NCBI GenBank assembly: GCA_001875345.1
Contig: MIZA01000012.1
Span: 25,656-89,655, forward strand
DNA from: Marine Group III euryarchaeote CG-Epi1
GTDB taxonomy: Archaea; Thermoplasmatota; Poseidoniia; MGIII; CG-Epi1
Length of the DNA stretch: 64,000 bases
Direction of reading: 5' to 3'
In this document: positions 1 to 64,000 of the stretch, piece after piece
How positions within the stretch are numbered: position 1 is the stretch's first letter
Layout: each line of letters opens with the position of its first letter
Program-made: the position numbers and the translations under genes
The notes under the pieces: model-generated
What the model was told of the DNA's origin: nothing
Databases searched by the model: none
The model's input: only the letters and a program-made list of their open reading frames with translations

Positions 1-140
1 TCTTTTAGTAAATCAACAGCTTGTTTAGCCTCAGTTACTCCTTGCTCATTTAGATCTACATCCTTCCATCCAGTAAATCTGTTTTGATCATTGTAAACAG
101 ATAATCCATGTCTCACCAAAATTAGTTTTCCACTCTTCAT
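1..140 (-). CDS. gpmA: 2,3-bisphosphoglycerate-dependent phosphoglycerate mutase, N-terminal fragment (gene runs off the window edge)
   Basis: My own minus-strand translation from the ATG at 140-138 gives [46 protein letters not shown]. The LVRHG..S..N..NRFTGW.DV.L pattern is the catalytic-His N-terminus of dPGM-type histidine phosphatases. This ORF is not in the supplied track because it is truncated. Confidence 0.7.
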
Positions 141-142
141 GA

Positions 143-1201
143 TTAGTTATATTTTTCAATGGAAGTTTGTCCATATTTAGGTAACGGCTGTGCGTCTATT
201 CCTAATTGTTTTTGAATTTGTTTTGCTAATTCCTTTGTGGATCCATGCACTGTATAAACTTGTTTAGGATTACATTCTTCTACAAATTTCATAGTTCCGC
301 TGAAGTCGGAATGGTCACTTATTGGAAATCCTGCATCTACACTTCTTAACGCCCATTCAGAAAAAGCACACCATCCAGAAACTCTTGCTGTTTTCGCACC
401 TTTTTTCCTCATATTTTGTACAGCCTCATCCTGTTTTTTACCATTAGCTGCAGTAGTTGATGTAACCAATAACTCAGCAGTTTTTTGTTCATTTTCAGTT
501 AATTCAGAGTAGGTATTGTATTCTAGTTTTACTCCATTTCTTTTGTAAATATCACTAACAGAAGCAACGACGTCAGAAACTACAGGCGTTACGCCCCCTA
601 GATTTGCAGTTGCAATTACTTCCTGAGCTTTTCCTAAGGAGTAAGCACCAATTATTGCACCTTCTTTTGCCGATGTGGCCATTATCCACGCTTGTAAATC
701 ACTAAGTACTTCGTTTCTGTCTGGCAAGACTTGGTCTGGCTTTCCATATGTTGATTCAACAATTAAAGTGTCACAGTCTTGTGGCTTAGCAACTCCAGCA
801 GTTACAGTTCCATATGGATTGTAATCTCCAGTATAGAGTACACCTTCACAGTCAATCATTGCAGACCCTACAACATGACCTGCTGAAACAAATTCTAATT
901 CAAAATCATTTATCTTAAATTTTTCGTGAAACTTATGAGTGGTTGCTTCTTTAGAACCAGTTCGTGCTATCATCACTTCTTTTGTTGGCTCAGTCATGTG
1001 AGTTTTCGGTTTTAAGTGATCAGAATGAGCATGACTTACAGCACCATCAGGTCTTCCACTTGAAGGATCAAGATATATTGCTCTTTTATCTCTCTTCAAG
1101 CAGATGCCTTTGTAATCAAAAACTTCCACTAATTTACACCTTTTAGACTGAAAGAATATCTTGCAGGCTCTCTCCACCTGTGGCCTGTCAAATATCCGCA
1201 T
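143..1201 (-). CDS. Short beta-CASP / metallo-beta-lactamase-fold nuclease
   Basis: Carries the HAHSDH (HxHxDH) MBL zinc motif, later GD/ES acidic motifs and a C-terminal ISDHSD...VHG beta-CASP-like pattern. The ATG at 1201 overlaps the upstream gene by 73 nt. An in-frame GTG at 1129-1127 would overlap its stop by only 1 nt, so the start is uncertain. Confidence 0.6.
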
Positions 1202-1653
1202 AATTTACAATTAAATCCAATTGCTACCTTTCCACCGTAAAGCGTTGCATTGTGTACTTTCTTCAATGGTGAAGTACATACTGGACACGGTTGGCCTGGA
1301 GATGCAAATTCACCTCTATGATGTTTATGCCCACTTTGATCCTCACCAGGTCGAATTCTTCTCCATCTTTTTACAACAGGGTCGTATCCTAATCCTTGCC
1401 TTTTGAACGTATTCTCGTCACTTTCAGGTCCAGCCCCTACCGAACGAGTTCTTATTCCTAGTTTAACTTTCTTCGATTTAACTGCAATAATTCTCATTCT
1501 TTCAGCTGAAAGCTTGTATGTTTTGTCTATTTCTTTAAGATGAGCAATTACAAGCTTGTGCATTTTAGTTTGAGTATCTATACTTCCCCTACTTTTTAGG
1601 ACGCTTAACACAGCTTCCACTATCACTTTTTTAGTAGGTTTTCGATACTCCAT
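1129..1653 (-). CDS. Hypothetical basic protein with a C-terminal zinc ribbon (CPVC...CKLC)
   Basis: 174-aa ORF with a Lys/Arg-rich N-half and two CxxC pairs at the C-terminus. It lies immediately upstream of the beta-CASP gene and overlaps it. No family was recognised. Confidence 0.45.
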   Translation of the reverse strand: MEYRKPTKKVIVEAVLSVLKSRGSIDTQTKMHKLVIAHLKEIDKTYKLSAERMRIIAVKSKKVKLGIRTRSVGAGPESDENTFKRQGLGYDPVVKRWRRIRPGEDQSGHKHHRGEFASPGQPCPVCTSPLKKVHNATLYGGKVAIGFNCKLCGYLTGHRWREPARYSFSLKGVN

Positions 1654-1746
1654 TAACTGCCTATCAGAACTGAATGTTAAAGCTTGTTGGACCTATAGTA
1701 ATTTTTATATTCCATTACAACAAAGGGTATACAACCGGAGGTTGAT

Positions 1747-2406
1747 ATGTCATTTGATGAAGTAGACGAATTATTCTATTTGTTGGAGAACCCAACTAGA
1801 CGTAGAATTCTACAATTATTGTCTGTAGAAAGACTGTATCCTTTACAACTGTCTAAGGAAATAGATGTTACTCAACAGGCAGTAGTAAAACATTTGAGAA
1901 TCCTAGAAGATCATGGCTTAGTAAAATCAAGAGATGAGCCTAGTCGAAGAGGACCAAAACGAAGAGTTTACAAAGCATCAAGAGATGTTTCTTTACACAT
2001 TGACATTGGTCCTTCAACTTACAAACAGAAAGCAGAAACTGATTTTGACGTTTCAGACTTATCTGATCAGCATAGAAGAGTCTTAGATGCTATAGCTGAA
2101 TCAGAAAATATGGATTCAAGAGCTCGTATGGACCTTCTATCAAGAGTTTCTGAAGACTTAAAGCAATCTATAGATGAAGTAGAATCAGAGAGAAGAAGTC
2201 TGATGGCTTTAATGGGTGAATTGAATCGAAAAATTATATCAACAACTCAAGATGCAGATTGTACTTATCATGAAAGAAGACTATTACATCACATACTTCA
2301 CAACAGAGATTATACTATAGAAAGTGCAGCAGCATCTTTGGGACTTCGTGAAGCTGAAGTTCGTATTATCTTGGAAAGTTTACAACACAGAGGTTTAACT
2401 CGTTAA
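1747..2406 (+). CDS. ArsR-family winged-helix transcriptional regulator with a long C-terminal extension
   Basis: N-terminus LLENPTRRRILQLLSVERLYPLQLSKEIDVTQQAVVKHLRILEDHGLV is a typical ArsR/SmtB HTH. GGAGG at 1737-1741 lies 5 nt before the ATG. The C-terminus has a second HTH-like stretch (IESAAASLGLREAEVRIILESLQHRGL). Confidence 0.75.
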   Translation: MSFDEVDELFYLLENPTRRRILQLLSVERLYPLQLSKEIDVTQQAVVKHLRILEDHGLVKSRDEPSRRGPKRRVYKASRDVSLHIDIGPSTYKQKAETDFDVSDLSDQHRRVLDAIAESENMDSRARMDLLSRVSEDLKQSIDEVESERRSLMALMGELNRKIISTTQDADCTYHERRLLHHILHNRDYTIESAAASLGLREAEVRIILESLQHRGLTR

Positions 2407-2454
2407 TTATCCGCATATCTTATATAGAATGCTAAAATAAATAAAATATCTAAG

Positions 2455-2985
2455 ATGGACGCTCTTCAGAAAAGTTTACTTGCATTAGTTGCAATATCAT
2501 TGTTCTTGCCTATCGCGCAAGCTGAGGACAAAATTTATCGCGTTGAAGGTTTACCTGAAGATTTGCACTATTCGACTGGAAAGTCTTACGAGATTGTACT
2601 AACTGCAAATGACTATGCTTCAATTTCAGAAGTTAACATAAGCGTAACTAATGGTTCTCTTAGTTCTACAGATTCATTTGAAGCGGACGTGTATAACTTA
2701 ATTTTAGAATCAAGTGATGAGGGATGGATTTTTTTCTGGCAAGCACCTACTCAATCTTTTAGCTTAGGAGAAGGTAATTCTTTGATGACTATAATTTTCA
2801 CAGACACAGACGGCCAATTGTGGTCATCGTACGAATCTATGCTTAGATCTCCAGAAATAGTCTCCCATAGTACTTCAGGAGTTCCTGACTGGGCAAATTC
2901 ATTAGCATGGGCTGGAGTTAGTATTACAGTTTTGTGCTCGGTTGCCGGTTCTTACGTTCTTAGAAGAGACAAAATCAAACAATAA
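2455..2985 (+). CDS. Secreted hypothetical protein with an N-terminal signal peptide and a C-terminal transmembrane anchor
   Basis: N-terminus LLALVAISLFLPIAQA is signal-peptide-like. C-terminus AWAGVSITVLCSVAGSYVLRRDK is a hydrophobic helix followed by a basic stop-transfer sequence. Confidence 0.5.
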   Translation: MDALQKSLLALVAISLFLPIAQAEDKIYRVEGLPEDLHYSTGKSYEIVLTANDYASISEVNISVTNGSLSSTDSFEADVYNLILESSDEGWIFFWQAPTQSFSLGEGNSLMTIIFTDTDGQLWSSYESMLRSPEIVSHSTSGVPDWANSLAWAGVSITVLCSVAGSYVLRRDKIKQ

Positions 2986-3001
2986 TTTTTGTAACGTAAG
3001 G

Positions 3002-3008
3002 TATATAT
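3002..3008 (+). promoter_or_regulatory. Candidate archaeal TATA box for the stand-alone pilin gene
   Basis: TATATAT preceded by purine-rich GTAAG, about 50 nt upstream of the ATG at 3056. GAGGA at 3044-3048 is a Shine-Dalgarno-like element 7 nt before the ATG. Confidence 0.35.
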
Positions 3009-3032
3009 GCTCAGCCAACTGTCTATTTGTCT

Positions 3033-3043
3033 GACTTAGGTCA
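3033..3043. repeat. 11-nt exact repeat GACTTAGGTCA, copy 1, inside the palindrome CTGAC-TTAG-GTCAG (3031-3044)
   Basis: Read directly. It lies in the 5' leader of the pilin gene, 13 nt before the ATG. Confidence 0.8.
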
Positions 3044-3055
3044 GAGGACACAACA

Positions 3056-3559
3056 ATGCAAAGAAGAATTGTAAAAGATGAGCAGGCAGTATCTCCTGTA
3101 ATTGCGGTTATTTTGATGGTCGCTATTACAGTGGTTTTGGCTGCAGTATTGTACGTTTGGGCTAGCAGTTTCCTTGGTGGTACAACCAAGAACGCACCAA
3201 CCGGCAGTATGATAGCTAGCGAAGATGGAAGCGGTGTCTGGACGGTTCAGATCGTCAAGATTAACCCACAAGTTTCCGTAAACTCTGTACACTGGTACTT
3301 ATTGGATGTACAAGGAAACACTAAGACTGATGGCTTAGTTTCTGATGTCTATGGATATTACTCTGGTCAGGGTAAAGCTGTAGTCTTCATTGACAACGAC
3401 TTCAACGGTAAGTTGAGCCCAGGTGACAAATTTGAAGTTCACCCAGGTGAAGCTGGTTCCGACTTGGAAAGTGTAAATGACGTAAGTGATTACTCCTTCC
3501 GTATGAAGTTCGAGCCTACTGGTGATGTAATCGGATACGATATAGGTCTACAATCATAG
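3056..3559 (+). CDS. Archaeal type IV pilin-like protein with a class III signal peptide
   Basis: N-terminus MQRRIVKDEQAVSPVIAVILMVAITVVLAAVLYVW is the canonical archaeal prepilin/preflagellin N-terminal domain: a charged leader, then Q-A-V-S-P-V-I-x-V-I-L-M-V-A-I-T. The gene has its own TATA, SD and a hairpin terminator. Confidence 0.8.
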   Translation: MQRRIVKDEQAVSPVIAVILMVAITVVLAAVLYVWASSFLGGTTKNAPTGSMIASEDGSGVWTVQIVKINPQVSVNSVHWYLLDVQGNTKTDGLVSDVYGYYSGQGKAVVFIDNDFNGKLSPGDKFEVHPGEAGSDLESVNDVSDYSFRMKFEPTGDVIGYDIGLQS

Positions 3560-3569
3560 ACTTAGGTCA
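3559..3569. repeat. 11-nt exact repeat GACTTAGGTCA, copy 2
   Basis: Read directly. It starts on the last base of the pilin stop codon (TAG at 3557-3559). Confidence 0.8.
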
Positions 3570-3609
3570 CCAAAATTAGAGTGGAATTAGTTTCACTCGC
3601 AGGTAATTC

Positions 3610-3654
3610 GGGGGCTTCGGCCCCCACTTACCAAACTTTTTTTATATTTTTTTT
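3610..3654. terminator. GC-rich hairpin plus T-tracts between two convergent genes
   Basis: GGGGGC-TTCG-GCCCCC (3610-3625), a 6-bp all-GC stem in an AT-rich genome, followed by T7 (3637-3643) and T8 (3647-3654). It sits between the pilin gene (+) and cca (-). Confidence 0.5.
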
Positions 3655-4834
3655 AATCTAACCAAGGTACACGTTGGATCGGTTTTGCACCTTCACACAT
3701 CCCTTCTTTTACTATTGCATTAGGTAGAAGAGATTTCACTACGTCTTCGATTGTCTGATTTTTTGGTTTTTTACCAATTTCCAATTTCTCATTGTTAAGT
3801 ATTGCGTTCGGATATTTTTTTAGAAATTCAATTGCTCCGTCTTCCCAAGGAGCTGGGCCTTTGTGTGATACTATCTCAGGTAGTTTTCGCATTCCAGTTT
3901 CTACAACAATATAACCTTCGCTTCCCATATTTGCATTCCATGCAATTGGTTCAAAGTCATGAAGCGCTCGATATATTTTTCTTCCTTGCCTTTGTAACCA
4001 TGGCATTACAGTTTCTTCATTCTCTCCTGGAAGCGATAAAATAATACTTGTCAGATTTCCTTGAAACTCTCTTTCCTTATATTTAGGGAAAAAGAAATTA
4101 TGTGATGGCTTATCAAGGAACGATTTAGAAGCCAAGACTGCAGTTCCGAGTCCTTTCAAAGTTACTCCTGCAGCTACATTTCTTTTATTGTCTACAGGGT
4201 CACAAATCATTATTGGAGATTCAGGAGTTTCCATTTTATCAATAATAATTGGAGGTCTCCATTGGGACATTTCTTTTATTAGATTTAAGAATCCTCCATA
4301 TTTTATGCAAAGTATTTCTACTAAATAGCCTGAAAATCCACCTACTGCGGAATTTGCACCGTAGGCTCCGACAGCCTTTAGGAACTGTTTTGTCAATCTA
4401 ACTTCATTTTCTAACCCATTTATATTGGATATTACCCAATCAGTATGGAATGGTGTTCTGTCTACCGCAGATACAGATTGGGTAGAGTCTTCAATTGCAA
4501 AGCAAGGTACCAAATCTATTCCCACACCATCTATTTCTCCTCTCAAATAGGGGTGCTGTGCGTAGAGTTCTTTACCGTTGGGAAGTATTTTCTTTGCCAC
4601 AGCTAAGCCTTCTTTTTTCAAATCGGATCCTTTTTGAAATATTAAAAAAATATCAATGTCAGTTCCAGCCAGAAAAGTTCCTTTTGCTATTGATCCTACA
4701 ACTTTAGACTCAAAAGTTGACATTTCTAAAGCCTTTATCTTCTCAAGAATATTATCTCTTAAGTTTATAATTTTTTCTCTTTCTTCAAGTTTTGGTTGGA
4801 CTTGTTCTAAGGCTTCAGCTATTATTCCTTTCAC
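3653..4834 (-). CDS. cca: CCA-adding enzyme (archaeal class I tRNA nucleotidyltransferase)
   Basis: N-terminus ...LEQVQPKLEEREKI...VGSIAKGTFLAGTDIDIFLIF carries the class I nucleotidyltransferase G[ST] ... DxD motif. The length of about 390 aa and overall layout match archaeal CCA enzymes. Confidence 0.85.
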   Translation of the reverse strand: MKGIIAEALEQVQPKLEEREKIINLRDNILEKIKALEMSTFESKVVGSIAKGTFLAGTDIDIFLIFQKGSDLKKEGLAVAKKILPNGKELYAQHPYLRGEIDGVGIDLVPCFAIEDSTQSVSAVDRTPFHTDWVISNINGLENEVRLTKQFLKAVGAYGANSAVGGFSGYLVEILCIKYGGFLNLIKEMSQWRPPIIIDKMETPESPIMICDPVDNKRNVAAGVTLKGLGTAVLASKSFLDKPSHNFFFPKYKEREFQGNLTSIILSLPGENEETVMPWLQRQGRKIYRALHDFEPIAWNANMGSEGYIVVETGMRKLPEIVSHKGPAPWEDGAIEFLKKYPNAILNNEKLEIGKKPKNQTIEDVVKSLLPNAIVKEGMCEGAKPIQRVPWLD

Positions 4835-5334
4835 TCTTCTTCATCTGCATGGTTGACTTTACCTTTACGCCATGCTTTTGTTCTTTCCTTTTCAGCCCTT
4901 TTTCTTAATGTTTCAATATCATCTTTAACAGGAAGAAAGATAGGAATAATGAATATTATAAGTCCAAAAATTAATGCCAATATTCCCCATAATAAATATT
5001 TTCCAGTAGTTATAGCTTCTAAAAATAATGAGATAAGTATAAGAGATAAAATAGTAGAAATCCAAATTATTTTTCTGAAGGCCTTCTCAGATATTACATA
5101 TTTATCTTTTTCTTCCAATATCTCAACCGAGAATTCAGCGTTTGGTATTTCAATCTCCTCTTCGTTACTAACTGGTCTTTCAAGTTTTAATTTTCTTAAG
5201 TATAAATGACCTGCGATTCCAGATATTATGAAAGCAGCCTGCCCATAACCAGGATCACCAGCTGCAGTTGCAGCCCAAACGGCATACAACATTGTTAACC
5301 ATATTGTAACTATTATTGCGTTATACAAGTCCAT
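4831..5334 (-). CDS. Hypothetical membrane protein
   Basis: Four hydrophobic helices, an acidic loop and a K/R/E-rich tail. Its stop overlaps the cca start by 4 nt. No family was recognised. Confidence 0.45.
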   Translation of the reverse strand: MDLYNAIIVTIWLTMLYAVWAATAAGDPGYGQAAFIISGIAGHLYLRKLKLERPVSNEEEIEIPNAEFSVEILEEKDKYVISEKAFRKIIWISTILSLILISLFLEAITTGKYLLWGILALIFGLIIFIIPIFLPVKDDIETLRKRAEKERTKAWRKGKVNHADEEE

Positions 5335-5347
5335 GATTATCCGAGAT

Positions 5348-6337
5348 TTAGACTTTACTTTCCATAGTAATTGCCTCTACAGGACAGGCGAAAGCACAGA
5401 GAGTACAACCTACACAAGTATCATCTAAAATTAATGCTTTTTTGGATTCGAATTGCGAGGTTCTTGCTTTCAAGTCCCAAGATATCATATCAATTGATGC
5501 AAAATTACAGTAATAAACACATTGAGTACAACCTATGCATTTTTCGTTATCTACTAAAGCAATGTAATCTTTACCTTGAGGAAGAGATTTGAGAGTTATT
5601 TTTCTTAACTCTTTGAACATATCTTTAGCTTTTTCTATACCTGTTGTAGGTAATTCATCATCATCTACGGCTTCTTTAACTCTTTTAAGCCATTTATTAG
5701 GTTTATGAAAGAAAAGGGATGCAGTTCCCATTGCTTGATATGCTGAAGTTCCAGCACTTTCTTCAACAACAGTTTCAGCTTCAGTTTCTATTACAGCACC
5801 AGAGGCATAAGAGGCCATACTGTCAACTAAGTCAGCTTGAAATGTACCGTCACTGTCTACACAAGCTAGTTTTGACATTGCACCATTCATCCATTGCTCT
5901 GCAGGATCTTCAAAGTCAACGTCACAGTCAACCCTATCGTGTATTCTAGTGCCCCCCATAGCTTCCATGGTTTTATCCCAGTCCTTACCAGATTCACAAA
6001 ATAAATCGTAACCTGTATCTCCAAGTGCACAAATTGAAAAATGGGTGTTGGTTAATATTTTACCAACGCCGACTGCTGCTTCGTACAATTCTTCAGCATT
6101 GTCTGGCATTTCGCCTTCTCCCCAGGTAGAGCATACAATCATTACCCTAGACATTCCGGACATTGAATTAATATCAAAACCATCCATATCATGAACGGTA
6201 GGATTCAATCCGTATTTTTTACCTTCTTTTTGCCATTTTTCGGCAAGACCTTCGGAGTTTCCACTCTGGGATCCGTATAAAATGTGTAAATCTCTGTTCC
6301 CTTCTGTTGCGAATGTTGCAATGTCTACATCAGACAC
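5348..6337 (-). CDS. Flavodoxin (FMN) domain fused to a 2x[4Fe-4S] ferredoxin domain
   Basis: N-terminus ILYGSQSGNSEGLAEKW ... STWGEGEMPDNAEE is a CysJ/CPR-type FMN-binding flavodoxin signature. The C-terminus has CIGCTQCVYYC and CVGCTLCAFACP cluster motifs. It is the last redox gene of the Rieske/cytochrome b operon. Confidence 0.75.
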   Translation of the reverse strand: MSDVDIATFATEGNRDLHILYGSQSGNSEGLAEKWQKEGKKYGLNPTVHDMDGFDINSMSGMSRVMIVCSTWGEGEMPDNAEELYEAAVGVGKILTNTHFSICALGDTGYDLFCESGKDWDKTMEAMGGTRIHDRVDCDVDFEDPAEQWMNGAMSKLACVDSDGTFQADLVDSMASYASGAVIETEAETVVEESAGTSAYQAMGTASLFFHKPNKWLKRVKEAVDDDELPTTGIEKAKDMFKELRKITLKSLPQGKDYIALVDNEKCIGCTQCVYYCNFASIDMISWDLKARTSQFESKKALILDDTCVGCTLCAFACPVEAITMESKV

Positions 6338-7233
6338 TACTTTCCATCCTCCAGACAGGCAACCAAGAATTGCATTAAATCCATCATTTCATAATCATGA
6401 TGGTGCCCTTCTTCAGGATTCATGCGTTCTTCATTAAGCATACATTGCATATGCATGTAACATTTTGGACATCCTCCTAGCATAATATCAATGCCAGCAT
6501 CTGTACCCTGATCAAGTCTCTTTCTGCGTACAGCTTTAGTTGCGTCGTTGCAATACATCATTGATGATACTCCACAACACAGTGCCCTTTCTTTGTTATT
6601 CTCCAGTTCTACCATAGTTGCACCATCAACTAATTGTATCAAATCTCGAGGTGCTTCGTATTCACCCATCATTCTTCCAAGACGACAAGGGTCGTGATAA
6701 GAAACGGTCACATTTTCAGGAGCCTTAAACTTCAGTCCTCTACCCTGTAACGTTTGTGTAATATGTTCAACTTTTATCCCAAGCGTATTAGGTAAATCAT
6801 AGTCTACAGCAAAAGTGCGATAGCATTCAGCACATGAGCAAGTTAGAATCTTTATTCCGGATTCTTTTAATCGCCTCATATTATGCTCTTTTAAAGCATC
6901 ATAAACTTCCAAATTACCTTGCCATAACTGGTCATGGCCTGAACATTTGAATACATTCATATCCAGAACTAAAGGATCGATGTCTGCATAATTCAATAAT
7001 TTAATTGAAGCTGCAGCAATTGATGCGTGATCAGCATCTCCTTTGTTCAAGTGTGTAAATTTAACTTCAACATCCATAAAGTCGACACACCCAGGAAAAT
7101 ATCCATATTCATGATATCTTTCAGGTTTCCATTCATTTGACTCTTTGTTCATAGCATCATCTACAATCAGTCTTTCAAAAAGTGGATGAGGAATTGATCT
7201 TGCGTATGTTTTTTGTCTAGGTTTATCGCTCAT
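6337..7233 (-). CDS. Cysteine-rich CCG-domain protein (HdrB/GlpC/GlcF/SdhE-like, two CCG domains)
   Basis: First CCG domain is degenerate: PGC ... KCSGHD ... CSCAEC. Second is canonical: DPC ... ALCCGVSS ... GGCPKC. The start overlaps the upstream gene's end, and the stop abuts the flavodoxin gene start at 6337. Confidence 0.75.
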   Translation of the reverse strand: MSDKPRQKTYARSIPHPLFERLIVDDAMNKESNEWKPERYHEYGYFPGCVDFMDVEVKFTHLNKGDADHASIAAASIKLLNYADIDPLVLDMNVFKCSGHDQLWQGNLEVYDALKEHNMRRLKESGIKILTCSCAECYRTFAVDYDLPNTLGIKVEHITQTLQGRGLKFKAPENVTVSYHDPCRLGRMMGEYEAPRDLIQLVDGATMVELENNKERALCCGVSSMMYCNDATKAVRRKRLDQGTDAGIDIMLGGCPKCYMHMQCMLNEERMNPEEGHHHDYEMMDLMQFLVACLEDGK

Positions 7234-8359
7234 AAGCTACACCTCCTGCTGGAGTGCCTCCAACGCCAGGTATATCAAGAGCAGCACCTTCGGTAGAAGC
7301 TCCCAAGGTAGCTAGAAGTCTTTGTTCTAGCACATAATCTACATATTCGATATTCTGAGGGCATACTGCAGTACACATTCCACAAGAAATACATGACCAT
7401 AGAGCGACACCATCGTGTTTATTCTGGAATGTATTGAATATAATATTCAATTCATGTTCGCCTTCCATGTCTCTTACGGGACATATGTCATCACATAATC
7501 CACACTGATAACATCGATTTAATTTGAATTCATAAATACGTTGCATTCTTCTATCTTGAATACCTTTAGTGTAAAGATCAAATCTTTCTTCGTCACTTAG
7601 CGGTTTAGCACCTTCGGATCTTCTTCTGTCAAGGAACAGATAAGTTATCAGAGCGCAAGCAATAGGGCCCCACAAAGTAAGAGCATAGAGTAAGTCGGTT
7701 GTAACTTCAGGATAGTAAAGAGCTATATTTGCATTAATTGAAAAAACAGATAGCATAATTACCATTGCTATACCATAAACGCCGATTGCAGCTCTAACAG
7801 GATCTTCTATAGGTCTTCGTTCATGACCTCTATTAATTACATCTCCATATTGAGGATCAATAACTGCACCTAATGCCCTATCTATGAATGGAACTGCAAC
7901 AACTAGTCCAACAATAAGCCCTTGAACTAGAGTACCCCAAACTTTTGCACTCATCAAAAATAGTTCGATGTCGTCTAATCCTAGGAAAGGAATCATAGAG
8001 AGAGGTAGCCCTATTTTCAAATCAGTAGCAACCTTTAGACATCCAAAAGCCCACAACAAATACCAATCAGGTAGTGGAGGTGGATAGGCTGTACCGGCAG
8101 TAGGATCAGCAGACTCGTGTAATGGAGGTGGAACGAATGCTCCCAAATAAAACATAATTGATAGGACATAAAATGTGTAGACGGTATCTCTTGATAATTC
8201 GTGAGGATAAAGAGGCTCACCCTTTACCAGGCTTGCTTCTAGAACAGAGTGTTCTTCACGATTTTCTAGTTTTCTTATTGTATCAAGTTCTTGTTGTTCC
8301 TGTATAGATTCGCCTATCATTTCTGATGCATCATCTTCTAATATATTTTCTTCGCTCAT
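7223..8359 (-). CDS. Cytochrome b C-terminal half (subunit IV-like) fused to an HdrC-like 2x[4Fe-4S] domain
   Basis: PPPLPDWYLLWAFG is the Qo-site PEWY-type motif of the cytochrome b C-terminal domain. Several TM helices follow, then CYQCGLCDDICP and CISCGMCTAVCP dicluster motifs. Confidence 0.75.
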   Translation of the reverse strand: MSEENILEDDASEMIGESIQEQQELDTIRKLENREEHSVLEASLVKGEPLYPHELSRDTVYTFYVLSIMFYLGAFVPPPLHESADPTAGTAYPPPLPDWYLLWAFGCLKVATDLKIGLPLSMIPFLGLDDIELFLMSAKVWGTLVQGLIVGLVVAVPFIDRALGAVIDPQYGDVINRGHERRPIEDPVRAAIGVYGIAMVIMLSVFSINANIALYYPEVTTDLLYALTLWGPIACALITYLFLDRRRSEGAKPLSDEERFDLYTKGIQDRRMQRIYEFKLNRCYQCGLCDDICPVRDMEGEHELNIIFNTFQNKHDGVALWSCISCGMCTAVCPQNIEYVDYVLEQRLLATLGASTEGAALDIPGVGGTPAGGVAYER

Positions 8360-9312
8360 TAGTGAGGTTCAGCCTCCCCTTGGATCCATACTAACGCCAT
8401 ATGAATTATCATAAGAACTGTACCTACTAAAGGAAGTACAAAAATATGAAGCCAGTACATTCTTGTTACAGTATCTGCAGTAACTTGCGTTCCTCCAAAT
8501 ACGATTTGAGCCATTAATGGGCCCATTGCAGGGATAGAAGTAGCCATTTCAAGGCCAATTGCAGCAGCGGCATATCCGAGTGCATCCCATGGCAGTAGAT
8601 ATCCCGTGTAACCAAAGAAAATAGTTACAAGTAATAGTATAACTCCTAGAATCCAGTTAACTTCTCTCGGATTTCTGTAAGCACCTACAAAGTAAACTCT
8701 CATCATGTGTAAAAATACTGCTGCGACCATGAAGTGTGCAGCCCAATGATGTATAGCTCGCATTATGTATCCAAAAGCTACTTTTGTCATTATGAGTTCC
8801 ATAGATTGATACGATCCCGATGTGGCATGACCGTTTTCGTCAAAAGTTATTTCACCATCAGGTATATAGTAGAATCCAAGATAAATTCCAGTTATAACTA
8901 AGATTATATATGCAAAAAACGAAAGTCCTCCTAGCGAATAGAAAGGATACCAATACCAAACAGATTTTACATTGTACCTTTCAGTGTGGGATTGTGGCAT
9001 TGTCCTTCCACTTGAAGGTAAAAGTGTGAATACAACTGAATAATATTCTCGTTTGGCCAGAGAAGCATATCTGTGTAAAGCAAATCTTTCATCAAACCAG
9101 TTCCATGTTGCTAGCAATACTCGTGGAAGAGTTCCGGAAACATACAAGTACCCTACAGTCAGTACAGCCAATAATAACTGAAGGAAAATTAATGGGAAAG
9201 TATATTTCCTCATTAACTCTTCAATTATAGGTGTATCTCCAGCAGCACTGACAGGTAGTGCAAAGAAAGTAATACTTCCCAATAGTGCAGCCAAAAGTAG
9301 TCTTATTTTCAT
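8359..9312 (-). CDS. Cytochrome b N-terminal half (b6-like, bis-haem)
   Basis: HWAAHFMVAAVFLH (H-x13-H), HIFVLPLVGTVLMIIH (H-x14-H) and YTGYLLPWD are classic cytochrome b/b6 features. I place the start at the ATG at 9312-9310 (MKIRLLL...), which forms an ATGA overlap with the Rieske stop. The track ORF extends to 9336. Confidence 0.85.
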   Translation of the reverse strand: MKIRLLLAALLGSITFFALPVSAAGDTPIIEELMRKYTFPLIFLQLLLAVLTVGYLYVSGTLPRVLLATWNWFDERFALHRYASLAKREYYSVVFTLLPSSGRTMPQSHTERYNVKSVWYWYPFYSLGGLSFFAYIILVITGIYLGFYYIPDGEITFDENGHATSGSYQSMELIMTKVAFGYIMRAIHHWAAHFMVAAVFLHMMRVYFVGAYRNPREVNWILGVILLLVTIFFGYTGYLLPWDALGYAAAAIGLEMATSIPAMGPLMAQIVFGGTQVTADTVTRMYWLHIFVLPLVGTVLMIIHMALVWIQGEAEPH

Positions 9313-9995
9313 CCTTGTCCGCAATACTTGAGCCATTCGATTTGAGTCATTAGCCCAACTAAACCTCCATCTTTTTCTTCTATAGGTACCACAGGAAGAC
9401 CATAAGGAGCTGGTCCTTCTAATAATTCGGCAGCCATAACTTCACGACCTTGTTCATCTACGTTTTTGATAACTGAGAGTGGATCAAATAACGATAAATG
9501 ACATGGACATAAGAACATATTTTCGTAATCATTTCCACTGATAGTACTTGTCCCTTCCGCGCTAAAAACAGGTTTACAGCACAAGTGAGGGCATTTGTAT
9601 GTGTGGTACGCCATTAGATATGCATTACCATCATCTACACTTACTCCCAGACCATTCATAGATGGCTCAGCAGGTACTTTGGCCAAGGCTAACTGTATCT
9701 CACAAGCTCCCAACTCTTGTTCTAAATCTTTTGGAGCCCAATCGACAATTGCTACATCCCAAAGATTAAAATCTTCTTTTTTAGCGACACTTCCACCCAT
9801 GTTTTCATACCATTTCCCGCTTTCAGATTTATAAGTTAAGGTCTCGTGGGCATCATCATCGTTACACCTAGTAACTGGCGGTGGAAGCAATGTTTTTAGT
9901 GCAGGAACTGCAAGAGCAGTGGTCATTCCAGCTCCAGCTAATCCTATTGCACCCTGTAAGAATCCTCTTCGAGTTATATTCATTTTATCTTTCAA
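9309..9995 (-). CDS. Rieske [2Fe-2S] protein with a Tat signal
   Basis: Twin-arginine TRRGFLQGAIGLAGAG. Cluster boxes are CPHLCC (C-x-H-x-x-C, with Cys in place of the usual Gly) and CPCHLSLFD (C-x-C-H). Confidence 0.85.
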   Translation of the reverse strand: MKDKMNITRRGFLQGAIGLAGAGMTTALAVPALKTLLPPPVTRCNDDDAHETLTYKSESGKWYENMGGSVAKKEDFNLWDVAIVDWAPKDLEQELGACEIQLALAKVPAEPSMNGLGVSVDDGNAYLMAYHTYKCPHLCCKPVFSAEGTSTISGNDYENMFLCPCHLSLFDPLSVIKNVDEQGREVMAAELLEGPAPYGLPVVPIEEKDGGLVGLMTQIEWLKYCGQG

Positions 9996-10194
9996 GTTTT
10001 GTTATAACTTTACTCCTCCTCTTCTTTAGCTCTAAAACATCAGGCAAAAACGATCTTCTATAGAAATCAATCATTAATCCCATTATCATAAATGCCATAG
10101 CTAGTGTAAATGAAAGGAATTGTTGATCCCATCCTTCCAATATTCCATATATAAATAATGAATCATACATTATTTCAAGAACTAATAAAATCAA
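9985..10194 (-). CDS. Small two-helix membrane protein; 5' end unresolved because the frame stays open upstream to 10368
   Basis: The track ORF starts at a TTG at 10194. My translation of the same frame upstream gives ...ITEVNDLLEKIAKGEITPEDAQKLLGTYKDEDLGKVVRETPGKEQGEIFAIV with no ATG, GTG or TTG. Its end overlaps the Rieske start by 11 nt. Confidence 0.4.
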   Translation of the reverse strand: MILLVLEIMYDSLFIYGILEGWDQQFLSFTLAMAFMIMGLMIDFYRRSFLPDVLELKKRRSKVITKLER

Positions 10195-10336
10195 AACAAT
10201 AGCAAATATTTCACCTTGTTCTTTACCTGGAGTTTCACGTACTACTTTTCCTAGATCTTCATCTTTGTATGTTCCTAATAGTTTCTGTGCATCTTCTGGA
10301 GTAATTTCTCCTTTGGCTATTTTTTCGAGTAAATCG

Positions 10337-11032
10337 TTAACCTCGGTAATGTGAACTACCTCCTCTAATTACGACGTATGCTAATAATATCATAACAAAT
10401 ACCACTGCTATTGCCAGCAAGGCAATCCAGTACTGCATTAAACTTACGCCCAATTCATGTATTGAAGCTTCTTCAGAGACTACTTGGGGAGTCCCTATTG
10501 ATACTGAAGAAATATATCCCCATTGATCTCCATTCGTTCCAACTCCATTTACTACATTATAATATATTGTGAATAAAGCATCTCCAGCACCCTCACTTGG
10601 TGCAGTCCATTGAAAAGTCCAATTTCGTTGTGCATTACTATCTGCATTATGAGAAATATATTTTCCACCTTCACCTATCCAGTAAAGTGCGCCAGTTTGG
10701 AATGCCCCTTCACTAACTTCAGCTAAGAACCCTCCATAGCGGATGGCTTCAGGATCTGAAATTACATTTGTATCATTAATTACAAGAGAAATATTGTACG
10801 TTGTATCGGGAACATATTTGGAAGGAATGCCGTCGAGCATATACATGCCTTCATCTAGTTGTTCATCCATGTGGCATGAACAGCCATTAGCAATGCTGTC
10901 TTTTGCCCAATCTTCTCCAGCACCTTGCTGATCACCTCCTGCAGGGTAACCGTTAACACTCATGCCGACAGACATGACTGTAATCAATAAGATTGCAAGT
11001 AGTGCGTAAGTTCCTTTTTGATTCGTAGCCAA
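10337..11032 (-). CDS. Membrane-anchored extracytoplasmic protein with a conserved-looking C-x-C-H motif (function unknown)
   Basis: Has an N-terminal signal or anchor helix, NGCSCHMD near the N-terminus, a beta-rich body (NWTFQWTAPSEGAG) and a C-terminal TM helix with a basic tail. It is the first gene of the Rieske/cytochrome b gene string. Confidence 0.55.
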   Translation of the reverse strand: MATNQKGTYALLAILLITVMSVGMSVNGYPAGGDQQGAGEDWAKDSIANGCSCHMDEQLDEGMYMLDGIPSKYVPDTTYNISLVINDTNVISDPEAIRYGGFLAEVSEGAFQTGALYWIGEGGKYISHNADSNAQRNWTFQWTAPSEGAGDALFTIYYNVVNGVGTNGDQWGYISSVSIGTPQVVSEEASIHELGVSLMQYWIALLAIAVVFVMILLAYVVIRGGSSHYRG

Positions 11033-11150
11033 ATTTAGCTCCCCTTAAGGTGGCATATTATCGAAGTGAGCGCTATATAAAAATATAGTAATATTTTAGG
11101 CACTTTTTGTACAAGGCTATAGTATTATTAAATAACTGTTTTGATAGTTC

Positions 11151-12737
11151 ATGAAAGGTAGTAAATTAAGTGAAAAAACAGGCTTAATTTTACTAGGTCT
11201 TTTGGCGTTTGTATTCCGCTATCCCATTACAGAGACGCCTACAGGTTCAGATAATTTTTACTATATCTCAGCAGTTAAAGCCATATTGGTTCACGGAGAG
11301 ATATTTTGGGCTGAGAATATACTTTCAATATATGGTTTATTTCCTGGGACAACTCCACTAGGAAGTCTAATATTAGCTAGCACAATCACTGAAATTACGG
11401 GATTATCAGTTCATAATTATCATTTGATACATAGTATTTTCTTATCATTACTTTCTACGTTTGGATTCTTTCTTCTTTCAGGTGAATTCACTACAAACTA
11501 CAAGAGCCGTTGGTTTTCATCTTTAGCATTTTCACTTGCTCCCAGGTTTCTGACTTTTACTTTGTGGAGATTTTCATTGCGTTTTTCTTTAATTGCATTA
11601 CTTCCTTTCTTTATGTGGGCTATTCTCAGGATAATGAATAAAAAATATGGCCGCAATCCTAAAAAATTATTAATTTTAATATTAATATTCGCCCTTCTTC
11701 TCCCCTCATTGCATAGAATGGGATTACTTTTACCAGGTTTTTTTGTATCCTTTTTCGTATCTTTTTTATTGTGGCAATGGCAAGAAAATGCATTGAATAG
11801 AGAGCGTGCAGGGAGGCAAGTTTTTATGTTTATATTATTTTTAGCTTCATATTTATTTTATCTACAATATTTAGACTTTTCACCCTATTCCCCCAATGAT
11901 GAGTTGATTGGAGTATACTATCTAAACGAGGGGACAATTCTATCAACAATAGTCAATCTTGGTTTTTACTATTTGATTAACGTTGGGCCAATTATGTTTT
12001 TATCATTGATAGGAATAATTTTTTGGATTCAAGAAGGAAGAGTGCCATTTAGCTACATGTTTTCATTTACATTATTGGCGTTATTCTTATTTGCAATATC
12101 CGATCTAATTTATATCCCATACATATTCACTTTTTTCATACTCTTATTTGTAGCTCCAGGAGTTGATTTTTTCCTAGATAACCTTCAGGATTACAAAGGA
12201 AGATTAGGTGCATTTCTTACGATATTGTTAGTGTTAACAATATCATTTTCTAGCTTAGATTTGTCATACAGAGTAGATGCCCATGAGAGAGAGGAATTTT
12301 ACTACTCATATAATATTAGCGAGAGTAGCATTTCAACAGGCCTCTGGATCAATGAAAACTTTTTTTCAGAGATTATTGAATCCAATGATCAAAAACAACC
12401 GAGAAGAGTAGTAGCTTACTCAAATTCGATAAATTTGGCTGATGCATCAGAATTATCTTCAAATCAGATAGATTTATCTGGAATGGAATTAAAACGCTAT
12501 CCTATTTTTGATTTATACTGGTATGGAGAAGATCATCTATGGGAATGGGAAAATGCTTCAAATCAAACTAATTTCGATGTAAATTTATCGTTAGTTAATC
12601 TAGGAATGTCTAACTTTAGTGGCAAATCATCAACATCTTCTATTGCCGTTAGCAGTTACTACAAAAGCATGCCAGATTATAATTTTAAATTGTATTACAG
12701 TGAAGAGTTAGCACTGTATTGGACAAATAATTACTAA
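11151..12737 (+). CDS. Polytopic membrane protein, possibly a GT-C-type glycosyltransferase
   Basis: At least 10 hydrophobic helices, an early-loop acidic motif (GSDNFYY) and a C-terminal soluble domain of about 150 aa with N-x-S/T sequons. The functional call is weak. No WWDYG-type AglB motif was seen. Confidence 0.35.
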   Translation: MKGSKLSEKTGLILLGLLAFVFRYPITETPTGSDNFYYISAVKAILVHGEIFWAENILSIYGLFPGTTPLGSLILASTITEITGLSVHNYHLIHSIFLSLLSTFGFFLLSGEFTTNYKSRWFSSLAFSLAPRFLTFTLWRFSLRFSLIALLPFFMWAILRIMNKKYGRNPKKLLILILIFALLLPSLHRMGLLLPGFFVSFFVSFLLWQWQENALNRERAGRQVFMFILFLASYLFYLQYLDFSPYSPNDELIGVYYLNEGTILSTIVNLGFYYLINVGPIMFLSLIGIIFWIQEGRVPFSYMFSFTLLALFLFAISDLIYIPYIFTFFILLFVAPGVDFFLDNLQDYKGRLGAFLTILLVLTISFSSLDLSYRVDAHEREEFYYSYNISESSISTGLWINENFFSEIIESNDQKQPRRVVAYSNSINLADASELSSNQIDLSGMELKRYPIFDLYWYGEDHLWEWENASNQTNFDVNLSLVNLGMSNFSGKSSTSSIAVSSYYKSMPDYNFKLYYSEELALYWTNNY

Positions 12738-12748
12738 ATATGCTAATG

Positions 12749-12756
12749 TTTTTATA
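12749..12756 (+). promoter_or_regulatory. Candidate TATA box for rps15
   Basis: TTTTTATA lies about 45 nt before the ATG at 12800. AGGAG at 12785-12789 is SD-like. The same GTTTTTATA 9-mer sits upstream of ribB. Confidence 0.35.
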
Positions 12757-12799
12757 CAGGCCCGACTGGCGCACTTTCCTTATTAGGAGTTAAAACAAA

Positions 12800-13252
12800 A
12801 TGGCACGAATGCATGCAAGACGTAAAGGTCGCTCAGGTTCTAGTCCACAGACTAGAAAAGAAAATCCTAAATGGTCACCAAAAGGTAAAGACGTAGAAAA
12901 ATTAGTTATGGAGTTATCCTCAGAAGGTAAATCTTCATCAGAAATAGGAATCATTTTGAGAGACATGCACGGAGTTCCAAGCGTAAAATTAGCAACAGGT
13001 AAATCTATAACTTCTATTTTGTCAGATGGCGGCGTAGCATCATCTCTTCCTGAAGATTTGACTAATCTTATGAGAAAAGCAGTTCGTCTAGGTGAACACT
13101 TGAAGATAAATAAAAAGGATATCCATAACACACGTTCACTAAGGTTAACTGAAGCTAAAATTCTTCGATTAGTTAAGTACTATCGCTCAAATAAAGTATT
13201 ATCAGAAGATTGGAAATATTCATTATCTGATGCTAAGCTTTTAGTAGGATAA
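12800..13252 (+). CDS. rps15: 30S ribosomal protein uS15 (archaeal S15P/S13e type)
   Basis: MARMHARRKGRSGSSPQTRKE... is the characteristic archaeal/eukaryotic uS15 N-terminus. Length is 150 aa. Confidence 0.9.
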   Translation: MARMHARRKGRSGSSPQTRKENPKWSPKGKDVEKLVMELSSEGKSSSEIGIILRDMHGVPSVKLATGKSITSILSDGGVASSLPEDLTNLMRKAVRLGEHLKINKKDIHNTRSLRLTEAKILRLVKYYRSNKVLSEDWKYSLSDAKLLVG

Positions 13253-13265
13253 TTACAAACTTCAG

Positions 13266-14009
13266 ATGGCAGATTGGTGTCTATTAGTAATAGATAACAA
13301 ATCTCATTTAGTAAATCTTGATTCCAAAATAATTGAAATTAAAAATTTTGGTAATTTCCCCTCAGAGTTTCTAAAAGGTCAAAAAAAAGGTGTTGAGTTT
13401 GACTTATTTAGTAAAAAAGGTAAATTACTCCCACATAATTTATCAGATATTCAAAAAAATTTAATCAGAGGTCCTCAAATAATATCGCCTAAAGATATTG
13501 CTTGGCTTGTTTACAGTTCTGATGTTAAATCAAATGACATAGTTATCGAGGCCGGAGGAGGGTCGGGAGCACTTACGACAGCTTTAGCACAATCGGCATT
13601 TCCAAAAGGTAAAGTCATTACTTTTGAAAAGAATAAAAAGCATCTTGAAATAGTAAAAAAGAATCTCAAACTAAGCCAATTTTCAGGTCAAGTTGAACTG
13701 AGAAACGAAGAATTAAATGATCAAACTGAAATTATCTCTTGTAATTCAATAATTTTGGATTTACCAGATCCACAAGAACTAGTTAAATGGGCTGAAAAAT
13801 CGTTGGTGTTAGGAGGTAAGTTGTTGTGTTATGTACCTACAATAAATCAAGTAGAAAATCTGCTCAGTTCACTGAATGGGTGGAGTGAAATAGAAATCAA
13901 TGAAATGATGCACAGAACTTGGCAATCAAGGCTAGAGGCCATACGACCTAATACGAACATTTTGGGACATACTGGCTTTATCGTTTCTGCTAGATTATTG
14001 AATAAGTAG
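13266..14009 (+). CDS. trmI: tRNA (adenine-N1)-methyltransferase, TrmI/Gcd14 family
   Basis: SAM-binding VIEAGGGSGALTTALA, then DLPDP and a C-terminal ...RPNTNILGHTGFIVSARLL typical of TrmI. Confidence 0.8.
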   Translation: MADWCLLVIDNKSHLVNLDSKIIEIKNFGNFPSEFLKGQKKGVEFDLFSKKGKLLPHNLSDIQKNLIRGPQIISPKDIAWLVYSSDVKSNDIVIEAGGGSGALTTALAQSAFPKGKVITFEKNKKHLEIVKKNLKLSQFSGQVELRNEELNDQTEIISCNSIILDLPDPQELVKWAEKSLVLGGKLLCYVPTINQVENLLSSLNGWSEIEINEMMHRTWQSRLEAIRPNTNILGHTGFIVSARLLNK

Positions 14010-14035
14010 ATATCTATTTTACTAGTCGCCTTCAT

Positions 14036-14968
14036 ATGTTTTTGATGTCATCTATAGAGGAAGTAATTATCATAGGCTCAGGTCCAGCAGGCTACACGGC
14101 AGGCTTGTATACAGGAAGAGCAATGCTCAAACCTAAATTATTCGCGGGTTTTGCAAGTGGCGGACAATTAATGCTTACTAGTGATATAGAAAATTTCCCA
14201 GGATATCCTGAAGGTATAGGCGGTCCCGAAATGATGATGGAATTGAGAGCGCAAGCTGCAAGATTTGGTTGCGATATTATTGATAAAAATGTAGATTCGA
14301 TTGATACTAGTTCTCATCCGTTTAAGGTGAATGTAGGTAAAGATCAATTTTTAACCAAATCAATAATTATCACAACAGGTGCAGAAGCAATATGGCTAGA
14401 TGCAGGTAATGAAGAGAAGCATAAAGGACAAGGAATATCTACCTGTGCTACATGCGATGGAGCATTTTTCAGAGACAAGGAAGTCATAGTAGTTGGAGGT
14501 GGAGACTCGGCCATGGAAGAAGCTACTTTCCTTACTCGATTCTGCAGTAAAGTCACCATTGTTAACAGAAGAGAAGAGCTTAGGGCCTCACAAATAATGG
14601 CAGACAGAGCTCGAGATAATGATAAGATTGGATGGAAATTAAATCGAGTAGTAAAAGAGTGGGTAGGAGAACAAGGGAATTTTGAAGGTGTAGTTCTTGT
14701 AGACACTATATCAGGTGAAGAAGAACTATTCAAGTGTGACGGTGCTTTCATAGCTATAGGACACAAGCCCATGACGAACTTCTTAGGAAATCAGATTGAG
14801 TTGGATAATCATGGTTACATAGTTCCTAAAGAAAATACCATGACAAATGTTTCTGGAGTATTCGCAGCAGGAGATGTGGTTGATACGCGATATCGTCAAG
14901 CCATTACTGCAGCAGGTATGGGATGTATGGCTGCAATTGATGCTGAAAAATGGCTTGAAGAAAATTAA
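14036..14968 (+). CDS. trxB: Thioredoxin-disulfide reductase
   Basis: IIGSGPAGYTAGLY FAD motif, redox-active CATCDG, VVGGGDSAMEEATFLT NADPH motif and a C-terminal GDV..D...RQAITAAG.G. Confidence 0.9.
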   Translation: MFLMSSIEEVIIIGSGPAGYTAGLYTGRAMLKPKLFAGFASGGQLMLTSDIENFPGYPEGIGGPEMMMELRAQAARFGCDIIDKNVDSIDTSSHPFKVNVGKDQFLTKSIIITTGAEAIWLDAGNEEKHKGQGISTCATCDGAFFRDKEVIVVGGGDSAMEEATFLTRFCSKVTIVNRREELRASQIMADRARDNDKIGWKLNRVVKEWVGEQGNFEGVVLVDTISGEEELFKCDGAFIAIGHKPMTNFLGNQIELDNHGYIVPKENTMTNVSGVFAAGDVVDTRYRQAITAAGMGCMAAIDAEKWLEEN

Positions 14969-15014
14969 TTCAAATTAACAATCATTTTTTAGAACCCCCT
15001 ATCAATGGCCATAA

Positions 15015-16058
15015 GTGCAGCGTCAGCTTTCCCTTAGCGATTCAGAAGATGCCATCAGTCCAATAATAGGTACAGTTTTGATATTGGCAATTATGGTTTC
15101 TATAACGGGAACCATGCTTGCTTGGGGCATTCCTCAGATTCAAGAAAGTGAAGCTTACGCAATTTACACTTCTGCTCAAAATAATTTTTTGAATTTTGAT
15201 GCTGACCTAGATCAAGTAATAGTCCAAGGTGAAGGCAGTTCCCGTTCATCAACAGTATCATTCAGTGCTGGAACATTTGTTCACCGTGAAAATCTAGACG
15301 AAATCCGTTATTATTACGAAACTACTTCGTGGTCATCATTTGAGATTCTTGGAGTAAAAAATGGAGCAACTACATTTGCAATAATAGATAACAAAGAAGT
15401 TATAGATGATTTTGATATAACTATATCTTATCCAAACGGAACTACTTTGGAAGTTGAATCTTCAGCTTTTATTGCCTCAGGATTTCCAGCTTTGGTTTAC
15501 GGAACTTCAGCCACATATACAAGTACAGCTAACGATACTGTTGTTGGTGGATTTTTCATATATGGCGTAGACTCACTTTCGTATAAATATTCCTCTGTCT
15601 CAGGCGTTTACAAAATGCGTTTATTCAACGGCGGAATAGTTACTAGAGAGCCAGGAGGTATTTTCTTTGTAAGCTCTAAACCTATTATCCGATCTATTAG
15701 CACAGACGATTCTTATGAATCACTGGTTTTGTACCAAACAGATTACAATATGACTACCGGAGCTAAATCTCTAACTGGAGGAAATTATAATTTTGAAGCT
15801 AGGAATCAAGGAGGAAAAGATTCTTCCTTTGAAGTCTTCAATGTAAGAATGGGTTTTAGCGGCGACAGTTCAATGGCATTAAAAAATTATTATTCAACTT
15901 ATTGGAGTTTCGGCCCCGAAACATACACCATTTCTAGTACCCAATCAACAGCAGCAGCTAACATGGGCTTTGAGGAAGATATTTTTTACAATCAAGATAC
16001 TGCATTTGACTTTAGAATTTTGGAGAGAACAATTCATGTTACGTTTAACCTCCGATGA
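15015..16058 (+). CDS. Large prepilin-like protein with a class III signal peptide
   Basis: GTG start. N-terminus ...SDSEDAISPIIGTVLILAIMVSITGTMLAWG matches the archaeal pilin N-terminal domain. The rest is Ser/Thr-rich and beta-rich. Confidence 0.65.
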   Translation: MQRQLSLSDSEDAISPIIGTVLILAIMVSITGTMLAWGIPQIQESEAYAIYTSAQNNFLNFDADLDQVIVQGEGSSRSSTVSFSAGTFVHRENLDEIRYYYETTSWSSFEILGVKNGATTFAIIDNKEVIDDFDITISYPNGTTLEVESSAFIASGFPALVYGTSATYTSTANDTVVGGFFIYGVDSLSYKYSSVSGVYKMRLFNGGIVTREPGGIFFVSSKPIIRSISTDDSYESLVLYQTDYNMTTGAKSLTGGNYNFEARNQGGKDSSFEVFNVRMGFSGDSSMALKNYYSTYWSFGPETYTISSTQSTAAANMGFEEDIFYNQDTAFDFRILERTIHVTFNLR

Positions 16059-16512
16059 TTCTGGTGCATCTCAGTTAATAGGTTACGTATACACTGCGTT
16101 AATTTCAGTTTTAATTTTATCTTCGATGATGCTAACATCAAGCACTATGTTGAATGGCAGTGTTTCGAATACAGCACAGGAAGAGGCCGAACAGCTTGCT
16201 CTATATTTTCAATTGGCAGTAGAAGATTTACTTAATACAGTAAGAGAGTATCCAGGTTCCTCTCCAGTAATGGTTTTAGATACTGGAATAGAAGCAATAA
16301 ATCATGGTATACAATACAAAGTAACTGGTTTAACTACAGGATTAAAAGTGACTACAATTCAGCCTCGGGGAGGGTCGTTTGAGGTTAACTTTCCATTAGC
16401 GCCGGCAACATCAATTGAAACTACAAATTCCGCATCTTTAAAGTCTACTACTTCTTATATAGTCATATCCTATGATGATAATCTAAAGGTTGTCAAGTTA
16501 ACCTCAGGATGA
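16036..16512 (+). CDS. Prepilin-like protein with a class III signal peptide
   Basis: I place the start at the ATG at 16036 (MLRLTSDDSGASQLIGYVYTALISVLILSSMML), which overlaps the upstream stop by 23 nt. The track ORF's earlier start at 15970 lies inside the preceding gene. Confidence 0.55.
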   Translation: MLRLTSDDSGASQLIGYVYTALISVLILSSMMLTSSTMLNGSVSNTAQEEAEQLALYFQLAVEDLLNTVREYPGSSPVMVLDTGIEAINHGIQYKVTGLTTGLKVTTIQPRGGSFEVNFPLAPATSIETTNSASLKSTTSYIVISYDDNLKVVKLTSG

Positions 16513-16516
16513 TAAA

Positions 16517-18775
16517 ATGAGTGCTGCAAAAGAGACATTGGACGGGGCTTCTGGATTAATTGGTGAAGAAGAGGAACAAATTGACGAAACTAAACTTTCA
16601 TGGAGAGAGCGCCGTAGATTAAACAAACAGCGTAAAGCTGAAGCCAAGAAGCGTAAAGCCGCAGAGAAAGATGGAGTAATCCATGACTTGGTTATGGACG
16701 ATATCGAGATTGGTGAAGATTTTGAAGAACTAGACACTTATCCAGTTAGGCCGCCTTTTTCATACGTAAGAGTTTTATTCGATAAAAGGGATTATTCTAG
16801 GTTTTACTACGTTGTTGAGCCTAAGGCTTCAAAACAAGAGAAGGAAGATTTACAAACAATTAAAGATGTTCTGCAGAGAGCCCTAAATATTGAGAGAGAT
16901 ACTCTAGATGAATCTCAAGAAGAATTTTTGAAACAAGCAGTAGATGATATTTTAGATAGTTACAGATTAAAATCACGAAAGAGTAATCGTGAAAAGATTC
17001 ATTATTACATAGAGAGAGATTTGATAGGTTATGGTAAAATTGATACCATGATGCAAGATCCTAATATTGAGGACGTTTCTTGTGACGGTCCAGGAGTTGA
17101 AATTTTCGTTTACCACAGAAGATTTGAATCTTTAAGGACAAATGTGATGTGGGAAGATGAATTAGAACTTGAACAATACATAATTCGTATGGCTCAGCGT
17201 TGTGGTAAACATATTTCGATTGCTGAACCGCTTCTTGATGCAACATTAATGGATGGTTCACGTATAGTCATGACTCTGGGTAGAGAAGTATCTACCAAAG
17301 GTTCGACATTTACGATTCGGCGTTTCAGGGATGAACCATTTACTCCTGTGGATTTACTTGAATTCAAAACGTTCTCCTCTATGCAAATAGCATTCTTCTG
17401 GCTAGCAATGCAATATGGAATGTCTATGTTGTTTGTAGGGGGTACGGCTTCAGGAAAAACAACTTCACTTAATGCATGTTCGCTTTTCCTTCCTTGGCAA
17501 CATAAAATTGTTAGTATTGAAGAAACCCGTGAGTTAAATTTACCACATCCAAATTGGATTCCTGGATGTACTAGACAAGGTTTCGGAGGTGAATCGGCAG
17601 GAAGTGGCGTAAAGGCAGCTGGAGAAGTTGACATGTACGATTTACTAAGAGCAGCTTTGAGGGAACGTCCTGAGTACATTATTGTAGGAGAAATCAGAGG
17701 TGCTGAAGCTTATGTTCTTTTCCAGGCAATGGCAACAGGACATACTACATATTCTACTTTCCACGCAGATTCAATTCAGAGTTTAGTTCACCGTTTAGAA
17801 AATAAACCTATTGAGATTCCTAGAGTTTTAATTCCGGCATTAGATGGTATATCAATTCAAATTCAGACTAGAGTTGGTGGAAAACGTGTAAGAAGAAATA
17901 AAGGAATTATAGAAATTATAGGTATTGATCCTCATTCTCACGAATTGCTTACAAATGAAGCATTTAGATGGGACAACACCGTGGATGAATTTGTTTTCAC
18001 AGGTAAATCGTACATATTTGAAAAAATAATGATGAAAGCTAATCTCAATCGTGTTGAGATTATGGATGAGACCAAGAGAAGACAATTAGTAATCGAATGG
18101 TGTTTGAAGAAAGGAATTAGAGATTACAAAGACTTTGCAAGGGTAGTTGCAGAATATTATGTACATCCTGAAGATGTAATGAGACAAGTTTACGAAGATA
18201 TGCAGGTTGGAGGCAAGAAACGTAGGCGTAAAGTTGAAGACAGAGATTTAGATTTATCGAGCTCGGACGATGCTGAAGTAGATGTGTCAGATTTCCCGCC
18301 AAAGGTTAGGCAAAAGTATCAAACACGTGAAGCTAAGGAACAAGCCGCTAGAGCTAAGAGTGATGCAAAAATTTCGCAAACAGACGATCCTACTAAGAGA
18401 GCTAATCTAATTGCTAAAGAAGAGCAGAGAAGAGCAAAAGTAGAAGCTAGATTAGAGAGCGATCAGTTAAAAGATCAAGCCTATTATGTACCATTAAAGC
18501 AACTAAAACCATTAGCTAAGCAAATAAGCCTAGGTGATGTATCATCATTAAATGAAGTTGAAGGAAGAAGAATGTTAAAAGATGTCCGTTCAGAAATGAA
18601 TAAAAAGTCTAAGGCAGAAACTAATATTTCTAAACTAGATGCTTCAGATAAAAAAGAAAAGGCAATTTCTTCAGAGGAAGAAAGAGCATCTAAGGCATTG
18701 AACAGTCTAAAAGCTAAGCTAGCAAATAGGGTACAGCGATCAGCTAACCCACGTTGGTGGCATTCATGGCTCTGA
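16517..18775 (+). CDS. FlaI/ArlI/PilB-family type IV filament assembly ATPase with long charged N- and C-terminal extensions
   Basis: Walker A GGTASGKTTSLNA, Walker B/Asp box LRERPEYIIVGEIRGAEA, His box GHTTYSTFHA and the FlaI-type N-domain (YPVRPPFSYVRVLFD...YYVVEP). It also has a roughly 70-aa K/R/E-rich head and a roughly 190-aa K/E/R/S-rich tail. Confidence 0.85.
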   Translation: MSAAKETLDGASGLIGEEEEQIDETKLSWRERRRLNKQRKAEAKKRKAAEKDGVIHDLVMDDIEIGEDFEELDTYPVRPPFSYVRVLFDKRDYSRFYYVVEPKASKQEKEDLQTIKDVLQRALNIERDTLDESQEEFLKQAVDDILDSYRLKSRKSNREKIHYYIERDLIGYGKIDTMMQDPNIEDVSCDGPGVEIFVYHRRFESLRTNVMWEDELELEQYIIRMAQRCGKHISIAEPLLDATLMDGSRIVMTLGREVSTKGSTFTIRRFRDEPFTPVDLLEFKTFSSMQIAFFWLAMQYGMSMLFVGGTASGKTTSLNACSLFLPWQHKIVSIEETRELNLPHPNWIPGCTRQGFGGESAGSGVKAAGEVDMYDLLRAALRERPEYIIVGEIRGAEAYVLFQAMATGHTTYSTFHADSIQSLVHRLENKPIEIPRVLIPALDGISIQIQTRVGGKRVRRNKGIIEIIGIDPHSHELLTNEAFRWDNTVDEFVFTGKSYIFEKIMMKANLNRVEIMDETKRRQLVIEWCLKKGIRDYKDFARVVAEYYVHPEDVMRQVYEDMQVGGKKRRRKVEDRDLDLSSSDDAEVDVSDFPPKVRQKYQTREAKEQAARAKSDAKISQTDDPTKRANLIAKEEQRRAKVEARLESDQLKDQAYYVPLKQLKPLAKQISLGDVSSLNEVEGRRMLKDVRSEMNKKSKAETNISKLDASDKKEKAISSEEERASKALNSLKAKLANRVQRSANPRWWHSWL

Positions 18776-19713
18776 CCGGTTTAACTGGCTTCGAAACCTT
18801 CAGCCGAGTTTTACTTGGTTGGTTTGGCCGAATGGTTACAAAAGATTCGGTTGATTTAAAAAATCAATTAGTGAAAGCAAGAATTCCACTTCTTCCAGAA
18901 GATTACGTAGCGTCCTCAGCTATGCAAGTAATTTTAGCTTTTTTAGGAGGGATAGCCGTTTCTCTTGCCATTGTTGGATTTCTAGTTCCACAACTTGAGA
19001 CAATGGATGATCCTGCCAACGCAGGAGAGAAATTTGATATTTCAAATACTATTCAATATGCAATTATTGGTCTTTTGGTATTTGTTTTGCCTGCTTTGAT
19101 TGCTTTAGTACAATTTTTGACTCCAGCATTATTAGAAAGTAGTAGAGGAACTAATATGGATAGGCAAATTCCGTTTGCTGCAAGTTATGTTTCTGCAATG
19201 GCAGCAGCCAACGCAACTCCTTCGATGACTTTCAAATCTTTAGCTAGGAATAAAGACATTTACGGAGAAATTTCTAACGAAGCAGCATGGATTTACCACA
19301 GCATGGAATTCATGGGAAGAGACTTAGTTACAACCTTAAAAGAGGCAGTTGACAGAACGCCCTCAGAGAGATTTGCAGAGTTCATTCAAGGAATTATAGG
19401 AACAGTAACTTCAGGAGGTAATCTCAAATTATATTTCCTTAACCGTTCCGAGTATTATGCTCAACAAAACAGAGTTCATGTCAAAGATGTTTTACAACAG
19501 ATGGCTTTGTTTTCTGAAGCCTATGTAGTTGTAGCTGTGGCATTGCCTATTTTCGCTATGATTATTGCAGTTATTACTTTTTGGGTTTCAGGAGCAGGTA
19601 TGAAGCTTGAAGAAATACACATGTACTTGTTAATATTTGCAGGATTTCCAGTAATCCAGTTAATTTTTTCAGGTCTATTCTACAGTTTAAGTTCGGAGAT
19701 ATCAAACGATTAA
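18766..19713 (+). CDS. FlaJ/TadB-like platform membrane protein, half 1 (single T2SS-F domain)
   Basis: ...IPFAASYVSAMAAANATPSMTFKSLA...VTTLKEAVDRTPSERFAEFIQGIIGTVTSGGNLKLYF is a T2SSF/FlaJ-type cytoplasmic domain followed by TM helices. The ATG at 18766 overlaps the ATPase stop by 10 nt. Confidence 0.75.
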   Translation: MALTGLTGFETFSRVLLGWFGRMVTKDSVDLKNQLVKARIPLLPEDYVASSAMQVILAFLGGIAVSLAIVGFLVPQLETMDDPANAGEKFDISNTIQYAIIGLLVFVLPALIALVQFLTPALLESSRGTNMDRQIPFAASYVSAMAAANATPSMTFKSLARNKDIYGEISNEAAWIYHSMEFMGRDLVTTLKEAVDRTPSERFAEFIQGIIGTVTSGGNLKLYFLNRSEYYAQQNRVHVKDVLQQMALFSEAYVVVAVALPIFAMIIAVITFWVSGAGMKLEEIHMYLLIFAGFPVIQLIFSGLFYSLSSEISND

Positions 19714-20951
19714 TGGCTATTAAAGGCAATTTACAGAAGAAGGTATATCGCGATAAGCGAACCGGCGTAAAGCGAAGATGGATGGAATACAGCAAAGTTG
19801 AAAGGTGGCTGTCGGTTAGAGATAAAGTAACTGATTGGGCTCCAGCATTTGTAGCATTTTTTTCTATAATTTTCGCATTATTTTTCTTTATGATTGCTAA
19901 TATCAATAATACTACCGATGCTCAAACATTAGTAGTTGATACTGATGCAGATAAACAGTTTGATAACCCTTGGCACATGAATGACGGTCAATTTTCATTT
20001 ACATTTGGTAATACATACAATGAAGCAGGTGGTCAGCAAAATCGTGTTGAAGCAATATATGGATTAGGTCTTCCGGCAATTAGAAGTAATGAGTCTGTTG
20101 ATTCTGACCCATTGGTAGATGGAATTGAGAATGAAATGACAGCTAATGAATGGTTCCGCTCATTTCCAGAGATTTCTGCAATTGACTATATTGTATTTGG
20201 AGTTATTTCTCTGATTTTACCTTATGGAATTTACGGATACCGCAGAGATCAAATTAGAGCTAGAGTCGAAGAAAAATTCCCTGATTTTTTAAGAGATTTG
20301 GCAGAATATTGGAAAGGCGGTCTTAGTATGACTGTAGCTATTCAGACACTTGCTAAAGGAGAATATGGAAATCTTAATGACGAAGTTAATAAGATGTCTT
20401 CACAAATTTCTTGGGGGGTTTCTTTTGGTGAAGTTTTGGAAATGTTCACAGAGAGAGTGACCTCGCCTATTGTTACTCGTGCAGTTAGGATGGTAGATGA
20501 GGCAAATAGGGCAGGCGGTAAAATTTCAGATATTTTACTTGCAGCTTCATACGATGCCCGAGAGATTAAGGCTCTTGAAACTGAAAGAAGGCAAGAAGTA
20601 GGTAGCTATGTTACTGTTATTTACGCATCTTTCTTCGTTTATCTTGGAATAATTTTAGTTTTAGCTTCTACATTTATTCCAGCTATTGTTGATTCTTCTG
20701 CAGCAACTGGCGGTAGCGGATCAATGTCGATTGGTAACTTAACTATTAGGGAAATGAATGAAGTTTGGATTTCAACAGTTTTCCTTTACAGTTTAATAAT
20801 TCAAGGAACCGGAATGGGACTGGCAGCAGGGTTCATGTCTACTGGTAGATTATATTCAGCATTTTTGAGAGCTTCATTCCTTTTGTTCCTGGGCTGGTTT
20901 ATTTTTGAATTAGCAGGCATTACAACATCAATGATTACTCCACAAATTTAG
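19713..20951 (+). CDS. FlaJ/TadC-like platform membrane protein, half 2 (single T2SS-F domain)
   Basis: FPDFLRDLAEYWKGGLSMTVAIQTLAKGEYGNLNDEVNKM...VTRAVRMVDEANRAGGKISDIL is a T2SSF domain. It joins half 1 through a TAATG overlap at 19711-19715. Confidence 0.75.
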   Translation: MAIKGNLQKKVYRDKRTGVKRRWMEYSKVERWLSVRDKVTDWAPAFVAFFSIIFALFFFMIANINNTTDAQTLVVDTDADKQFDNPWHMNDGQFSFTFGNTYNEAGGQQNRVEAIYGLGLPAIRSNESVDSDPLVDGIENEMTANEWFRSFPEISAIDYIVFGVISLILPYGIYGYRRDQIRARVEEKFPDFLRDLAEYWKGGLSMTVAIQTLAKGEYGNLNDEVNKMSSQISWGVSFGEVLEMFTERVTSPIVTRAVRMVDEANRAGGKISDILLAASYDAREIKALETERRQEVGSYVTVIYASFFVYLGIILVLASTFIPAIVDSSAATGGSGSMSIGNLTIREMNEVWISTVFLYSLIIQGTGMGLAAGFMSTGRLYSAFLRASFLLFLGWFIFELAGITTSMITPQI

Positions 20952-20962
20952 GAGATAATTGG

Positions 20963-21415
20963 ATGAAAAATACTAAAGGACAGATGCATGTTTTGGAAGT
21001 ATTGCTAGTAGGAGTGCTCTTTACTTCAGCAGTGAATGTGGCAGTTAATATTCTACCTACAAGTGATGCAGATAATTCAGAACAAAGCGATCTTTATTTT
21101 TCAGGAATGGAAATCTTAGAAATATTAGATAATTGGGAGCCATCGAATTCTGATATTTCGGCTAAGCACAATGGCTCAACATTATCATGGTGGTTAGCTA
21201 CGAATAATGATTCAGCAATAAAGCAATACCTGGATGCCGGTTTGCCTTCTTCAATTTCATACAGACTAGAGGCCACTCACGGTTCACAAAATGAGGTTAT
21301 TGTCGACAGGGAAATCCCCGATGGAGAAGTAAGCACTTCTTTTAGATTAGTGTGGAGCGATAATGAGCTTTGGGATTTAAGTTTACATTTATGGTATGGG
21401 TATAGGGAGGCCTAA
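20963..21415 (+). CDS. Small prepilin-like protein
   Basis: MKNTKGQMHVLEVLLVGVLFTSAVNVAV is a short basic leader ending in KGQ, then a hydrophobic helix, as in a class III signal peptide. Confidence 0.6.
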   Translation: MKNTKGQMHVLEVLLVGVLFTSAVNVAVNILPTSDADNSEQSDLYFSGMEILEILDNWEPSNSDISAKHNGSTLSWWLATNNDSAIKQYLDAGLPSSISYRLEATHGSQNEVIVDREIPDGEVSTSFRLVWSDNELWDLSLHLWYGYREA

Positions 21416-21804
21416 TGAATACAAAAGGTCAACTTCTTTTGGTTTCAGGTCTACTAATGTCTATCACATTGATAGCAGTTAGTAGTACTATTACACATTC
21501 AGTTAATTTGGGTGCACATCAGGGTGAAAGGCATGATTTAACGCCTCAAATTAGCTCCATTGAAAGTAATTTTCCTTTAGCCTTAGAATATCAAATTGAT
21601 CAAGATGATGGCTCAGTTTCAATAATTGAATCATTTGAGGCTGTAGCTGAAGATTTTGAATATCTATTTGCACTTAGAGGTATTTCTTTATCTTTTGATC
21701 TTAAATCATCTTCCTTGAATTCTGGAACATATAATTTTGTCTATGAATATATTTTGGGTGATGGAATAATTACTATCACTTTATCTAAGACTACTACTTT
21801 TTAA
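21415..21804 (+). CDS. Small prepilin-like protein
   Basis: MNTKGQLLLVSGLLMSITLIAVSST has the same KGQ-plus-hydrophobic-helix layout. It joins the previous gene through a TAATG overlap. Confidence 0.6.
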   Translation: MNTKGQLLLVSGLLMSITLIAVSSTITHSVNLGAHQGERHDLTPQISSIESNFPLALEYQIDQDDGSVSIIESFEAVAEDFEYLFALRGISLSFDLKSSSLNSGTYNFVYEYILGDGIITITLSKTTTF

Positions 21805-21805
21805 T

Positions 21806-22120
21806 TTAGTCTTGTGAGGATGTAAAAGAGGAAATAGTTCTTTTAAACATTCCTCCGAAACCAATTACTGTAGTTATTAATATTCCAACAAACATTATTA
21901 GATAACCTAAGTATAATTGTTCTAAATTGTTATTAAAATCTGCTTGATTAGTTTCTCCATTAAGAGCCATCAATCTGATAAGGCCTAAAATAAATCCTGC
22001 AATCAATAAAATAAATCCAATACTAATTCCTATTTCTGAAGTTGTAAATCCATCTTCTTCCACATCTGGTTTTCCTTTAAAATCGGGAAAATCATCGTTA
22101 CCTGTTTCTTCATCAGACAT
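21806..22120 (-). CDS. Small acidic-headed two-helix membrane protein (hypothetical)
   Basis: 104-aa ORF with two clear TM helices. It is convergent with the pilus operon, and the two stop codons are separated by a single base. Confidence 0.4.
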   Translation of the reverse strand: MSDEETGNDDFPDFKGKPDVEEDGFTTSEIGISIGFILLIAGFILGLIRLMALNGETNQADFNNNLEQLYLGYLIMFVGILITTVIGFGGMFKRTISSFTSSQD

Positions 22121-22164
22121 AATATAGCCAGAAATAATAGGTTAATAAGCTTGCCCTTATTATT

Positions 22165-23766
22165 TTAGTTTATTTTCTTATGTTCTAGAGCGGCTTTCAC
22201 TAATCCGAAATGTAATGGTGACGGATTATCAGGTCTTGATTTAAACTCAGGGTGAAATTGAGATGCCATAAAATAAGGATGATTTTCTAACTCGAGAATC
22301 TCCATACGTCTTCCACTCTTATCTCTTCCAGTGTATTTCATTCCCTTTTCTTCAATTTGTGATATATATTCTGGATTGATTTCGTATCTGTGGCGATGTC
22401 TCTCAAATATAGTATTACTATTGTATAAATCTTGGGCCTTTCCTCCTGAAATTATAACTTCATGATCACCTAATCTCATAGTAGCTCCCATATCCTTTAC
22501 ACCTTCTTGTTCAGGTAATATGTCTATTACAGGATGCTTTCCTTCAGAATCTAACTCTGATGAATTAGCATCTTTTAATCCTAAAACGTTACGAGCGAAT
22601 TCTACAGTGGCTAGCTGAAATCCAAAACAAACACCAAGGTATGGAGTATTAGTTTCACGAGCCCATTTAGCACTCATTATTTTTCCCTCTGAGCCTCTAC
22701 TTCCGAATCCACCAGGAACTAGAACACCATTTACACCTTCAAGGCTTTTTGTATTTCCACTATCTTCTAAATCAGGGGCTTCAATCCATCTTATTTTAAC
22801 TTTACAATCAAGTAATGCACCTGCATATCTCAAGGATTCCTCATGAGATATGTACGAATCTTTCAAATCCGTATATTTTCCTATTAAAGCAATTTCTATA
22901 CTATTTTTACCATTTGAAATCCTTTCAGCAAAATCTTCCCATTTAGTTAGGTCAGGTGTTTTAGGTGTAAGTCCTAGACGTTTCTCAACTAAGTTAGGTA
23001 ATTTTTGTTCAAGGAAGACCATAGGTACATCGTAAATGGATCTTGCATCAGGGGCAGAGATTACACATTCACGAGGTATATCAGCAAAAAATGCTATTTT
23101 TGTAGCTATTTCTTCTTCAAGTTTTGTACTACTTCTTCCTACAATAATGTCAGGTCTTATTCCTAGTCCCTGCAGTTCTTTTACAGAATGTTGAGTTGGC
23201 TTTGTTTTTTGTTCTCCCACTGCACCTACCACTGGAACTAGTGTGGTATGAATGACCATTACATTTTCTTTACCTTCTAGCCTTCCCAATAACCTTACTG
23301 CCTCCATAAACGGCATCGATTCAATATCTCCTACGGTACCTCCTAATTCCACCATACAAATGTCCGCTTCAGCACTTTTAGCAGCATTTTGTATTCCATC
23401 TACAATTTCACGAACTACGTGTGGAATTATTTGAACGGTTTGACCTAGATAATCGCCGCGCCTTTCTTTTTCAATTACATTTTTGAAAACTTTTCCTGTA
23501 GTAATATTATGTTCTTTTGTTAAATTACAACTTAAAAACCTTTCATAATTTCCTAAATCTAAATCTACCTCTGAACCATCAGTCATTACAAAGACTTCAC
23601 CGTGTTCGTATGGATTCATAGTCCCAGCATCTACGTTTAGATAAGGGTCAATTTTAACAGCTGTAACTTTGTATCCTGCGCGTTGCAGTAGTAGGCCAGT
23701 AGAAGACGATGTAATTCCTTTTCCTATTCCAGAAAGAACTCCGCCGGTCACAAGTATATATTTCAT
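22165..23766 (-). CDS. pyrG: CTP synthase
   Basis: MKYILVTGGVLSGIGKGITSSS..., a full-length synthetase domain and a C-terminal class I glutaminase domain (GVCFGFQ, HRHRYE). Confidence 0.95.
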   Translation of the reverse strand: MKYILVTGGVLSGIGKGITSSSTGLLLQRAGYKVTAVKIDPYLNVDAGTMNPYEHGEVFVMTDGSEVDLDLGNYERFLSCNLTKEHNITTGKVFKNVIEKERRGDYLGQTVQIIPHVVREIVDGIQNAAKSAEADICMVELGGTVGDIESMPFMEAVRLLGRLEGKENVMVIHTTLVPVVGAVGEQKTKPTQHSVKELQGLGIRPDIIVGRSSTKLEEEIATKIAFFADIPRECVISAPDARSIYDVPMVFLEQKLPNLVEKRLGLTPKTPDLTKWEDFAERISNGKNSIEIALIGKYTDLKDSYISHEESLRYAGALLDCKVKIRWIEAPDLEDSGNTKSLEGVNGVLVPGGFGSRGSEGKIMSAKWARETNTPYLGVCFGFQLATVEFARNVLGLKDANSSELDSEGKHPVIDILPEQEGVKDMGATMRLGDHEVIISGGKAQDLYNSNTIFERHRHRYEINPEYISQIEEKGMKYTGRDKSGRRMEILELENHPYFMASQFHPEFKSRPDNPSPLHFGLVKAALEHKKIN

Positions 23767-23844
23767 TGACTCAACGGACTAATACATGTTGGAAGCTCCC
23801 TATAAGGCCGTCGGTGCACTTAAACCCCTTTTCATTGATATATT

Positions 23845-24747
23845 GTGACAATAGATATCAAACGGCATAATACCAAATTGTTTTGGTTTGATTTAGAGCC
23901 CAACAATGAAAAAGAATTTATTACAATTTATATTTTAATAGATGATAAAATAACGCTAATTGAAACAGGTCCAGCTTGCTCACATGACAACTTAATTAGG
24001 GGAATAAATAAAGCTGGATTTACATTGTCAGATATAGACTTTATTATTCCTACTCACATTCACTTAGATCATTTTGGCGGAGGAGGACATATTATGGAAG
24101 TTTGCCATAATGCTAAAGCAGTAGTACATCCAAATGCAGTATATCATGTTTCTAATATAGATAAGTGGTGGTCAGGTAGTCTTGATTTTTTAGGAGATGT
24201 TGCAGAGTTATACGGAGAGCCTTTACCAATTCCTGAAGAAAGGATAATATCTGCTGAAGACGGTTTTAAACTGGATTTAGGAACGTCAACGCTGAATGCC
24301 ATGCACACACCTGGACATGCCCCACATCACATAACCTGGATAAATAATGAGTCAGCTTTTGTTGGCGATTCTTTAGGACTTTGGTATCCGGAGATAAATA
24401 GGGCATTTCCAGTTACTCCAGGATATTACCGGCATGATTTGGCCCTGCAAAGCATAAGCGACATGTCTAAATTGAATATAGATGAATTATTTTATACACA
24501 TTTTGGGCCAAGGCCAGCAGCAGATGCGTTTCAGCAGACTATTCATGAATTTGAGACTTGGATGTCTACTGTTGAAGATGGTATTAATGAAAATCTCAGT
24601 TCAAAAGAAATATTGGATACTTTATTTTTAACGCAAGACGGATTAAAGCTTACAGATATTAAGCATGGAATACATCAGAGAAACACTCATTTAGGCTCCA
24701 TTGAAGGGATGATGGGTTGGATTAAAAGAGAAAATGAGAAAAAATAA
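23845..24747 (+). CDS. MBL-fold metallo-hydrolase
   Basis: PTHIHLDHFGG (HxHxDH) with downstream His/Asp ligands (TPGHAPHH). GTG start. The end overlaps the next gene by 14 nt. Confidence 0.75.
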   Translation: MTIDIKRHNTKLFWFDLEPNNEKEFITIYILIDDKITLIETGPACSHDNLIRGINKAGFTLSDIDFIIPTHIHLDHFGGGGHIMEVCHNAKAVVHPNAVYHVSNIDKWWSGSLDFLGDVAELYGEPLPIPEERIISAEDGFKLDLGTSTLNAMHTPGHAPHHITWINNESAFVGDSLGLWYPEINRAFPVTPGYYRHDLALQSISDMSKLNIDELFYTHFGPRPAADAFQQTIHEFETWMSTVEDGINENLSSKEILDTLFLTQDGLKLTDIKHGIHQRNTHLGSIEGMMGWIKRENEKK

Positions 24748-25309
24748 TACTATTTCAGCAGTTGAGCAATCTCCATTTCCTCATGTGGTTGTTGAAGATT
24801 TTCTAGATGATGATACCTTAGATTTAGTAATTGATGCACTTGCAGGACTTGAATATAGTTTTAGTGAATCTGATCTTTTTAGCTATTGGGCAAGTGTGAA
24901 GTTAACTGACATTGATCATCCTGCACTCAACGTTTTAAGAGAAGATCTAGGCGATAGGTCGTGGAGAAAAGAAGTTACCCAAGCTTTTCAAGTTTCTAAA
25001 TTATCTAGAATTGACATGGCTGCATACGTTTATGGGCAAGGGGATTTTTTACTGCCACACGATGATCAAGTAGAAGATCGCATCATTGCTTACAGTTTAC
25101 ATCTAACTCCAGATTTAGAAGAATTGGATGGAGGTTCGCTAGATCTTTTTGAAGGCAGAAAAGATGGTACTTCTAAATTAGTCAAATCAATAATTCCTAA
25201 ATTTAATTCATTGAACATGTTCGAGGTTTCGGAGACCTCTTGGCACCAAGTTAGTGAAATTTTAACAGATATTCAGCGATTAACTCTTACAGGCTGGTAC
25301 CATGTCTGA
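24734..25309 (+). CDS. 2OG-Fe(II) oxygenase, OGFOD1/Tpa1/Ofd1 N-terminal (catalytic) domain-like
   Basis: PFPHVVVEDFL..., YGQGDFLLPHDDQVEDRIIAYSLHL (HxD), GGSLDLF, FNSLNMFEVSETSWHQVSEI (distal His) and RLTLTGWYH (2OG-binding Arg). This follows the OGFOD1-type prolyl hydroxylase pattern. Confidence 0.7.
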   Translation: MRKNNTISAVEQSPFPHVVVEDFLDDDTLDLVIDALAGLEYSFSESDLFSYWASVKLTDIDHPALNVLREDLGDRSWRKEVTQAFQVSKLSRIDMAAYVYGQGDFLLPHDDQVEDRIIAYSLHLTPDLEELDGGSLDLFEGRKDGTSKLVKSIIPKFNSLNMFEVSETSWHQVSEILTDIQRLTLTGWYHV

Positions 25310-25856
25310 AATTAATTTTTATTATTTAGAGAAGCCTACGCTTTCTAATCTAAATAGAATATTTGGCTCAGCAGATATTCCTTTTATTCGCTTGTCTAAG
25401 TTTTTGTCTAAAGAGGAAGTAAATTTTGAAATGAAATCACAGAGGGATGAAAAAATAGGTTTTTACAAAAGATATGTGCGTCCTTCCCATCTTGGAGATT
25501 TCTGGGAGTCTAAAGATTTTCTTAGTTTTTTAGAATCAGGAACTGGTCTTAATCTTAAATTTCGTTCGTCACAAGGCCAAACTTATGGTCCCGGTGATTA
25601 TTCTCTTCTGCATTCTGAGGAATTTGAAAGAAAAAGGTTAGTAGTAGTTTATGATTTCACAAATAATTGGAATATTGAGTGGGGTGGACATGACATCTAT
25701 ACTTCTCCAGAAAAGGATCCCTTGATTTGCAACAGAGATGCAGGAACGCTGATGCTAACTTTGCTGGATGAAGGCGATTATTCCTGTACAAGATACGTTA
25801 GTTTGAAATCAGATTCTAAAGTGGTTATTGACAAGGTTATTTTTGATTTGAAATAA
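25302..25856 (+). CDS. Ofd1/Tpa1 C-terminal (non-catalytic DSBH) domain-like protein
   Basis: TGLNLKFRSSQGQTYGPGDYSLLHSEE...RLVVVYDFTNNWNIEWGGHDIY...AGTLMLTLLDEGDYSCTRYVS parallels the second, degenerate double-stranded beta-helix of Tpa1/OGFOD1. The start overlaps the previous gene by 8 nt. Confidence 0.55.
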   Translation: MSEINFYYLEKPTLSNLNRIFGSADIPFIRLSKFLSKEEVNFEMKSQRDEKIGFYKRYVRPSHLGDFWESKDFLSFLESGTGLNLKFRSSQGQTYGPGDYSLLHSEEFERKRLVVVYDFTNNWNIEWGGHDIYTSPEKDPLICNRDAGTLMLTLLDEGDYSCTRYVSLKSDSKVVIDKVIFDLK

Positions 25857-25882
25857 TTACTTATTTTTGAGTACCTACGCTG

Positions 25883-25890
25883 TTTTTATA
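25883..25890 (+). promoter_or_regulatory. Candidate TATA box for the riboflavin operon
   Basis: TTTTTATA lies about 25-30 nt upstream of the TTG start at 25913. That spacing suggests a leaderless or near-leaderless transcript. Confidence 0.35.
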
Positions 25891-25912
25891 TCTCACATAC
25901 AAAAGTAATCAT

Positions 25913-26632
25913 TTGGAGATTATTTTGTCAGACTCAATTAACCTTGAAAAAATAAAGACGGAACTACTTAGTGGCAATCCAATTTTTGTCTTTGATGAAG
26001 AAGGAAGAGAATCGGAAACAGATATTTTCTTTTATGCTAAATCAGTTACGAGCAATAATTTGCATTATTTGAGAAAAAATGGAGGAGGAATGATTTTCTT
26101 AGCATCAGATTATTCGATTTCAAGGAAATTAGGTATTCCTTTCATGGAAGAGATATACGAGGCAGCTTTTTCAAATTCGAATGATTTTACAATATTAGAG
26201 ATGATGAAACACCATTCCTTGCCTTACACAAAATCTAAATCTTCGTTTTCCATATTCATTAATCATAAAGATACTTTTACCGGAATAACAGATGACGATC
26301 GTTCCCTAACTGCACGTTCATTTTCAGAAGTTTTTGAAAAAGCTGAGACTGTAAGTGCCGATGAATCTAGAAAAATCATGGGAAATTCATTTAGGAGTCC
26401 AGGCCATGTACCAATTTGCATAGCTGCCTCCAATGGACTTTCTGAGAGGCAAGGACATACAGAATTAATAACTGAATTATTTAAAAAAATAAGTTTAACG
26501 CCTGTTGCATTAGGCTGTGAAATGGTTTCTAAATCAGGTAAATCCCTAACACGTTATGAAGCAGAGATTTTTGCAAAAGATAATGGATATTTATTTTTAG
26601 AGGGTCAACATATCAAAGAGGTATGTCAGTGA
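25913..26632 (+). CDS. ribB: 3,4-dihydroxy-2-butanone-4-phosphate synthase
   Basis: PIFVFDEEGRESETDIFFYAKSVT plus ...RSPGHVPICIAA...RQGHTE motifs of DHBP synthase. The start is a TTG in the track and is uncertain. Confidence 0.85.
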   Translation: MEIILSDSINLEKIKTELLSGNPIFVFDEEGRESETDIFFYAKSVTSNNLHYLRKNGGGMIFLASDYSISRKLGIPFMEEIYEAAFSNSNDFTILEMMKHHSLPYTKSKSSFSIFINHKDTFTGITDDDRSLTARSFSEVFEKAETVSADESRKIMGNSFRSPGHVPICIAASNGLSERQGHTELITELFKKISLTPVALGCEMVSKSGKSLTRYEAEIFAKDNGYLFLEGQHIKEVCQ

Positions 26633-27069
26633 AAGTTGTAGCTACTGGTGTTTTTGATATAATTCACATAGGTCACGCCCACTTCTTGAATGCAGCAAAA
26701 GAGCACGGTAATCATTTGACAGTAATTGTAGCCAATGATGCTACAGTCAGGAAGATGAAAGGGGAGCCCATTTTATCAGACAAGAGGCGCTCGGAAGTAG
26801 TTTCTCAACTTAAACCAGTAGATGAAGTTGTAATAGGAAGAACAGGAGATATGCTTGATATTATTGTTGAAGACATAAAACCTGATGTTATTGCATTAGG
26901 TTTTGATCAACGTTTATTTACGACAAAAGAATTAGCAGCTAAACTACTGGAAAGGGGCTTAGAAGTTAAGGTAGTCCGACTGGAAGAAATGGAGCAAGAT
27001 TTAGCAGGTTCACGTAAAATAATTTCTAAAATTTTAAAGATATATAGGAAAAAATACAGTTCTGAATAA
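26623..27069 (+). CDS. ribL: FAD synthase (archaeal FMN adenylyltransferase, cytidylyltransferase fold)
   Basis: VVATGVFDIIHIGHAHFLNAAKEHG is the (H/T)xGH nucleotidyltransferase motif. The size of about 150 aa and the position in a riboflavin operon fit RibL. Confidence 0.8.
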   Translation: MSVKVVATGVFDIIHIGHAHFLNAAKEHGNHLTVIVANDATVRKMKGEPILSDKRRSEVVSQLKPVDEVVIGRTGDMLDIIVEDIKPDVIALGFDQRLFTTKELAAKLLERGLEVKVVRLEEMEQDLAGSRKIISKILKIYRKKYSSE

Positions 27070-27683
27070 TGGTTTTTACAGGAATAATACAAGAAAAAGC
27101 ACAAGTATCTAGTATTGAAAAATCACAAGATTTTTCTAGTATTCGAATTGAGGCAAGTTCAGATTTTGTAAAAGGAATTAAGATTGGAGCAAGCGTTTCA
27201 ATTGATGGAGTTTGCTTAACAGTTACTTCAATAAAGGAAAATATTCTGGCTTTCGATATAATTATAGAAACCTTAAGAGTTACTAATTTATCAAATTTGG
27301 AGGAGTCTGACTTAGTTAATCTAGAAAGGGCAGCACGTTTTGGGGATGAAATTGGCGGACATATTATCTCAGGCCATGTTTCTGGAATTGTTAAAATATC
27401 AAAAATAGAAAAGACAACCAATAATCATATTCTTTCCTTTGAAACAAGTGATGATTTGATAAAATATATTTTTCCAAAGGGGTATGTCTCACTAAATGGA
27501 ATAAGCTTAACTATTGGGGAAGTAAATAAAATAGAGAATATTTTCACAGTTTATTTAATTCCCGAAACGTTAAGAATTACGACCATGCTAGACAAGAAAA
27601 TTGGAGATATGATTAATTTAGAAGTTGAAACGCAAACCAAAAATACGGTAGATTTAATAACTGAGATGCAGGTGATAAAATAA
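27069..27683 (+). CDS. ribE: Riboflavin synthase (trimeric, two-barrel bacterial/eukaryotic type)
   Basis: MVFTGIIQEKAQV..., GASVSIDGVCLTV and a second repeat ISLNGISLTIGEV show the duplicated lumazine-binding barrel. Confidence 0.85.
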   Translation: MVFTGIIQEKAQVSSIEKSQDFSSIRIEASSDFVKGIKIGASVSIDGVCLTVTSIKENILAFDIIIETLRVTNLSNLEESDLVNLERAARFGDEIGGHIISGHVSGIVKISKIEKTTNNHILSFETSDDLIKYIFPKGYVSLNGISLTIGEVNKIENIFTVYLIPETLRITTMLDKKIGDMINLEVETQTKNTVDLITEMQVIK

Positions 27684-28087
27684 TGGCAAAGTCAGTAGCG
27701 ATTGTGGCAGGAAGTTATCATAAAGACAAAGTAGAAAAAATGGTTGAAATGGTTAAATCAATGTCTTCTGAAAACAATCTGCTGATTGAGGAAATAAGCT
27801 GGGTTCCAGGGTCAATGGAACTTCCACTACAGGTTAAACGTTTGTTACTTAGGGAATCAATTGAAGGCGTAATAGTTTTAGGAATTATTGAAAAAGGAGA
27901 GACAGATCATGGCCTAGTTATGGGTCAGGCAGTTACTAAGTCAATTATAGATTTACAATTACTTTCAATGAAGCCTATAGGTTTTGGGATAATAGGTCCA
28001 GGTGCTGAAGAAGAACAAATTGATAAAAGAGTAGAAGTTCATGCTAGGCAGGCAGTATTAGCAGTCTCGGAAATGTTATTTAATTAA
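27683..28087 (+). CDS. ribH: 6,7-dimethyl-8-ribityllumazine synthase
   Basis: AIVAGSYHKDKVEKMVE..., WVPGSMELP and GIIEKGETDHG... fit an archaeal-length (about 134 aa) lumazine synthase. Confidence 0.8.
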   Translation: MAKSVAIVAGSYHKDKVEKMVEMVKSMSSENNLLIEEISWVPGSMELPLQVKRLLLRESIEGVIVLGIIEKGETDHGLVMGQAVTKSIIDLQLLSMKPIGFGIIGPGAEEEQIDKRVEVHARQAVLAVSEMLFN

Positions 28088-30701
28088 ATTTCTTTTTTAT
28101 TTTCCAATTACTCATTTTATATTTTTCTATCATATAGTGGAGAGCATGGTAGAAGCTTGGTAGAGCAAAAACAGCCATTAGGAGAGAGAATAGGACTAGT
28201 GTAATAATTAATGCAAAGAAATTTCTCAATCCAATAAATTGACTACTAAAGAAGGAAATAAGAACTCCAGAGAATACCCCTCCCATTGTGGTAAATGTCG
28301 CTTCTACAACAGACTGACCTGTATTTTCAACAGCTTTTTGTATTCCTTCAGGAGTAGTACCTTCTTCTCTTACTCTTTCAGTAATTTGAATTGAATTATC
28401 AATACCAATTCCGATAATAATTGTTCCAACCATTGCGGTAAAAATATTTAGATTAGTTCCTCCAGCATCAACAGTAGCTGGATACCATAGAATCACTAAC
28501 AAGATGGGTAAGAATGTTATTACTCCGAATTTAACTGAACTAAAAATCACAATCATTGTTATCAAAACTAAAAGTAAACTTAGCTTAATTGTATCGAATT
28601 GAGTTTCTTGAATTCCTTCATTAATTGCAATGCTTACAGGAGGACCTCCAGTCAACTGAGACATTTGCGCATCGTGGGCATGAATTTGCTTATCTCTTAA
28701 AAATGCGATTTCATCTATCTCGTTAACTAAGATTGTGGTATCATCAATATTGATGTATGGCATGCTAACATAGATTAATGCTTTATCGTATTCATCAGTC
28801 AAAAGCATAGCCCGCATTTCATCGGTGAATGACTCGTAAAATACATCAATCATATCACTCCTTAGTTGCTCTCTACTGTATAGTGGATTTATATCAATCC
28901 AAACATAATCGTCACCAAAAAAATCACTATGTAAGAAATCCCAAAAGCTACCGTCGAATTCAAATTGAGTTTCACCATCTAAATCATCTAGAGCTATAGT
29001 GATATGAGCCGATTTGAAAAAGTCAACGATAGAAAATGCTGAAACATTTATGATTTCATTAGAATTTCTATTAGTAACAGATAAATTATTTATTTCGCCT
29101 TGAGTCCAATTCATCACATCTAAAACATCTAAATCTTTAGCAGCCGGCTTTAATCTATCTTCAGGTCCGTTTACAAGTAAAATTCCAGTTTGGCCAGCTT
29201 CAAATTTTTCAGAATATTCGCCTAATTTCTTAATTGAATCTATATCTTCAGGTGCAGATTCACTTCCTTTGATATCTTGATCCATTACTGCAATTCTTGC
29301 TATTGAGTAAGATGTTGTTAGGAGTAGAACTAATAGAATCGCTTTCCATTGTTTTGTTGATAAGACTGCTATACTTTTCCACCCTTCAGATTTATGCCTA
29401 GAATAATTAGTTAGCTTCATAATTGCGGGAGTCATACTAACTGTCAGAAAGAATGCGCACATTACTCCAACAATCATAGTAAATCCAACAGTTCTCATTG
29501 GGGCAATTGGAGAAATGAAGAGAGCAGAAAAACCAATTGTATCAGTTACGGCACATAGAAAAGTTGCTTTTCCTGTTGTAAGTAGTGCTAAAAATGTAGC
29601 TCTTGGCATTTTATTTCCTTCGTCTTTAAATTCCACAATTCGATTAGCTACGTGCAATCCATAGTCAACACCAATTCCAACTAAAATTGGTCCGGCCGCC
29701 ACAATCATTGGAGTCAGAACCACTCCAGATAAATTTACAATCCCAAGAGTCCAAATTAGTGCACAAAAGATTGGTACTAAGACAACAGGTATGGCCAACC
29801 AATTTCTATGAAAAAATAACATCATCGCGATTACTATTCCCAATGAAATAGGTAACATTGTTAGTAAATCATCGTATAATCTAGCAGTTACTTCGTGAAG
29901 AACAACGACAAGACCAGTTTGAGTCATATCAGTTCTAGCATTATATCTTTGATCAATATGCTCTTGAATCTTAGCGATCATTTCCTCTTGTGAAGCATCA
30001 TTATTTTCGCCTTGATATTTTAGGGCGAATAGAATTACTGCCGTATCAATTATCTTATCATCATTTGTATCTATAGCAAAATTTTGTAAAGCTGATGACG
30101 TACTATCGTATATTTGGTCTACTCTATCCTGATCATCGGGTATATTGTATGTACCGGTCAGATTTACAGTATCATCGTCATTTTGCTCAATACTTAATCC
30201 ACCAAATATTTTCCCTTCAGTTGCTTCTATAAATCTGGCATTTGTTGAGTTAAATTCCTTAATTAGAGTAGAAATACTTAGTGTAAAGATTATTCCGTCT
30301 TTATCACCTCGATCGGCCTGATAAGTTTCTAAATCTTCACTTTGTCCATATTTATCAATTGTAGTTTCAAGAAGAGCAATTTCTTTCAAAGTAGGAACAT
30401 ATGTAATATTATCGACCACAATATCATTAAAGACATTAGGATCATTTGCATTTCCTGTTTCAATATAGACAATGATTAGATCAGTTGCCCAATCTTGTCT
30501 AACTTCAATTAATATTTCTGTAGATTCCTCACCTTCAGGAAGATATACTTCGATATCTCTTGTCATATTTTCTTCGAAGGTTAAGGCAGATTGCAGAAGA
30601 AGTACAGTTATTAGACTAAGAACGGCAACCGTGGCTACAGCATTTTTCAAAATTATATTAGTATAAATTTGAACTCCGTTCTCTAAAGCCTTTGTAATCA
30701 C
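28080..30701 (-). CDS. MMPL/RND-superfamily exporter
   Basis: 873 aa with two blocks of about 6 TM helices, each preceded by a large soluble loop. Conserved GIGVDYGLH and GIGIDNSIQ motifs in the TM bundles are typical of MMPL/HpnN-type RND transporters. Confidence 0.7.
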   Translation of the reverse strand: MITKALENGVQIYTNIILKNAVATVAVLSLITVLLLQSALTFEENMTRDIEVYLPEGEESTEILIEVRQDWATDLIIVYIETGNANDPNVFNDIVVDNITYVPTLKEIALLETTIDKYGQSEDLETYQADRGDKDGIIFTLSISTLIKEFNSTNARFIEATEGKIFGGLSIEQNDDDTVNLTGTYNIPDDQDRVDQIYDSTSSALQNFAIDTNDDKIIDTAVILFALKYQGENNDASQEEMIAKIQEHIDQRYNARTDMTQTGLVVVLHEVTARLYDDLLTMLPISLGIVIAMMLFFHRNWLAIPVVLVPIFCALIWTLGIVNLSGVVLTPMIVAAGPILVGIGVDYGLHVANRIVEFKDEGNKMPRATFLALLTTGKATFLCAVTDTIGFSALFISPIAPMRTVGFTMIVGVMCAFFLTVSMTPAIMKLTNYSRHKSEGWKSIAVLSTKQWKAILLVLLLTTSYSIARIAVMDQDIKGSESAPEDIDSIKKLGEYSEKFEAGQTGILLVNGPEDRLKPAAKDLDVLDVMNWTQGEINNLSVTNRNSNEIINVSAFSIVDFFKSAHITIALDDLDGETQFEFDGSFWDFLHSDFFGDDYVWIDINPLYSREQLRSDMIDVFYESFTDEMRAMLLTDEYDKALIYVSMPYINIDDTTILVNEIDEIAFLRDKQIHAHDAQMSQLTGGPPVSIAINEGIQETQFDTIKLSLLLVLITMIVIFSSVKFGVITFLPILLVILWYPATVDAGGTNLNIFTAMVGTIIIGIGIDNSIQITERVREEGTTPEGIQKAVENTGQSVVEATFTTMGGVFSGVLISFFSSQFIGLRNFFALIITLVLFSLLMAVFALPSFYHALHYMIEKYKMSNWKIKKKFN

Positions 30702-30736
30702 AAGTGCCCTATCGAGGCCTCAAAATAAATGTAATC

Positions 30737-32509
30737 TTAACTAGAATAGTAGTATTCTTTCTTACTTTTCTGTTCTCTGTCCAATCTTGAACCTGGTTTA
30801 TTGACACGAGGTCTGTGAGTATTTTTGTCACGTCTAAACGTCACATCAACTCTTTCCAAAAAGATGTTCATTCCTTCTCTCATTTTGTAAGGTCCTTCTA
30901 CAATTCCTTTATTTCCAGGATCTCCACCGAAGCACAATATTCCATCTGAAATATAATCTATAAAGTAAATATCATGGTCTACAATAAGGGCTGACTTTCC
31001 TCTGTTTTCCATGAATCTTCTAATGGTTTTAGCAGTTACCATTCTTTGGTTTGCGTCAAGATATGCAGAGGGTTCATCTAGCAAGTATAGGTCAGCTTCC
31101 TTGAGTAAACATTCAGCGACGGCGATGCGTTGCAACTCACCTCCTGATAGAGTTTGCATTTCTCTTTCTAGTAGAGGTTCCAAATTGAGAGGTCGATTTA
31201 GTTCAGTACTAAATGTATGCTCATCATAACCTTCAACTGATTGTAATAAATCTTGAACAATTATTCCTTCTTGAATATCTATGTATTGAGGTTTGTAAGA
31301 TACAGCTATCTCGCTTTCAATTTCACCTTCATCAGGCTCTAAATCTCCTGCTAGCATTTTAACAAATGTTGTTTTACCCGTAGCATTCGCACCTACTACT
31401 CCCAAAACTTGACCACTTAGAAGTTCGCCAGCTTTTGCTTCAAGACTGAAACTACCTAATTTCTTTGATAATTTCGGCCATTGAACAAGCCTTAGTCCAT
31501 CCCATCCTGTTCTTGGTGGGTGTTCTAGGAATTTAATTGGTTTATCTCTTATTCTAACATTTTGTTCTACAAGATACCCTTCAATGTATGCGTTAATTGC
31601 CTTGCGTGTTGTTCTAGCAGGGGTAAATATTCCAAATGCTCCTTTTTTACCATAAACTATGTGAGTTAAGTCTGCAATTACATCTAAAACTGCTAAATCG
31701 TGCTCAATGACAATTACTCTTGCAGATTCAGCTAGTTCTTGGATTATCCTCACAATCCTCATTCTTTCATAAATGTCAAGATAAGATGACGGTTCGTCAA
31801 AGAAGTAAACATCAGCTTTCTTTAGTAAAGTTGCACATATTGCAACTCTTTGTAATTCACCACCAGATAATTGGTCTAAATTTCTTTTCAAAAGGTGACC
31901 TAATCCGAATTTTTCTACCATTTCATCATATAATCCTCTTTCGTTTACAGAAGATAGAAGTTTCCCTACATTCCCTTTGAAAGCCTTGGGAATATGATCA
32001 ACATATTGGGGTTTCAACGCTACTTTAACTGTAGATTCATTTAAGTCAGCTAGAAAATCTCTCAATTCACCACGAGGTAATGTTTCAATTACATCTTCCC
32101 AAACACTATCATTTGCTTCGAATTCACCAAGGTTTGGAATTATGCTTCCATTCAAAATATTAAATGCAGTAGATTTTCCCATTCCATTTGGTCCTAATAT
32201 TCCGATTATGGAATCTTTAGATGGAGTAGGTAATCGGAACAGTCTAAAACCATTAAGCGAATATCTGTGAATCATATCAGTTTCTAATTCCTCAGGAAGA
32301 TTGATTACTTTGACAGCATCACCAGGACAATTTTTAGCCCTCATCAGGCAGGGTGGACAAGCATCCTCTAAAATCTTACATTTATCATTCTCGTCAACTT
32401 GTATGCACTCAGCACCGCAAGATCCTGCATATTTCTGTAAATATTCAAAGGCAGGGCTGTTTGGTTTGCATTTATCTTCAAATAGAACGGCGATTCTCAT
32501 TTTTTTCAA
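30737..32509 (-). CDS. abce1: ABCE1 (RNase L inhibitor homologue) ribosome-recycling ATPase
   Basis: N-terminal Fe-S domain (RIAVLFEDKCKP...CPPCLMRAKNCPGDAV) followed by twin ABC cassettes (GPNGMGKST / GANATGKTT, LSGGELQR twice). Confidence 0.9.
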   Translation of the reverse strand: MKKMRIAVLFEDKCKPNSPAFEYLQKYAGSCGAECIQVDENDKCKILEDACPPCLMRAKNCPGDAVKVINLPEELETDMIHRYSLNGFRLFRLPTPSKDSIIGILGPNGMGKSTAFNILNGSIIPNLGEFEANDSVWEDVIETLPRGELRDFLADLNESTVKVALKPQYVDHIPKAFKGNVGKLLSSVNERGLYDEMVEKFGLGHLLKRNLDQLSGGELQRVAICATLLKKADVYFFDEPSSYLDIYERMRIVRIIQELAESARVIVIEHDLAVLDVIADLTHIVYGKKGAFGIFTPARTTRKAINAYIEGYLVEQNVRIRDKPIKFLEHPPRTGWDGLRLVQWPKLSKKLGSFSLEAKAGELLSGQVLGVVGANATGKTTFVKMLAGDLEPDEGEIESEIAVSYKPQYIDIQEGIIVQDLLQSVEGYDEHTFSTELNRPLNLEPLLEREMQTLSGGELQRIAVAECLLKEADLYLLDEPSAYLDANQRMVTAKTIRRFMENRGKSALIVDHDIYFIDYISDGILCFGGDPGNKGIVEGPYKMREGMNIFLERVDVTFRRDKNTHRPRVNKPGSRLDREQKSKKEYYYSS

Positions 32510-32613
32510 TACGATTAAAAGACTTAGTCTTGTCGTATTTCCTTTTTACAATGCGAGTAATTAAAATCATATGGTCATCCAAAGATACTTTTGTCCCCCT
32601 TTAATGGGATGGT

Positions 32614-33051
32614 GTGCGAATTAAATTTACATTACCGGGAAAGCCAGTTGCTCAAGGGAGGCCCCGTTTCTATCGCAAGGGAAAATTTGTAGTTGCGACC
32701 GATCCTAAACCAAGCAAAGTTTACAAAGCAGATATTGCATATATCGCCCAGAGAGCTAGAGAGGAGGCCGGAATTGAAGGTCTTTTCGAAGGTCCATTGG
32801 GTATGGAAATTTTTGCATACTTTCCATGTCCTAAAAGTAAATGGAGAGTAAAAGTGCCTAGAACAGAAGAACATCATGCAAAGAGGCCTGATGCAGATAA
32901 TTTAGCTAAATCAGTAAAAGATGGTCTAAGCGGAGTTTTGTACCACGATGATGGGCAAATATCAGAATTGGTAGTCAGAAAGAGAATTGCAGCTCAAGGA
33001 GATGGTCCTAGAGTTGAAGTTGAGTTATACAAATTGGAGCCTCTAGAATGA
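32614..33051 (+). CDS. rusA: RusA-family Holliday junction resolvase
   Basis: GKPVAQGRPRF..., KRPDADNLAKSVKDGLSGVLYHDDGQI is the RusA catalytic Asp signature. GTG start. It forms an ATGA overlap with folD. Confidence 0.75.
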   Translation: MRIKFTLPGKPVAQGRPRFYRKGKFVVATDPKPSKVYKADIAYIAQRAREEAGIEGLFEGPLGMEIFAYFPCPKSKWRVKVPRTEEHHAKRPDADNLAKSVKDGLSGVLYHDDGQISELVVRKRIAAQGDGPRVEVELYKLEPLE

Positions 33052-33869
33052 GTTCAATTATAGATGGTAAAAAAATAGCCAAAGAAATTGAAACTGAATT
33101 AACCGCTAAAGTAGCAGAAATGGGAAGTGTCCCTAGATTGTCTGTGGTTCAGATAGGAGATGATCCAGCATCTGCATCTTATATTAAAGCGAAAGCTAAC
33201 GCAGCCTCTAGAGTTGGCATTGAACTTACTCATCACCACTTATCAGTAGATACTTCAGTAAGAGAATTAGAAAATCTTGTTGATAGCCTAAATGAAAGTG
33301 AAGATGGCCTCATAATTCAATTACCTATTCCTAAGGCTCTGGAATCGGTTTTAGAAAGAATTAAGCCTGAAAATGACGTAGATGGTTTTCATTCTGAAAA
33401 TTTAGGAAAATTAGTTCAAGGGATTTCAGGAATGGTTCCTTGTACTCCGGCAGGGATTATTGAGCTATTATACCGTTCTGGAAATGATCCTGAGGGCAAA
33501 CATGTTGTTGTTGTTGGACGTAGTACAATAGTTGGTACACCACTTTCTCTTCTATTATCTCAGAAAGGAGTAGACGCAACAGTTACACTGTGCCACAGTA
33601 GAACTAAATCTTTGGAGGAACATTGTAAACAAGCAGATATTTTGGTTGCTGCAGTCGGAAAAGCTAGTATGATTACTAAGGAGATGGTAAAACCGGGGGC
33701 AGTCATAATTGATGTAGGTGTTAACAGAACTTCAGAAGGGCTAGTTGGAGACGTATCTCACGATGTTAGAGATGTTGCAAGTCAGATTACGCCTGTTCCT
33801 GGAGGGGTAGGGCCCATGACAGTTGTAATGTTAATGTCGAATACAGTAAAATCAGCTTTAGAAAACTAA
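33048..33869 (+). CDS. folD: Bifunctional methylenetetrahydrofolate dehydrogenase/cyclohydrolase
   Basis: IIDGKKIAKEI..., YIKAK, PLP...DVDGFH, CTPAG, VVGRSTIVG.P, ...PVPGGVGPMTV. Confidence 0.9.
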   Translation: MSSIIDGKKIAKEIETELTAKVAEMGSVPRLSVVQIGDDPASASYIKAKANAASRVGIELTHHHLSVDTSVRELENLVDSLNESEDGLIIQLPIPKALESVLERIKPENDVDGFHSENLGKLVQGISGMVPCTPAGIIELLYRSGNDPEGKHVVVVGRSTIVGTPLSLLLSQKGVDATVTLCHSRTKSLEEHCKQADILVAAVGKASMITKEMVKPGAVIIDVGVNRTSEGLVGDVSHDVRDVASQITPVPGGVGPMTVVMLMSNTVKSALEN

Positions 33870-35183
33870 GTTTTTGAAAAGTATCCACGGACTAGTCAAC
33901 TGGCGTTGAGCTTCTTTTGATGTTAAACTCTCAGATAAAATCTTTTGGAGTTCAGGTTTCCTTTGGGCCTTACCAATAAACCAATTTATCAACCATTTTT
34001 TTCTAGTATAGTTTTGGATTTTGAAAGAATTTGTTAACTCTTTACCTAGTATCTCCCAAATCTCTTTTTGGTAATTTTCTCCGCATTCTAGATTAAAGTT
34101 ATTTCTGTTTTCTTTGAAATGCTTCACAGCAATTTTTGCAGATAGAAGGGCATTACCTATCCCTTCTCCAGTAAAAGGATCTACAAGACTTCCAGAATCT
34201 CCTACTAGAAGGCAACCATTGCCAAACATTCTTCTTAGTTTCACCTTATCCTTTCTCGGTGAACCCAACGGTAATTGCCATGCTTTTCCACTATCTTTTA
34301 CTAATTTAGCGTTCTTAAATCGAGATGCAAACTTTTCATCTATTATGTATTTTTGGAGTTCTTTTAATTTCATTTCTTTATTCTTAAAATCCTTAAGTGT
34401 AATTCCTAAGCCTACATTGCATGTATTGTCGCCAACTGGAAAAATCCAAAAATATCCTGGAATAACTCCATCCACATAGTGGAATTCTATAGCTCCTTTT
34501 TCATAATCGACGCCATCTACACCTTTCCAATATTCTCTAAATGAAGTACTCCAATGCTCCTTTTTGATAAATTCCTCACCATTAATTTCAGATATGATTG
34601 TTTTAGCAACAGGACAGTTCACACCTCCGGCACCTATAGTTATTGGAGCGTAGAATTCTTTCTCGTTAGCTCCATTTTTACCTTTTACTCCAATTATTCT
34701 ATTATTGTCTTCATTATCAATTATTAAATTATTAACTCTGAACTTTTGAATTACAAAGCCTCCATTCTTTTCAACTCGATTCTTTGCTTCATTAAATATG
34801 ATCCAATCAAAATTTATTCTTGGATAAACATATCCCGTAGCTTCAGAATCTTTAATTTCAACTTTTACTTTTTCTTCTTTTGTGTTACTAAATATTACAC
34901 TATCAAATATGAAATGTGGGCTTTTTTCAAGGCTTTTTAACATATTCAGTTCTTCTAAGTGCTTTAGAGCTTTTCCACCAACTGCATCTCCACAAACTTT
35001 GTCTCTGGGGAATTCTTCTTTCTCTAGTAGTAAAACCTTGAACCCTTCATTAGCTGCATAACAGGCTGTTGCAGATCCTGCAGGTCCACCTCCCACAATA
35101 ATAATATCGAAATTTACTTCATCATTAGGAACCTTTTTTGTCTCTATATTTCTTTCCCAAAAAATATCAGTTTTGTTCGGCAC
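33858..35183 (-). CDS. Geranylgeranyl reductase-family FAD-dependent oxidoreductase
   Basis: FDIIIVGGGPAGSATACYAA Rossmann motif, GDAVGG..., LVGDSGSLVDPFTGEGIGNAL. GTG start at 35183. Confidence 0.75.
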   Translation of the reverse strand: MPNKTDIFWERNIETKKVPNDEVNFDIIIVGGGPAGSATACYAANEGFKVLLLEKEEFPRDKVCGDAVGGKALKHLEELNMLKSLEKSPHFIFDSVIFSNTKEEKVKVEIKDSEATGYVYPRINFDWIIFNEAKNRVEKNGGFVIQKFRVNNLIIDNEDNNRIIGVKGKNGANEKEFYAPITIGAGGVNCPVAKTIISEINGEEFIKKEHWSTSFREYWKGVDGVDYEKGAIEFHYVDGVIPGYFWIFPVGDNTCNVGLGITLKDFKNKEMKLKELQKYIIDEKFASRFKNAKLVKDSGKAWQLPLGSPRKDKVKLRRMFGNGCLLVGDSGSLVDPFTGEGIGNALLSAKIAVKHFKENRNNFNLECGENYQKEIWEILGKELTNSFKIQNYTRKKWLINWFIGKAQRKPELQKILSESLTSKEAQRQLTSPWILFKNLVF

Positions 35184-35257
35184 AATTTTGTAACTTATTG
35201 GCGATTAATAAGTGTTTTCAGTATAGCAATACAAATTTTAAGACCTCTGCTAATCTC

Positions 35258-36379
35258 ATGTTAATGGCAGTAGCTTCTAATGCTAATAATTCTAAAAAAC
35301 ATAGAATAATTGGCGCAGGCCTTTCTGGACTTTCTGCAGCAATTAACTTTGCTAAGAATGATGAGAAAGTTGTTATTCATGAATCAAGAGAAGCTGTTGG
35401 CATGCAGTTCCATCCTAATTATCAAGTTTTACTAAAGGAAAGTCCAGATACGCCTTCCTCTGAAGCAGGAGCTAAAGAATATCTAAATAGATGGGGATTA
35501 AATCCTAAATTTACGTTTAAAAATGCGAAAAAATTTATCTGTTCTACTGAAAAGAGAGATTTTACAATTTCTTTGAAAGAGCCACTGCCTTTGATTCTAA
35601 GGGGCGGTGAGAATTCTCTTGAGAGAGGACTTGCTAATGAGGCCAAAGATCTAGGTGTTGAATTTAAGTATAAATCAAGGCCTAAGCCAAAAGCAGGCGA
35701 CATCCTTTCCACAGGTCCAAAGCGTACAGATATGGTTGCTTTTGGAGCATATTATGAAAATTCAGATTTTCCTAGAGATCAGTTTTTGTACATGCACGAT
35801 GAAAAATATTCGCCAAGAGGCTGGTATCTGTATGTAATTCCGATGGATGATGATACTATTAAAATTATGAATTGTTGTTCAAAGCCCTACGCAAAACAAG
35901 TTAGGAAATTGTTGTACAAGGCAGTTGAAGAGCGAGATATTTTGAGAAATATTGTTGATGGTGCAAAACCTACAGGCACTGTCGGAGGCCAAGGCGGTGT
36001 CGATTTCCCTAAGACTGCAATTAAGGACGGAGTTTACCACACTGGTGAAGCTGCAGGTTTTCAAGATCCTTGGAGAGGATTTGGAATGAATTATGCGATC
36101 GAATCTGGAGCTCTTGCTCAGAGGGCAATATCCGAATCCTTAGATTATGATAAATTATGGAAAAAACAGTTTCATCAAAGGAAGAAAGCAGATATTGCTC
36201 GTAGAGGAATATTCGCACTTCTTGGTAACCGGGCATTCGAATATGGTATGAGGAAAGTTAAGGATGGAGACGAAGTTGATTGGGAAGAGATTAATCCTAG
36301 CGGTTGGAAAAAATCACTAATTTACAACACTTTTTACTCAATGGAGATGGCTAAGAAAACAATGTGGGATTCTTGGTAA
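35258..36379 (+). CDS. FAD/NAD(P)-binding oxidoreductase (geranylgeranyl reductase-like paralogue)
   Basis: HRIIGAGLSGLSAAINFAKN dinucleotide fold and HTGEAAGFQDPWRGFGMNYA. I place the start at the ATG at 35258. The track ORF's 40-codon N-extension overlaps the divergent gene and has no fold motif. Confidence 0.6.
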   Translation: MLMAVASNANNSKKHRIIGAGLSGLSAAINFAKNDEKVVIHESREAVGMQFHPNYQVLLKESPDTPSSEAGAKEYLNRWGLNPKFTFKNAKKFICSTEKRDFTISLKEPLPLILRGGENSLERGLANEAKDLGVEFKYKSRPKPKAGDILSTGPKRTDMVAFGAYYENSDFPRDQFLYMHDEKYSPRGWYLYVIPMDDDTIKIMNCCSKPYAKQVRKLLYKAVEERDILRNIVDGAKPTGTVGGQGGVDFPKTAIKDGVYHTGEAAGFQDPWRGFGMNYAIESGALAQRAISESLDYDKLWKKQFHQRKKADIARRGIFALLGNRAFEYGMRKVKDGDEVDWEEINPSGWKKSLIYNTFYSMEMAKKTMWDSW

Positions 36380-36582
36380 TGGATCTCACTGGTCTAGTAT
36401 CATATATTATTTCAGCATTTTCAGTATTGGCGGGAATTGCTATTTTCTTTGGTAATGAGGAATATATTGTTCCAGCCTCAGGCCGTTCTCTTCGATTACC
36501 TTGTTCCTTTCTTTTTTGGTTCTTGGCTTTGATTTTTTGGGCCATGGCTGTCAAAGTAGAGGATGACGATAGTATAATATAA
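36379..36582 (+). CDS. Small two-helix membrane protein (hypothetical)
   Basis: The ATG at 36379 forms a TAATG overlap with the preceding stop. It has two hydrophobic helices and an acidic tail. Confidence 0.35.
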   Translation: MDLTGLVSYIISAFSVLAGIAIFFGNEEYIVPASGRSLRLPCSFLFWFLALIFWAMAVKVEDDDSII

Positions 36583-36602
36583 TCAATTCTTTAGTCAAAA
36601 AT

Positions 36603-38855
36603 ATGTCGGATTTTGGTGTGATTCGTAATTATTATTCTCAAATGCCTGAGAAGATAGAGCAGGCTAGACACATCTTGAAGCGTTCGATGACATTAACAGA
36701 AAAGATTCTTTTTAGTCATTTAGTTAAAATTGAAAAGGAGCCAAAGAGAACAAAGTCGTATGTTGAATTACAGCCAGATAGAGTGGCAATGCAAGATGCT
36801 ACAGCTCAAATGGCATTACTTCAGTTCGCTCTAACAGGGCGTTCGGAAGTTGCAGTCCCTTCAACAGTCCATTGCGATCATTTGATTCAAGCGAGAGTAG
36901 GAAAAGAAAAAGATTTGGAATATGCCAATGAAATAAGCTCAGAAGTCTTTTCTTTCTTGAAATCAGCTTCAGCAAAATATGGTCTTGGTTTTTGGAAGCC
37001 AGGAGCTGGTATTATCCACCAAGTTGTTCTTGAGAATTATGCATTCCCTGGCGGAATGATGATTGGTACAGACTCCCATACACCAAATGCGGGAGGTCTA
37101 GGGATGGTTGCAATAGGTGTAGGAGGAGCCGATGCTATGGAAGTCATGGCAGATTTACCTTTTACAATTAAATGGCCAGGAATTATTGGAGTTCATTTAA
37201 CTGGTGAACTATCTGGTTGGGCTTCCGCTAAAGATGTTATCTTGAAAGTTTGTGAAGAATTAACCGTTAAAGGAGGTACAGGCCACATTGTAGAATATTT
37301 TGGCCCGGGAGCCTCTACAATATCTTCAACAGGTAAAGGTACAATTTGTAATATGGGTGCTGAAGTTGGAGCTACGACTTCACTTTTCCCTTATGATAGT
37401 TCTATGGATGATTATCTTAGAGCAACAAATAGATCAGAGGTTGCAGATATGGCTAAAGATTTTTCTGAATATCTAGTTCCAGATGCAGAAGTTGAGGCTA
37501 ATCCTTCGCAGTACTATGATAGAATTATTGAAATTAATTTATCTGAATTAGTTCCGGCAATAGTTGGTCCGCATACTCCGGATTTAGCAAGACCAGTATC
37601 TGAATTAGGAGATGAAGCTAGAGAGAACGGTTGGCCAACTGATATTCAAGCAGCTTTGATTGGCTCTTGTACGAATTCTTCCTACGAAGATATGGAGAGG
37701 GCATCTTCAATTGCACAACAGGCTAAAAATGCAGGTCTAAAATCAAAAGTTCAGTTTATGGTTACACCAGGTTCAGATACTATTGATAATACTATTAGAA
37801 GAGACGGTCAAATGCAAATATTTGATGATATCGGAGGAACTGTATTGGCAAATGCATGCGGGCCATGTATTGGTCAATGGAAAAGAGACGATATTGATAG
37901 TGGAGATGTGAATTCTATTGTTTCTTCTTACAACCGTAATTTTAGTGGCAGAAATGATGGCAATCATCAAACATTATCTTTCCTTACAAGTCCAGAAATA
38001 GTTACAGCTATGGCAATTGCAGGTAGCTTAGATTTCAATCCCATTACAGACAAGTTAACAGCAGAAGACGGTAGTGAATTTTTACTTGATCCTCCAGAGG
38101 GCGATCAATTGCCTGAAAACGGCTTTTTATTTAATCTAGAAGGATTTATACCACCTCCAAAAGGATTGGATTCAGTTGATTTAGATGTATCTTCTGATAG
38201 TAGAAGATTACAATTATTGGAGCCATTTGTAGCAACCACCAAGGAGGATTTGGAAGATTTGCCGATTTTAGTTAAAGTCAAGGGTAAGTGTACTACAGAT
38301 CACATTTCTCCAGCAGGAATTTGGTTACAATTTAGGGGTCACTTGGATAATATTTCAGACAATTGTTACATTGGAGCGCATAATTCCTTCACAGAAGAGC
38401 AAGGTACTGCAATCAACCAGCTAGATGGCAATAAGGGAAAAATTCCAAAGGTTGCACGTAATTATTATGAAAATGATCAGCCGTGGGCAGTTATAGCAGA
38501 TGTCAATTACGGTGAAGGAAGTAGCAGAGAACATGCAGCCATGTCTCCTAGATTTTTAGGATGTAAGGTTGTCATTGCAAGAAGTATGGCACGTATTGCA
38601 GAGACTAATCTGAAGAAACAAGGAGTTTTACCTTTAATTTTTGCAGATGAGTCTTCTTGGGATTTATTGAGAGTAGATGATAGATTAACCATCAAAGGAA
38701 CTGATGAACTAGGTCCAAACTCTCAAATTACTGTAGAAGCAAAGCACAGCGATGGAACTATGGATACTTTCGTTTGTAATCACAGTATGGATGAACTTCA
38801 AGTTGAATGGTTTAAATCAGGTTCAGCTTTGAATTTTTTAAGATCGCAGAATTAA
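36603..38855 (+). CDS. acnA: Aconitate hydratase (about 750 aa, mitochondrial-type length)
   Basis: ...QPDRVAMQDATAQMA..., GTDSHTPNAGGLG, CTNSSYEDM, ANACGPCIGQW and YGEGSSREHAA are the three Fe-S Cys ligands and aconitase signatures. Confidence 0.9.
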   Translation: MSDFGVIRNYYSQMPEKIEQARHILKRSMTLTEKILFSHLVKIEKEPKRTKSYVELQPDRVAMQDATAQMALLQFALTGRSEVAVPSTVHCDHLIQARVGKEKDLEYANEISSEVFSFLKSASAKYGLGFWKPGAGIIHQVVLENYAFPGGMMIGTDSHTPNAGGLGMVAIGVGGADAMEVMADLPFTIKWPGIIGVHLTGELSGWASAKDVILKVCEELTVKGGTGHIVEYFGPGASTISSTGKGTICNMGAEVGATTSLFPYDSSMDDYLRATNRSEVADMAKDFSEYLVPDAEVEANPSQYYDRIIEINLSELVPAIVGPHTPDLARPVSELGDEARENGWPTDIQAALIGSCTNSSYEDMERASSIAQQAKNAGLKSKVQFMVTPGSDTIDNTIRRDGQMQIFDDIGGTVLANACGPCIGQWKRDDIDSGDVNSIVSSYNRNFSGRNDGNHQTLSFLTSPEIVTAMAIAGSLDFNPITDKLTAEDGSEFLLDPPEGDQLPENGFLFNLEGFIPPPKGLDSVDLDVSSDSRRLQLLEPFVATTKEDLEDLPILVKVKGKCTTDHISPAGIWLQFRGHLDNISDNCYIGAHNSFTEEQGTAINQLDGNKGKIPKVARNYYENDQPWAVIADVNYGEGSSREHAAMSPRFLGCKVVIARSMARIAETNLKKQGVLPLIFADESSWDLLRVDDRLTIKGTDELGPNSQITVEAKHSDGTMDTFVCNHSMDELQVEWFKSGSALNFLRSQN

Positions 38856-39814
38856 AAGGCTGAGTGATTTACACCCTTTCCGTTTTCTACTGAACCGATA
38901 ACTTGAGCATGTTTTCCAAGTATTGATACAGATTTCTCAGCGTCAGCTTTGTCAATAATAATAATCATCCCCATTCCCATGTTAAACGTTCGATACATTT
39001 CCTTAGTTTCAATATTACCTTTTTCTTGTAACCAATCAAATACAGAAGGAACTGGTAGAGGGTTATCGATTACATACTGAAAATTATCATTTATTCGACT
39101 AATATTATCTAAACCTCCTCCTGTAATGTGAGCAATTCCATTAACATTCACTTGATTAATTAATTCCATAACTTCCTTGACATAAATTCTCGTGGGTTCA
39201 ACTAATTTCTTTCCTAACTCTTTGTCACCGTCAAATAATTTACGAATTAGTGTATATCCATTAGAATGTGGTCCGCTAGACTCAAGACCGATTAGAGTAT
39301 TACCTTCAGCTATTTTTGTCCCATCTATTATTTTATTTTGTTTAACGTAGCCAACAGATGTTCCAGCAATATCAAAACCATGGACTAATTCGGGAAGAAT
39401 AGCCGTTTCACCACCAGATAAGGTACAGTTAGATTGCTTACATCCTTCTGCCAAGCCCATTCCAATCTTAGCCATTAATTCTTCATCTGGCTTGTCTAAA
39501 GCTACATAGTCCACAAAACTTAATGGTTCAGCACCAACACAAATTAGGTCATTTGTATTCATTGCAACGCAGTCTATTCCGACAGTATGAATTGAGTCCA
39601 TTTCTTCTGCCAGCAATAATTTGCTACCTACGCCGTCAGTACACATTGCCAATGCACCATCACCAAGTTTTACTAATCCTGCAAATCCATTATCTAGTCT
39701 TATAGCTTCGCCGTCGCCTTTTCTATTGACTCCTTTAATTTGGGCAATAAGAGCTTCAGTAGCTCTTTCACTTGCATCAATATCTACGCCAGCTTCAGAG
39801 TATGTGCTTACCAT
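38852..39814 (-). CDS. purM: Phosphoribosylformylglycinamidine cyclo-ligase (AIR synthase)
   Basis: YSEAGVDIDA..., CTDGVGSKLLLA, VAMNTNDLICVGAEPL and ITGGG match PurM. Confidence 0.9.
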   Translation of the reverse strand: MVSTYSEAGVDIDASERATEALIAQIKGVNRKGDGEAIRLDNGFAGLVKLGDGALAMCTDGVGSKLLLAEEMDSIHTVGIDCVAMNTNDLICVGAEPLSFVDYVALDKPDEELMAKIGMGLAEGCKQSNCTLSGGETAILPELVHGFDIAGTSVGYVKQNKIIDGTKIAEGNTLIGLESSGPHSNGYTLIRKLFDGDKELGKKLVEPTRIYVKEVMELINQVNVNGIAHITGGGLDNISRINDNFQYVIDNPLPVPSVFDWLQEKGNIETKEMYRTFNMGMGMIIIIDKADAEKSVSILGKHAQVIGSVENGKGVNHSAF

Positions 39815-39819
39815 ATTGT

Positions 39820-41052
39820 TTACATCTTAGCGTAATAATTTTGTACAACTGTACTAACTTGTCCAATATCATCAATGTTACGTTGAACTAATGATTCAAG
39901 AATTTTCTGTCTATTTTGAGCCATCTCATCAAACTGTCTTGGCGCAACACCTGCAGCTTTAGATATTCGCTCACGTAGTTTACTTGGAACTCCAGTTTCT
40001 TCTAATTGATTGGATTGTCCGTTCCATTTGAATAAGGTATTTAGCCTTGGTTTACTACCTTCTAAACCAGCTAATTCAGAAACCTCAGTAATAGTTCGAA
40101 TTTGTTTTCCATTGACATTTATTCTACTTTGCATTATGATTAAATGCAAAGCATTCATCATTATTGGAGGAACTTCCATAGGGGGATTGATTAGTCTTGA
40201 TACAGTCTCTTGTGCAGTATTTGCGTGAACAGTACCAAAACATCCATCGTGACCAGTATTCATTGCAGTAAAGAGAGTTTTAGCCTCTGGTCCTCTTACT
40301 TCACCTACAATTATCCTGTCAGGCCTCATACGTAATGTATTTTTCAGTAAAGAATCCATATCTACTTCAGGTTCTTCAGGTTTTGTTGAGTTAAATGTTT
40401 CAAGTTGAACATGATGTTCATGCTTTAATTGAACTTCAGTCACATCTTCAATAGTAATTAATCTATCTTTTGAAGGAATAAATAATCCCAACACATTCAA
40501 AGTTGTAGTTTTACCAGATCCTGTACCGCCTGCAACTAAAATATTAGATGGAGCAGAACCCATTCCATCAGCAAACATCCATAATAGTGAAGCTAGTCTT
40601 GGAGACATAGTTCCAAATTTCATTAAATTAACAACAGTTAGCGGATCATTCATCTGCTTTCTAATTGTCATTGTTGGACCGTTAGGAGAAACCGGCGGAA
40701 TTGTAGCATTTACACGACTTCCATCAGGTAATCTTCCGTCTAACAATAAATTTCCAGGGCCTACTTTTCTACCAACATATTTTCCAACTTTTTGAATTAT
40801 TGCAGTAGCTTCCTCACTAGTTAGTTTCACATTTGTTACACACATACCATGTTTTCTATGAGCAACCATCACAGCTTTATCTGGATGATTGTACATAATT
40901 TCTTCAAGATTGTCGTCATCTAGCAATGGCTTTAGAGCACCATAGCTTGGAGATTTGACAGCTTTTGTCACCTGGTAAAGTGGTCGCTCAGCATCAGGTC
41001 TTTCGACGATGTTGGCAGTCGGGTATTGTTCGATTATTCGTCCTTGTTGCAT
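39820..41052 (-). CDS. Type II/IV secretion-family ATPase (compact TadA/CpaF/PilB-like)
   Basis: Walker A VAGGTGSGKTTTLN, LRMRPDRIIVGEVRGPEA and GHDGCFGTVHAN. I place the start at the ATG at 41052 (MQQGRIIEQYP...), 2 nt after the upstream stop. The track start at 41127 overlaps the upstream gene. Confidence 0.85.
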   Translation of the reverse strand: MQQGRIIEQYPTANIVERPDAERPLYQVTKAVKSPSYGALKPLLDDDNLEEIMYNHPDKAVMVAHRKHGMCVTNVKLTSEEATAIIQKVGKYVGRKVGPGNLLLDGRLPDGSRVNATIPPVSPNGPTMTIRKQMNDPLTVVNLMKFGTMSPRLASLLWMFADGMGSAPSNILVAGGTGSGKTTTLNVLGLFIPSKDRLITIEDVTEVQLKHEHHVQLETFNSTKPEEPEVDMDSLLKNTLRMRPDRIIVGEVRGPEAKTLFTAMNTGHDGCFGTVHANTAQETVSRLINPPMEVPPIMMNALHLIIMQSRINVNGKQIRTITEVSELAGLEGSKPRLNTLFKWNGQSNQLEETGVPSKLRERISKAAGVAPRQFDEMAQNRQKILESLVQRNIDDIGQVSTVVQNYYAKM

Positions 41053-41054
41053 AT

Positions 41055-41819
41055 TTATACGATTGATATCCTTAGTGCTAGTAATAGTGTAGTAGTAGCT
41101 ATGAACATGTACATTGGCATTCGCCATATTGCAGTTTTAGTTGTTTGTAATATTACAGATTGCATCCAAACACCTCCAGCTCCTAACACCATCATATAGA
41201 AAAATAATGATTGATTCAATAAACTTAGGTCAACATTAAGTTCGAATGAGCCTGCCTTTCCGCTTCCAAATACTGAGACAATTAATCCTAGCAAAATTGG
41301 ACAGATGACTGCACCGCCCCACAGAATGAAATTAGCAGTACTTTGCGTTTTTGTAATTCTTTCTTTTCTGAGCATGTAAATTTCCCAGAATTCTTCTGAG
41401 ATATTTTCAAGAGTAGTTGCAAAGCTTCCAGATGAACCAAGTGCCACATTCAATATACTTACAATTCTTATAATCATTGGAGATTCAGTTTGTTTAGCAA
41501 AGTCTCTCATTGCCATACCGAATCCATCGTCTCTCATTCTCTTTACGGCTTCACGGAGAAATTTACCCATTCGGTCATTTCTTCCAGAAGCAATAGCATC
41601 TAAGGCAGATTCAACACCCATACCAGCACGTAGTTCTTCAGCTAAATCAGCCAAGACATCGGGCCATACAGCTTCCAATTCATTAATTTTATCTTGTTTT
41701 CTTTTAGCAGGAATGTAGAAAAAAGTTCCAATAAGAGCCCAAACGCCCAATCCTATCCAAATGATACCATGCAGTGATGATAATCCATCACCACTTACTA
41801 TGTCCTCTAACAAGCTCAT
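41055..41819 (-). CDS. T2SS-F/TadC-like platform membrane protein (single F domain)
   Basis: WPDVLADLAEELRAGMGVESALDAIASGRNDRMGKFLREAVKRMRDDGFGMAMRDFA is a T2SSF cytoplasmic domain followed by TM helices. Confidence 0.7.
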   Translation of the reverse strand: MSLLEDIVSGDGLSSLHGIIWIGLGVWALIGTFFYIPAKRKQDKINELEAVWPDVLADLAEELRAGMGVESALDAIASGRNDRMGKFLREAVKRMRDDGFGMAMRDFAKQTESPMIIRIVSILNVALGSSGSFATTLENISEEFWEIYMLRKERITKTQSTANFILWGGAVICPILLGLIVSVFGSGKAGSFELNVDLSLLNQSLFFYMMVLGAGGVWMQSVILQTTKTAIWRMPMYMFIATTTLLLALRISIV

Positions 41820-42391
41820 ACTCCAGGCTCCTTTGCTTTAGTTTGAACGATCATTCCAGCTATAATTATGGTTGCTGTAATAAACAATGCAGGGACACAA
41901 ACGTCAGGCATTGTTGGAGTATTTCCTAAAAATCCTCCACCAGAGGCTTTAGCAGATTCTACCAGCCCATTAACAACAGCACCTATTACAACGATAATAG
42001 GAATTAGTATTGAAACAATTATAAATTGTTCAGATGTTGAAGATAAACCTTCAATGAAATTATCTAAATTAACACGCCTTTCTTTAGCCTCTTTTTCGGC
42101 TATAGATCTTAATCTATCAATGACATTAGTGTCTTCTTCGATAGACATAATTAAGCTAGATAGAACTTTTCTTAGTCCTGAGGAATCTGTATTTCGCATT
42201 TGAGTTCTAATAGCGTCACTGAAATTTTTCCCACCTTCAGTATCTCTAAAAATTTGTTTGAAAATTCCACTCAAATCTCCATAGTCTTCATCAGCAACGT
42301 GTTTCATTGCTTCTGCAACACCTACGCCAGATTCTAATAGAACTTCAATTCCTCTAATGGCAAAGAGTAGTTCTTGGTCAACGGTCGCCAT
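41816..42391 (-). CDS. T2SS-F/TadB-like platform membrane protein (single F domain)
   Basis: LLFAIRGIEVLLESGVGVAEAMKHVADEDYGDLSGIFKQIFRDTEGGKNFSDAIR is a T2SSF domain. It overlaps the next platform gene by 4 nt. Confidence 0.7.
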   Translation of the reverse strand: MATVDQELLFAIRGIEVLLESGVGVAEAMKHVADEDYGDLSGIFKQIFRDTEGGKNFSDAIRTQMRNTDSSGLRKVLSSLIMSIEEDTNVIDRLRSIAEKEAKERRVNLDNFIEGLSSTSEQFIIVSILIPIIVVIGAVVNGLVESAKASGGGFLGNTPTMPDVCVPALFITATIIIAGMIVQTKAKEPGV

Positions 42392-42430
42392 AATCTCTCA
42401 ATAAAACCCCATTATAAACTACTTAACTTT

Positions 42431-43126
42431 CTAAATATTTGTATTTTTTAGAAAATCGCGATATGTACTTAAGCTAATATAGAACGAAAAAACCATTGAC
42501 CATTCGCATAGGGCGGTCAAGTTTAGATATATACTTCTTTCAGTGTTAACATCCGGTGGGTTATCCATTCGGTGAAAAAAATCATCCTTCTCGTCTAACA
42601 TTTCTAGGTTGTCTAAAACACTGAATATGGCCATCATTACATAGAAAAACCATCCAGCCATTATCGAATATCTTCTAATTTTATTATCAAGTCCACTTTT
42701 TTTCATTAGATCATAGCTGAAAGTTGCAGAGATTAGGTATGTTGTGAATAAAGTGAATGCTGTAATTCCGTGTAAAACAGGAAATTCTTTCCAATTGAAA
42801 CTTACAGTAATAATTCCACAAACTGAACCAACCGTAGAAATAATTCTGATAGCTTCATTTCCTTTGATGTAGAAATCACCAAGTTCTTCAGCCAATGGTC
42901 TGAATAATCGGTAGATTACCTGAACTATTAGTAAAGTTCCAAACAAGCTAATACCTAGTCCAGTTGAGAAAATACTTTCTTCGGGTTCTGAAAAAGGCAT
43001 TTCAGATATAATTGGTATAAATGGGGCAACTCTTCCACTGGTAGTTGATACGATGTAAGTTGCTATTAGTGTCAATATTCCTAAAATTATACTAAATTCT
43101 AGAAGTAATTTAGCACTATTTTTCAT
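42431..43126 (-). CDS. Hypothetical polytopic membrane protein
   Basis: About six hydrophobic helices. Its start region overlaps the ppdK stop region by 11 nt. No family was recognised. Confidence 0.45.
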   Translation of the reverse strand: MKNSAKLLLEFSIILGILTLIATYIVSTTSGRVAPFIPIISEMPFSEPEESIFSTGLGISLFGTLLIVQVIYRLFRPLAEELGDFYIKGNEAIRIISTVGSVCGIITVSFNWKEFPVLHGITAFTLFTTYLISATFSYDLMKKSGLDNKIRRYSIMAGWFFYVMMAIFSVLDNLEMLDEKDDFFHRMDNPPDVNTERSIYLNLTALCEWSMVFSFYISLSTYRDFLKNTNI

Positions 43127-45815
43127 TCAGTACCGCTTGTGCAGCAGCCAATCTAGCAATTGGAACTCTGAAAGGTGAGCATGAAACATAATCCATACCT
43201 ACTCCATGGCAAAAGTGAACCGATTTCGGTTCTCCACCATGTTCACCACAGATTCCAACTTTAAGGTCGGGTTTTGTTTTACGACCTCTTTCAATTCCCA
43301 TCTTAACCAGTTCACAAACGCCTTCATCTAGACTTGCAAAAGGATCTTCAGGCAATAATTCGTTCTCTAAATATGCTGGCATAAATCCACCAGTGTCATC
43401 ACGACTAAATCCAAAAGCCATTTGTGTCAAATCGTTAGTTCCAAATGAAAAGAATTCTGCAGTTTCAGCTATTCTGTCAGCTACGAAACTTGCTCTCGGA
43501 ATTTCCATCATTGTTCCAACCATGTAATTATCTAATCCTTTAATGTTACTAGCTACATTCCTAACTATCTTTTCTTGATGATTGTATTCTGTTTCCATTC
43601 CAGTTAGAGGAATCATAATCTCAGGGAAAGTTTTTACGTTTTCACTTGAAAGTTCAGCTGCAGCTTCTAAAATAGCTCTGGCTTGCATTTCAGTTATCTC
43701 AGGATGTGTTATTCCTAACCTTACACCACGGTGTCCCATCATAGGATTTGATTCTTTAAGTGCATCAGACCTTCGTTCTAATTCTTGAGCATTTATTCCT
43801 AACGCTTCGGCAAGCTTTTTCTGCCTCTTAATATCATGAGGAATAAATTCATGCAGAGGCGGATCCATCAATCTAATAGTAACAGGAAGGCCTTGCATTG
43901 CTCTCAAAGTCTCTTTGATATCATTCTTCATGTAAGGGAACAATAGATCAAGTGCAGTCTTCCTTTCTTCCTGGCTATTCGCCATAATCATCTCTTGAAG
44001 GTGGAAAAGCGGATCTTCAGACCCTTCGCCATAGAACATATGTTCTATTCTGAAAAGTCCAATTCCTTCAGCTCCAAAGTCTAATGCTCTTTTCGCATCG
44101 GATGGTGTCTCGGCATTTGTTCTTACCTTTAACCTCCTAACCTTGTCGCAAAGCTCTAAGAAATGTGTCAAATAATCACTTGTAATATCAGTTTCAATTA
44201 GGGGTAATTCATCTTTGTAGACTTTACCTGCAGTTCCATTTAGTGTAATTTCATCCCCTTCATTCACAGTCACTTCCCCTACAGTAAATTCCTTTTTAAT
44301 TGAGTCAACTTTCATCTCACCGGCACCGACGACACAACACATTCCCCAACCTCTTGCAACTAAAGCTGCATGTGAAGTCATTCCTCCTCGAGAAGTTAAT
44401 ATTGCTACAGAAGCTCTCATTCCTTCAACATCTTCAGGATTGGTTTCTTCTCTGACTAATACAACCTTTTCGCCTTTAGCAGCCCAATCTACAGCATCTT
44501 GAGCAGTGAAAACGGCTTTTCCTGTAGCTCCGCCGGGACCTGCAGGCAAACCTTTTGCCAAAATTGGAGTAATTTTTTCTACATCAGGATCAACTATGGG
44601 ATGAAGTAATTCATCCAATTGTGAGGGGGTAACTCTTCCAATTGCAGTATTTCCATCTATTCTATTTTCTTTTACCATTTCAGAAGCCATACGAATAGCA
44701 GCAGGACCATTACGTTTTCCAATTCGACATTGAAGCATCCAAAGTTTTCCTGTTTGGATAGTAAATTCAATATCCATCATATCGCTATAGTGGTCTTCAA
44801 GATTTAGTCTAATTGTATTCAACTCATCATACAAATGAGGTACAGCTTGCTCTAAACTTGGCAAATCTCCACTATGCTCAGTTCTACATATTTCATTTAA
44901 TGGATTTGGAGTTCTAATTCCAGCAACAACATCTTCACCTTGGGCTTTAGATAGCCATTCTCCGTAAAAATTATTCTCCCCAGTTGCAGGATTTCTAGTA
45001 AATGCAACACCTGTAGCACTATCTTCACCTAGATTTCCATAAACCATTGCTTGAACGTTTACAGCAGTTCCCCATTCTTCAGGAATATTCTCAATTTTTC
45101 TGTAAGCTTTTGCTCTTTTTCCATCCCAAGAGTAGAAAACTGCAGACACAGCTCCCCATAGTTGTTCCCATGGATCTTCAGGGAACGGTTTCTTGAGTAC
45201 TTCCAATACTTTTCCCTTGTAAATTTCTACTAAATCTTTCAAATTTGAGGCGGATAAATCGGTATCTTCAGTTACGCCTTCTTGTTCTTTCATTTTTTCT
45301 AATTCATGTTCTAACTGGTTACGTATTCCCATTCCCTCTTCAGGTTCAATGCCTGAAGCTTTTTCCATTACTACATCAGAATACATTTGAATTAATCTTC
45401 TTTGAGCATCGTATACAAATCTTGGATCTCCACTTTGAGCAATAAGTCCTTCTCGTGTAACATCGTTTAATCCTACGTTGAGAACAGTTTCCATCATACC
45501 AGGCATTGAGGTTCTAGCTCCAGATCTTACAGATAGGAGCAAAGGATTTTCAGAATCACCAAAAACTGTCCCTACACTATCTTCAACATCCTTCAACGCT
45601 TTTTTTAATTGACCATCGAGTTCCTCTGGATATGTTTGATTATTTTCATTATAGAAAGTACATACTTCAGTGGTAATAGTACAGCCAGGAGGTACAGGTA
45701 TTTTCAGGAGGGCCATTTCAGCCAAATTGGCCCCTTTTCCACCTAATAAATTTTTCATGTCAGCTTTGCCATCGGTCATGTTTGGACCGAAACGATAAAC
45801 GTGCATTTCGCTCAT
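43116..45815 (-). CDS. ppdK: Pyruvate, phosphate dikinase
   Basis: LLGGKGANLAEMA, phosphohistidine-domain GGMTSHAALVARGWG and PEP-utilising C-domain ...FFSFGTNDLTQ...CGEHGG. Length is 899 aa. Confidence 0.95.
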   Translation of the reverse strand: MSEMHVYRFGPNMTDGKADMKNLLGGKGANLAEMALLKIPVPPGCTITTEVCTFYNENNQTYPEELDGQLKKALKDVEDSVGTVFGDSENPLLLSVRSGARTSMPGMMETVLNVGLNDVTREGLIAQSGDPRFVYDAQRRLIQMYSDVVMEKASGIEPEEGMGIRNQLEHELEKMKEQEGVTEDTDLSASNLKDLVEIYKGKVLEVLKKPFPEDPWEQLWGAVSAVFYSWDGKRAKAYRKIENIPEEWGTAVNVQAMVYGNLGEDSATGVAFTRNPATGENNFYGEWLSKAQGEDVVAGIRTPNPLNEICRTEHSGDLPSLEQAVPHLYDELNTIRLNLEDHYSDMMDIEFTIQTGKLWMLQCRIGKRNGPAAIRMASEMVKENRIDGNTAIGRVTPSQLDELLHPIVDPDVEKITPILAKGLPAGPGGATGKAVFTAQDAVDWAAKGEKVVLVREETNPEDVEGMRASVAILTSRGGMTSHAALVARGWGMCCVVGAGEMKVDSIKKEFTVGEVTVNEGDEITLNGTAGKVYKDELPLIETDITSDYLTHFLELCDKVRRLKVRTNAETPSDAKRALDFGAEGIGLFRIEHMFYGEGSEDPLFHLQEMIMANSQEERKTALDLLFPYMKNDIKETLRAMQGLPVTIRLMDPPLHEFIPHDIKRQKKLAEALGINAQELERRSDALKESNPMMGHRGVRLGITHPEITEMQARAILEAAAELSSENVKTFPEIMIPLTGMETEYNHQEKIVRNVASNIKGLDNYMVGTMMEIPRASFVADRIAETAEFFSFGTNDLTQMAFGFSRDDTGGFMPAYLENELLPEDPFASLDEGVCELVKMGIERGRKTKPDLKVGICGEHGGEPKSVHFCHGVGMDYVSCSPFRVPIARLAAAQAVLNEK

Positions 45816-45860
45816 TCTTACTCAATACACTAACGAAATAGGTATAAATTCTCTTTCTCT

Positions 45861-46286
45861 TTATTCTATAGGGTCATGGAGCTTACCAATTAGAGGCCAA
45901 CCATGCCACAATAATCGTTCATCTAATTCAATTAATATTTTGTAAATCTCATCATATCCTTCAACAACATGCTCAATCAGACATGGTTTACATTCATCAC
46001 TTAGCCATTTTTCTATCAATTCTGAATTCCCAACTTCCATAACCTTTGCCATTTCGCTCATCTCTTTAAGTCTAATTTGTAAATGATTAAGGAAAATTTC
46101 CGAATTTTTTAAAGCCATAGTCAGATGTAGAAATCTTAATTTTTCATCCTCTACAATTTCGACAAGATTCTTCTCTTTAGGTGCACCTTCTGCAACTAAC
46201 ATTCCAAGTAACTTTTTTTCACCAAATATTTCTTTTGCAGCGGCAAGTAAAAATTGCAAACTTTCCTTTTTTTTCTCTTTATTCAT
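45861..46286 (-). CDS. Hypothetical protein (possible Roadblock/MglB-like partner; weak)
   Basis: 141 aa. The segment LLGMLVAEGAPKEKNLVEIVEDE loosely resembles the Roadblock/LC7 core. The start overlaps the P-loop gene's end by 8 nt. Confidence 0.4.
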   Translation of the reverse strand: MNKEKKKESLQFLLAAAKEIFGEKKLLGMLVAEGAPKEKNLVEIVEDEKLRFLHLTMALKNSEIFLNHLQIRLKEMSEMAKVMEVGNSELIEKWLSDECKPCLIEHVVEGYDEIYKILIELDERLLWHGWPLIGKLHDPIE

Positions 46287-46755
46287 ACTTGTTAGTGATA
46301 TAATCTACGACTGTCATAATATCATTTTTTGAGGCTTGAGCAGTTTCTTCATCAATCACTTCCCCCATTCCTATGCAAAATATGGTGTTGTTATCGTACA
46401 TATTCCATTCTGGGATTGCTTCTTTAGTCCGGTTTAGTACAATTATTCGATTTGTATCGGGAGTGTTTCTTTCCAGATATTTCCATAGATCTATAAAGTG
46501 AGAATCAGGTTTCTCGAGCCCATTTCCAACAACAATTTGCATGTTTGCAGCTCTAAGCCAATCTATCCAAACTTTACCTGTAGCCGTTGGTGCATCGATT
46601 TCATAAAGCATAAGATTGTTTAATTCACAAGCGTGATCTAGTAACATATCTGGTACGCTATTAGGAACTACAAAATTCCCCCAAGGTTTAGGTAAGCTTC
46701 TCATAAAAGTGGACTTACCTGCCCCCATTGGTCCTGTAACCATTATGTATTTCAT
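46279..46755 (-). CDS. Small divergent P-loop NTPase (GTPase-like)
   Basis: Walker A VTGPMGAGKSTF and a DAPTATG (DxxG-like) motif. VLNRTKE sits where NKxD would be. Length is 158 aa. Confidence 0.55.
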   Translation of the reverse strand: MKYIMVTGPMGAGKSTFMRSLPKPWGNFVVPNSVPDMLLDHACELNNLMLYEIDAPTATGKVWIDWLRAANMQIVVGNGLEKPDSHFIDLWKYLERNTPDTNRIIVLNRTKEAIPEWNMYDNNTIFCIGMGEVIDEETAQASKNDIMTVVDYITNKYE

Positions 46756-47480
46756 CTTTTACCTTCTTTAATTGCCTTAAATATTCCCATTAAATTTTCA
46801 TATTCTCCTACATTTGGGTTTCCTCTTGAAACTAACCTTCTCAGAGTTGTTCTTGAGCGATTCAATCTTCTTTGAGGATAGCTACTATTTTCAAGTAAGT
46901 CCATGATTCTGTCTACTAATCGTTCAAATTCTTCTTGTGAAACGGATTTCTGTTTCTTTAAGCTTTTTATTTTTTCATCCCTCTTAACTTCATAAAGTAC
47001 AATCCCTACTGCGTGAGACAAATTAAGAATTGGATAATTCGAATTTGTAGGTATGGTAATAGTAGCTTCACAGAGTGCTAATTCCTCTCTATAAAGTCCA
47101 TGATTTTCTCTACCAAACAAAAGCGCAGGTTTTTCCCTATCAGCAATTATTTCGTTAATCTTTTTAACATCTTGAGGTGCTCTAAACCACCTTTTATCTC
47201 CTTCGGGCCTTATGCCACTAGTTCCAATTGCAATGTCACAATCAGCTATTGCCTCTTCGATAGTACTGTATCTTTTTGATTTCTCAAGAACAGGTCTTCC
47301 AGATTTAGATCGTGCATAACTTTCATCAGCTAATTCACAACCTTTTACCATTGCTAAATCATTCAATCCAAAATTTGCCATAGCTCTAGCTACGGCCCCT
47401 ATGTTTCCCGGATGCTGAGGTTCAACTAGTACAATTCTCAAAGTTAGCCAAAGGAGGACTTTTAGATAACTTTCGTGCAA
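46752..47480 (-). CDS. SpoU/TrmH-family RNA 2'-O-methyltransferase (TrmJ-like)
   Basis: RIVLVEPQHPGNIGAVARAMANFG, LLFGRENHGL and LNLSHAVGIVLYE are SPOUT motifs. The start is uncertain: TTG at 47480, or an in-frame TTG just before RIVLVEP. Confidence 0.75.
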   Translation of the reverse strand: MHESYLKVLLWLTLRIVLVEPQHPGNIGAVARAMANFGLNDLAMVKGCELADESYARSKSGRPVLEKSKRYSTIEEAIADCDIAIGTSGIRPEGDKRWFRAPQDVKKINEIIADREKPALLFGRENHGLYREELALCEATITIPTNSNYPILNLSHAVGIVLYEVKRDEKIKSLKKQKSVSQEEFERLVDRIMDLLENSSYPQRRLNRSRTTLRRLVSRGNPNVGEYENLMGIFKAIKEGKR

Positions 47481-47518
47481 TGAAATAATTAATATCAGCT
47501 CGGCATGGAGTTTATAGG

Positions 47519-48637
47519 ATGGTAGAAATTTACATTATATTGAGTTTGGTGATTGGAATAGGCATAGGCTATGCTATTGCAAATAAAAATAATAATTCAA
47601 ATGATGACGGTATTGACTCTATCAAAAAGGAAATGGAAAATACATTCAAAGCTTTAGCTTTGGATGTTAATAAATCAAATACTGAAGAATTTTTTAAGCT
47701 AGCAAATGATAAATTTCAAGGACTAAGTAAAGAATCAGATACGAATTTAGAGAATAAGAAAAAACTAATTGACGAGAATCTAAATGAAATGTCTAAAAGG
47801 TTGAAGTCCATAGAAGATGCTTCAATCAAGCTTAATGAAAATTTAGAATCCACTAATACTCAAACCAAGGATTTGACAAAGACAACAATCAAACTACGTG
47901 AGATATTATCTTCGTCACAAAAGCGAGGACAATGGGGAGAGAGAATTGTTGAGGATATTCTCAATGTTATAGGACTTATGGAAGGTGTAAATTATACTAA
48001 GCAAGGAGTTGTAGAATCAGGTGAACGACCTGATTTCACTTTTAAGCTACCGAAAGAAAAAATAATTAACATGGATGTAAAGTTTCCTTTAGCTCACTAC
48101 GAGAGATATATTGATTCAGACGATGAACAAATTCGTAATTCTGAGAAAAGTGCATTTCTAAGAGACGTTAAGAAGCATGTTAAAGATATAACAAAACGTA
48201 GCTATATTGATCCTTCATCAGGAACTTTAGATTACGTATTGATGTTGGTTCCAAATGAATCAATTTATTCTTTTATTAATAAGGAAGATAGTGCCGTTAT
48301 CGATTTTGCTTTAGAAAATAAAGTTCTTCTTTGTTCACCCCTTACTCTTTATGCGATTCTTTCCTTGATCCATCAAGCAACAAGAAATTTTGCCATGGAA
48401 GAAAAAGCTACAGAAGTTATGAGTTTGCTCAATACTTTCCGTCTGCAATGGTCAAAGTATGTAGAGGCTATGGATAAAATGGGAAGAAGAATTGATGACG
48501 CAAAAAAAGAATTTACTAGCCTAGTCAGCACGCGCACTAATCAATTACAGAAGCCCCTTAACAAAATAGATGACATTACTAATTTAGTCGAAGATACTAA
48601 TCAAGTCACTAAACTAGAAGGTCAACAGAAGTTCTAA
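47519..48637 (+). CDS. rmuC: DNA recombination protein RmuC
   Basis: N-terminal TM helix, a coiled coil, then RGQWGERIVEDIL...RPDFTFKLP...INMDVKFPL...VLMLVPNESIY, which is the RmuC nuclease-like core. Confidence 0.8.
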   Translation: MVEIYIILSLVIGIGIGYAIANKNNNSNDDGIDSIKKEMENTFKALALDVNKSNTEEFFKLANDKFQGLSKESDTNLENKKKLIDENLNEMSKRLKSIEDASIKLNENLESTNTQTKDLTKTTIKLREILSSSQKRGQWGERIVEDILNVIGLMEGVNYTKQGVVESGERPDFTFKLPKEKIINMDVKFPLAHYERYIDSDDEQIRNSEKSAFLRDVKKHVKDITKRSYIDPSSGTLDYVLMLVPNESIYSFINKEDSAVIDFALENKVLLCSPLTLYAILSLIHQATRNFAMEEKATEVMSLLNTFRLQWSKYVEAMDKMGRRIDDAKKEFTSLVSTRTNQLQKPLNKIDDITNLVEDTNQVTKLEGQQKF

Positions 48638-50046
48638 AGGTCTTTCAGAGAAGAAACTAGTTCTGTCATCATCTGTTTACCGTCTCCAAAGAGCATCATT
48701 GTCTTATCCTCGTAGAACAGGTCATTGTCTACTCCAGCGTATCCTACAGATAACGATCTTTTTACCATGATGACAACTCTTGCTTTATCGGCGTCAATTA
48801 TAGGCATTCCAGCTAAAGGACCTTCTCCACTTCTTGCAGCAGGGTTAACTGTATCATTTGCACCAACGACAATTGCAACATCACATTCACCCATTTCAGA
48901 GTTGATATCATCCATTTCAATCAGCTTCTCGTAAGGAACACTTGCTTCAGCTAATAGGACATTCATATGGCCTGGCATTCTTCCTGCAACAGGATGGATT
49001 CCATATTTTACTTCACAGCCATTTGCCTCTAAAATGTCAGCAAATTCACGAACTTGGTGTTGGCATTGTGATACAGCCATTCCGTATCCTGGAATAATAA
49101 CACATTTAGAAATTCCATCGCATACCATTGCCACTTCCTCAGGATCCGATCCAACTTTAGTCCTAGTAACTTGTTCTTTATCAGAGCCTCCAAATGATTT
49201 GAATAATACATCAATTAATTGACGATTCATTGCCTTACACATTATATTTGTTAAAATCAAACCAGCAGCCCCTACCATTGATCCTGCAATTATCAAAACA
49301 TTATTTCCGATAATGAATCCAGTGAATGCTGCGGCTATGCCAGATAAAGAGTTTAGCAGACTTACTACAACAGGCATATCAGCACCTCCGATAGGAAGTA
49401 CGAATAAAATTCCAAGAATAGATGATAGTGCAATAATAGCTATTACATAATCTTGATTTCCAGGTTCCTCAATGGTCATGTATAGGAGACCTACGATTGA
49501 AATTAAGACTAACCCTTTAACGTAGTTTAGCCATTCAGGACCCCACGTTGGAGTTCTGTACCAGGTTCCAAATATTTCGACTCCACCTTTTAATTTCATC
49601 ATGGCGAGCAAGCTCCCTGTTAGAGTTACCCAGCCAACTAAAGCAGACAAGCCAATTGCAGTCCAGGCAACATGTAATTCTAACCCTTCAGGCAAATCGT
49701 TCTCATTAATCCTTCTGAAAACTTCCGATGCTGCTACTAATGCACTTGCAGCACCTCCAAATCCATTGAACAAAGCAACCATTTCTGGCATTCCTGTCAT
49801 CTGTACTCTAATTGCCATTAGATATCCAATGAATCCTCCGATAACAAGTCCTGAGATTATAAGAATAAAATTATTGGTTTCACCAAAGTCCATTTGAGCT
49901 ATTGTAACTACTACAGCTACTAGCATTCCCATTGCACCATACAAATTTCCGGTTGGCGCAGTTCTAGGATGACCTAATTTCTTTAAACCCATTATGAAAA
50001 GTATTGAGGCTACAAGATATCCTATGTCCCAAACAGCTTCGTCCAT
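48634..50046 (-). CDS. pntB: NAD(P) transhydrogenase subunit beta
   Basis: Multi-TM N-half plus a C-terminal NADP(H) domain (IIPGYGMAVSQCQH..., GANDTVNPAA). Confidence 0.9.
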   Translation of the reverse strand: MDEAVWDIGYLVASILFIMGLKKLGHPRTAPTGNLYGAMGMLVAVVVTIAQMDFGETNNFILIISGLVIGGFIGYLMAIRVQMTGMPEMVALFNGFGGAASALVAASEVFRRINENDLPEGLELHVAWTAIGLSALVGWVTLTGSLLAMMKLKGGVEIFGTWYRTPTWGPEWLNYVKGLVLISIVGLLYMTIEEPGNQDYVIAIIALSSILGILFVLPIGGADMPVVVSLLNSLSGIAAAFTGFIIGNNVLIIAGSMVGAAGLILTNIMCKAMNRQLIDVLFKSFGGSDKEQVTRTKVGSDPEEVAMVCDGISKCVIIPGYGMAVSQCQHQVREFADILEANGCEVKYGIHPVAGRMPGHMNVLLAEASVPYEKLIEMDDINSEMGECDVAIVVGANDTVNPAARSGEGPLAGMPIIDADKARVVIMVKRSLSVGYAGVDNDLFYEDKTMMLFGDGKQMMTELVSSLKDL

Positions 50047-50354
50047 TACTTGCCCCCTCTTTTGCCAGCAATCATGTTTAACATTCGGTTAGTTACTGCA
50101 AATCCTCCAACTACGTTAATTGTAGCCAAAATAAGTGCAAAAAACGCTAGCCATGCTGCAACACCAGGATCTCCCCCGTTGAAGTCAGTATTTGAAAAAA
50201 TCAAAGCTCCTACAATTGTTATTCCAGAAATTGCATTAGCTCCTGACATTAATGGAGTATGAAGTGTAGCAGGTACTTTTGTAATTAGTTCAAATCCAAG
50301 AAAAATAGCCAATATAAAAACGGTAATTGCGCCTATAAGTGTGACTAATTCCAT
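50046..50354 (-). CDS. pntA: NAD(P) transhydrogenase subunit alpha, part 2 (membrane part)
   Basis: 102-aa three-helix protein with LHTPLMSGANAISGI. It sits between the alpha-1 and beta genes and shares boundary bases with both. Confidence 0.85.
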   Translation of the reverse strand: MELVTLIGAITVFILAIFLGFELITKVPATLHTPLMSGANAISGITIVGALIFSNTDFNGGDPGVAAWLAFFALILATINVVGGFAVTNRMLNMIAGKRGGK

Positions 50355-51529
50355 TATTTCATAGCCTCCATTAGTTTAGTATGGTTATCGTGTACTTTCC
50401 CGTCCTCAGCAATTAAAATTCCACCATAACCTGCTGAAATTCCACCTTCATCTCCGGTGAGAACTTGTTCTTCTTGATTTATAGCTAACTTACCTTCGTC
50501 AACTAAAACAGTTACAAAGTTGGTAACGTTATTTGAATATAGCATTGATGCAGTATTTGGAACGGTTCTACATAGCATAGGTATTCCTACAATTGTTACT
50601 CCATCTTTTTCAATTATTTCCCCCTCTTTACTTCCAACAATATTACCACCAGTATCTGTATTCATATCAACAATTACAGACCCTTCTTTCATTTCTTTTG
50701 TCATCTTATCATTGTTTTCTTTACTGAAGAATAGTTTAGGTGCATCTGCACCGAATAATCTAGCAGTAGTAATTACAACATCAGCGTCTTTTACAGCATC
50801 CATTAATGCATTATCAAATGCTTCTTGAAGACTTTTATCTGTAAAAAGAGAAGCATGTCCACTTGAGCTTTCAGCGTCCTTCCAACCAGGTACGTCGATA
50901 AATTTAGCACCTAAACTTTCAGTATCTTGCTTAGCAGCTAATCTAACATCTATAGCTTGCACTGCAGCTCCTAATCTCTTTGCAGTTGCTATTGCTTGAA
51001 GGCCAGCTACAGCAGCCCCTTGAATTATGAACTTTGCAGGCCTCACAGTTCCGGCAGATGTCATCATCATAGGAACCATTTTCGCAATATTTTGAGATCC
51101 CATTAAAGCTGCTTTGTATCCTGATAAATTGTCTTGACTTGAGTTCACATCCATTGATTGGCCTTTTGATAGTCTTCTTGGAATGACTTCCAGAGATAGC
51201 AGAGTAATTCCAGAATCAATTATTTGCTTTGTTTGTTCTAGATTTCTAAAAGGATCAGCCATGCATGCTAACATTTGACCTTTTTCCATATTCTTAAAGT
51301 TTGGAACATCAATTGAAGCAATTAATTCACATTTCATTACTTCATCCAATGATTTAGTTTTTGCACCTTTTTCTTCGTATTCAGCATCAGAGTATCCTGA
51401 TTTTTCTCCAGCACCTTTTTCAATTACTACTTCAAAACCTAATTTCATTAGTTTAGGTATTGAAATTGGCACAATAGCTACACGAGTTTCTTTCTCGTTG
51501 TTCTCTTTTGGTATTCCTATGCGCATCAT
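50354..51529 (-). CDS. pntA: NAD(P) transhydrogenase subunit alpha, part 1 (NAD(H)-binding domain, AlaDH/PNT family)
   Basis: MRIGIPKENNEKETRVA... and IIQGAAVAGLQAIATAKRLGA Rossmann motif. Confidence 0.9.
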   Translation of the reverse strand: MMRIGIPKENNEKETRVAIVPISIPKLMKLGFEVVIEKGAGEKSGYSDAEYEEKGAKTKSLDEVMKCELIASIDVPNFKNMEKGQMLACMADPFRNLEQTKQIIDSGITLLSLEVIPRRLSKGQSMDVNSSQDNLSGYKAALMGSQNIAKMVPMMMTSAGTVRPAKFIIQGAAVAGLQAIATAKRLGAAVQAIDVRLAAKQDTESLGAKFIDVPGWKDAESSSGHASLFTDKSLQEAFDNALMDAVKDADVVITTARLFGADAPKLFFSKENNDKMTKEMKEGSVIVDMNTDTGGNIVGSKEGEIIEKDGVTIVGIPMLCRTVPNTASMLYSNNVTNFVTVLVDEGKLAINQEEQVLTGDEGGISAGYGGILIAEDGKVHDNHTKLMEAMK

Positions 51530-51605
51530 TTAGCACCGATAATTTGTGTGTTGACTAAAATAGTCTGTAATGTATCTTACAATCATACTCATAAAACTTT
51601 TCCTA

Positions 51606-52775
51606 TCACTTTCCAATTTCACGAGCAATTACTAATCTTTGGACTTCTTGAGTTCCTTCATAAATTTGAGTGATTTTTGCATCACGGAAAAATCTTTCTA
51701 CAGGGAAATCTTTTGTGTATCCATACCCGCCTAATACCTGTACAGCTCTTTCTGAAACCCACATTGCAGTATCGCCTGCACTTAGCTTTGCAATTGAAGC
51801 TTCAAGTGTATGGCGCGATGATCCATTTTCATAATGTTCTTGTTTAGCCCATGCAGCTTTGTAAACTTGTAATCTTGCAGCATCAATTCTAACAGCCATA
51901 TCTGCCAGATAATTACTTATTGATTGGTGAGCGGCTATTGGTTTACCGAAAGTTTCCCGTTCTTTTGAATATTTCAGTGCAGCTTCGTATGCTCCCTGTG
52001 CAATACCAAGTCCTTGAGCAGCTATACCTATTCTTGAATTATCTAACGCATTCATTGCAATTGGAAACCCTTTGCCTACATCTCCAAGAACGTTTGCTTT
52101 TGGTACTTTACATTCATTTAGAATTAATGTACATGTATCACTTGAACGGATTCCTAGCTTGTCTTCTTTCTTTCCAATTTCAAATCCTTCAAACCCTTTT
52201 TCAATTATAAAACAAGTCACTCCTCCGTGACTCTTTTTTCCGTAATCAGGGTGATCAGTTACTTTAGCAAATAGAACGAAGAGATCTGCAGTAGTTCCGT
52301 TTGTAACCCACATTTTTTCACCATTCAAAGTATAGTGTTCTCCATCATCTGTAGCTCTTGCTACCATTGCAGCAGCATCTGTGCCCGAACCGGCTTCACT
52401 CAAAGAATATGCACCTAAGAATTCTCCAGAGGCTAATTTTGGTAAATATTTTTCTTTTTGTTCTTCATTTCCACTCAGTGCTATTGTCATCGAGCAAAGT
52501 CCGACATGGACTGCTATCATGACTCCTAAAGACGGATCGACTCTTGACAATTCTTCGACAACAATTGCCTCTGAAATATCATCTAATTTCTGACCGCCAT
52601 ATTTTTCAGGTATGGTCATTCCTGCAAATCCTAGTTCTGCGAATTTTTTGAATTCCTCAATAGGTGCAATTTGTTCCTTATCTCTCTTGTTACAAGTAGG
52701 CCCAGCAACATCTTCAGCAAATTCACGTACCATTCCGCGAATCATTTTTTGGTCTTCGGTTTCTGCAAAATCCAT
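51606..52775 (-). CDS. Acyl-CoA dehydrogenase
   Basis: ...GAYSLSEAGSGTDAA..., WVTNG, QVLGGYGYTKDFPVERFFRDAKITQIYEGT.EVQ. Confidence 0.9.
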   Translation of the reverse strand: MDFAETEDQKMIRGMVREFAEDVAGPTCNKRDKEQIAPIEEFKKFAELGFAGMTIPEKYGGQKLDDISEAIVVEELSRVDPSLGVMIAVHVGLCSMTIALSGNEEQKEKYLPKLASGEFLGAYSLSEAGSGTDAAAMVARATDDGEHYTLNGEKMWVTNGTTADLFVLFAKVTDHPDYGKKSHGGVTCFIIEKGFEGFEIGKKEDKLGIRSSDTCTLILNECKVPKANVLGDVGKGFPIAMNALDNSRIGIAAQGLGIAQGAYEAALKYSKERETFGKPIAAHQSISNYLADMAVRIDAARLQVYKAAWAKQEHYENGSSRHTLEASIAKLSAGDTAMWVSERAVQVLGGYGYTKDFPVERFFRDAKITQIYEGTQEVQRLVIAREIGK

Positions 52776-52778
52776 TTT

Positions 52779-53138
52779 TTACTCACTCATTAGTTTGATA
52801 ATAGCTTCAGCAGGCTCTCCATTACATTCTTCCAAAGCCTCTTTTGCTTTTTCAGGAGAAACGCCAGCCTGTGTCGCTACTAAGTCTATGTCTTCTTGGG
52901 GGATATTTGTAGTTTCCTCACTACTGCCTAGTGTGCGTTCTTCAGGTTCACCTACAATCTGATATGATTGTTGTCCCATCATATTCATTGCACTTACAGA
53001 AGGGTTGCTAAAGTACAATTCTTTATCTTTTGTTCGTATAATTACTTCAGTAGCATCGATTTCTTCTGTAGCACTTTGTAATTGTTTTTGCAATTTTTTC
53101 ATCATGCGGGGGTTCATACGCCCCATTCCTGGCATCAT
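52779..53138 (-). CDS. nac: Nascent polypeptide-associated complex protein (archaeal NAC)
   Basis: MMPGMGRMNPRMMKKLQKQ..., a NAC beta-barrel segment and a C-terminal UBA-like EEDIDLVATQAGVSPEKAKEALEECNGEPAEAIIKL. Confidence 0.85.
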   Translation of the reverse strand: MMPGMGRMNPRMMKKLQKQLQSATEEIDATEVIIRTKDKELYFSNPSVSAMNMMGQQSYQIVGEPEERTLGSSEETTNIPQEDIDLVATQAGVSPEKAKEALEECNGEPAEAIIKLMSE

Positions 53139-53169
53139 ATGATGCTTACAAGCTACCCTCTAAAAGAAT

Positions 53170-54192
53170 TTATGTCATTTTATATCTAAGAATAACTGCA
53201 GTTCCTCCTAGTCCAATGAGCATTTCACCACCGTGGTGGTGCGAGGAAACTTCTATCACATCTGTGCGATTTTGTTGAGCTAATTCTAATAATTCTAAAC
53301 CTTCTATTTCTTTAGTCTTCTCAGATATTAGTAGAATACTTTCTGCAGCTCCACTCTCTACGGCATTCCGAACTTCATTTTTACCGTAAGTACCCATTTC
53401 TTTTGCTATAGCTTCTTTCAGTCTCTCTACAGCTGCCATCTCTTCTTGGATTTTTATCTGAGCGACTGCGTTAGGTAAATCGCCTCTGCCTATTGCTTCA
53501 TGAATGCCAGCCATCCCTCCTTGACCAGAGTTTTCAATTACACAGCCCTTGAATATTTCACGCGCTCTAGATTTACCAACTTCAGCAAAATCTTCTTTTA
53601 AAAATCCAGGTCCTATTATGACTATTACAGAATCTTTAATGTGAACTTTTACTATTTGCCTTACAGCTCTTTTGTAAAAATCGTTAAGTTCTTCTCCGCC
53701 TGTTGATTTTCCACTGCCTTCTCGGCTAAGTGTTTTCAGTTCTCTTATGCCATATGTTCTTAATTCTGCAATTACAATCGAATCACTTTCAACAGCAATT
53801 GCTGTCGCAGTTACAATTGGTTCAGCAGCCTTTCTTAGCCTTTTTTTGTGATGATTTAGCCAAACTTCCTTTCTAACATCAAATGAATCGCCAGGTTCTA
53901 ATATTAAAGTGTGATGTAGGCCCTGATTATTTTCACCTAAGGATATAATGCCGTGACACCTAAAGCGTTGCCCAAATGATTGATATTCAAGGTTCTTAAC
54001 ATCAATGGTGAGTTTCATCTTTTGCTTCTTACCTCTCTCCTTTTTGAGCCTATCAGATTGTGAGGATTCACGTCTTTCAGTCAGAGCCCTAACTTGATCT
54101 CCCTCATTAAGTAATAAGTTCAAATGATACAAATCGTCTTCATTTTCTAAACGAATTTGGTAAACGTTATTATCACGTTTATTATATTTCAA
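53170..54192 (-). CDS. pelA: Pelota (Dom34) mRNA-surveillance / ribosome-rescue factor
   Basis: Three-domain layout. The N-terminus ...IRLENEDDLYHLNLLLNEGD and the eRF1-like central and C-domains (IIGPGFLKEDF; GGMAGIHEAI) match Pelota. TTG start. Confidence 0.85.
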   Translation of the reverse strand: MKYNKRDNNVYQIRLENEDDLYHLNLLLNEGDQVRALTERRESSQSDRLKKERGKKQKMKLTIDVKNLEYQSFGQRFRCHGIISLGENNQGLHHTLILEPGDSFDVRKEVWLNHHKKRLRKAAEPIVTATAIAVESDSIVIAELRTYGIRELKTLSREGSGKSTGGEELNDFYKRAVRQIVKVHIKDSVIVIIGPGFLKEDFAEVGKSRAREIFKGCVIENSGQGGMAGIHEAIGRGDLPNAVAQIKIQEEMAAVERLKEAIAKEMGTYGKNEVRNAVESGAAESILLISEKTKEIEGLELLELAQQNRTDVIEVSSHHHGGEMLIGLGGTAVILRYKMT

Positions 54193-54199
54193 AATAACC

Positions 54200-55150
54200 T
54201 CACAAGTAGACTACAATATCTAAATTTTTAGCTAATTCTTTGTAACGATTCCTTATTGTTACTTCAGTGACGCCTACAGTATCAGCAATTGTTTTTTGCG
54301 TTTTTCTTTGGTCATGTACAACAGAAGCAATGTAAATGGCTGCAGCTGCAACTCCGGTTGGCCCTCTTCCAGACGTTAGTTCAGCAGCAATTGCTTGGTT
54401 TAGAATGCTTATTGCAGTATTTTCAACATCGCCAGGTAGCTCCAATTCTCTACAAAAGCGAATTATGTAAACTGATGGAGATGCAGGTTGTAAATTTAAT
54501 TTTAATTCTCTAGAAATATACCTGTAAGTTCTTCCAACTTCCTTTTTAGATGCTCTCGAAGCTTCTGTAATTTCAGTTAATGTTCTTGGGACTTCACATC
54601 TTCTACATGCACCGTAAAGAGCAGCGGCAGCAACGCCTTCGACAGATCTTCCTCTAACTAAGTTATCTTGAACGGCTCTTCTGTATAGCATAGCAGCCTC
54701 TTCTCTGACTTGGCGATGCAATCCTATTTTTGAAGCCAATCTGTTAAGTTCATTAAGAGCTTGGGCCAAGTTTCTATCGGCTGAGTTTGATGCTCTAGTT
54801 CGATTCTGCCATTTCCTCATTCTGTAAACTTGAGCTCTATTTTTAGTGGGAACATTATTTCCGTTAATATCTCGTCCACCCCAACCAATATCGGTTGAAA
54901 GGCCTTTATCGTGTACCATTACAGACATTGGAGCTCCACCTCTTGCCCTTCTTTCATTTTGCTCTGAATCGAAAGCTCTCCACTCAGGACCTTGATCAAT
55001 TACTTGATCATCAACAACAAGTCCACAGTTCCTACAGGTAACTTCACCACGCTTGTAATCGCGTACAATATGTTCCGAGTCACATTCAGGACATTCAGTC
55101 AATTCTTCAACATCAACTTCTTTGACATTTCCGGAAATATTCATATTCAT
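54200..55150 (-). CDS. tfb: Transcription initiation factor IIB (TFB)
   Basis: Zn ribbon [10 protein letters not shown]...CRNCGLV, a B-reader/linker and two cyclin repeats. I place the start at the ATG at 55150 (MNMNISGN...). The GTG at 55228 would leave only 19 nt for two divergent promoters. Confidence 0.9.
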
Positions 55151-55247
55151 ATTGGAAGAGAATTTTGTCAATATAAGCTTTGGGCCATTGCCTTTAAATT
55201 CCCCATTTTGAAAGAAGGTGGAACACAAAAGATAGATAACCTATTTT

Positions 55248-56420
55248 ATGAACCTTGTATCAAGTGAATTGATGCGAAGGGTAAGGGATTCTATTCACGA
55301 TTACATTGATTTAGATGAATTAGAGTCCTCTTTAGTTGATACTGAACCATATCAAAGATTGCGCTGGATAAAGCAATTAGGTTCAGCAAATTTAGTTTAC
55401 CCTGGAGCAAACCATACCAGACTTGAACATAGTATAGGCGTTAGCCATCTAGTTAAACAAATGGCCAGCCAATCTGATGTTCCTAAAGACGAAATACCAT
55501 TAGTTTCAATTGCAGGTTTACTCCATGATTTAGGCCATTCTCCATATTCACACTTAGCAGATGAGTTGCCATTTGGTAAAGATCATGTAGAAGTCACTCA
55601 GGATATTATTAATTCTAGTCAAATATCGGATATACTAAGCGATCAAGGATTCGACATCAATGAAGTTTGCAATCTAATCAAAGGAGATCACAAGTACGGC
55701 TCACTAATTTCCGGAGATATTGACGGCGACCGTCTTGATTATCTCATGAGAGATTCACATTATACGGGGGTCAAAACAGGAGTAGATACCGGAAGATTAG
55801 TTACAAAGATGTCAATTACAGATAATGAGCTAGTAATCGGAGAAAGTGGTTTACCAGTAGTTGAAACTTTCTTGACTTCTCGTTCAATTATGTTTCCAAC
55901 GGTTTATTTCCATCCATTTTCACGAGGAGCTGAATTAATGTTGGCAAGGGCAACTACAGCTGCAATTGACAATGATGTTTTTACATATGATTCGTTTGTT
56001 TCTTTCACAGATCATAAATTTTTATCCGAATTAAATTTGGCAGGCGGATTGTCGCAAAAGTTAGTTAATGATTTTGAAAAAAGGAACATAACAAAGAGGG
56101 TAGTTAGTATTACAAAAGATAAAACTGAAGAAATGGGAATTTCTAAGTCAGATGTTGAAGATTTAGAATTATCAATTGCTCAAAAACTTGATATCGACTC
56201 TTCACAAATATTTATGGATTTGCCACCTTTTAAAGTAGTGCCAGCTATGAAAGTTAAAATTCTTAAAGAAGATGGAACTCTTGATTATGCAAGTAATATG
56301 TCTACTATAACAAAAAGTCTATACGAAGCTCAGTTCGATCATTGGAGATGCCGAATATATGCACCTTCTAAACTGTCTGATCAAGCCTCAGAAATTGCAA
56401 GCCGGGAATTAGGAATTTAA
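55248..56420 (+). CDS. HD-domain phosphohydrolase (SAMHD1/dNTPase-like, COG1078 type)
   Basis: RLEHSIGVSHL, LLHDLGHSPYSH and DGDRLDYLMRDSHYTGV are HD-superfamily metal ligands in the dGTPase-like arrangement. Confidence 0.8.
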   Translation: MNLVSSELMRRVRDSIHDYIDLDELESSLVDTEPYQRLRWIKQLGSANLVYPGANHTRLEHSIGVSHLVKQMASQSDVPKDEIPLVSIAGLLHDLGHSPYSHLADELPFGKDHVEVTQDIINSSQISDILSDQGFDINEVCNLIKGDHKYGSLISGDIDGDRLDYLMRDSHYTGVKTGVDTGRLVTKMSITDNELVIGESGLPVVETFLTSRSIMFPTVYFHPFSRGAELMLARATTAAIDNDVFTYDSFVSFTDHKFLSELNLAGGLSQKLVNDFEKRNITKRVVSITKDKTEEMGISKSDVEDLELSIAQKLDIDSSQIFMDLPPFKVVPAMKVKILKEDGTLDYASNMSTITKSLYEAQFDHWRCRIYAPSKLSDQASEIASRELGI

Positions 56421-58001
56421 ATGTCTAAATCAATACAAAAATTTATTGAAGGTCTAAACTGGAAAGTAGAAGACAGTAAATGGGATGGCAATGCCCATTT
56501 ATTTTTTGTTAAAGAACCAGATAATTTGGAAGATAAATTTGAGGAGTTACGTTTAGCTCTTAAGGTAGCTACTACTTTTGGTGCAGGTCGTCTCTTCCCA
56601 ATGTTAAGGAGAACAGGAAATGAATTGATTTTAGTTATTCTTCCTCAACCTTCGTTTGATTATTATGAAAGTAGAATTAATTTATATTTACTTCTAGCAA
56701 CTTTCTTTACTACTACTTGGGCAGGCGCCATGTGGTGGGCCTCGTACGATGATTCTTCAATAATTGAGATGAACTGGTGGTGGCTTAGAATCCTCATAAG
56801 TCCACAAATATTCTTTATGGGATTTCTTACTTTTTCTTTACCTTTAATGTTAATTCTTGGCGCTCACGAAATGGGTCATTACTACTATGCTAAGAAGCAT
56901 AATCTTGATGCTTCCTTACCGTTCTTTTTACCAATGCCTCCAATGATATTTCCATTTGGAACGATGGGCGCTTTTATTTCTATTAGAGAGCCAATACCTA
57001 ATCGGAAAGCACTTCTGGATGTTGGTGCAAGTGGGCCGATTGCAGGTCTTTTAGTCGCTATACCTGTAACCCTTCTCGGTTTCTGGCTAACAGAATTTTA
57101 TGCGAGATCAGTTCCAGTTGATTCAGGAGATTCGCTTTTTTTAGGTTCATCTTTTTTCTTTGAATTACTTTTTTCGATTTCTGAAAACTTAAACCCCTCG
57201 TCTGGAGACTATTTATCTCATCCAGTTGTTCTTGCAGGGTGGACAGGATTTTTTGTAACTGCATTGAATTTAATGCCAGCTGGACAGCTAGATGGAGGTC
57301 ATATTGCGCGTTCATTACTTGGTCCGAAAGCAAATATTCTATCTTTTGTTGTAATAATTTCCTTAATTTTTATGACATTCTATGGTATTCCCGGATTTGG
57401 TCCTCCGTACATGGGATGGGCCATTTATGCACTTTTAATTTATTTTCTAGGAACGTACCATCCTCCACCTTCAGAAGAAATATCCTCATTAGGCTCTCCT
57501 AGAATATTTGTAGGATTGGTTACGGGTTTAATTTTGTTTACAACTTTTACACCTTCACCAATTTTTACAGTGGATTCGCCTTTCTCTTTGGATATTGATT
57601 CAGATGAGAGTGATTTTTATCAATACTCAGGTGAAACTAATCTAACGTCAATTAGAATTTTGAACAATGGTCAAGAAGACGGATGGGAAAATCTTTCTTT
57701 AAGTTTTAACAATAACATGGATAATGTTACAGTTTCTATTGTTGTAGATTTCATTAACCTCTCTTCCGAATCTCAAATTATAAACGAGACATCAGATAAT
57801 TTCAAGCAATATGTTTTCTACGATGCAGAAACTAATTCTACGCTTTTGAATCTATCATCTGGAAATTCAGCCAATTTGACATTAACAATTACAACCTTAG
57901 AAAACTCAACATTTGAGGACTCAAGCTTTGTATTAAGCATAAAAAGCCGAACAGAAGATGTTTATAGTTCAACCTTTTATTTGTATAATAGAGATAAGTA
58001 A
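56421..58001 (+). CDS. Site-2 protease (M50) family metalloprotease with a long sequon-rich C-terminal domain
   Basis: HEMGHYYYAKKH (HExxH) sits in a TM helix, with NLMPAGQLDGGH (the LDG motif) downstream. The C-terminal 150 aa or so is soluble and carries at least nine N-x-S/T sequons. Confidence 0.75.
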   Translation: MSKSIQKFIEGLNWKVEDSKWDGNAHLFFVKEPDNLEDKFEELRLALKVATTFGAGRLFPMLRRTGNELILVILPQPSFDYYESRINLYLLLATFFTTTWAGAMWWASYDDSSIIEMNWWWLRILISPQIFFMGFLTFSLPLMLILGAHEMGHYYYAKKHNLDASLPFFLPMPPMIFPFGTMGAFISIREPIPNRKALLDVGASGPIAGLLVAIPVTLLGFWLTEFYARSVPVDSGDSLFLGSSFFFELLFSISENLNPSSGDYLSHPVVLAGWTGFFVTALNLMPAGQLDGGHIARSLLGPKANILSFVVIISLIFMTFYGIPGFGPPYMGWAIYALLIYFLGTYHPPPSEEISSLGSPRIFVGLVTGLILFTTFTPSPIFTVDSPFSLDIDSDESDFYQYSGETNLTSIRILNNGQEDGWENLSLSFNNNMDNVTVSIVVDFINLSSESQIINETSDNFKQYVFYDAETNSTLLNLSSGNSANLTLTITTLENSTFEDSSFVLSIKSRTEDVYSSTFYLYNRDK

Positions 58002-58003
58002 TA

Positions 58004-59221
58004 ATGTCAGTTTTCGAAGGTAAAGCATGGATATCTAAACAGGGGCTAGTGGATGTTTCCATTGAAGTAGAAAATGGCTATATTTCATCGGTTAAAAAGA
58101 CAAGTTTGGAACCAAAAAAAGAGAAAGCTCAGGGTCTAATTTTACCTGCAGCCCTTGATATGCATGTTCATTTTAGAGACCCCGGCTATCCACATAAGGA
58201 AGACTGGAAAACTGGTTCTGAATCTGCAGCTTGTGGTGGAGTTACCGCAGTTGTGGATATGCCGAACACTAATCCATTTACTTCTGATATTTCGTCATTC
58301 AAAGATAAAGAACAAATTGCTAAAAGCAAATCAATCGTAGACTTTGGAATAGGAATTAATGTTGAAGAAAATTTAACCGAGCAAGACTGGTTTGGTACAG
58401 TTCCTGCAGCCTTTTGGAAATTATATCCATATGGAATCTCTTCAGATGATTATTTTAGATTAGCTAAAGAAGTTTTAGATAAAACAAAAAAGCCAATGGT
58501 GGTTCACTGTGAGCATCCAGATTACATGTACAATAATCCACTTGAAAAATTATCAGATCATACTGAAAACCGTCTGGTTGCTGAGGAGAAATGCCTTGCA
58601 TCAATGCCTTCATCTGAATATTTGCATGTTGCACATCTTTCAACCGCCAATGGGCTTAAAAATCTTCCACCTCTATCTTCAACAGAGGTTTGTCCACATC
58701 ATTTATTATTAAATTTAGATAATTGTAGTTCGTTAGATTGCAAGGTAGATCCTCCTTTGCGTAATGTTTCTGATAATACTAGCCTTTATGACGCTTACAG
58801 GAATGGCAAAATACCTATCTTAGCAAGTGATCATGCGCCTCATACAATTGAAGAAAAGAAATCAGACACTCCACCTTCAGGTATGCCTGGGGTAGAAACT
58901 ATGGTGCCTTTAATGTTACAAGAAGTTGTTGAAAATAGGTTAGATTTAGGTAGGCTGGTAAATAGTATGGCCGAAGCTCCAGCAACCCGTTTAGGCCTAA
59001 ACAGAGGACGTATTGAAGTAGGACAACCAGCAGATCTAATGTTCGTTGATCTCAACAATACAGTTAAGATTGATATTGATAATTTACATTCACGATCAAA
59101 TTGGTCTCCTTTTGAGGATTGGAATGCAGTATTTCCTCACAAAGTATTTAGGAGAGGAGAATTAATTTCTGAAAATTCAGAAGTAGTTTCTAACAGCGGA
59201 GGAATAAACCTTTTTGATTAG
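58004..59221 (+). CDS. pyrC: Dihydroorotase
   Basis: ALDMHVHFRDPG (HxH), ...VHCEH... and ASDHAPH are amidohydrolase metal ligands in the DHOase pattern. Confidence 0.85.
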   Translation: MSVFEGKAWISKQGLVDVSIEVENGYISSVKKTSLEPKKEKAQGLILPAALDMHVHFRDPGYPHKEDWKTGSESAACGGVTAVVDMPNTNPFTSDISSFKDKEQIAKSKSIVDFGIGINVEENLTEQDWFGTVPAAFWKLYPYGISSDDYFRLAKEVLDKTKKPMVVHCEHPDYMYNNPLEKLSDHTENRLVAEEKCLASMPSSEYLHVAHLSTANGLKNLPPLSSTEVCPHHLLLNLDNCSSLDCKVDPPLRNVSDNTSLYDAYRNGKIPILASDHAPHTIEEKKSDTPPSGMPGVETMVPLMLQEVVENRLDLGRLVNSMAEAPATRLGLNRGRIEVGQPADLMFVDLNNTVKIDIDNLHSRSNWSPFEDWNAVFPHKVFRRGELISENSEVVSNSGGINLFD

Positions 59222-59266
59222 TATTTTTCTAACGAAACTTTAATACTGTCAATATTTTAATTAGAT

Positions 59267-61414
59267 ATGATGAAAAGCATAGGTTATTCATTAATTTTGC
59301 TTGGTTTTGCAATATTATTGACTTCAGTCCCAGCAGATGCAGAGAAATATGGTAATACAGAATTTTTCTTGGCTAAATCAGGAATTGGCGATATCTATGA
59401 TTTGACAATCGATGAGCCTTCTGAAGCCACACCGAAGTATTGGAAATGTCGTGATGATCCGAACCAAGCCAATACATTCTATCCACTGGTTTCTTGGGAG
59501 ACAAATATGGGTGGCCCATTAGAGTTAGGAGACTCGTACAGCTATAGTTTTTGGGTAGAATCAACAAATGTTCAAGAAATTAGTTTCAAGACGACTCTAT
59601 ACATTCGAACTCAAGATGGATTCAATAATTTATCAGTGGATGAGGTAAGTAAGACTGCGGGTTTTGGTTCATTCTTATCTGAGAATTACACACTTGATTT
59701 GGAATCCTCAGATCTTGATAAAAGTTTATTTCCAGATGGAGTTCCAGCCTACACAACCTTAGGTCTTAAATTGGAAACAAGTGTTACCTGGGCTCCAGAT
59801 ACTGAAAACAGAACTGTATGGGTTAAAGCTGCACAATCTGATTTTCTTTCGTCTTTTATATTAGATTTTAAGCATGTCAATATAGAAAATGATGATTACT
59901 ATTTTGATAATGACAGAGTTGAAGCTATAGATGAAGATTCATTATTTATCAAAGTTAATGTGACTAATGCTTTAGGTGCAGATAATTTTGACATTTCATC
60001 AGCAGAGATAATGGTTGATGGTATTAGTGGAGGAGGGAAATTTAAGGATACAATACAATTAAAGGATAAACACACTTATGCTAAATATATTCAGGGTAAA
60101 TGGTGGTATCAAGAGGATAATGGCATTACATCTGGCAATTACGTAATTAAGTTTTCATTGAAGGATAATTTTGGTAATACTTGGACATCATCTATGACTT
60201 ATTATTTGGAAGTAGATCAATATGGACTAGAAATTGGGTTTGATGAGGGAAGTAGTTCAAACGGACAATTGCCTAAAGGCGGAAAGACAGATTATTCATT
60301 TAAGATATTGAACACAGGTAATACCAGAGATATTTTTATGATAACTATTGATGACTCAGATGTTCCTTCGGGCTGGGAAGTTAGTCTTCAATCGGATTCA
60401 TCTGTAGATCTCCAAATGGATCAATCATCTTATGTTCAAATTAGAGTAGAAGCTCCAGTTTCGGCAAAAGGAGGTTCCTCTGAGAGAGTAACAATCACAG
60501 TAACTTCTTCGGGTAACGATAATATTTTTGAAGACGTTAGTTTAGTTACCACTGTAAGAACATATGGAGTAGCCTTCCTATCAGTTCCGGATAGAATTAA
60601 TATTGATCCAGAAGAATTAGATATAGATGGATATTACAAATTTAAAATTAATCTAAGGAATACAGGTAGTGATAAGGATACATTTGATTTAGGAGTAACA
60701 ACTTCAAGGAGCGATTGGACAATACGTGCTGAAGTACAGGGTAACGATATATCTGCAGTTACAATCGATAAGTCTCAATCTGTCGCAGTAGACATTGTTG
60801 TTAGGCCAGTTAATTATGAAGACAGTTTAGGTGAAGAGGTCACATTTTTAATGACTGCAGATTCAATTTCTCCGGGAGATGGTTCAGCCACAGTCAACTC
60901 AAAAATTATAGTGGATGTTCCCGTTGAGAAAATATCTGATTTATCAGTAAGTATAGATGATGTATTAATAAATAACAAACCTATAGCAATTTTACAACCT
61001 TCAGATCTCCAAGAGGGTATGCCAATAGTTATTCAATTGACAGTTAACAATAATGGAGGAAAGAGTACAGGAATTTTTGGAGTTACACTTTACGAGGGAT
61101 CTAGAATTGTAGATGAGTTTGTTGTAGAGCAAGGGATAGGTGGCTTCGGTTCGGCTCCGGTTATTCTAAACTGGGAAACTCCCTCAGAAGGTTTGAAGAC
61201 TCTCAAAGTATATGTTGATTTTAAACAGCAAACTGATGAATCAAATAGTAAAAGAGCGGATAACACTTTGACTTTGCCACTTACAATAAGTGAGAAGAGC
61301 GCTTCATCGTCAAATAGTGAAAACACTGACGACGCTTTACTTTTCGGCCCTAATTTTTCATTAACACTTGGTGTTTTATCATTTATTTCAATTATTTACG
61401 GACGTAAAAAATAG
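59267..61414 (+). CDS. Large secreted surface protein with CARDB-like and NEW3-like beta-sandwich domains and a C-terminal membrane anchor
   Basis: Signal peptide LILLGFAILLTSVPADA. Repeated motifs of the type FKILNTGNTRDIF and KINLRNTGSDKDTF. C-terminal CARDB-like DLSVS...LTVNNNGGKSTG...LYEG...WETPSEG...VYVD...ADNT. Terminal GPNFSLTLGVLSFISIIYGRKK anchor. Confidence 0.6.
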   Translation: MMKSIGYSLILLGFAILLTSVPADAEKYGNTEFFLAKSGIGDIYDLTIDEPSEATPKYWKCRDDPNQANTFYPLVSWETNMGGPLELGDSYSYSFWVESTNVQEISFKTTLYIRTQDGFNNLSVDEVSKTAGFGSFLSENYTLDLESSDLDKSLFPDGVPAYTTLGLKLETSVTWAPDTENRTVWVKAAQSDFLSSFILDFKHVNIENDDYYFDNDRVEAIDEDSLFIKVNVTNALGADNFDISSAEIMVDGISGGGKFKDTIQLKDKHTYAKYIQGKWWYQEDNGITSGNYVIKFSLKDNFGNTWTSSMTYYLEVDQYGLEIGFDEGSSSNGQLPKGGKTDYSFKILNTGNTRDIFMITIDDSDVPSGWEVSLQSDSSVDLQMDQSSYVQIRVEAPVSAKGGSSERVTITVTSSGNDNIFEDVSLVTTVRTYGVAFLSVPDRINIDPEELDIDGYYKFKINLRNTGSDKDTFDLGVTTSRSDWTIRAEVQGNDISAVTIDKSQSVAVDIVVRPVNYEDSLGEEVTFLMTADSISPGDGSATVNSKIIVDVPVEKISDLSVSIDDVLINNKPIAILQPSDLQEGMPIVIQLTVNNNGGKSTGIFGVTLYEGSRIVDEFVVEQGIGGFGSAPVILNWETPSEGLKTLKVYVDFKQQTDESNSKRADNTLTLPLTISEKSASSSNSENTDDALLFGPNFSLTLGVLSFISIIYGRKK

Positions 61415-61492
61415 CTTTTTTGGAATTAACAAGATTTTATATCAAGCCTATTTTAGAGGTTAATCCGGAGCCTGATATATTCTAGTATACGT

Positions 61493-61570
61493 AGCGGGGT
61501 GGGGTAGCTAGGAAATCCCGTCGGGCTCATAACCCGGAGATCGATGGTTCAAATCCATCCCCCGCTACCA
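61493..61570 (+). tRNA. Initiator tRNA-Met (anticodon CAT), CCA encoded
   Basis: I folded this by hand. Acceptor stem AGCGGGG/CCCCGCT with A1:U72. Anticodon arm has three consecutive G:C pairs (GGG/CCC) next to the loop CTCATAA. T-arm is GATGG-TTCAAAT-CCATC. Discriminator A followed by CCA. A1:U72 plus the GGG/CCC anticodon stem are archaeal/eukaryotic initiator identity marks. Confidence 0.85.
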
Positions 61571-61598
61571 CTTTATTAGCAAGCTCTTTTGGAAGGCG

Positions 61599-62012
61599 TT
61601 GAGAAAAAACTTTGAACACACTGCAGACATCGGAATTGAGATTGAATCTCCGACACTTTCAGAGGCTTTTCAAGAAGTATCCCTTAGTTTCTCTGAAATA
61701 ATTACGGGCGGTAGTCTACCTGAAGTTTTAACCTCTAAAGAAGTTTTTTTGGAGTCCGACAACCTTGATTCTCTTTTAGTTGATTTTTTGTCTTATTTAA
61801 TCGTATTGTTCGATACTGACGATTTTATAGCAGGTTCAGCAAAATTAGAAATTTCTAAAAAAAATAGTTTCCAAATAGCTGGAAAGTTAGTTGGTGAAAC
61901 CTACAATCAGGACAAGCATGGTTATGGTGTTGAAATTAAGGCTATATCCTATCATCAATTGTTAGTACAAGAAGGCCCTCCTGCGCACCTAAGAGTAATA
62001 TTGGACCTTTAG
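61599..62012 (+). CDS. Archease
   Basis: FEHTADIGIEIES near the N-terminus and ...GVEIKAISYHQL... near the C-terminus are archease signatures. TTG start. Length is 137 aa. Confidence 0.8.
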   Translation: MRKNFEHTADIGIEIESPTLSEAFQEVSLSFSEIITGGSLPEVLTSKEVFLESDNLDSLLVDFLSYLIVLFDTDDFIAGSAKLEISKKNSFQIAGKLVGETYNQDKHGYGVEIKAISYHQLLVQEGPPAHLRVILDL

Positions 62013-62045
62013 TAAAGTCTAAATCTATAGGTTTATTAATTACGT

Positions 62046-62627
62046 ATGGTCAAACTAGCTGAGGCTTACTTTAATGGTAAAAAAGTTAAGCCAATTTGGA
62101 GTGAAGGAAAGTTTAGTTTTGAAGATAAAAATAATAATTTTGTCTTTACTGAATCTGCCAAAAAACAGCTATTTTGGGATATGGGCGGAATAATCAAGAA
62201 TAGACCATCAATTTACACACTTCCCTCAAATCCAGAAAATGAGATTTTTGTGGACTCAGGCCTTATTTGGGGAGAAGACATTATAGATTTGATTTTAGCT
62301 GATAGAGGTAAAGTAGTTTTACCTTTAAGAAATTTACAGGGTTTTAATGAGTTAGATGATGCTTTAAACTTTGCTGATGATATAGTCATTGGAATTGATT
62401 GGTCAGATAAAATTGAAGCGTCACACAGTGATTTCAGTATAGACATCGTCGATTTGTTGCATCAGCTAATTAAAAGAGATCAGCTTACAATTATGCTTTA
62501 CAGCTTATCTGGAGATTATCCTTACATTCCGGCAGGTACTTCTTCTAACTTGGAGATATATTTAGCCTATTTATCTAGCAATAGCACACAACCTTCATGG
62601 GCTAGTGAGGTTTTCATCTTTGAATAG
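62046..62627 (+). CDS. Hypothetical protein
   Basis: 193-aa ORF in coding-like composition between the archease gene and tiaS. No family was recognised. Confidence 0.45.
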   Translation: MVKLAEAYFNGKKVKPIWSEGKFSFEDKNNNFVFTESAKKQLFWDMGGIIKNRPSIYTLPSNPENEIFVDSGLIWGEDIIDLILADRGKVVLPLRNLQGFNELDDALNFADDIVIGIDWSDKIEASHSDFSIDIVDLLHQLIKRDQLTIMLYSLSGDYPYIPAGTSSNLEIYLAYLSSNSTQPSWASEVFIFE

Positions 62628-62633
62628 GTAGTT

Positions 62634-63929
62634 ATGTTGCATATAGGAATTGACGATACAGACTCACTAGATGGAGGTTGTACTACTTGGTTGATTACCG
62701 AGATTATATCTGAACTATCGGATTTAGACTTAATAGCGCCGCCCAGACTAGTACGATTGAATCCAAATGTACCTTGGAAAACAAGAGGTAATGGAGCTCT
62801 TGCACTTGTGTTTGGCGAAGGCATTGGCTCCAAAAAAAAGATAGGTAGTTTAGAAAATTCAGAGATTAGCATATATCCGAACTATAAAGATAGGAAATTT
62901 GATAAAAAAGATATTCTTGAAAGAGTAGTTAAGATTGTTAAAGCCAACTCTAAGCAGGATTCACAACCAGGTATTGTAATATCAGATACTTACTTGCCAG
63001 AAGGCCTCTATTGGCAAGGCGTACGGAGTATAGTTGTTCAGGAAGATTTAGATCCTATTCTTTCTAGCTGCGTAACTTTTGGAATGAGAGGTTCCAGAGG
63101 ATTAATAGGCGCTGCATGTGCATTGGCTTGGTCAGGATACCATAGTAAAGTAGGAGAATTAAATTTTACTTGGGAATTAATAGCGTACAGAGAAAAATCA
63201 ATGTGGGGGACTTTACGAGATATTTCTTCTGAGTCCGTTTCTAAAGTTTCTGAACTTAAGGAGGTGTTTTCATGTAATGATCACGATGGTAAAGTAGCGA
63301 TGGTTCCAAATTCACCTTGTCCTGTTCTATGGGGTTTTAGGGGGACGAATGATAAGATACTTATCGATAATTTTCATAAGCTAGGCCCTGAAAAACCATC
63401 AAGATGGTTATTGTATCAAACAAACCAAGCTACAGACGATCATTTTTGTATTTCAGATATACTAGAGCTTACGGCTTTTACTTCAGTGTGGGTAGATGTC
63501 AGAGTTTCTTCTAAAGCTGAAATCATAAAAGGCGGTCATCGTTTTTTCAGAGTAAAAGATTCAGAAGAAAATGAAGTAAAATGCGCAGTTTTTGAACCCT
63601 CCAAAAGCTTGAGAGCAGTTGTAGATAAATTAGAAGTGGGTGATGAAATAACAGTATGTGGAAGTGTTAGCGAAAGTACAGTTAATATTGAAAAATTAAA
63701 AATTATAAATTTAGTACCTCGTTACTCTAAGCCTCCAAACCCAGTTTGTGTTTGTGGTAAGCGTACACATTCTTCTGGTAAAAATTCCAAATACAGATGT
63801 AAAAGTTGCGGAAAAAAATACGATCGTCCTGCCCTGATTCCTAAGTCACCTAATTTAGATTTAAACTGGTTTGAGCCTCCAGCATCCTCTCGACGGCATC
63901 TTACAAAGCCAATTGATTTAATGCGATAG
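62634..63929 (+). CDS. tiaS: tRNA(Ile2) 2-agmatinylcytidine synthetase
   Basis: MLHIGIDDTDSLDGGCTTWL is the characteristic TiaS N-terminus. It also has an OB-like middle domain and a C-terminal zinc ribbon (CVCGKRT...CKSCG). Confidence 0.85.
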   Translation: MLHIGIDDTDSLDGGCTTWLITEIISELSDLDLIAPPRLVRLNPNVPWKTRGNGALALVFGEGIGSKKKIGSLENSEISIYPNYKDRKFDKKDILERVVKIVKANSKQDSQPGIVISDTYLPEGLYWQGVRSIVVQEDLDPILSSCVTFGMRGSRGLIGAACALAWSGYHSKVGELNFTWELIAYREKSMWGTLRDISSESVSKVSELKEVFSCNDHDGKVAMVPNSPCPVLWGFRGTNDKILIDNFHKLGPEKPSRWLLYQTNQATDDHFCISDILELTAFTSVWVDVRVSSKAEIIKGGHRFFRVKDSEENEVKCAVFEPSKSLRAVVDKLEVGDEITVCGSVSESTVNIEKLKIINLVPRYSKPPNPVCVCGKRTHSSGKNSKYRCKSCGKKYDRPALIPKSPNLDLNWFEPPASSRRHLTKPIDLMR

Positions 63930-64000
63930 AATGATTAAGACCTTGATTCATAGTCATATGTGTCAGTATTCAGTGTAGAGATTAAAAAGAGTCTTCAGCT

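Follow-up and report, generated by a model that had tools for sequence, protein, structure and literature searches.

An archaeal Rieske/cytochrome b operon with an iron–sulfur and flavin wire on subunit IV: a candidate site of cytoplasmic electron input at complex III

Introduction

In EtfD, electrons from a cytoplasmic donor reach menaquinone by way of CCG-bound clusters, a pair of [4Fe-4S] clusters and haem b, and EtfD homologs serve as ETF:menaquinone oxidoreductases. Links between such iron–sulfur modules and cytochrome b have been glimpsed elsewhere: bacterial cytochrome b-FeS fusions were noted by Kao & Hunte (2014), and Diamond et al. (2022), in one sentence, reported hdrD-like and rnfB-like genes beside complex III genes in Angelarchaeales and suggested that ferredoxin electrons enter there. 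Tully (2019) portrayed Marine Groups II and III (MGII and MGIII) as organisms that degrade protein and fatty acids, and recorded for MGII what is apparently the sole Rieske/cytochrome b set of the group.

Here we analyse an MGIII operon that joins these elements. The literature searched yielded no characterised enzyme with these subunits, in line with the original prediction made from the sequence of this locus. The architecture itself is not unreported, the association having been noted by Diamond et al. (2022) and left uncharacterised since.

Results

The operon lies in a stretch of 64,000 nucleotides (the window) from the MGIII euryarchaeote CG-Epi1, and its genes follow one another in the order g7, g6, g5, g4, g3, g2, g1 and g0 (Table 1). 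All seven co-directional reading frames that had been predicted are present at the expected positions, and profile searches upheld every domain call made for them; an eighth, conserved gene (g0), located downstream, was missing from that list. Base 8359 is common to g4 and g3 and base 6337 to g2 and g1, and g3 and g2 overlap by 11 nt (7233/7223), as proposed. Two other proposed overlaps depend on the choice of start codon. The ATGA at 9312–9309 links g5 and g4 if the latter begins at its second ATG, the first being at 9336. The 9995/9985 overlap exists if g5 starts at TTG 9995, but an ATG start at 9983 (MNITRRGFLQG) is likelier, and the g6 stop occupies 9985–9987. No donor gene (POR/KOR, ETF or FNR) was found inside the operon or adjoining it.

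Table 1. Features of the operon, with window coordinates and the evidence for each assignment.
Feature	Position	Strand	Evidence
Whole operon	4831-11032	minus	tightly overlapping genes, eight products
g7, Reeler-fold ectoprotein, membrane-anchored, extracytoplasmic	10337..11032	-	NCBIfam choice-of-anchor V 1.5e-18
g6, DUF7318 small membrane subunit	9985..10350	-	Pfam DUF7318 2.9e-11
g5, Tat-exported Rieske [2Fe-2S] protein	9309..9995	-	TAT signal; TIGR01416 2.6e-8
g4, cytochrome b6-type dihaem subunit, helices A to D	8359..9336	-	PF00033 (Cytochrome_B) 5.5e-38
g3, subunit IV-like C-terminal half + 2x[4Fe-4S] domain	7223..8359	-	Fer4_8 3.8e-10
g2, cytoplasmic double-CCG protein	6337..7233	-	PF02754 x2, 2.5e-16; TfrB C-terminal half 3e-24
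g1, flavodoxin-ferredoxin fusion	5348..6337	-	Flavodoxin_1 7.5e-27; Fer4_21 dicluster 3e-14
g0, membrane protein, three TM helices	4831..5334	-	hydropathy profile; 13 nt downstream of g1

The small membrane frame g6 exists and encodes a membrane protein as predicted, but it had been called too short. The 57 codons upstream of the called frame are conserved as protein across MGIII, and the ATT at 10350, which does not vary and follows GGAGG at a distance of 8 nt, is probably a non-canonical start. The product, DUF7318, is really ∼121 aa long and consists of a cytoplasmic N-terminal stretch of ∼50 aa followed by a two-TM hairpin. Since its coding sequence reaches ATT 10350 and extends into the 3′ end of g7, the two genes are not separated by a gap of 142 nt. 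In locus L057 the gene caller gives a DUF7318 protein of 123 aa, and DUF7318 is encoded upstream of the Rieske gene in L043, L045, L050 and the parent contig of L049. At the other end of the operon, g0 is colinear in 24 MGIII loci and has a weak match beside an MGII cluster (E 7e-5). Pfam and NCBIfam profile searches assigned it to no family; it may be an accessory subunit.

On the outer face, g5 alone stays below threshold in Pfam (0.056), and its family profile matches the solved Thermus Rieske protein (6.8e-15) and QcrA (∼1e-12). The family alignment shows no variation at the twin-Arg, CxHxxC, CxCH and GPAP-loop positions, and the ligand boxes read C135-P-H-L-C-C140 and C163-P-C-H166. Because the two potential-tuning positions are Ser168 and Phe170, the sequence suggests a mid-range Rieske potential. 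The claim that a c1/f subunit is lacking holds literally, but its slot is filled: where sister operons encode c-type cytochromes or blue copper proteins, this one encodes g7, whose C-terminal anchor is shared with the c-type cytochromes holding that slot in L045 and L051. This protein comprises a signal anchor, an ectodomain of ∼175 aa and a C-terminal TM helix, with C51-x-C53-H54 and H128 invariant in 37 MGIII sequences. The best Foldseek match of its AF2 model (pLDDT 68, core ∼80) is the F-spondin reeler domain (E 4e-6), and homologs occupy the same operon slot in L047 of MGII and in L050 (E 2e-18). Its place in the c1/f slot suggests that g7, with a putative redox role, may accept electrons from the Rieske protein.

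Cytochrome b is split between g4 and g3. Against solved cytochrome b6, g4 aligns at 3.6e-40 with both ligand pairs, H-x13-H and H-x14-H, in register, and the hydropathy profile reveals two additional N-terminal TM helices. It lacks the haem ci cysteine, with YSLGG in place of the CxGG of b6, and at the positions after the bn ligand, where bc1 has His and b6 has Arg, the alignment places Trp and Ile. The subunit IV call for g3 is weak in Pfam (PF00032 0.043), and its orthologs score 1e-9 to 1e-12 with the same profile. Both halves of g3 were recognised by NCBIfam (QcrB 4.9e-8, HdrC 3.9e-8) and among solved structures (HdrC 1.3e-5, the Fer4 region of EtfD 1.8e-4, QcrB 2.7e-4, with QcrB chains at ∼3e-4). 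The protein has four TM helices (E to H), the Qo motif PDWY and an HdrC/HdrD-type 2x[4Fe-4S] domain. Four helices put the tail, which starts with DRRRSEGAK, on the same side as the n-side N-terminus of subunit IV, so that the Fe-S domain is cytoplasmic, as had been anticipated.

The CCG sites of g2 carry four cysteines in CCG1 (C49, C97, C134, C137) and five in CCG2 (C183, C219, C220, C255, C258). The same 4+5 pattern is found in the electron wire EtfD, whereas HdrB and HdrD have 5+5; g2 lacks the extra cysteine of the Hdr catalytic sites (CCG1 = KCSG). Its best PDB match is EtfD of M. smegmatis (9ojn_A, 3.1e-14), with HdrB at ∼1e-5, and profile scores fall from TfrB (3e-24) through DsrK (2.5e-7) to HdrB (4.5e-4). 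One EtfD ligand, His583, is replaced by Glu. The earlier description of an Hdr-like disulfide reductase is not borne out by this cysteine pattern and best solved match. A CCG motif census assigned two full motifs, of the Hdr type and so perhaps capable of catalysis, to most family members outside MGIII.

The cytoplasmic wire terminates distally in g1, in which a CysJ/MioC-type FMN domain (residues 17–150; cysJ profile 2.8e-37, PDB CysJ FMN domain 7e-22) is connected by a linker to a 2x[4Fe-4S] ferredoxin domain (260–327). A g1-like ferredoxin domain is kept in the last-gene slot in MGII, L041/43, L049, L050 and L052, and in other MGIII a ferredoxin dicluster replaces the flavodoxin half at the same position. 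Across the lineages examined the last subunit is a flavodoxin-ferredoxin, a polyferredoxin, a plain ferredoxin or an HdrA N-terminus with ferredoxin and MvhD, always a pure electron-transfer module. The exchange of flavodoxin for ferredoxin at one position thus resembles that of soluble low-potential carriers. Related archaea also carry this g1-type flavodoxin domain (52–60% identity) as a fusion with NuoC, within a nuoABCD cluster, and with an SdhB-like protein that precedes a CCG protein; in each case an Fe-S wire leads to quinone, with the flavodoxin domain at its donor-distal end.

The arrangement from g7 to g1 is more than a chance association: it is complete and colinear in 29 of 39 MGIII loci, the other 10 ending at contig edges, and its core recurs at 30–57% identity in five other lineages, among them MGII, soil and sediment Thermoplasmata and other archaea. 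The proposed linkage of Rieske/cytochrome b genes with Hdr-like genes extends across these lineages, even to gene fusion: outside MGIII, subunit IV, the ferredoxin dicluster and the CCG domains usually form a single polypeptide (PF00032, Fer4 and 2xCCG in one chain in L041, L043 and P0121/124/139/141/143). A complete HdrCBA-MvhD set adjoins the operon in one lineage (L052), and the last gene is HdrA-like in L041/L043. An ancestral function may have involved thiol/disulfide chemistry, given the Hdr-type CCG motifs of most relatives and the HdrCBA-MvhD genes beside one operon.

Discussion

The reading that we favour, with a probability of about 0.45, is that cytoplasmic electrons enter through the wire to haem bn and the Qi site. 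The operon product would be a Rieske/cytochrome b6-type menaquinol oxidase, the complex III analogue of MGIII, with a cytoplasmic chain on subunit IV. To this chain the g3 tail would contribute two cubane [4Fe-4S] clusters, g2 two clusters of the EtfD type bound by its CCG domains (one site with four cysteines, the other a noncubane site with five) and g1, at the end, a further two [4Fe-4S] clusters and FMN. The tethered g1 would take up low-potential electrons either from a flavodoxin reductase or from ferredoxin or flavodoxin that 2-oxoacid oxidoreductases have reduced, and the chain would deliver them to the n-side haem b for quinone reduction at Qi. The g3 clusters would be in electronic contact with haem bn, and g2 and g1 would dock onto the complex. 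Quinol would be oxidised at Qo of the same complex through the Rieske protein towards g7 on the outer face, the net result being a complex III with its own ferredoxin/flavodoxin:quinone reductase wired in. We infer this direction and donor from several lines of evidence: subunit IV and Fer4 (with 2xCCG in relatives) are physically one chain, the g3 tail is cytoplasmic, g2 is nearest to EtfD and has its cysteine pattern, the terminal module swaps flavodoxin for ferredoxin, the same flavodoxin domain is found on NuoC and the SdhB-like protein, and Diamond et al. (2022) independently proposed the same for Angelarchaeales. As apparently the sole Rieske/cytochrome b set, the complex would carry the main respiratory flux, with which an optional input is compatible. 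The Hdr-type CCG pairs of most relatives outside MGIII, the complete HdrCBA-MvhD set beside one operon, the absence of the usual Qi residues from g4 and the lack of a donor gene in or beside the operon count against input.

The original prediction had the flow reversed, with bifurcation at Qo sending one electron to the Rieske protein and g7 and the other through haems bp and bn and out along the Fe-S/CCG/FMN wire to a disulfide, flavodoxin or ferredoxin that would replace or supplement quinone at Qi as the acceptor. The architecture allows it, as the wire begins at the n-side end of the b-haems. No canonical Qi residues can be recognised in g4, and if there is no Qi site, either input must proceed to Qo or the flow runs outward. 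The two full CCG motifs of most relatives, as in disulfide-reducing HdrB/HdrD, also agree with output, and PMC12954380 proposes something analogous, the generation of NAD(P)H, for Rieske/cytochrome b complexes of anammox organisms that have additional cytoplasmic subunits. The energetics are tight, however. The PDWY motif and the mid-potential Rieske protein point to a menaquinol system, in which bifurcation would yield, by our own estimate, ∼275 mV for an electron that also moves against the membrane potential, so that reduction of ferredoxin or NAD(P)+ would be out of reach and disulfide-level acceptors marginal. Moreover, if this is the sole complex III, the cytoplasmic acceptor would need to absorb half of the whole respiratory flux, and the loss of the Hdr-specific cysteine from CCG1 in MGIII, the swaps in the terminal module and the NuoC and SdhB-like fusions all speak for input. 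We therefore regard output as unlikely.

Two further readings centre on g2. Its clusters might take electrons directly from ETF or another soluble flavoprotein dehydrogenase, coupling beta-oxidation and amino-acid oxidation to quinone via haem bn; g1 would then be an auxiliary or alternative point of entry. This would fit the EtfD match and cysteine pattern, the activity of EtfD homologs, the degradative metabolism of MGII/III (Tully 2019) and an acyl-CoA dehydrogenase-like frame at 51606–52775 of the window, identified by eye from its translation. Yet none of the lineages examined has etfAB within or close to the operon, a ferredoxin subunit, which EtfD does not need, is always present in the operon, Glu replaces His583, and most relatives have the Hdr-type pattern, so this entry seems distinctly unlikely. 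We give even less credence to a true HdrD-type enzyme with cytochrome b6/subunit IV in place of HdrE/DsrM, whose CCG domains would reduce or oxidise a disulfide, either on a protein or of low molecular weight (DsrC-, lipoyl- or CoM-CoB-like). The order Fer4-plus-2xCCG is that of HdrD, DsrK and TfrB, the relatives carry two full motifs, and HdrC-, HdrB- and HdrA-like genes with MvhD (L052) or an HdrA-like last gene (L041/L043) accompany some operons. Against this, the KCSG of the window is one cysteine short, like the non-catalytic, solvent-shielded site of EtfD, and the operon contains no candidate gene for a thiol cofactor or carrier protein. MGIII are aerobic heterotrophs and are not known to have a heterodisulfide metabolism.

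If electron input through the wire is correct, electrons at the level of ferredoxin or flavodoxin probably join the respiratory chain at complex III in abundant marine archaea, those of Marine Groups II and III.

Organization and conservation of the operon

The window has a low G+C content (~36%), and its placement in Marine Group III (MGIII; class Poseidoniia) is supported by a search with the g3 protein, which retrieved 39 MGIII loci at 59–98% identity. Eight genes, named g7 to g0 in order of transcription, lie on the minus strand between window positions 4831 and 11032. The original prediction had drawn an operon of seven open reading frames, most of them joined by overlapping or abutting boundaries; all seven and the overlaps cited are present, and this anatomy is right. 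The string from g7 to g1 is complete and colinear in 29 of the 39 MGIII loci, the other ten ending at contig edges. Its core recurs at 30–57% identity in several non-MGIII lineages. The observation is real and strongly conserved. Loci compared with the window are designated L040–L057, and single relative proteins carry P numbers.

Coordinates of the operon genes and of related features
Feature	Locus	Position	Strand
g7, ectoprotein (first slot)	window	10337–11032	minus
g6, DUF7318	window		minus
g7/g6 junction, with conserved coding extension of g6	window	10194–10371	minus
ATT triplet in g6 extension	window	10350–10348	minus
g5, Rieske protein	window	9309–9995	minus
g4, cytochrome b6	window	8359–9336	minus
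g3, subunit IV + Fer4	window	7223–8359	minus
g2, double-CCG protein	window	6337–7233	minus
g1, flavodoxin–ferredoxin	window	5348–6337	minus
g0, membrane protein	window	4831–5334	minus
GTGA overlap, g0 and next gene	window	4831–4834	
Presumed CCA-adding enzyme	window	3653–4834	
First-slot proteins aligned with g7	L047	5055–5801	
	L050	3–695	
	L045	5425–5934	
	L051	5092–5817	
g4 counterparts with Ig-like domains	L043	1169–3802	
	L049	898–3174	
Fused subunit IV–Fer4–CCG chain (P0276)	L047	8001–10799	
LUD + Fer4_8 + 2xCCG protein	L043	10226–12409	
	L041	13972–16110	
Polyferredoxin (last gene)	L057	6406–7233	
Fld–NuoC fusion (P0537)	L053	9001–10140	
	L054	3351–4490	
Fld–SdhB-like fusion (P0567)	L055	7001–8674	
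	L056	3379–5052	
Rieske/cytochrome b–Hdr gene string	L052	4808–14955	

Lineages with the operon core and the genes at its two ends
Lineage	Loci	First gene	Last redox gene
MGIII, subclade of the window	window	g7-type Reeler-fold protein	flavodoxin + ferredoxin
Other MGIII	L057	g7-type Reeler-fold protein	275-aa polyferredoxin
Marine Group II (cytochrome b labelled Candidatus Poseidoniales/Poseidoniaceae)	L047/L048	g7-type Reeler-fold protein	plain ferredoxin
High-G+C uncultured Thermoplasmata	L040–L043		L041/L043: HdrA N-terminus + ferredoxin + MvhD
High-G+C uncultured Thermoplasmata	L049	499-aa protein, weak Reeler match (parent contig)	polyferredoxin
High-G+C uncultured Thermoplasmata	L050	g7-type Reeler-fold protein	plain ferredoxin
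MAG labelled Halobacteria	L045	monohaem cytochrome c	none
Low-G+C archaeon	L051/L052	multihaem cytochrome c	L052: full HdrC, HdrB, HdrA (1010 aa), MvhD set
Angelarchaeales (Diamond et al.)		plastocyanin-like protein	

Most non-MGIII lineages encode subunit IV together with the Fer4 dicluster and both CCG domains as a single chain (543–932 aa), which carries the annotation 'Fe-S oxidoreductase' or 'heterodisulfide reductase subunit D'; the module is split in MGIII and in L050. HMMER, run exhaustively against 1.84 billion cluster representatives, returned only 286 matches, 12 of them with E ≤ 1e-30. The architecture is therefore rare in sequence space, and nevertheless it belongs to very abundant organisms.

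Several local features accompany these loci. The Marine Group II (MGII) version is a single chain of 932 aa with an insertion of ~365 aa between the subunit IV helices and Fer4, and in L047 the ferredoxin gene and a g0-like gene lie on the opposite strand. In two soil Thermoplasmata a LUD + Fer4_8 + 2xCCG protein (LutB/LdhH-like, of the lactate-utilisation type) is encoded ~3–4 kb 3′ of the operon. In the window, the stop codon of g0 and the GTG start of the next gene overlap as GTGA. We take this next gene, identified by eye, to encode the CCA-adding enzyme; its counterpart in L057 has NTP_transf_2 and tRNA_NucTransf2 domains and also lies 3′ of the operon. This housekeeping gene may be co-transcribed with the operon.

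The Rieske/cytochrome b core

The g4 product is a b6-type cytochrome b (PF00033, 5.5e-38; solved b6, 3.6e-40), whose four His ligands align to those of solved b6 with x13 and x14 spacing, as for two bis-His haems in helices B and D. The haem ci cysteine is missing from g4 in the b6 alignment, where the sequence reads YSLGG, and by sequence alignment alone Trp and Ile occupy the positions equivalent to bc1 His201 and b6 Arg207. In MGIII, g4 has an N-terminal extension of two additional transmembrane helices; the same position in high-G+C Thermoplasmata (L043, L049) is taken by four extracellular Big_5 Ig-like domains and one helix.

Taken by itself, g5 scores under the Pfam Rieske threshold; the profile of its family matches solved bc-type Rieske proteins at 7e-15. 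An alignment of ten family members has RR, C135-x-H137-x-x-C140, C163-x-C165-H166 and GPAP..LP..P invariant, so that g5 presents the ligands, disulfide cysteines and Pro loop of a Tat-exported Rieske subunit. The Qo motif, PDWY, is found between helices E and F of g3. This motif class has been linked to menaquinol and to low- to mid-potential Rieske proteins, and its combination with a Ser/Phe Rieske protein points to a menaquinol, mid-potential system. The operon encodes no CxxCH protein that could be a cytochrome c1 or f, which is likewise missing from many archaeal Rieske/cytochrome b complexes.

The membrane part of g3 matches the C-terminal half of cytochrome b, weakly in Pfam (0.043) but clearly with NCBIfam QcrB (4.9e-8) and with solved QcrB chains; its orthologs match PF00032 down to 1e-12. 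By hydropathy, transmembrane helices span residues 59–77, 149–167, 190–208 and 223–241, and the first outer loop contains PDWY. Every known complex has the N-terminus of subunit IV on the n-side, and four helices bring the chain back to that side; the tail opens with DRRRSEGAK, in agreement with the positive-inside rule. The Fe-S tail is therefore cytoplasmic, as the original prediction had required.

An EtfD-like pattern in the CCG module

The tail of g3 carries two CxxCxxCxxxCP motifs and matches HdrC (3.9e-8 in NCBIfam, 1.3e-5 in PDB), providing an HdrC/HdrD-type 2x[4Fe-4S] domain ahead of the two CCG domains of g2 (2.5e-16). The best solved relative of g2 is Mycobacterium smegmatis EtfD (9ojn_A, 3.1e-14, against ~1e-5 for HdrB), and the g3 dicluster matches EtfD as well. 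According to the EtfD structure paper, CCG1 of that protein holds a linear [3Fe-4S] cluster on four cysteines and CCG2 a noncubane [4Fe-4S] cluster on five, and the whole protein is a wire that connects ETF with menaquinone by way of two cubane clusters and a b haem.

A residue-by-residue alignment to 9ojn_A, beginning at g2 residue 75, pairs all but one of the nine cysteines in g2 with EtfD ligands: C97, C134 and C137 to C538, C581 and C584, and C183, C219, C220, C255 and C258 to C637, C672, C673, C709 and C712. From its position and invariance, C49, upstream of the aligned region, is presumed to correspond to EtfD C503. The EtfD ligand His583 is not conserved, being Glu136 in g2. At the sequence level the module has the EtfD/EMO arrangement, four Cys in CCG1 and five in CCG2 after two cubane clusters. 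CCG1 reads KCSG, with a single Cys and without the 'supernumerary' Hdr cysteine, and CCG2 alone is complete; the window thus lacks the two complete CCG motifs (CX31-39CCX35-36CXXC) of HdrD/HdrBC, which are present in distant relatives (L041, L043, L050 and P0128–P0143). In HdrD/HdrBC these motifs hold the two noncubane [4Fe-4S] clusters at which the disulfide is reduced. In a census of CCG patterns, the EtfD type was found in MGIII and in P0121, the fused relative closest to it; P0124, too, has one 'CCG'. The other family members examined, the MGII protein P0128 included, have two full motifs. The family is therefore ancestrally HdrD-like, and the MGIII lineage has moved to the pattern of a pure electron wire.

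The last redox gene and its flavodoxin domain

The N-terminal part of g1 is a CysJ/MioC-type FMN flavodoxin domain (Flavodoxin_1, 7.5e-27; solved CysJ FMN domain, 7e-22); C-terminal to it lies a 2x[4Fe-4S] ferredoxin domain. Its match to the cysJ model (2.8e-37) is restricted to positions 58–203 of 597, with a score of 128.6 bits where the cut-off is 668; g1 has the FMN domain alone, the FAD/NADPH (FNR-like) domain of CysJ/diflavin reductases being absent. The match to rnfB is through the ferredoxin domain only (40.9 bits, cut-off 68.7), and no further rnf genes lie within the window, which sets g1 apart from the Rnf complex.

The last redox gene is an electron-transfer module wherever it is present, with a form that differs by lineage. 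The L057 operon is otherwise identical to that of the window and has the same flanking cca and pilin genes, with an extra ferredoxin dicluster replacing the flavodoxin half of g1; the C-terminal ferredoxin domain is 75–85% identical to that of g1. This flavodoxin/ferredoxin exchange within MGIII may be iron-sparing. Flavodoxin domains of the g1 type (52–60% identity) are also fused to the N-terminus of NuoC, in the order nuoA-nuoB-[Fld-NuoC]-nuoD, and to an SdhB-like Fer2_3 protein, after which a CCG protein of 285 aa is encoded. In related marine archaea such domains appear, from these gene fusions, to be tethered to several respiratory complexes.

In L052, as in L051, genes for a multihaem cytochrome c, a Rieske protein, a cytochrome b and a subunit IV–Fer4–CCG fusion stand in a row; directly 3′ of the fusion in L052 follow HdrC-, HdrB- and HdrA-like genes, MvhD and a second multihaem cytochrome c, a complete Hdr set adjoining the Rieske/cytochrome b complex. 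The HdrA-like last gene of L041/L043 was considered as a sign of a full HdrABC analogue and rejected: its product has ~510 aa, most of the FAD domain is missing, and it is absent from the window.

The first gene and the g7/g6 junction

The g7 product matches NCBIfam 'choice-of-anchor V' (1.5e-18) and gives a weak Reeler signal. An AF2 model built from the homolog-search sequences (pLDDT 68, core ~80) matches the F-spondin reeler domain (E = 4e-6). An analogue of cytochrome f was rejected on this fold search, which returned the Reeler domain and not cytochrome f, cupredoxin or DOMON. The layout of g7 is that of cytochrome f: a signal peptide, a Cys/His motif ~22–25 residues from the mature N-terminus, then a beta-rich domain and finally a C-terminal anchor. 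We infer that g7 fills the c1/f slot. In the Reeler-type proteins C-x-C-H and a distal His are invariant. The g7 signal has no conserved twin-Arg and looks to be of the Sec type; together with two Cys and two His ligands it would suit copper or an unusual haem attachment. No description of CXCH as a haem-binding motif was found in the literature searched. The Reeler-fold C-x-C-H protein may represent a new type of redox protein located outside the cytoplasm. When the first-slot proteins were aligned, the Reeler-type proteins and the cytochromes c had in common only the C-terminal pre-anchor and transmembrane segment, ELG..L..YW[IL]GL..., and the redox ectodomain seems to have been exchanged on a common anchor.

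The next gene, g6, encodes a DUF7318 protein. Its conserved coding extends 57 codons 5′ of the first canonical start, and in the window this extension has no in-frame ATG, GTG or TTG. An invariant ATT lies 8 nt 3′ of an invariant GGAGG in all ~35 MGIII loci, the GGAGG falling within the conserved C-terminal R-G-G codons of g7; a GTG is found two codons 5′ of the ATT in about half of the loci listed. A non-canonical start of g6 and translational coupling of g7 and g6 are probable.

Comparison with known systems

EtfD (9OJN; ETF:menaquinone oxidoreductase) and syntroph EMO share with the operon two cubane clusters at the membrane, then a 5-Cys and then a 4-Cys CCG site, and EtfD is a donor-to-menaquinone wire through haem b. 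EtfD is, however, a single chain whose N-terminal membrane domain has five helices, is NarI/HdrE-like and shows one resolved haem; it lacks a Rieske protein and a Qo site. In the operon the anchor is subunit IV of a Rieske/b6 complex together with a separate b6, the module is split over g3 and g2, and a ferredoxin/flavodoxin subunit is added; none of the loci compared contains etfAB genes. In modules of the HdrDE/DsrMK/QmoC type, too, a dihaem cytochrome b in the membrane goes together with a Fer4 dicluster and CCG domains in the cytoplasm, tying the quinone pool to cytoplasmic redox chemistry, and relatives of the operon retain two full CCG motifs and are annotated 'heterodisulfide reductase subunit D'. 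Their cytochromes, in contrast, are of the NarI type, without Rieske protein or Qo site, and CCG1 of the window lacks the Hdr-specific cysteine. The operon proteins score far under the cut-offs of the Hdr-type NCBIfam families, and the membrane partner is b6/subunit IV, not a NarI-like HdrE as in heterodisulfide reductase, whose substrate is CoM-S-S-CoB.

As in b6f, Firmicute-type b6c and the haloarchaeal halocyanin cluster, cytochrome b is split at b6/subunit IV, with H-x13-H, H-x14-H, PDWY and a Tat-exported Rieske protein. The haloarchaeal cluster further shares the eighth helix in subunit IV (the split and this helix were described by Baymann 2012), a DUF7318-type gene before the Rieske gene and the lack of c1/f. 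Among the differences, the operon has no haem ci cysteine, cytochrome f/c1 or halocyanin; its subunit IV runs at the C-terminus into Fe-S domains, and it has dedicated CCG and ferredoxin/flavodoxin subunits.

The Angelarchaeales locus of Diamond et al. 2022, a Thermoplasmatota Rieske/cytochrome b locus that lacks a cytochrome c and has 'hdrD-like' and 'rnfB-like' genes beside it, very probably belongs to the same family as L040–L043, although a plastocyanin-like protein stands where the window has g7. Those authors suggested ferredoxin entry at complex III for Angelarchaeales in one sentence, which does not cover the subunit IV fusion, the cysteine patterns, the MGII/MGIII distribution or the first-slot protein. 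Bacterial PDWF-FeS fusions and anammox complexes join a whole cytochrome b with Qo motif to 4Fe-4S, MvhD or flavin modules, which shows that bioenergetic complexes of other kinds can make use of cytochrome b. In the bacterial proteins described by Kao & Hunte 2014, cytochrome b is fused to 4Fe-4S/MvhD or ferredoxin-flavin modules, and their gene cluster contains no Rieske gene; unlike the operon, this clade has no reported CCG domains. The anammox Rieske/cytochrome b complexes differ in that multihaem cytochromes and flavoproteins that bind NAD(P) take part. A further Rieske/cytochrome b cluster, that of Methanoperedens (Arshad 2015), was rejected as a relative, having no HdrD fusion.

Direction of electron flow

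In the original prediction electrons may leave the complex: bifurcation at Qo would send the low-potential electron down the subunit IV Fe-S/CCG/FMN wire to yield reduced flavodoxin, ferredoxin or thiol. Extended by our findings, this reading would have the Rieske protein served on the outside by a redox protein of a new class, a Reeler-fold domain with a C-x-C-H/His cofactor site. We favour the opposite direction, in which the wire would carry electrons from the cytoplasm into the complex, and we consider export unlikely. Both the MGIII CCG pattern and the closest solved relative belong to a wire from donor to quinone, even though most relatives retain Hdr-type CCG motifs, as would suit export. 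With its flavodoxin/ferredoxin swap the distal domain behaves like a soluble low-potential carrier, and in the NuoC and SdhB-like fusions the flavodoxin domain caps the far end of an Fe-S chain running to quinone.

Energetics argue for input too, since the estimated bifurcation yield of a menaquinol, mid-potential system is ~275 mV and export would also run against the membrane potential; by our own estimate, reduction of ferredoxin or NAD(P)+ is out of reach and disulfide reduction marginal. In addition, the operon seems to be the only Rieske/cytochrome b set of the group (Tully 2019), and with one such set it is implausible that half of all respiratory electrons would have to be exported. 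Two further points tell against input: no donor gene is linked to the operon, and the Qi site of g4 is not recognisable from sequence alone. Were export nevertheless correct, these abundant surface-ocean archaea would have, as aerobes, a complex III doubling as a generator of low-potential reductant.

Significance

Marine Groups II and III are among the most abundant planktonic archaea. In MGII no canonical bc1 accompanies the cytochrome b, the Rieske protein and the lone 'RnfB', and the 'missing complex III' of both groups has been remarked on without explanation (Tully 2019). Our analysis shows that in MGII and MGIII an HdrD/EtfD-like Fe-S wire, to which a ferredoxin or flavodoxin would be tethered, is physically fused to the Rieske/cytochrome b complex. 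Rieske/cytochrome b complexes and HdrD/EtfD-type wires are both known kinds, and the system combines the two; it had been noticed in passing but never characterised: in the literature searched we found no analysis of the complex, the mentions for MGIII/Poseidoniales being Tully 2019 and Diamond 2022 only. The flavodoxin/ferredoxin swap in MGIII, with the NuoC and SdhB-like fusions, suggests one carrier domain plugged into several respiratory complexes, modular and iron-sparing.

Ferredoxin has long been suggested as the electron source for the n-side haem cn in b6f, and an ancestor has been postulated that consisted of a cytochrome b with an attached cytoplasmic oxidoreductase and a Rieske protein (Dibrova 2017). 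If the wire feeds haem bn/Qi, it would answer how aerobic archaea re-oxidise ferredoxin- or flavodoxin-level reductant, offer a natural hard-wired model for the debated b6f ferredoxin:quinone reductase route of cyclic electron flow, and be a living example of the ancestor of Dibrova et al.

Follow-up and report, generated by a model that had tools for sequence, protein, structure and literature searches.

A cytochrome b subunit IV fused to an iron-sulfur domain appears, with two downstream genes, to wire complex III to soluble electron carriers in marine archaea

The closest described counterparts of the locus considered here are found among Rieske/cytochrome b complexes and in the modular HdrD/EtfD/EMO family. 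In the b6f complex, ferredoxin-dependent cyclic flow involves an n-side partner that binds transiently and acts through haem cn, while anammox Rieske/cytochrome b complexes possess extra NAD(P)-linked Fe-S flavoprotein subunits that are unrelated to HdrD/EtfD. Both share the idea of a soluble low-potential partner that exchanges electrons with the n-side haem/Qi site. The ETF:(methyl)menaquinone oxidoreductases EtfD (Rv0338c/MSMEG homologue, PDB 9ojn) and Syntrophus EMO combine a NarI/HdrE-like membrane domain, holding one to three haems, with two cubanes and two CCG clusters, whose role is that of a wire linking a cytoplasmic flavoprotein with haem b and quinone. The first structures of the HdrD/EtfD/EMO family date only from 2025–2026. 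In QmoC and DsrMK, too, an HdrC-like dicluster and a b-type cytochrome of the membrane share a polypeptide or a complex; these systems serve sulfate reduction and have neither a Rieske protein nor a Qo site.

Marine Groups II and III (MGII and MGIII) rank with the most abundant archaea of the plankton, and gene lists are all that is known of their respiratory chain. In the published picture, these organisms have cytochrome b and Rieske proteins, no canonical complex III and an orphan RnfB. An “MGII-specific complex III” plus an orphan RnfB was described by Tully (2019; PMC6336850), and a complex III-like locus with hdrD-like and rnfB-like genes was found in Ca. Angelarchaeales by Diamond et al. 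(2022; PMC9038741), who also proposed, from gene proximity, that ferredoxin enters at complex III. These loci are almost certainly the same system as the one analyzed here. Both accounts are built on gene proximity only, take up no more than one or two sentences and contain no subunit IV fusion, triple fusions, EtfD-type cluster pattern or flavodoxin/ferredoxin swap; in the literature outside subscription journals, the sole mention of this gene neighbourhood is a brief one (Diamond et al., 2022). The present analysis concerns a window of 64,000 nt from the MGIII euryarchaeote CG-Epi1 (contig MIZA01000012.1), in which a fusion gene and the two genes downstream of it appear to wire complex III to soluble electron carriers, an arrangement that is common to abundant ocean archaea and has hardly been described before.

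The operon and its fusion gene

The operon and the genes that flank it are encoded as follows.

10337..11032, reverse strand: Reeler-like (“choice-of-anchor V”) membrane-anchored protein (NCBIfam choice_anch_V, E 1.5e-18)
9985..10194, reverse strand: DUF7318 small two-TM protein (Pfam DUF7318, E 2.9e-11)
9309..9995, reverse strand: Rieske iron-sulfur protein (TIGR01416 Rieske_proteo, E 2.6e-8)
8359..9336, reverse strand: cytochrome b6-like N-terminal subunit, helices A-D, haems bL and bH (Pfam Cytochrome_B, E 5.5e-38)
7223..8359, reverse strand: fusion gene, an ATG ORF of 378 aa
6337..7233, reverse strand: CCG protein (Pfam CCG, E 2.5e-16)
5348..6337, reverse strand: flavodoxin plus RnfB-like protein (Pfam Flavodoxin_1, E 7.5e-27; Fer4_21, E 3e-14)
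4831..5334, reverse strand: 167-aa conserved membrane protein after the operon, with hydrophobic segments and no informative family

Five genes of the operon overlap by 1–28 nt (the CCG start overlaps the fusion gene by 11 nt, the CCG and flavodoxin genes overlap by 1 nt, and the Rieske gene overlaps both of its neighbours), and synteny of the operon extends over the 39 MGIII loci, within the span of each contig. DUF7318 is the conserved first gene of these Rieske/cytochrome b operons and precedes the Rieske gene in MGII, Geothermarchaeales and Thermoplasmata loci; its frame is open upstream to 10371, the open stretch encodes a conserved peptide, and the true start is probably further upstream. 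The translated Rieske protein contains a twin-arginine (TAT) signal and CPHLCC and CPCH boxes. The b6-like subunit, which has a 130-aa N-terminal extension with two extra TM segments, matches cytochrome b6 in the PDB (E 3.6e-40) with all four haem-ligand residues aligned (H196, H210, H297 and H312). Unlike b6f and bc1, no cytochrome c1 or f gene accompanies this Rieske/cytochrome b complex, and the b6-like subunit lacks the haem cn Cys, having Ser at the Cys35 position and zero Cys in the whole protein.

The Reeler-like protein has hydrophobic segments at its N- and C-terminus and invariant C51-x-C53-H54, H128 and H192 residues. Its AF2 model (pLDDT 70) gave F-spondin Reeler domains as top Foldseek matches, a fold that points to no cofactor. 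The gene is syntenic in the MGIII loci that reach far enough upstream, and its position is occupied in other lineages by a blue-copper protein or cytochrome c; this gene position makes its product a candidate outer-face (p-side) partner of the complex. The gene for the 167-aa membrane protein is likewise syntenic in MGIII loci that extend this far, and may encode a further subunit.

Within the fusion gene, the following parts were distinguished.

8225..8359, reverse strand: acidic N-terminal helix, 45 residues
7610..8224, reverse strand: cytochrome b C-terminal/subunit IV-like domain, 4 TM segments (helices E-H)
8060..8071, reverse strand: PDWY Qo-site motif (PEWY equivalent) in the E-F loop, residues 97-100
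7535..7609, reverse strand: basic linker
7319..7534, reverse strand: two-[4Fe-4S] HdrC/EtfD-type domain
7478..7513, reverse strand: first CxxCxxCxxxCP motif CYQCGLCDDICP, residues 283-294 (C283, C286, C289, C293)
7358..7393, reverse strand: second CxxCxxCxxxCP motif CISCGMCTAVCP, residues 323-334 (C323, C326, C329, C333)
7226..7318, reverse strand: C-terminal tail

A sequence-only reading of this DNA had reported an acidic N-terminus, a PDWYLLWAFG stretch, TM helices and a Cys-rich tail in one ORF, and all of these are read from the 378-aa translation. Residues 1-45 include 14 D/E versus 3 K/R, PDWYLLWAFG occupies residues 97-106, and the four hydrophobic segments (residues 59-77, 135-168, 187-216 and 223-244) have counterparts in AF2 helices at 52-75, 138-167, 187-215 and 221-251. 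The AF2 model, based on a 39-sequence alignment, has a mean pLDDT of 60.7 and values of 30-48 in the Fe-S domain, so that its TM fold is the only usable part. Because four TM helices follow an n-side N-terminus, and by the positive-inside rule (11 K/R in the 38 residues after helix H versus 2 in the 57-residue PDWY loop), the Fe-S domain is expected on the cytoplasmic side; the absence of signal peptides from all partner proteins was counted toward the same location. An insert of roughly 30 residues separates the two Cys motifs, and the alignment places the first cluster ~25 residues farther from helix H in MGIII than in other family members. Lineage-specific TM segments are inserted in even numbers, with five after PDWY in MGII versus the basic three, according to a hydropathy count that is crude for long forms and was relied on only for the basic and MGII forms.

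The product of the fusion gene is subunit IV (helices E-H) of a Rieske/cytochrome b complex of the split, b6 type. As in other split complexes, its gene directly follows, with an overlap, that of a four-His b6-like subunit, and the Rieske gene lies ahead of both in the operon. The assignment of a cytochrome b C-terminal domain was upheld by several searches. The NCBIfam model bc1_QcrB_actin aligned residues 45-226 with model positions 233-397 (E 4.9e-8), well short of its whole-protein cut-off because the C-terminal half alone aligns. Searched against the PDB, a family profile found bc1 cytochrome b, in its C-terminal half (E 3.7e-14), and subunit IV of b6f (E 6.7e-12). Pfam missed the cytochrome b domain in the window protein, reporting Fer4 domains alone, and matched PF00032 in 16 of 20 aligned relatives (best E 9.7e-13). 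With the AF2 model, the sole Foldseek matches at E<1e-3 were five actinobacterial QcrB chains, with TM-scores kept low (0.3) by the use of a lone-subunit model of moderate quality. The protein thus resembles PetD and the C-terminal half of bc1 cytochrome b in its sequence-profile and fold matches, its PDWY motif in the E-F loop and its helices E-G(H). It differs from these in its acidic N-terminal helix and in a fourth helix (H) that returns the C-terminus to the n-side, where the two-[4Fe-4S] domain is attached. By-eye alignment places R57-D58, before helix E, at the K-D of bc1 Qi sites; this pair is present in most members and missing from some, and conservation of the putative Qi-site residues is partial. 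The identity and architecture of the fusion and its complex, as described here, are held with high confidence.

Joining of two genes by a frameshift or chimeric contig at about nt 7500-7650 (residues ~237-286), the point at which a mis-joined frame had been considered, was ruled out by the recurrence of a single ORF in 39 independent MGIII loci. These come from many studies and include single-cell genomes, and hundreds of metagenome contigs also contain the ORF. Residues 1-378 were matched in one segment, at 93-98% identity, in six loci, each from a different study (L001-L006); in most of the other MGIII loci, which come from MAGs and single-cell genomes, one segment aligns with about residues 8-356, and five loci are truncated by a contig end. 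The junction is intact in the window, its sequence is conserved in independent assemblies, and the same fusion occurs in more distant lineages. The sole weak point is that Pfam alone finds only Fer4 domains in the window protein; an artefact has a negligible probability. A homologue search recovered 128 proteins, more than 120 of them full-length, and every full-length one carries Fer4 domains; a few shorter entries appear to be fragments, and two of these have no Pfam domains on record. The eight Cys, the two following Pro and P97, D98 and W99 of PDW are invariant both in the 39-sequence alignment, which extends down to 30% identity, and in a 20-sequence alignment, with Y100 nearly invariant in the former and invariant in the latter. 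Because of this invariance across family alignments, the ORF is regarded as a conserved gene rather than a chance ORF.

The iron-sulfur module and its relatives

The C-terminal domain of the fusion is matched by Pfam Fer4_8 (E 3.8e-10) and Fer4_17 (E 7.8e-7), and these matches, together with the two CxxCxxCxxxCP motifs, predict the binding of two cubanes. HdrC (7bkb_C) aligned with residues 278-350 (E 1.3e-5 as a single sequence, E 4.7e-11 with the family profile), QmoC gave a weak match (E 9.4e-5), and EtfD (PDB 9ojn) was the best solved relative of the combined Fer4 and CCG module (family profile E 4.7e-41). The earlier description of an HdrC-like two-cluster domain therefore stands as regards the clusters, while HdrC proper is a less apt name than the cubane half of HdrD/EtfD (EMO). 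The C-terminus of the fusion supplies the two cubanes of an HdrD/EtfD(EMO)-type module, whose non-cubane (CCG) half is encoded by the next gene. By homology to EtfD, C283, C286 and C289 plus C333 would bind the membrane-proximal cubane D4.

The CCG protein matches the C-terminal half of TfrB (E 3.1e-24), EtfD 9ojn_A, with which it aligns ligand by ligand (E 3.1e-14), and HdrB. It is usually the best conserved product of the operon, with 91-98% identity across most MGIII clades and 77-82% in the deepest. Domain 2 is complete (C183, C219, C220, C255 and C258), and all five proximal-cluster Cys are conserved. Domain 1, the distal one, has an incomplete K-C97-S98-G motif that lacks the second Cys, as does the C-T-G of EtfD; C97-S98 aligns with EtfD C538-T539, a linear [3Fe-4S] site, and E136 takes the place of EtfD His583, a residue that completes a non-catalytic cluster. 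The complete Cx(n)CCGx(m)CxxC in both CCG domains that characterizes a catalytic heterodisulfide reductase is absent from the window protein, and a catalytic role of that kind has a low probability, the EtfD-like distal motif speaking against it. Because the protein has the cysteine pattern of mycobacterial EtfD, it is best read as an electron wire and not as a catalytic disulfide site. Of 35 fused relatives, 34 have CAEC. The distal motif takes the forms CCG, CSG, CTG and CVG among these relatives, in line with published accounts of a variable distal cluster in EMO/EtfD; CCG occurs in domain 1 in 31 of the 35, giving these the full CCG/CCG Cys set, which is counted against a wire-only reading and leaves room for disulfide chemistry.

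The last gene of the operon encodes an FMN flavodoxin domain, a linker of roughly 100 aa and an RnfB-like two-[4Fe-4S] domain. In other MGIII clades, a Fer4 dicluster (ferredoxin) domain takes the place of the flavodoxin domain, and in MGII this position holds only a 110-aa Fer4_21 protein. The conserved part is the C-terminal RnfB-like dicluster domain, and the flavodoxin domain is a variable add-on; the swap hints at an iron-sparing adaptation.

The search for proteins with both a cytochrome b C-terminal domain and a Fer4 dicluster found them in MGIII, MGII, Thermoplasmata and Geothermarchaeales. Subunit IV, Fer4 and CCG domains constitute a single polypeptide in other Thermoplasmatota (Thermoplasmata), in MGII, where triple fusions of 930-964 aa are followed by the 110-aa ferredoxin, and in one Geothermarchaeales MAG. 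Because these domains form a single polypeptide in many relatives, which ties the CCG gene to the complex, and with the operon order kept, the claim that the downstream CCG and flavodoxin genes belong to the same complex is strengthened. Soil Thermoplasmata loci contain a blue-copper protein, DUF7318, Rieske, cytochrome b, the subunit IV-Fer4 fusion, a CCG gene and an rnfB-like gene. Forms of 445-458 aa (P0126-P0131) that had been candidates for MGII proteins proved to come from soil and groundwater Thermoplasmata. HdrA-like, MvhD/FlpD, HdrBC or FrhB genes are paired with the fusion in some lineages, a GshA gene adjoins the MGII operon, and one MAG (L045) has the fusion without an adjoining CCG gene. 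Across the loci examined, the Fe-S domain was always joined to subunit IV within a complete DUF7318-Rieske-cytochrome b operon and never to a generic anchor. A PDWY-pattern contig scan was dominated by ordinary bacterial cytochromes b, none of which, in the best 80 of 308, reaches the Fe-S region.

The fusion is considered not EtfD or HdrDE proper but a new combination of modules, because its membrane part is a bc-type subunit IV and the haem ligands are on the separate b6-like subunit. Other differences from EtfD are the Glu at the extra-ligand position, the splitting of the MGIII module over two genes and the additional RnfB-like ferredoxin/flavodoxin subunit. ETF is the donor in EtfD and EMO and, by analogy, is only a possible donor here.

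Direction of electron flow

The best reading of these features is a Rieske/cytochrome b complex in which an Fe-S wire on the cytoplasmic side leads to haem bH and Qi, probably making it an entry point for electrons from ferredoxin, flavodoxin or ETF. 2-Oxoacid:ferredoxin oxidoreductases would charge the tethered flavodoxin/ferredoxin domain, and ETF might dock on the CCG protein, as in EtfD/EMO. Electrons from these low-potential cytoplasmic carriers would pass through the CCG clusters and the cubanes to haem bH and to quinone at Qi, and the quinol would then be oxidized at the Qo site of the same complex, delivering electrons through the Rieske protein to an outer-face acceptor. Complex III would thereby serve additionally as the point where electrons of ferredoxin, flavodoxin and possibly ETF reach quinone, and would be a hard-wired counterpart of the ferredoxin-driven cyclic flow of b6f, from which it differs in the covalent fusion of the Fe-S module and the absence of haem cn.

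Contact of the cubane pair with haem bH and the Qi pocket, at electron-transfer distance, is judged fairly probable, because the first cluster motif comes after helix H, just as in EtfD it comes after the membrane domain, and the corresponding EtfD cluster is about 7 Å from haem b. Against transfer of this geometry, the membrane partner is a bc-type cytochrome b here versus a NarI/HdrE-type one in EtfD, and the ~25 extra MGIII residues before the first cluster also count against the proposal, as does the partial conservation of the putative Qi-site residues. Inward flow, to which about even chances are given, has support from homologues, since ETF electrons reach haem b and menaquinone via the same cluster chain in EtfD and EMO, and the interchange of flavodoxin and ferredoxin domains favours a carrier role.

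The related HdrDE, DsrMK and QmoABC systems run in the outward direction, delivering electrons of quinol or methanophenazine to acceptors in the cytoplasm, and their kinship with this locus through the QmoC and HdrC matches invites the opposite direction, in which Qo bifurcation would send electrons via bL, bH and the Fe-S wire to a cytoplasmic acceptor instead of to quinone at Qi. Such acceptors could be a disulfide at the CCG clusters, the tethered flavodoxin/ferredoxin or, in other lineages, HdrA modules, and the complex would become a quinol-driven generator of low-potential reductant or thiols. The complete CCG motifs of most fused relatives, the HdrA-like, MvhD/FlpD, HdrBC or FrhB companions and the GshA gene beside the MGII operon are consistent with this direction. 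The locus resembles HdrDE/HdrBC in the pairing of a b-type cytochrome with HdrD, and Qmo in the HdrA-like and MvhD-like partners of several relatives; soluble HdrD-annotated proteins share 30-37% identity with the fused relatives. These systems also differ from it: the HdrDE cytochrome is not of bc type with a Qo site and Rieske partner, the Fe-S domain of QmoC is N-terminal to its NarI-like cytochrome rather than C-terminal, and the present hosts are aerobic heterotrophs without CoM/CoB metabolism. Against outward flow, the distal motif in the window has the non-catalytic form seen in EtfD, 34 of 35 fused relatives have Glu where EtfD has its His ligand, movement from the p-side to the n-side opposes the membrane potential, and flavodoxin and ferredoxin potentials are well below that expected of bH. 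An aerobic heterotroph, moreover, is expected to make reduced ferredoxin in catabolism and so to need a sink rather than a source, and the window carries aconitase, acyl-CoA dehydrogenase and PntAB. Outward flow is rated as rather unlikely.

Subunit IV might instead merely tether an HdrD/EtfD-like enzyme that exchanges electrons directly with quinone, as proposed for SdhE and GlpC, or acts on its own substrate, with no contact to b-haem. In archaeal succinate dehydrogenase and in GlpC, CCG proteins that have no haem domain are believed to exchange electrons with quinone directly, the poorly modelled Fe-S domain yields no cluster-to-bH distance, and MAG L045 lacks the adjoining CCG gene. This tethering role is nevertheless improbable: the partner is always subunit IV of the complete operon in the loci examined, the order of membrane domain and first cubane motif is that of EtfD, where this cluster contacts haem b, and even-numbered TM insertions, by the crude hydropathy count, hold the domain at the n-side face of cytochrome b. 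Entry of ferredoxin, flavodoxin and possibly ETF electrons into the Rieske/cytochrome b complex via the Fe-S wire remains the best explanation overall, at about even odds.

Implications for planktonic archaea

A broader proposal, offered tentatively and at somewhat less than even probability, is that the main complex III of Poseidoniia (MGII and MGIII) and many Thermoplasmatota is a composite, in which an EtfD/HdrD-type wire fused to cytochrome b feeds ferredoxin, flavodoxin or ETF electrons to bH/Qi in a hard-wired, ferredoxin-fed Q cycle; in the lineages that pair the fusion with HdrA, MvhD, FrhB or HdrBC genes, flavin- and quinone-based bifurcation sites would be joined in one membrane complex. 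The absence of a canonical complex III and the orphan RnfB, two oddities of the published picture, are explained as one complex with a concrete architecture. The modular HdrD/EtfD/EMO family gains a new membrane partner in the Rieske/cytochrome b complex, and a natural, covalently wired model becomes available for the long-debated question of whether, and how, electrons from soluble donors of the ferredoxin type can enter a b6f-like complex on its n-side. With such an entry point, metabolic models of these archaea would account differently for electrons from ferredoxin and possibly from beta-oxidation.

A subunit IV–Fe-S fusion protein and its operon

A single ORF encodes a 378-amino-acid protein in which a subunit IV-like membrane half is followed by a Fer4 dicluster tail. 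The principal features of its translation are as follows.

Features of the fusion protein (ORF listing: 7223–8359, minus strand, 378 amino acids)
Residues 1–45: acidic N-terminus, 14 D/E versus 3 K/R
Residues 59–77, 135–168, 187–216 and 223–244: four hydrophobic segments
Residues 97–106: PDWYLLWAFG
Residues 283–294: first cysteine motif, CYQCGLCDDICP
Residues 323–334: second cysteine motif, CISCGMCTAVCP

Pfam searches of this protein returned Fer4 dicluster families only (Fer4_8, E 3.8e-10; Fer4_17, E 7.8e-7). The NCBIfam model bc1_QcrB_actin aligned residues 45–226 with model positions 233–397 of 458 (E 4.9e-8), single-sequence phmmer matched QcrB in the PDB (E 2.7e-4), and a profile of 20 family members matched the cytochrome b C-terminal half (E 3.7e-14) and b6f subunit IV (E 6.7e-12) in the same database. 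PF00032 was present in 16 of the 20 relatives used for the profile and, as a precomputed assignment, in many more. Foldseek searches with an AF2 model (mean pLDDT 60.7, good in the TM part only) gave five significant matches, all of them actinobacterial QcrB chains. The soluble half matched HdrC with both the single sequence (E 1.3e-5) and the profile (E 4.7e-11). The fusion protein thus belongs to the cytochrome b C-terminal/subunit IV family and has an HdrC-type domain. It is not EtfD/HdrDE proper, because it lacks the NarI/HdrE-type haem domain that defines those proteins; it also departs from the full catalytic Hdr cysteine pattern.

A homologue search recovered 128 relatives of 60–99% identity, and every full-length one carries Fer4 domains; a few shorter entries look like fragments. 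The fusion ORF occurs in 39 Marine Group III (MGIII) loci from many independent assemblies, as a one-piece match in all except five, where the contig ends, and the TM-to-Fe-S junction (~nt 7500–7650) is conserved in the family alignment. An assembly artefact at this position is ruled out by the independent loci, in which no stop or frameshift splits the ORF, and by the conserved junction. The sequence-only reading, which had proposed one polypeptide joining a cytochrome b C-terminal half to an HdrC-like dicluster domain, therefore stands on both identities, on every feature that it listed and on the reality of the unsplit ORF. The window has a G+C content of ~37% and archaeal gene content throughout (TFB, aRF1-like, archaeal pilus ATPases, geranylgeranyl reductase), and its nearest relatives are MGIII (Poseidoniia) MAGs and single-cell genomes.

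The fusion gene is part of a single operon of seven consecutive minus-strand genes, in which the genes from the DUF7318 protein through the flavodoxin protein overlap one another by 1–28 nt.

Other genes of the operon (all minus strand)
10337–11032: Reeler-like membrane protein
9985–10194: DUF7318 protein, probably longer than listed
9309–9995: Rieske protein with TAT signal
8359–9336: cytochrome b6-like subunit
6337–7233: CCG protein (HdrB-like)
5348–6337: flavodoxin plus two-[4Fe-4S] protein

The b6-like subunit aligns with chloroplast cytochrome b6 (E 3.6e-40) with four of four haem-ligand histidines in register, and has Ser where the haem cn-binding Cys stands in the chloroplast protein. 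Its N-terminal 130 residues (8947–9336, minus strand) form an extension with two extra TM segments; at the same position in two other Thermoplasmata loci (L041, 3234–5849; L155, 3343–5973), ~600 outer-face Big_5/Ig-like or cupredoxin residues are fused to cytochrome b. Among the operon products, conservation is usually highest in the CCG protein, at 91–98% identity in most MGIII clades and 77–82% in the deepest. As far as their contigs extend, the MGIII loci share this gene order, including a 167-amino-acid membrane protein (4831–5334, minus strand) that follows the operon and has a conserved basic C-terminus, KDDIETLRKRAEKERTKAWRKGK. No family assignment was obtained for this protein, which may be an extra subunit.

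The Reeler-like protein has a Reeler fold ('choice-of-anchor V'), N- and C-terminal hydrophobic segments, and an invariant C-x-C-H, H128 and H192. Its position is occupied in other lineages by a plastocyanin-like protein (L105, 4474–5118) or a cytochrome c (L045, 3086–3937; L055, 3666–4391), and in locus L046 by cupredoxin domains fused to cytochrome b (3241–5880). It may be an unrecognised redox partner on the outer face, although its fold pointed to no cofactor. Beyond the listed TTG start, the DUF7318 frame continues without a stop for 58 codons (10195–10371, minus strand). The peptide specified by this stretch, ITEVNDLLEKIAKGEITPEDAQKLL, is conserved, and the stretch runs into the end of the Reeler-like gene. 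In many relatives the upstream position has a GTG start; in the window and its nearest relatives it reads GTA GTT, and ATG, GTG and TTG are all absent.

Fused relatives and partner modules

The breadth of the family was established by an exhaustive representative search and a second homologue search. In many Thermoplasmata, one polypeptide of 540–700 amino acids comprises subunit IV, the Fer4 dicluster and two CCG domains (e.g., L041, 5854–7695; protein P0294, from a 2.28-Mb genome), and the same triple fusion occurs outside the Thermoplasmatota in a Geothermarchaeales MAG. P0294 is 598 amino acids long, and its cytochrome b partner has 876. The Marine Group II (MGII; Poseidoniales/Poseidoniaceae) version is 930–964 amino acids long; two additional TM segments bracket a domain inserted on the outer face, and a single protein cluster of this version has 635 members. 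In soil and groundwater Thermoplasmata, subunit IV is joined to about four additional TM segments and to Fer4, CCG and rnfB-like proteins having genes of their own, and one MAG labelled Halobacteria has subunit IV and Fer4 only. PDWY is present in all 35 fused proteins checked. Soluble relatives of the Fer4 and CCG part are annotated HdrD; together with the triple fusions, this identifies the tail of the fusion protein and the product of the next gene as a split HdrD-type module. The earlier proposal that the fusion makes the downstream genes part of the complex gains stronger support than it first had, through these single-polypeptide relatives (Rosetta-stone evidence).

Two bacterial-labelled bins contain the MGIII operon, a 'Chloroflexota bacterium' (L005, NZTZ01000011.1; 94% protein identity) and an 'uncultured Nitrosomonadaceae bacterium' (L010, CAXGWP010000033.1; 87%); in both cases, mis-binning of an archaeal contig is the most likely explanation. 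In MGII, a GshA-type glutamate-cysteine ligase gene (L151, 11625–12854; L152, 6155–7384) occupies the opposite strand two genes beyond the operon, a placement that could reflect chance or hint at a thiol link.

The product of the last operon gene comprises an N-terminal FMN flavodoxin domain of the CysJ/MioC type (E 7.5e-27), a linker of ~100 residues and a Fer4_21 domain resembling RnfB/PreA. About half of the MGIII loci, the Bathy1 MAG among them, have a second Fer4 dicluster (ferredoxin-type) domain in place of flavodoxin but retain the linker and the C-terminal domain. Ferredoxin-type genes are found, for example, at L013 (5140–5985), L017 (7913–8764) and L033 (7949–8800). The swap is possibly an iron-sparing variant, and a tethered, interchangeable flavodoxin or ferredoxin fits the expectation for a carrier domain moving between the complex and enzymes of the cytoplasm. 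The MGII counterpart is a 110-amino-acid Fer4_21 protein only, probably the orphan 'RnfB' of Tully (2019; PMC6336850).

Partner genes in other lineages encode HdrA-like flavoproteins, Fer4+FlpD (MvhD-like) proteins, HdrC and HdrB, FrhB, and a second HdrD-like protein followed by a GcvH-like one. Because the partners differ among lineages, the fused Fe-S domain looks like a general adaptor between the low-potential chain of cytochrome b and varied cytoplasmic redox modules. In some lineages, represented by L154 (Geothermarchaeales, 3707–9710) and L055 (7566–12012), a cytochrome b–HdrD fusion is followed by FrhB-like, HdrA-like (~1000 amino acids), FlpD/MvhD, HdrC, HdrB, second HdrD-like and GcvH-like genes, arrays that would place a flavin-based bifurcation module and a Rieske/cytochrome b complex in one operon.

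Predicted topology and cluster ligands of the Fe-S module

In canonical cytochrome b, helix E begins on the n-side and PEWY lies on the p-side. Four helices (E–H) that start on the n-side return the C-terminus of the fusion protein to the n-side. The K/R residues number 11 in the 38-residue stretch that follows helix H, 3 in 18 in the F–G loop, 2 in 57 in the PDWY loop and none in the G–H loop, and a crude count from hydropathy gives even numbers of added TM segments for the lineage-specific insertions. By these topology rules, the Fe-S domain is predicted to be cytoplasmic, like its signal-less partner proteins. Helix H is separated from the first cysteine motif by only ~10 residues in most family members and ~25 more in MGIII, and subunit IV proteins without an Fe-S domain have a C-terminal Y-x-Y-x-L-N-R-R-Y-Y-R that aligns with the start of the domain, YEFKLNRCYQCG. 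The membrane-proximal cubane, with C283, C286, C289 and C333 as its predicted ligands, would be in contact with haem bH/Qi.

The best PDB match of the family profile was 9ojn_A (E 4.7e-41), identified as M. smegmatis EtfD (Rv0338c homologue) by agreement in length, domain order and cysteine numbering. The cryo-EM structure of EtfD contains a wire of linear [3Fe-4S] D1, non-cubane [4Fe-4S] D2, cubanes D3 and D4, haem b at ~7 Å and menaquinone, which carries ETF electrons from beta-oxidation into the quinone pool; D1 arises from Thr replacing the second Cys of a CCG motif, and His583 completes D2, so that the clusters are non-catalytic and shielded (PMC13083937). Ligand by ligand, the CCG protein of the window shows this EtfD-type cluster pattern: C97-S98 aligns with C538-T539, C134-A-E136-C137 with C581-P-H583-C584, and C183, C219, C220, C255 and C258 with D2 ligands. 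Of 35 fused relatives, 34 have CAEC, and the distal motif is CCG in 31, CVG in two, CTG in one and CSG in one. In the Syntrophus EMO, ETF docks onto non-cubane clusters, of which the proximal alone is conserved and the distal is variable (2026 preprint). On the strength of the EtfD alignment and the EMO proximal/distal pattern, the module appears to be an electron wire similar to those of EtfD and EMO but attached to a bc-type cytochrome, in place of their NarI/HdrE-type one. The combination of the Fe-S module with a bc-type cytochrome was absent from a survey of non-cubane-cluster enzymes.

Direction of electron flow and significance

We favour, with middling confidence, inward electron flow into the cytochrome b complex. 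Electrons from the tethered flavodoxin or ferredoxin, possibly also from ETF, would enter the CCG clusters, pass through the cubanes to haem bH and reduce quinone at Qi, and quinol would then be oxidised normally at Qo. In HdrABC, electrons leaving the flavin for the terminal acceptor take the branch that contains the HdrC clusters. This arrangement argues for inward flow, as do the inward direction of the closest characterised homologues, the non-catalytic type of the distal cluster site and the need of an aerobic heterotroph for sinks for reduced ferredoxin and ETF. The main rival, in which electrons leave outward after bifurcation at Qo for a disulfide or low-potential acceptor, draws on the HdrA-type partners and on the presence of complete CCG motifs in most relatives, and HdrDE, DsrMK and Qmo send electrons outward to such acceptors; weighed against the points for inward flow, it appears rather unlikely. 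A role of subunit IV as an anchor only seems distinctly improbable. Inward flow was also suggested for Angelarchaeales on the basis of gene proximity (Diamond, 2022; PMC9038741). The window also encodes a PntAB transhydrogenase (48634–51529, minus strand), an acyl-CoA dehydrogenase (51606–52775, minus strand) and an aconitase (36603–38855, plus strand), which fit an aerobic heterotroph oxidising fatty acids and amino acids and bear on the ETF idea.

Hundreds of copies of the fusion are present in public databases under generic names, including '4Fe-4S dicluster domain-containing protein', 'heterodisulfide reductase-related iron-sulfur binding cluster', 'PreA subunit' and, occasionally, 'cytochrome b(C-terminal)/b6'. 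Tully (2019; PMC6336850) remarked on a complex III specific to MGII and on an orphan RnfB, and hdrD-like and rnfB-like genes received two sentences in Diamond (2022; PMC9038741); no description of the subunit IV–Fe-S fusion itself was found in the searchable, non-subscription literature. The fusion is part of a core respiratory enzyme in very abundant ocean archaea, and it offers a hard-wired system in which input from soluble carriers to the n-side of a Rieske/cytochrome b complex, or output to them, can be tested.
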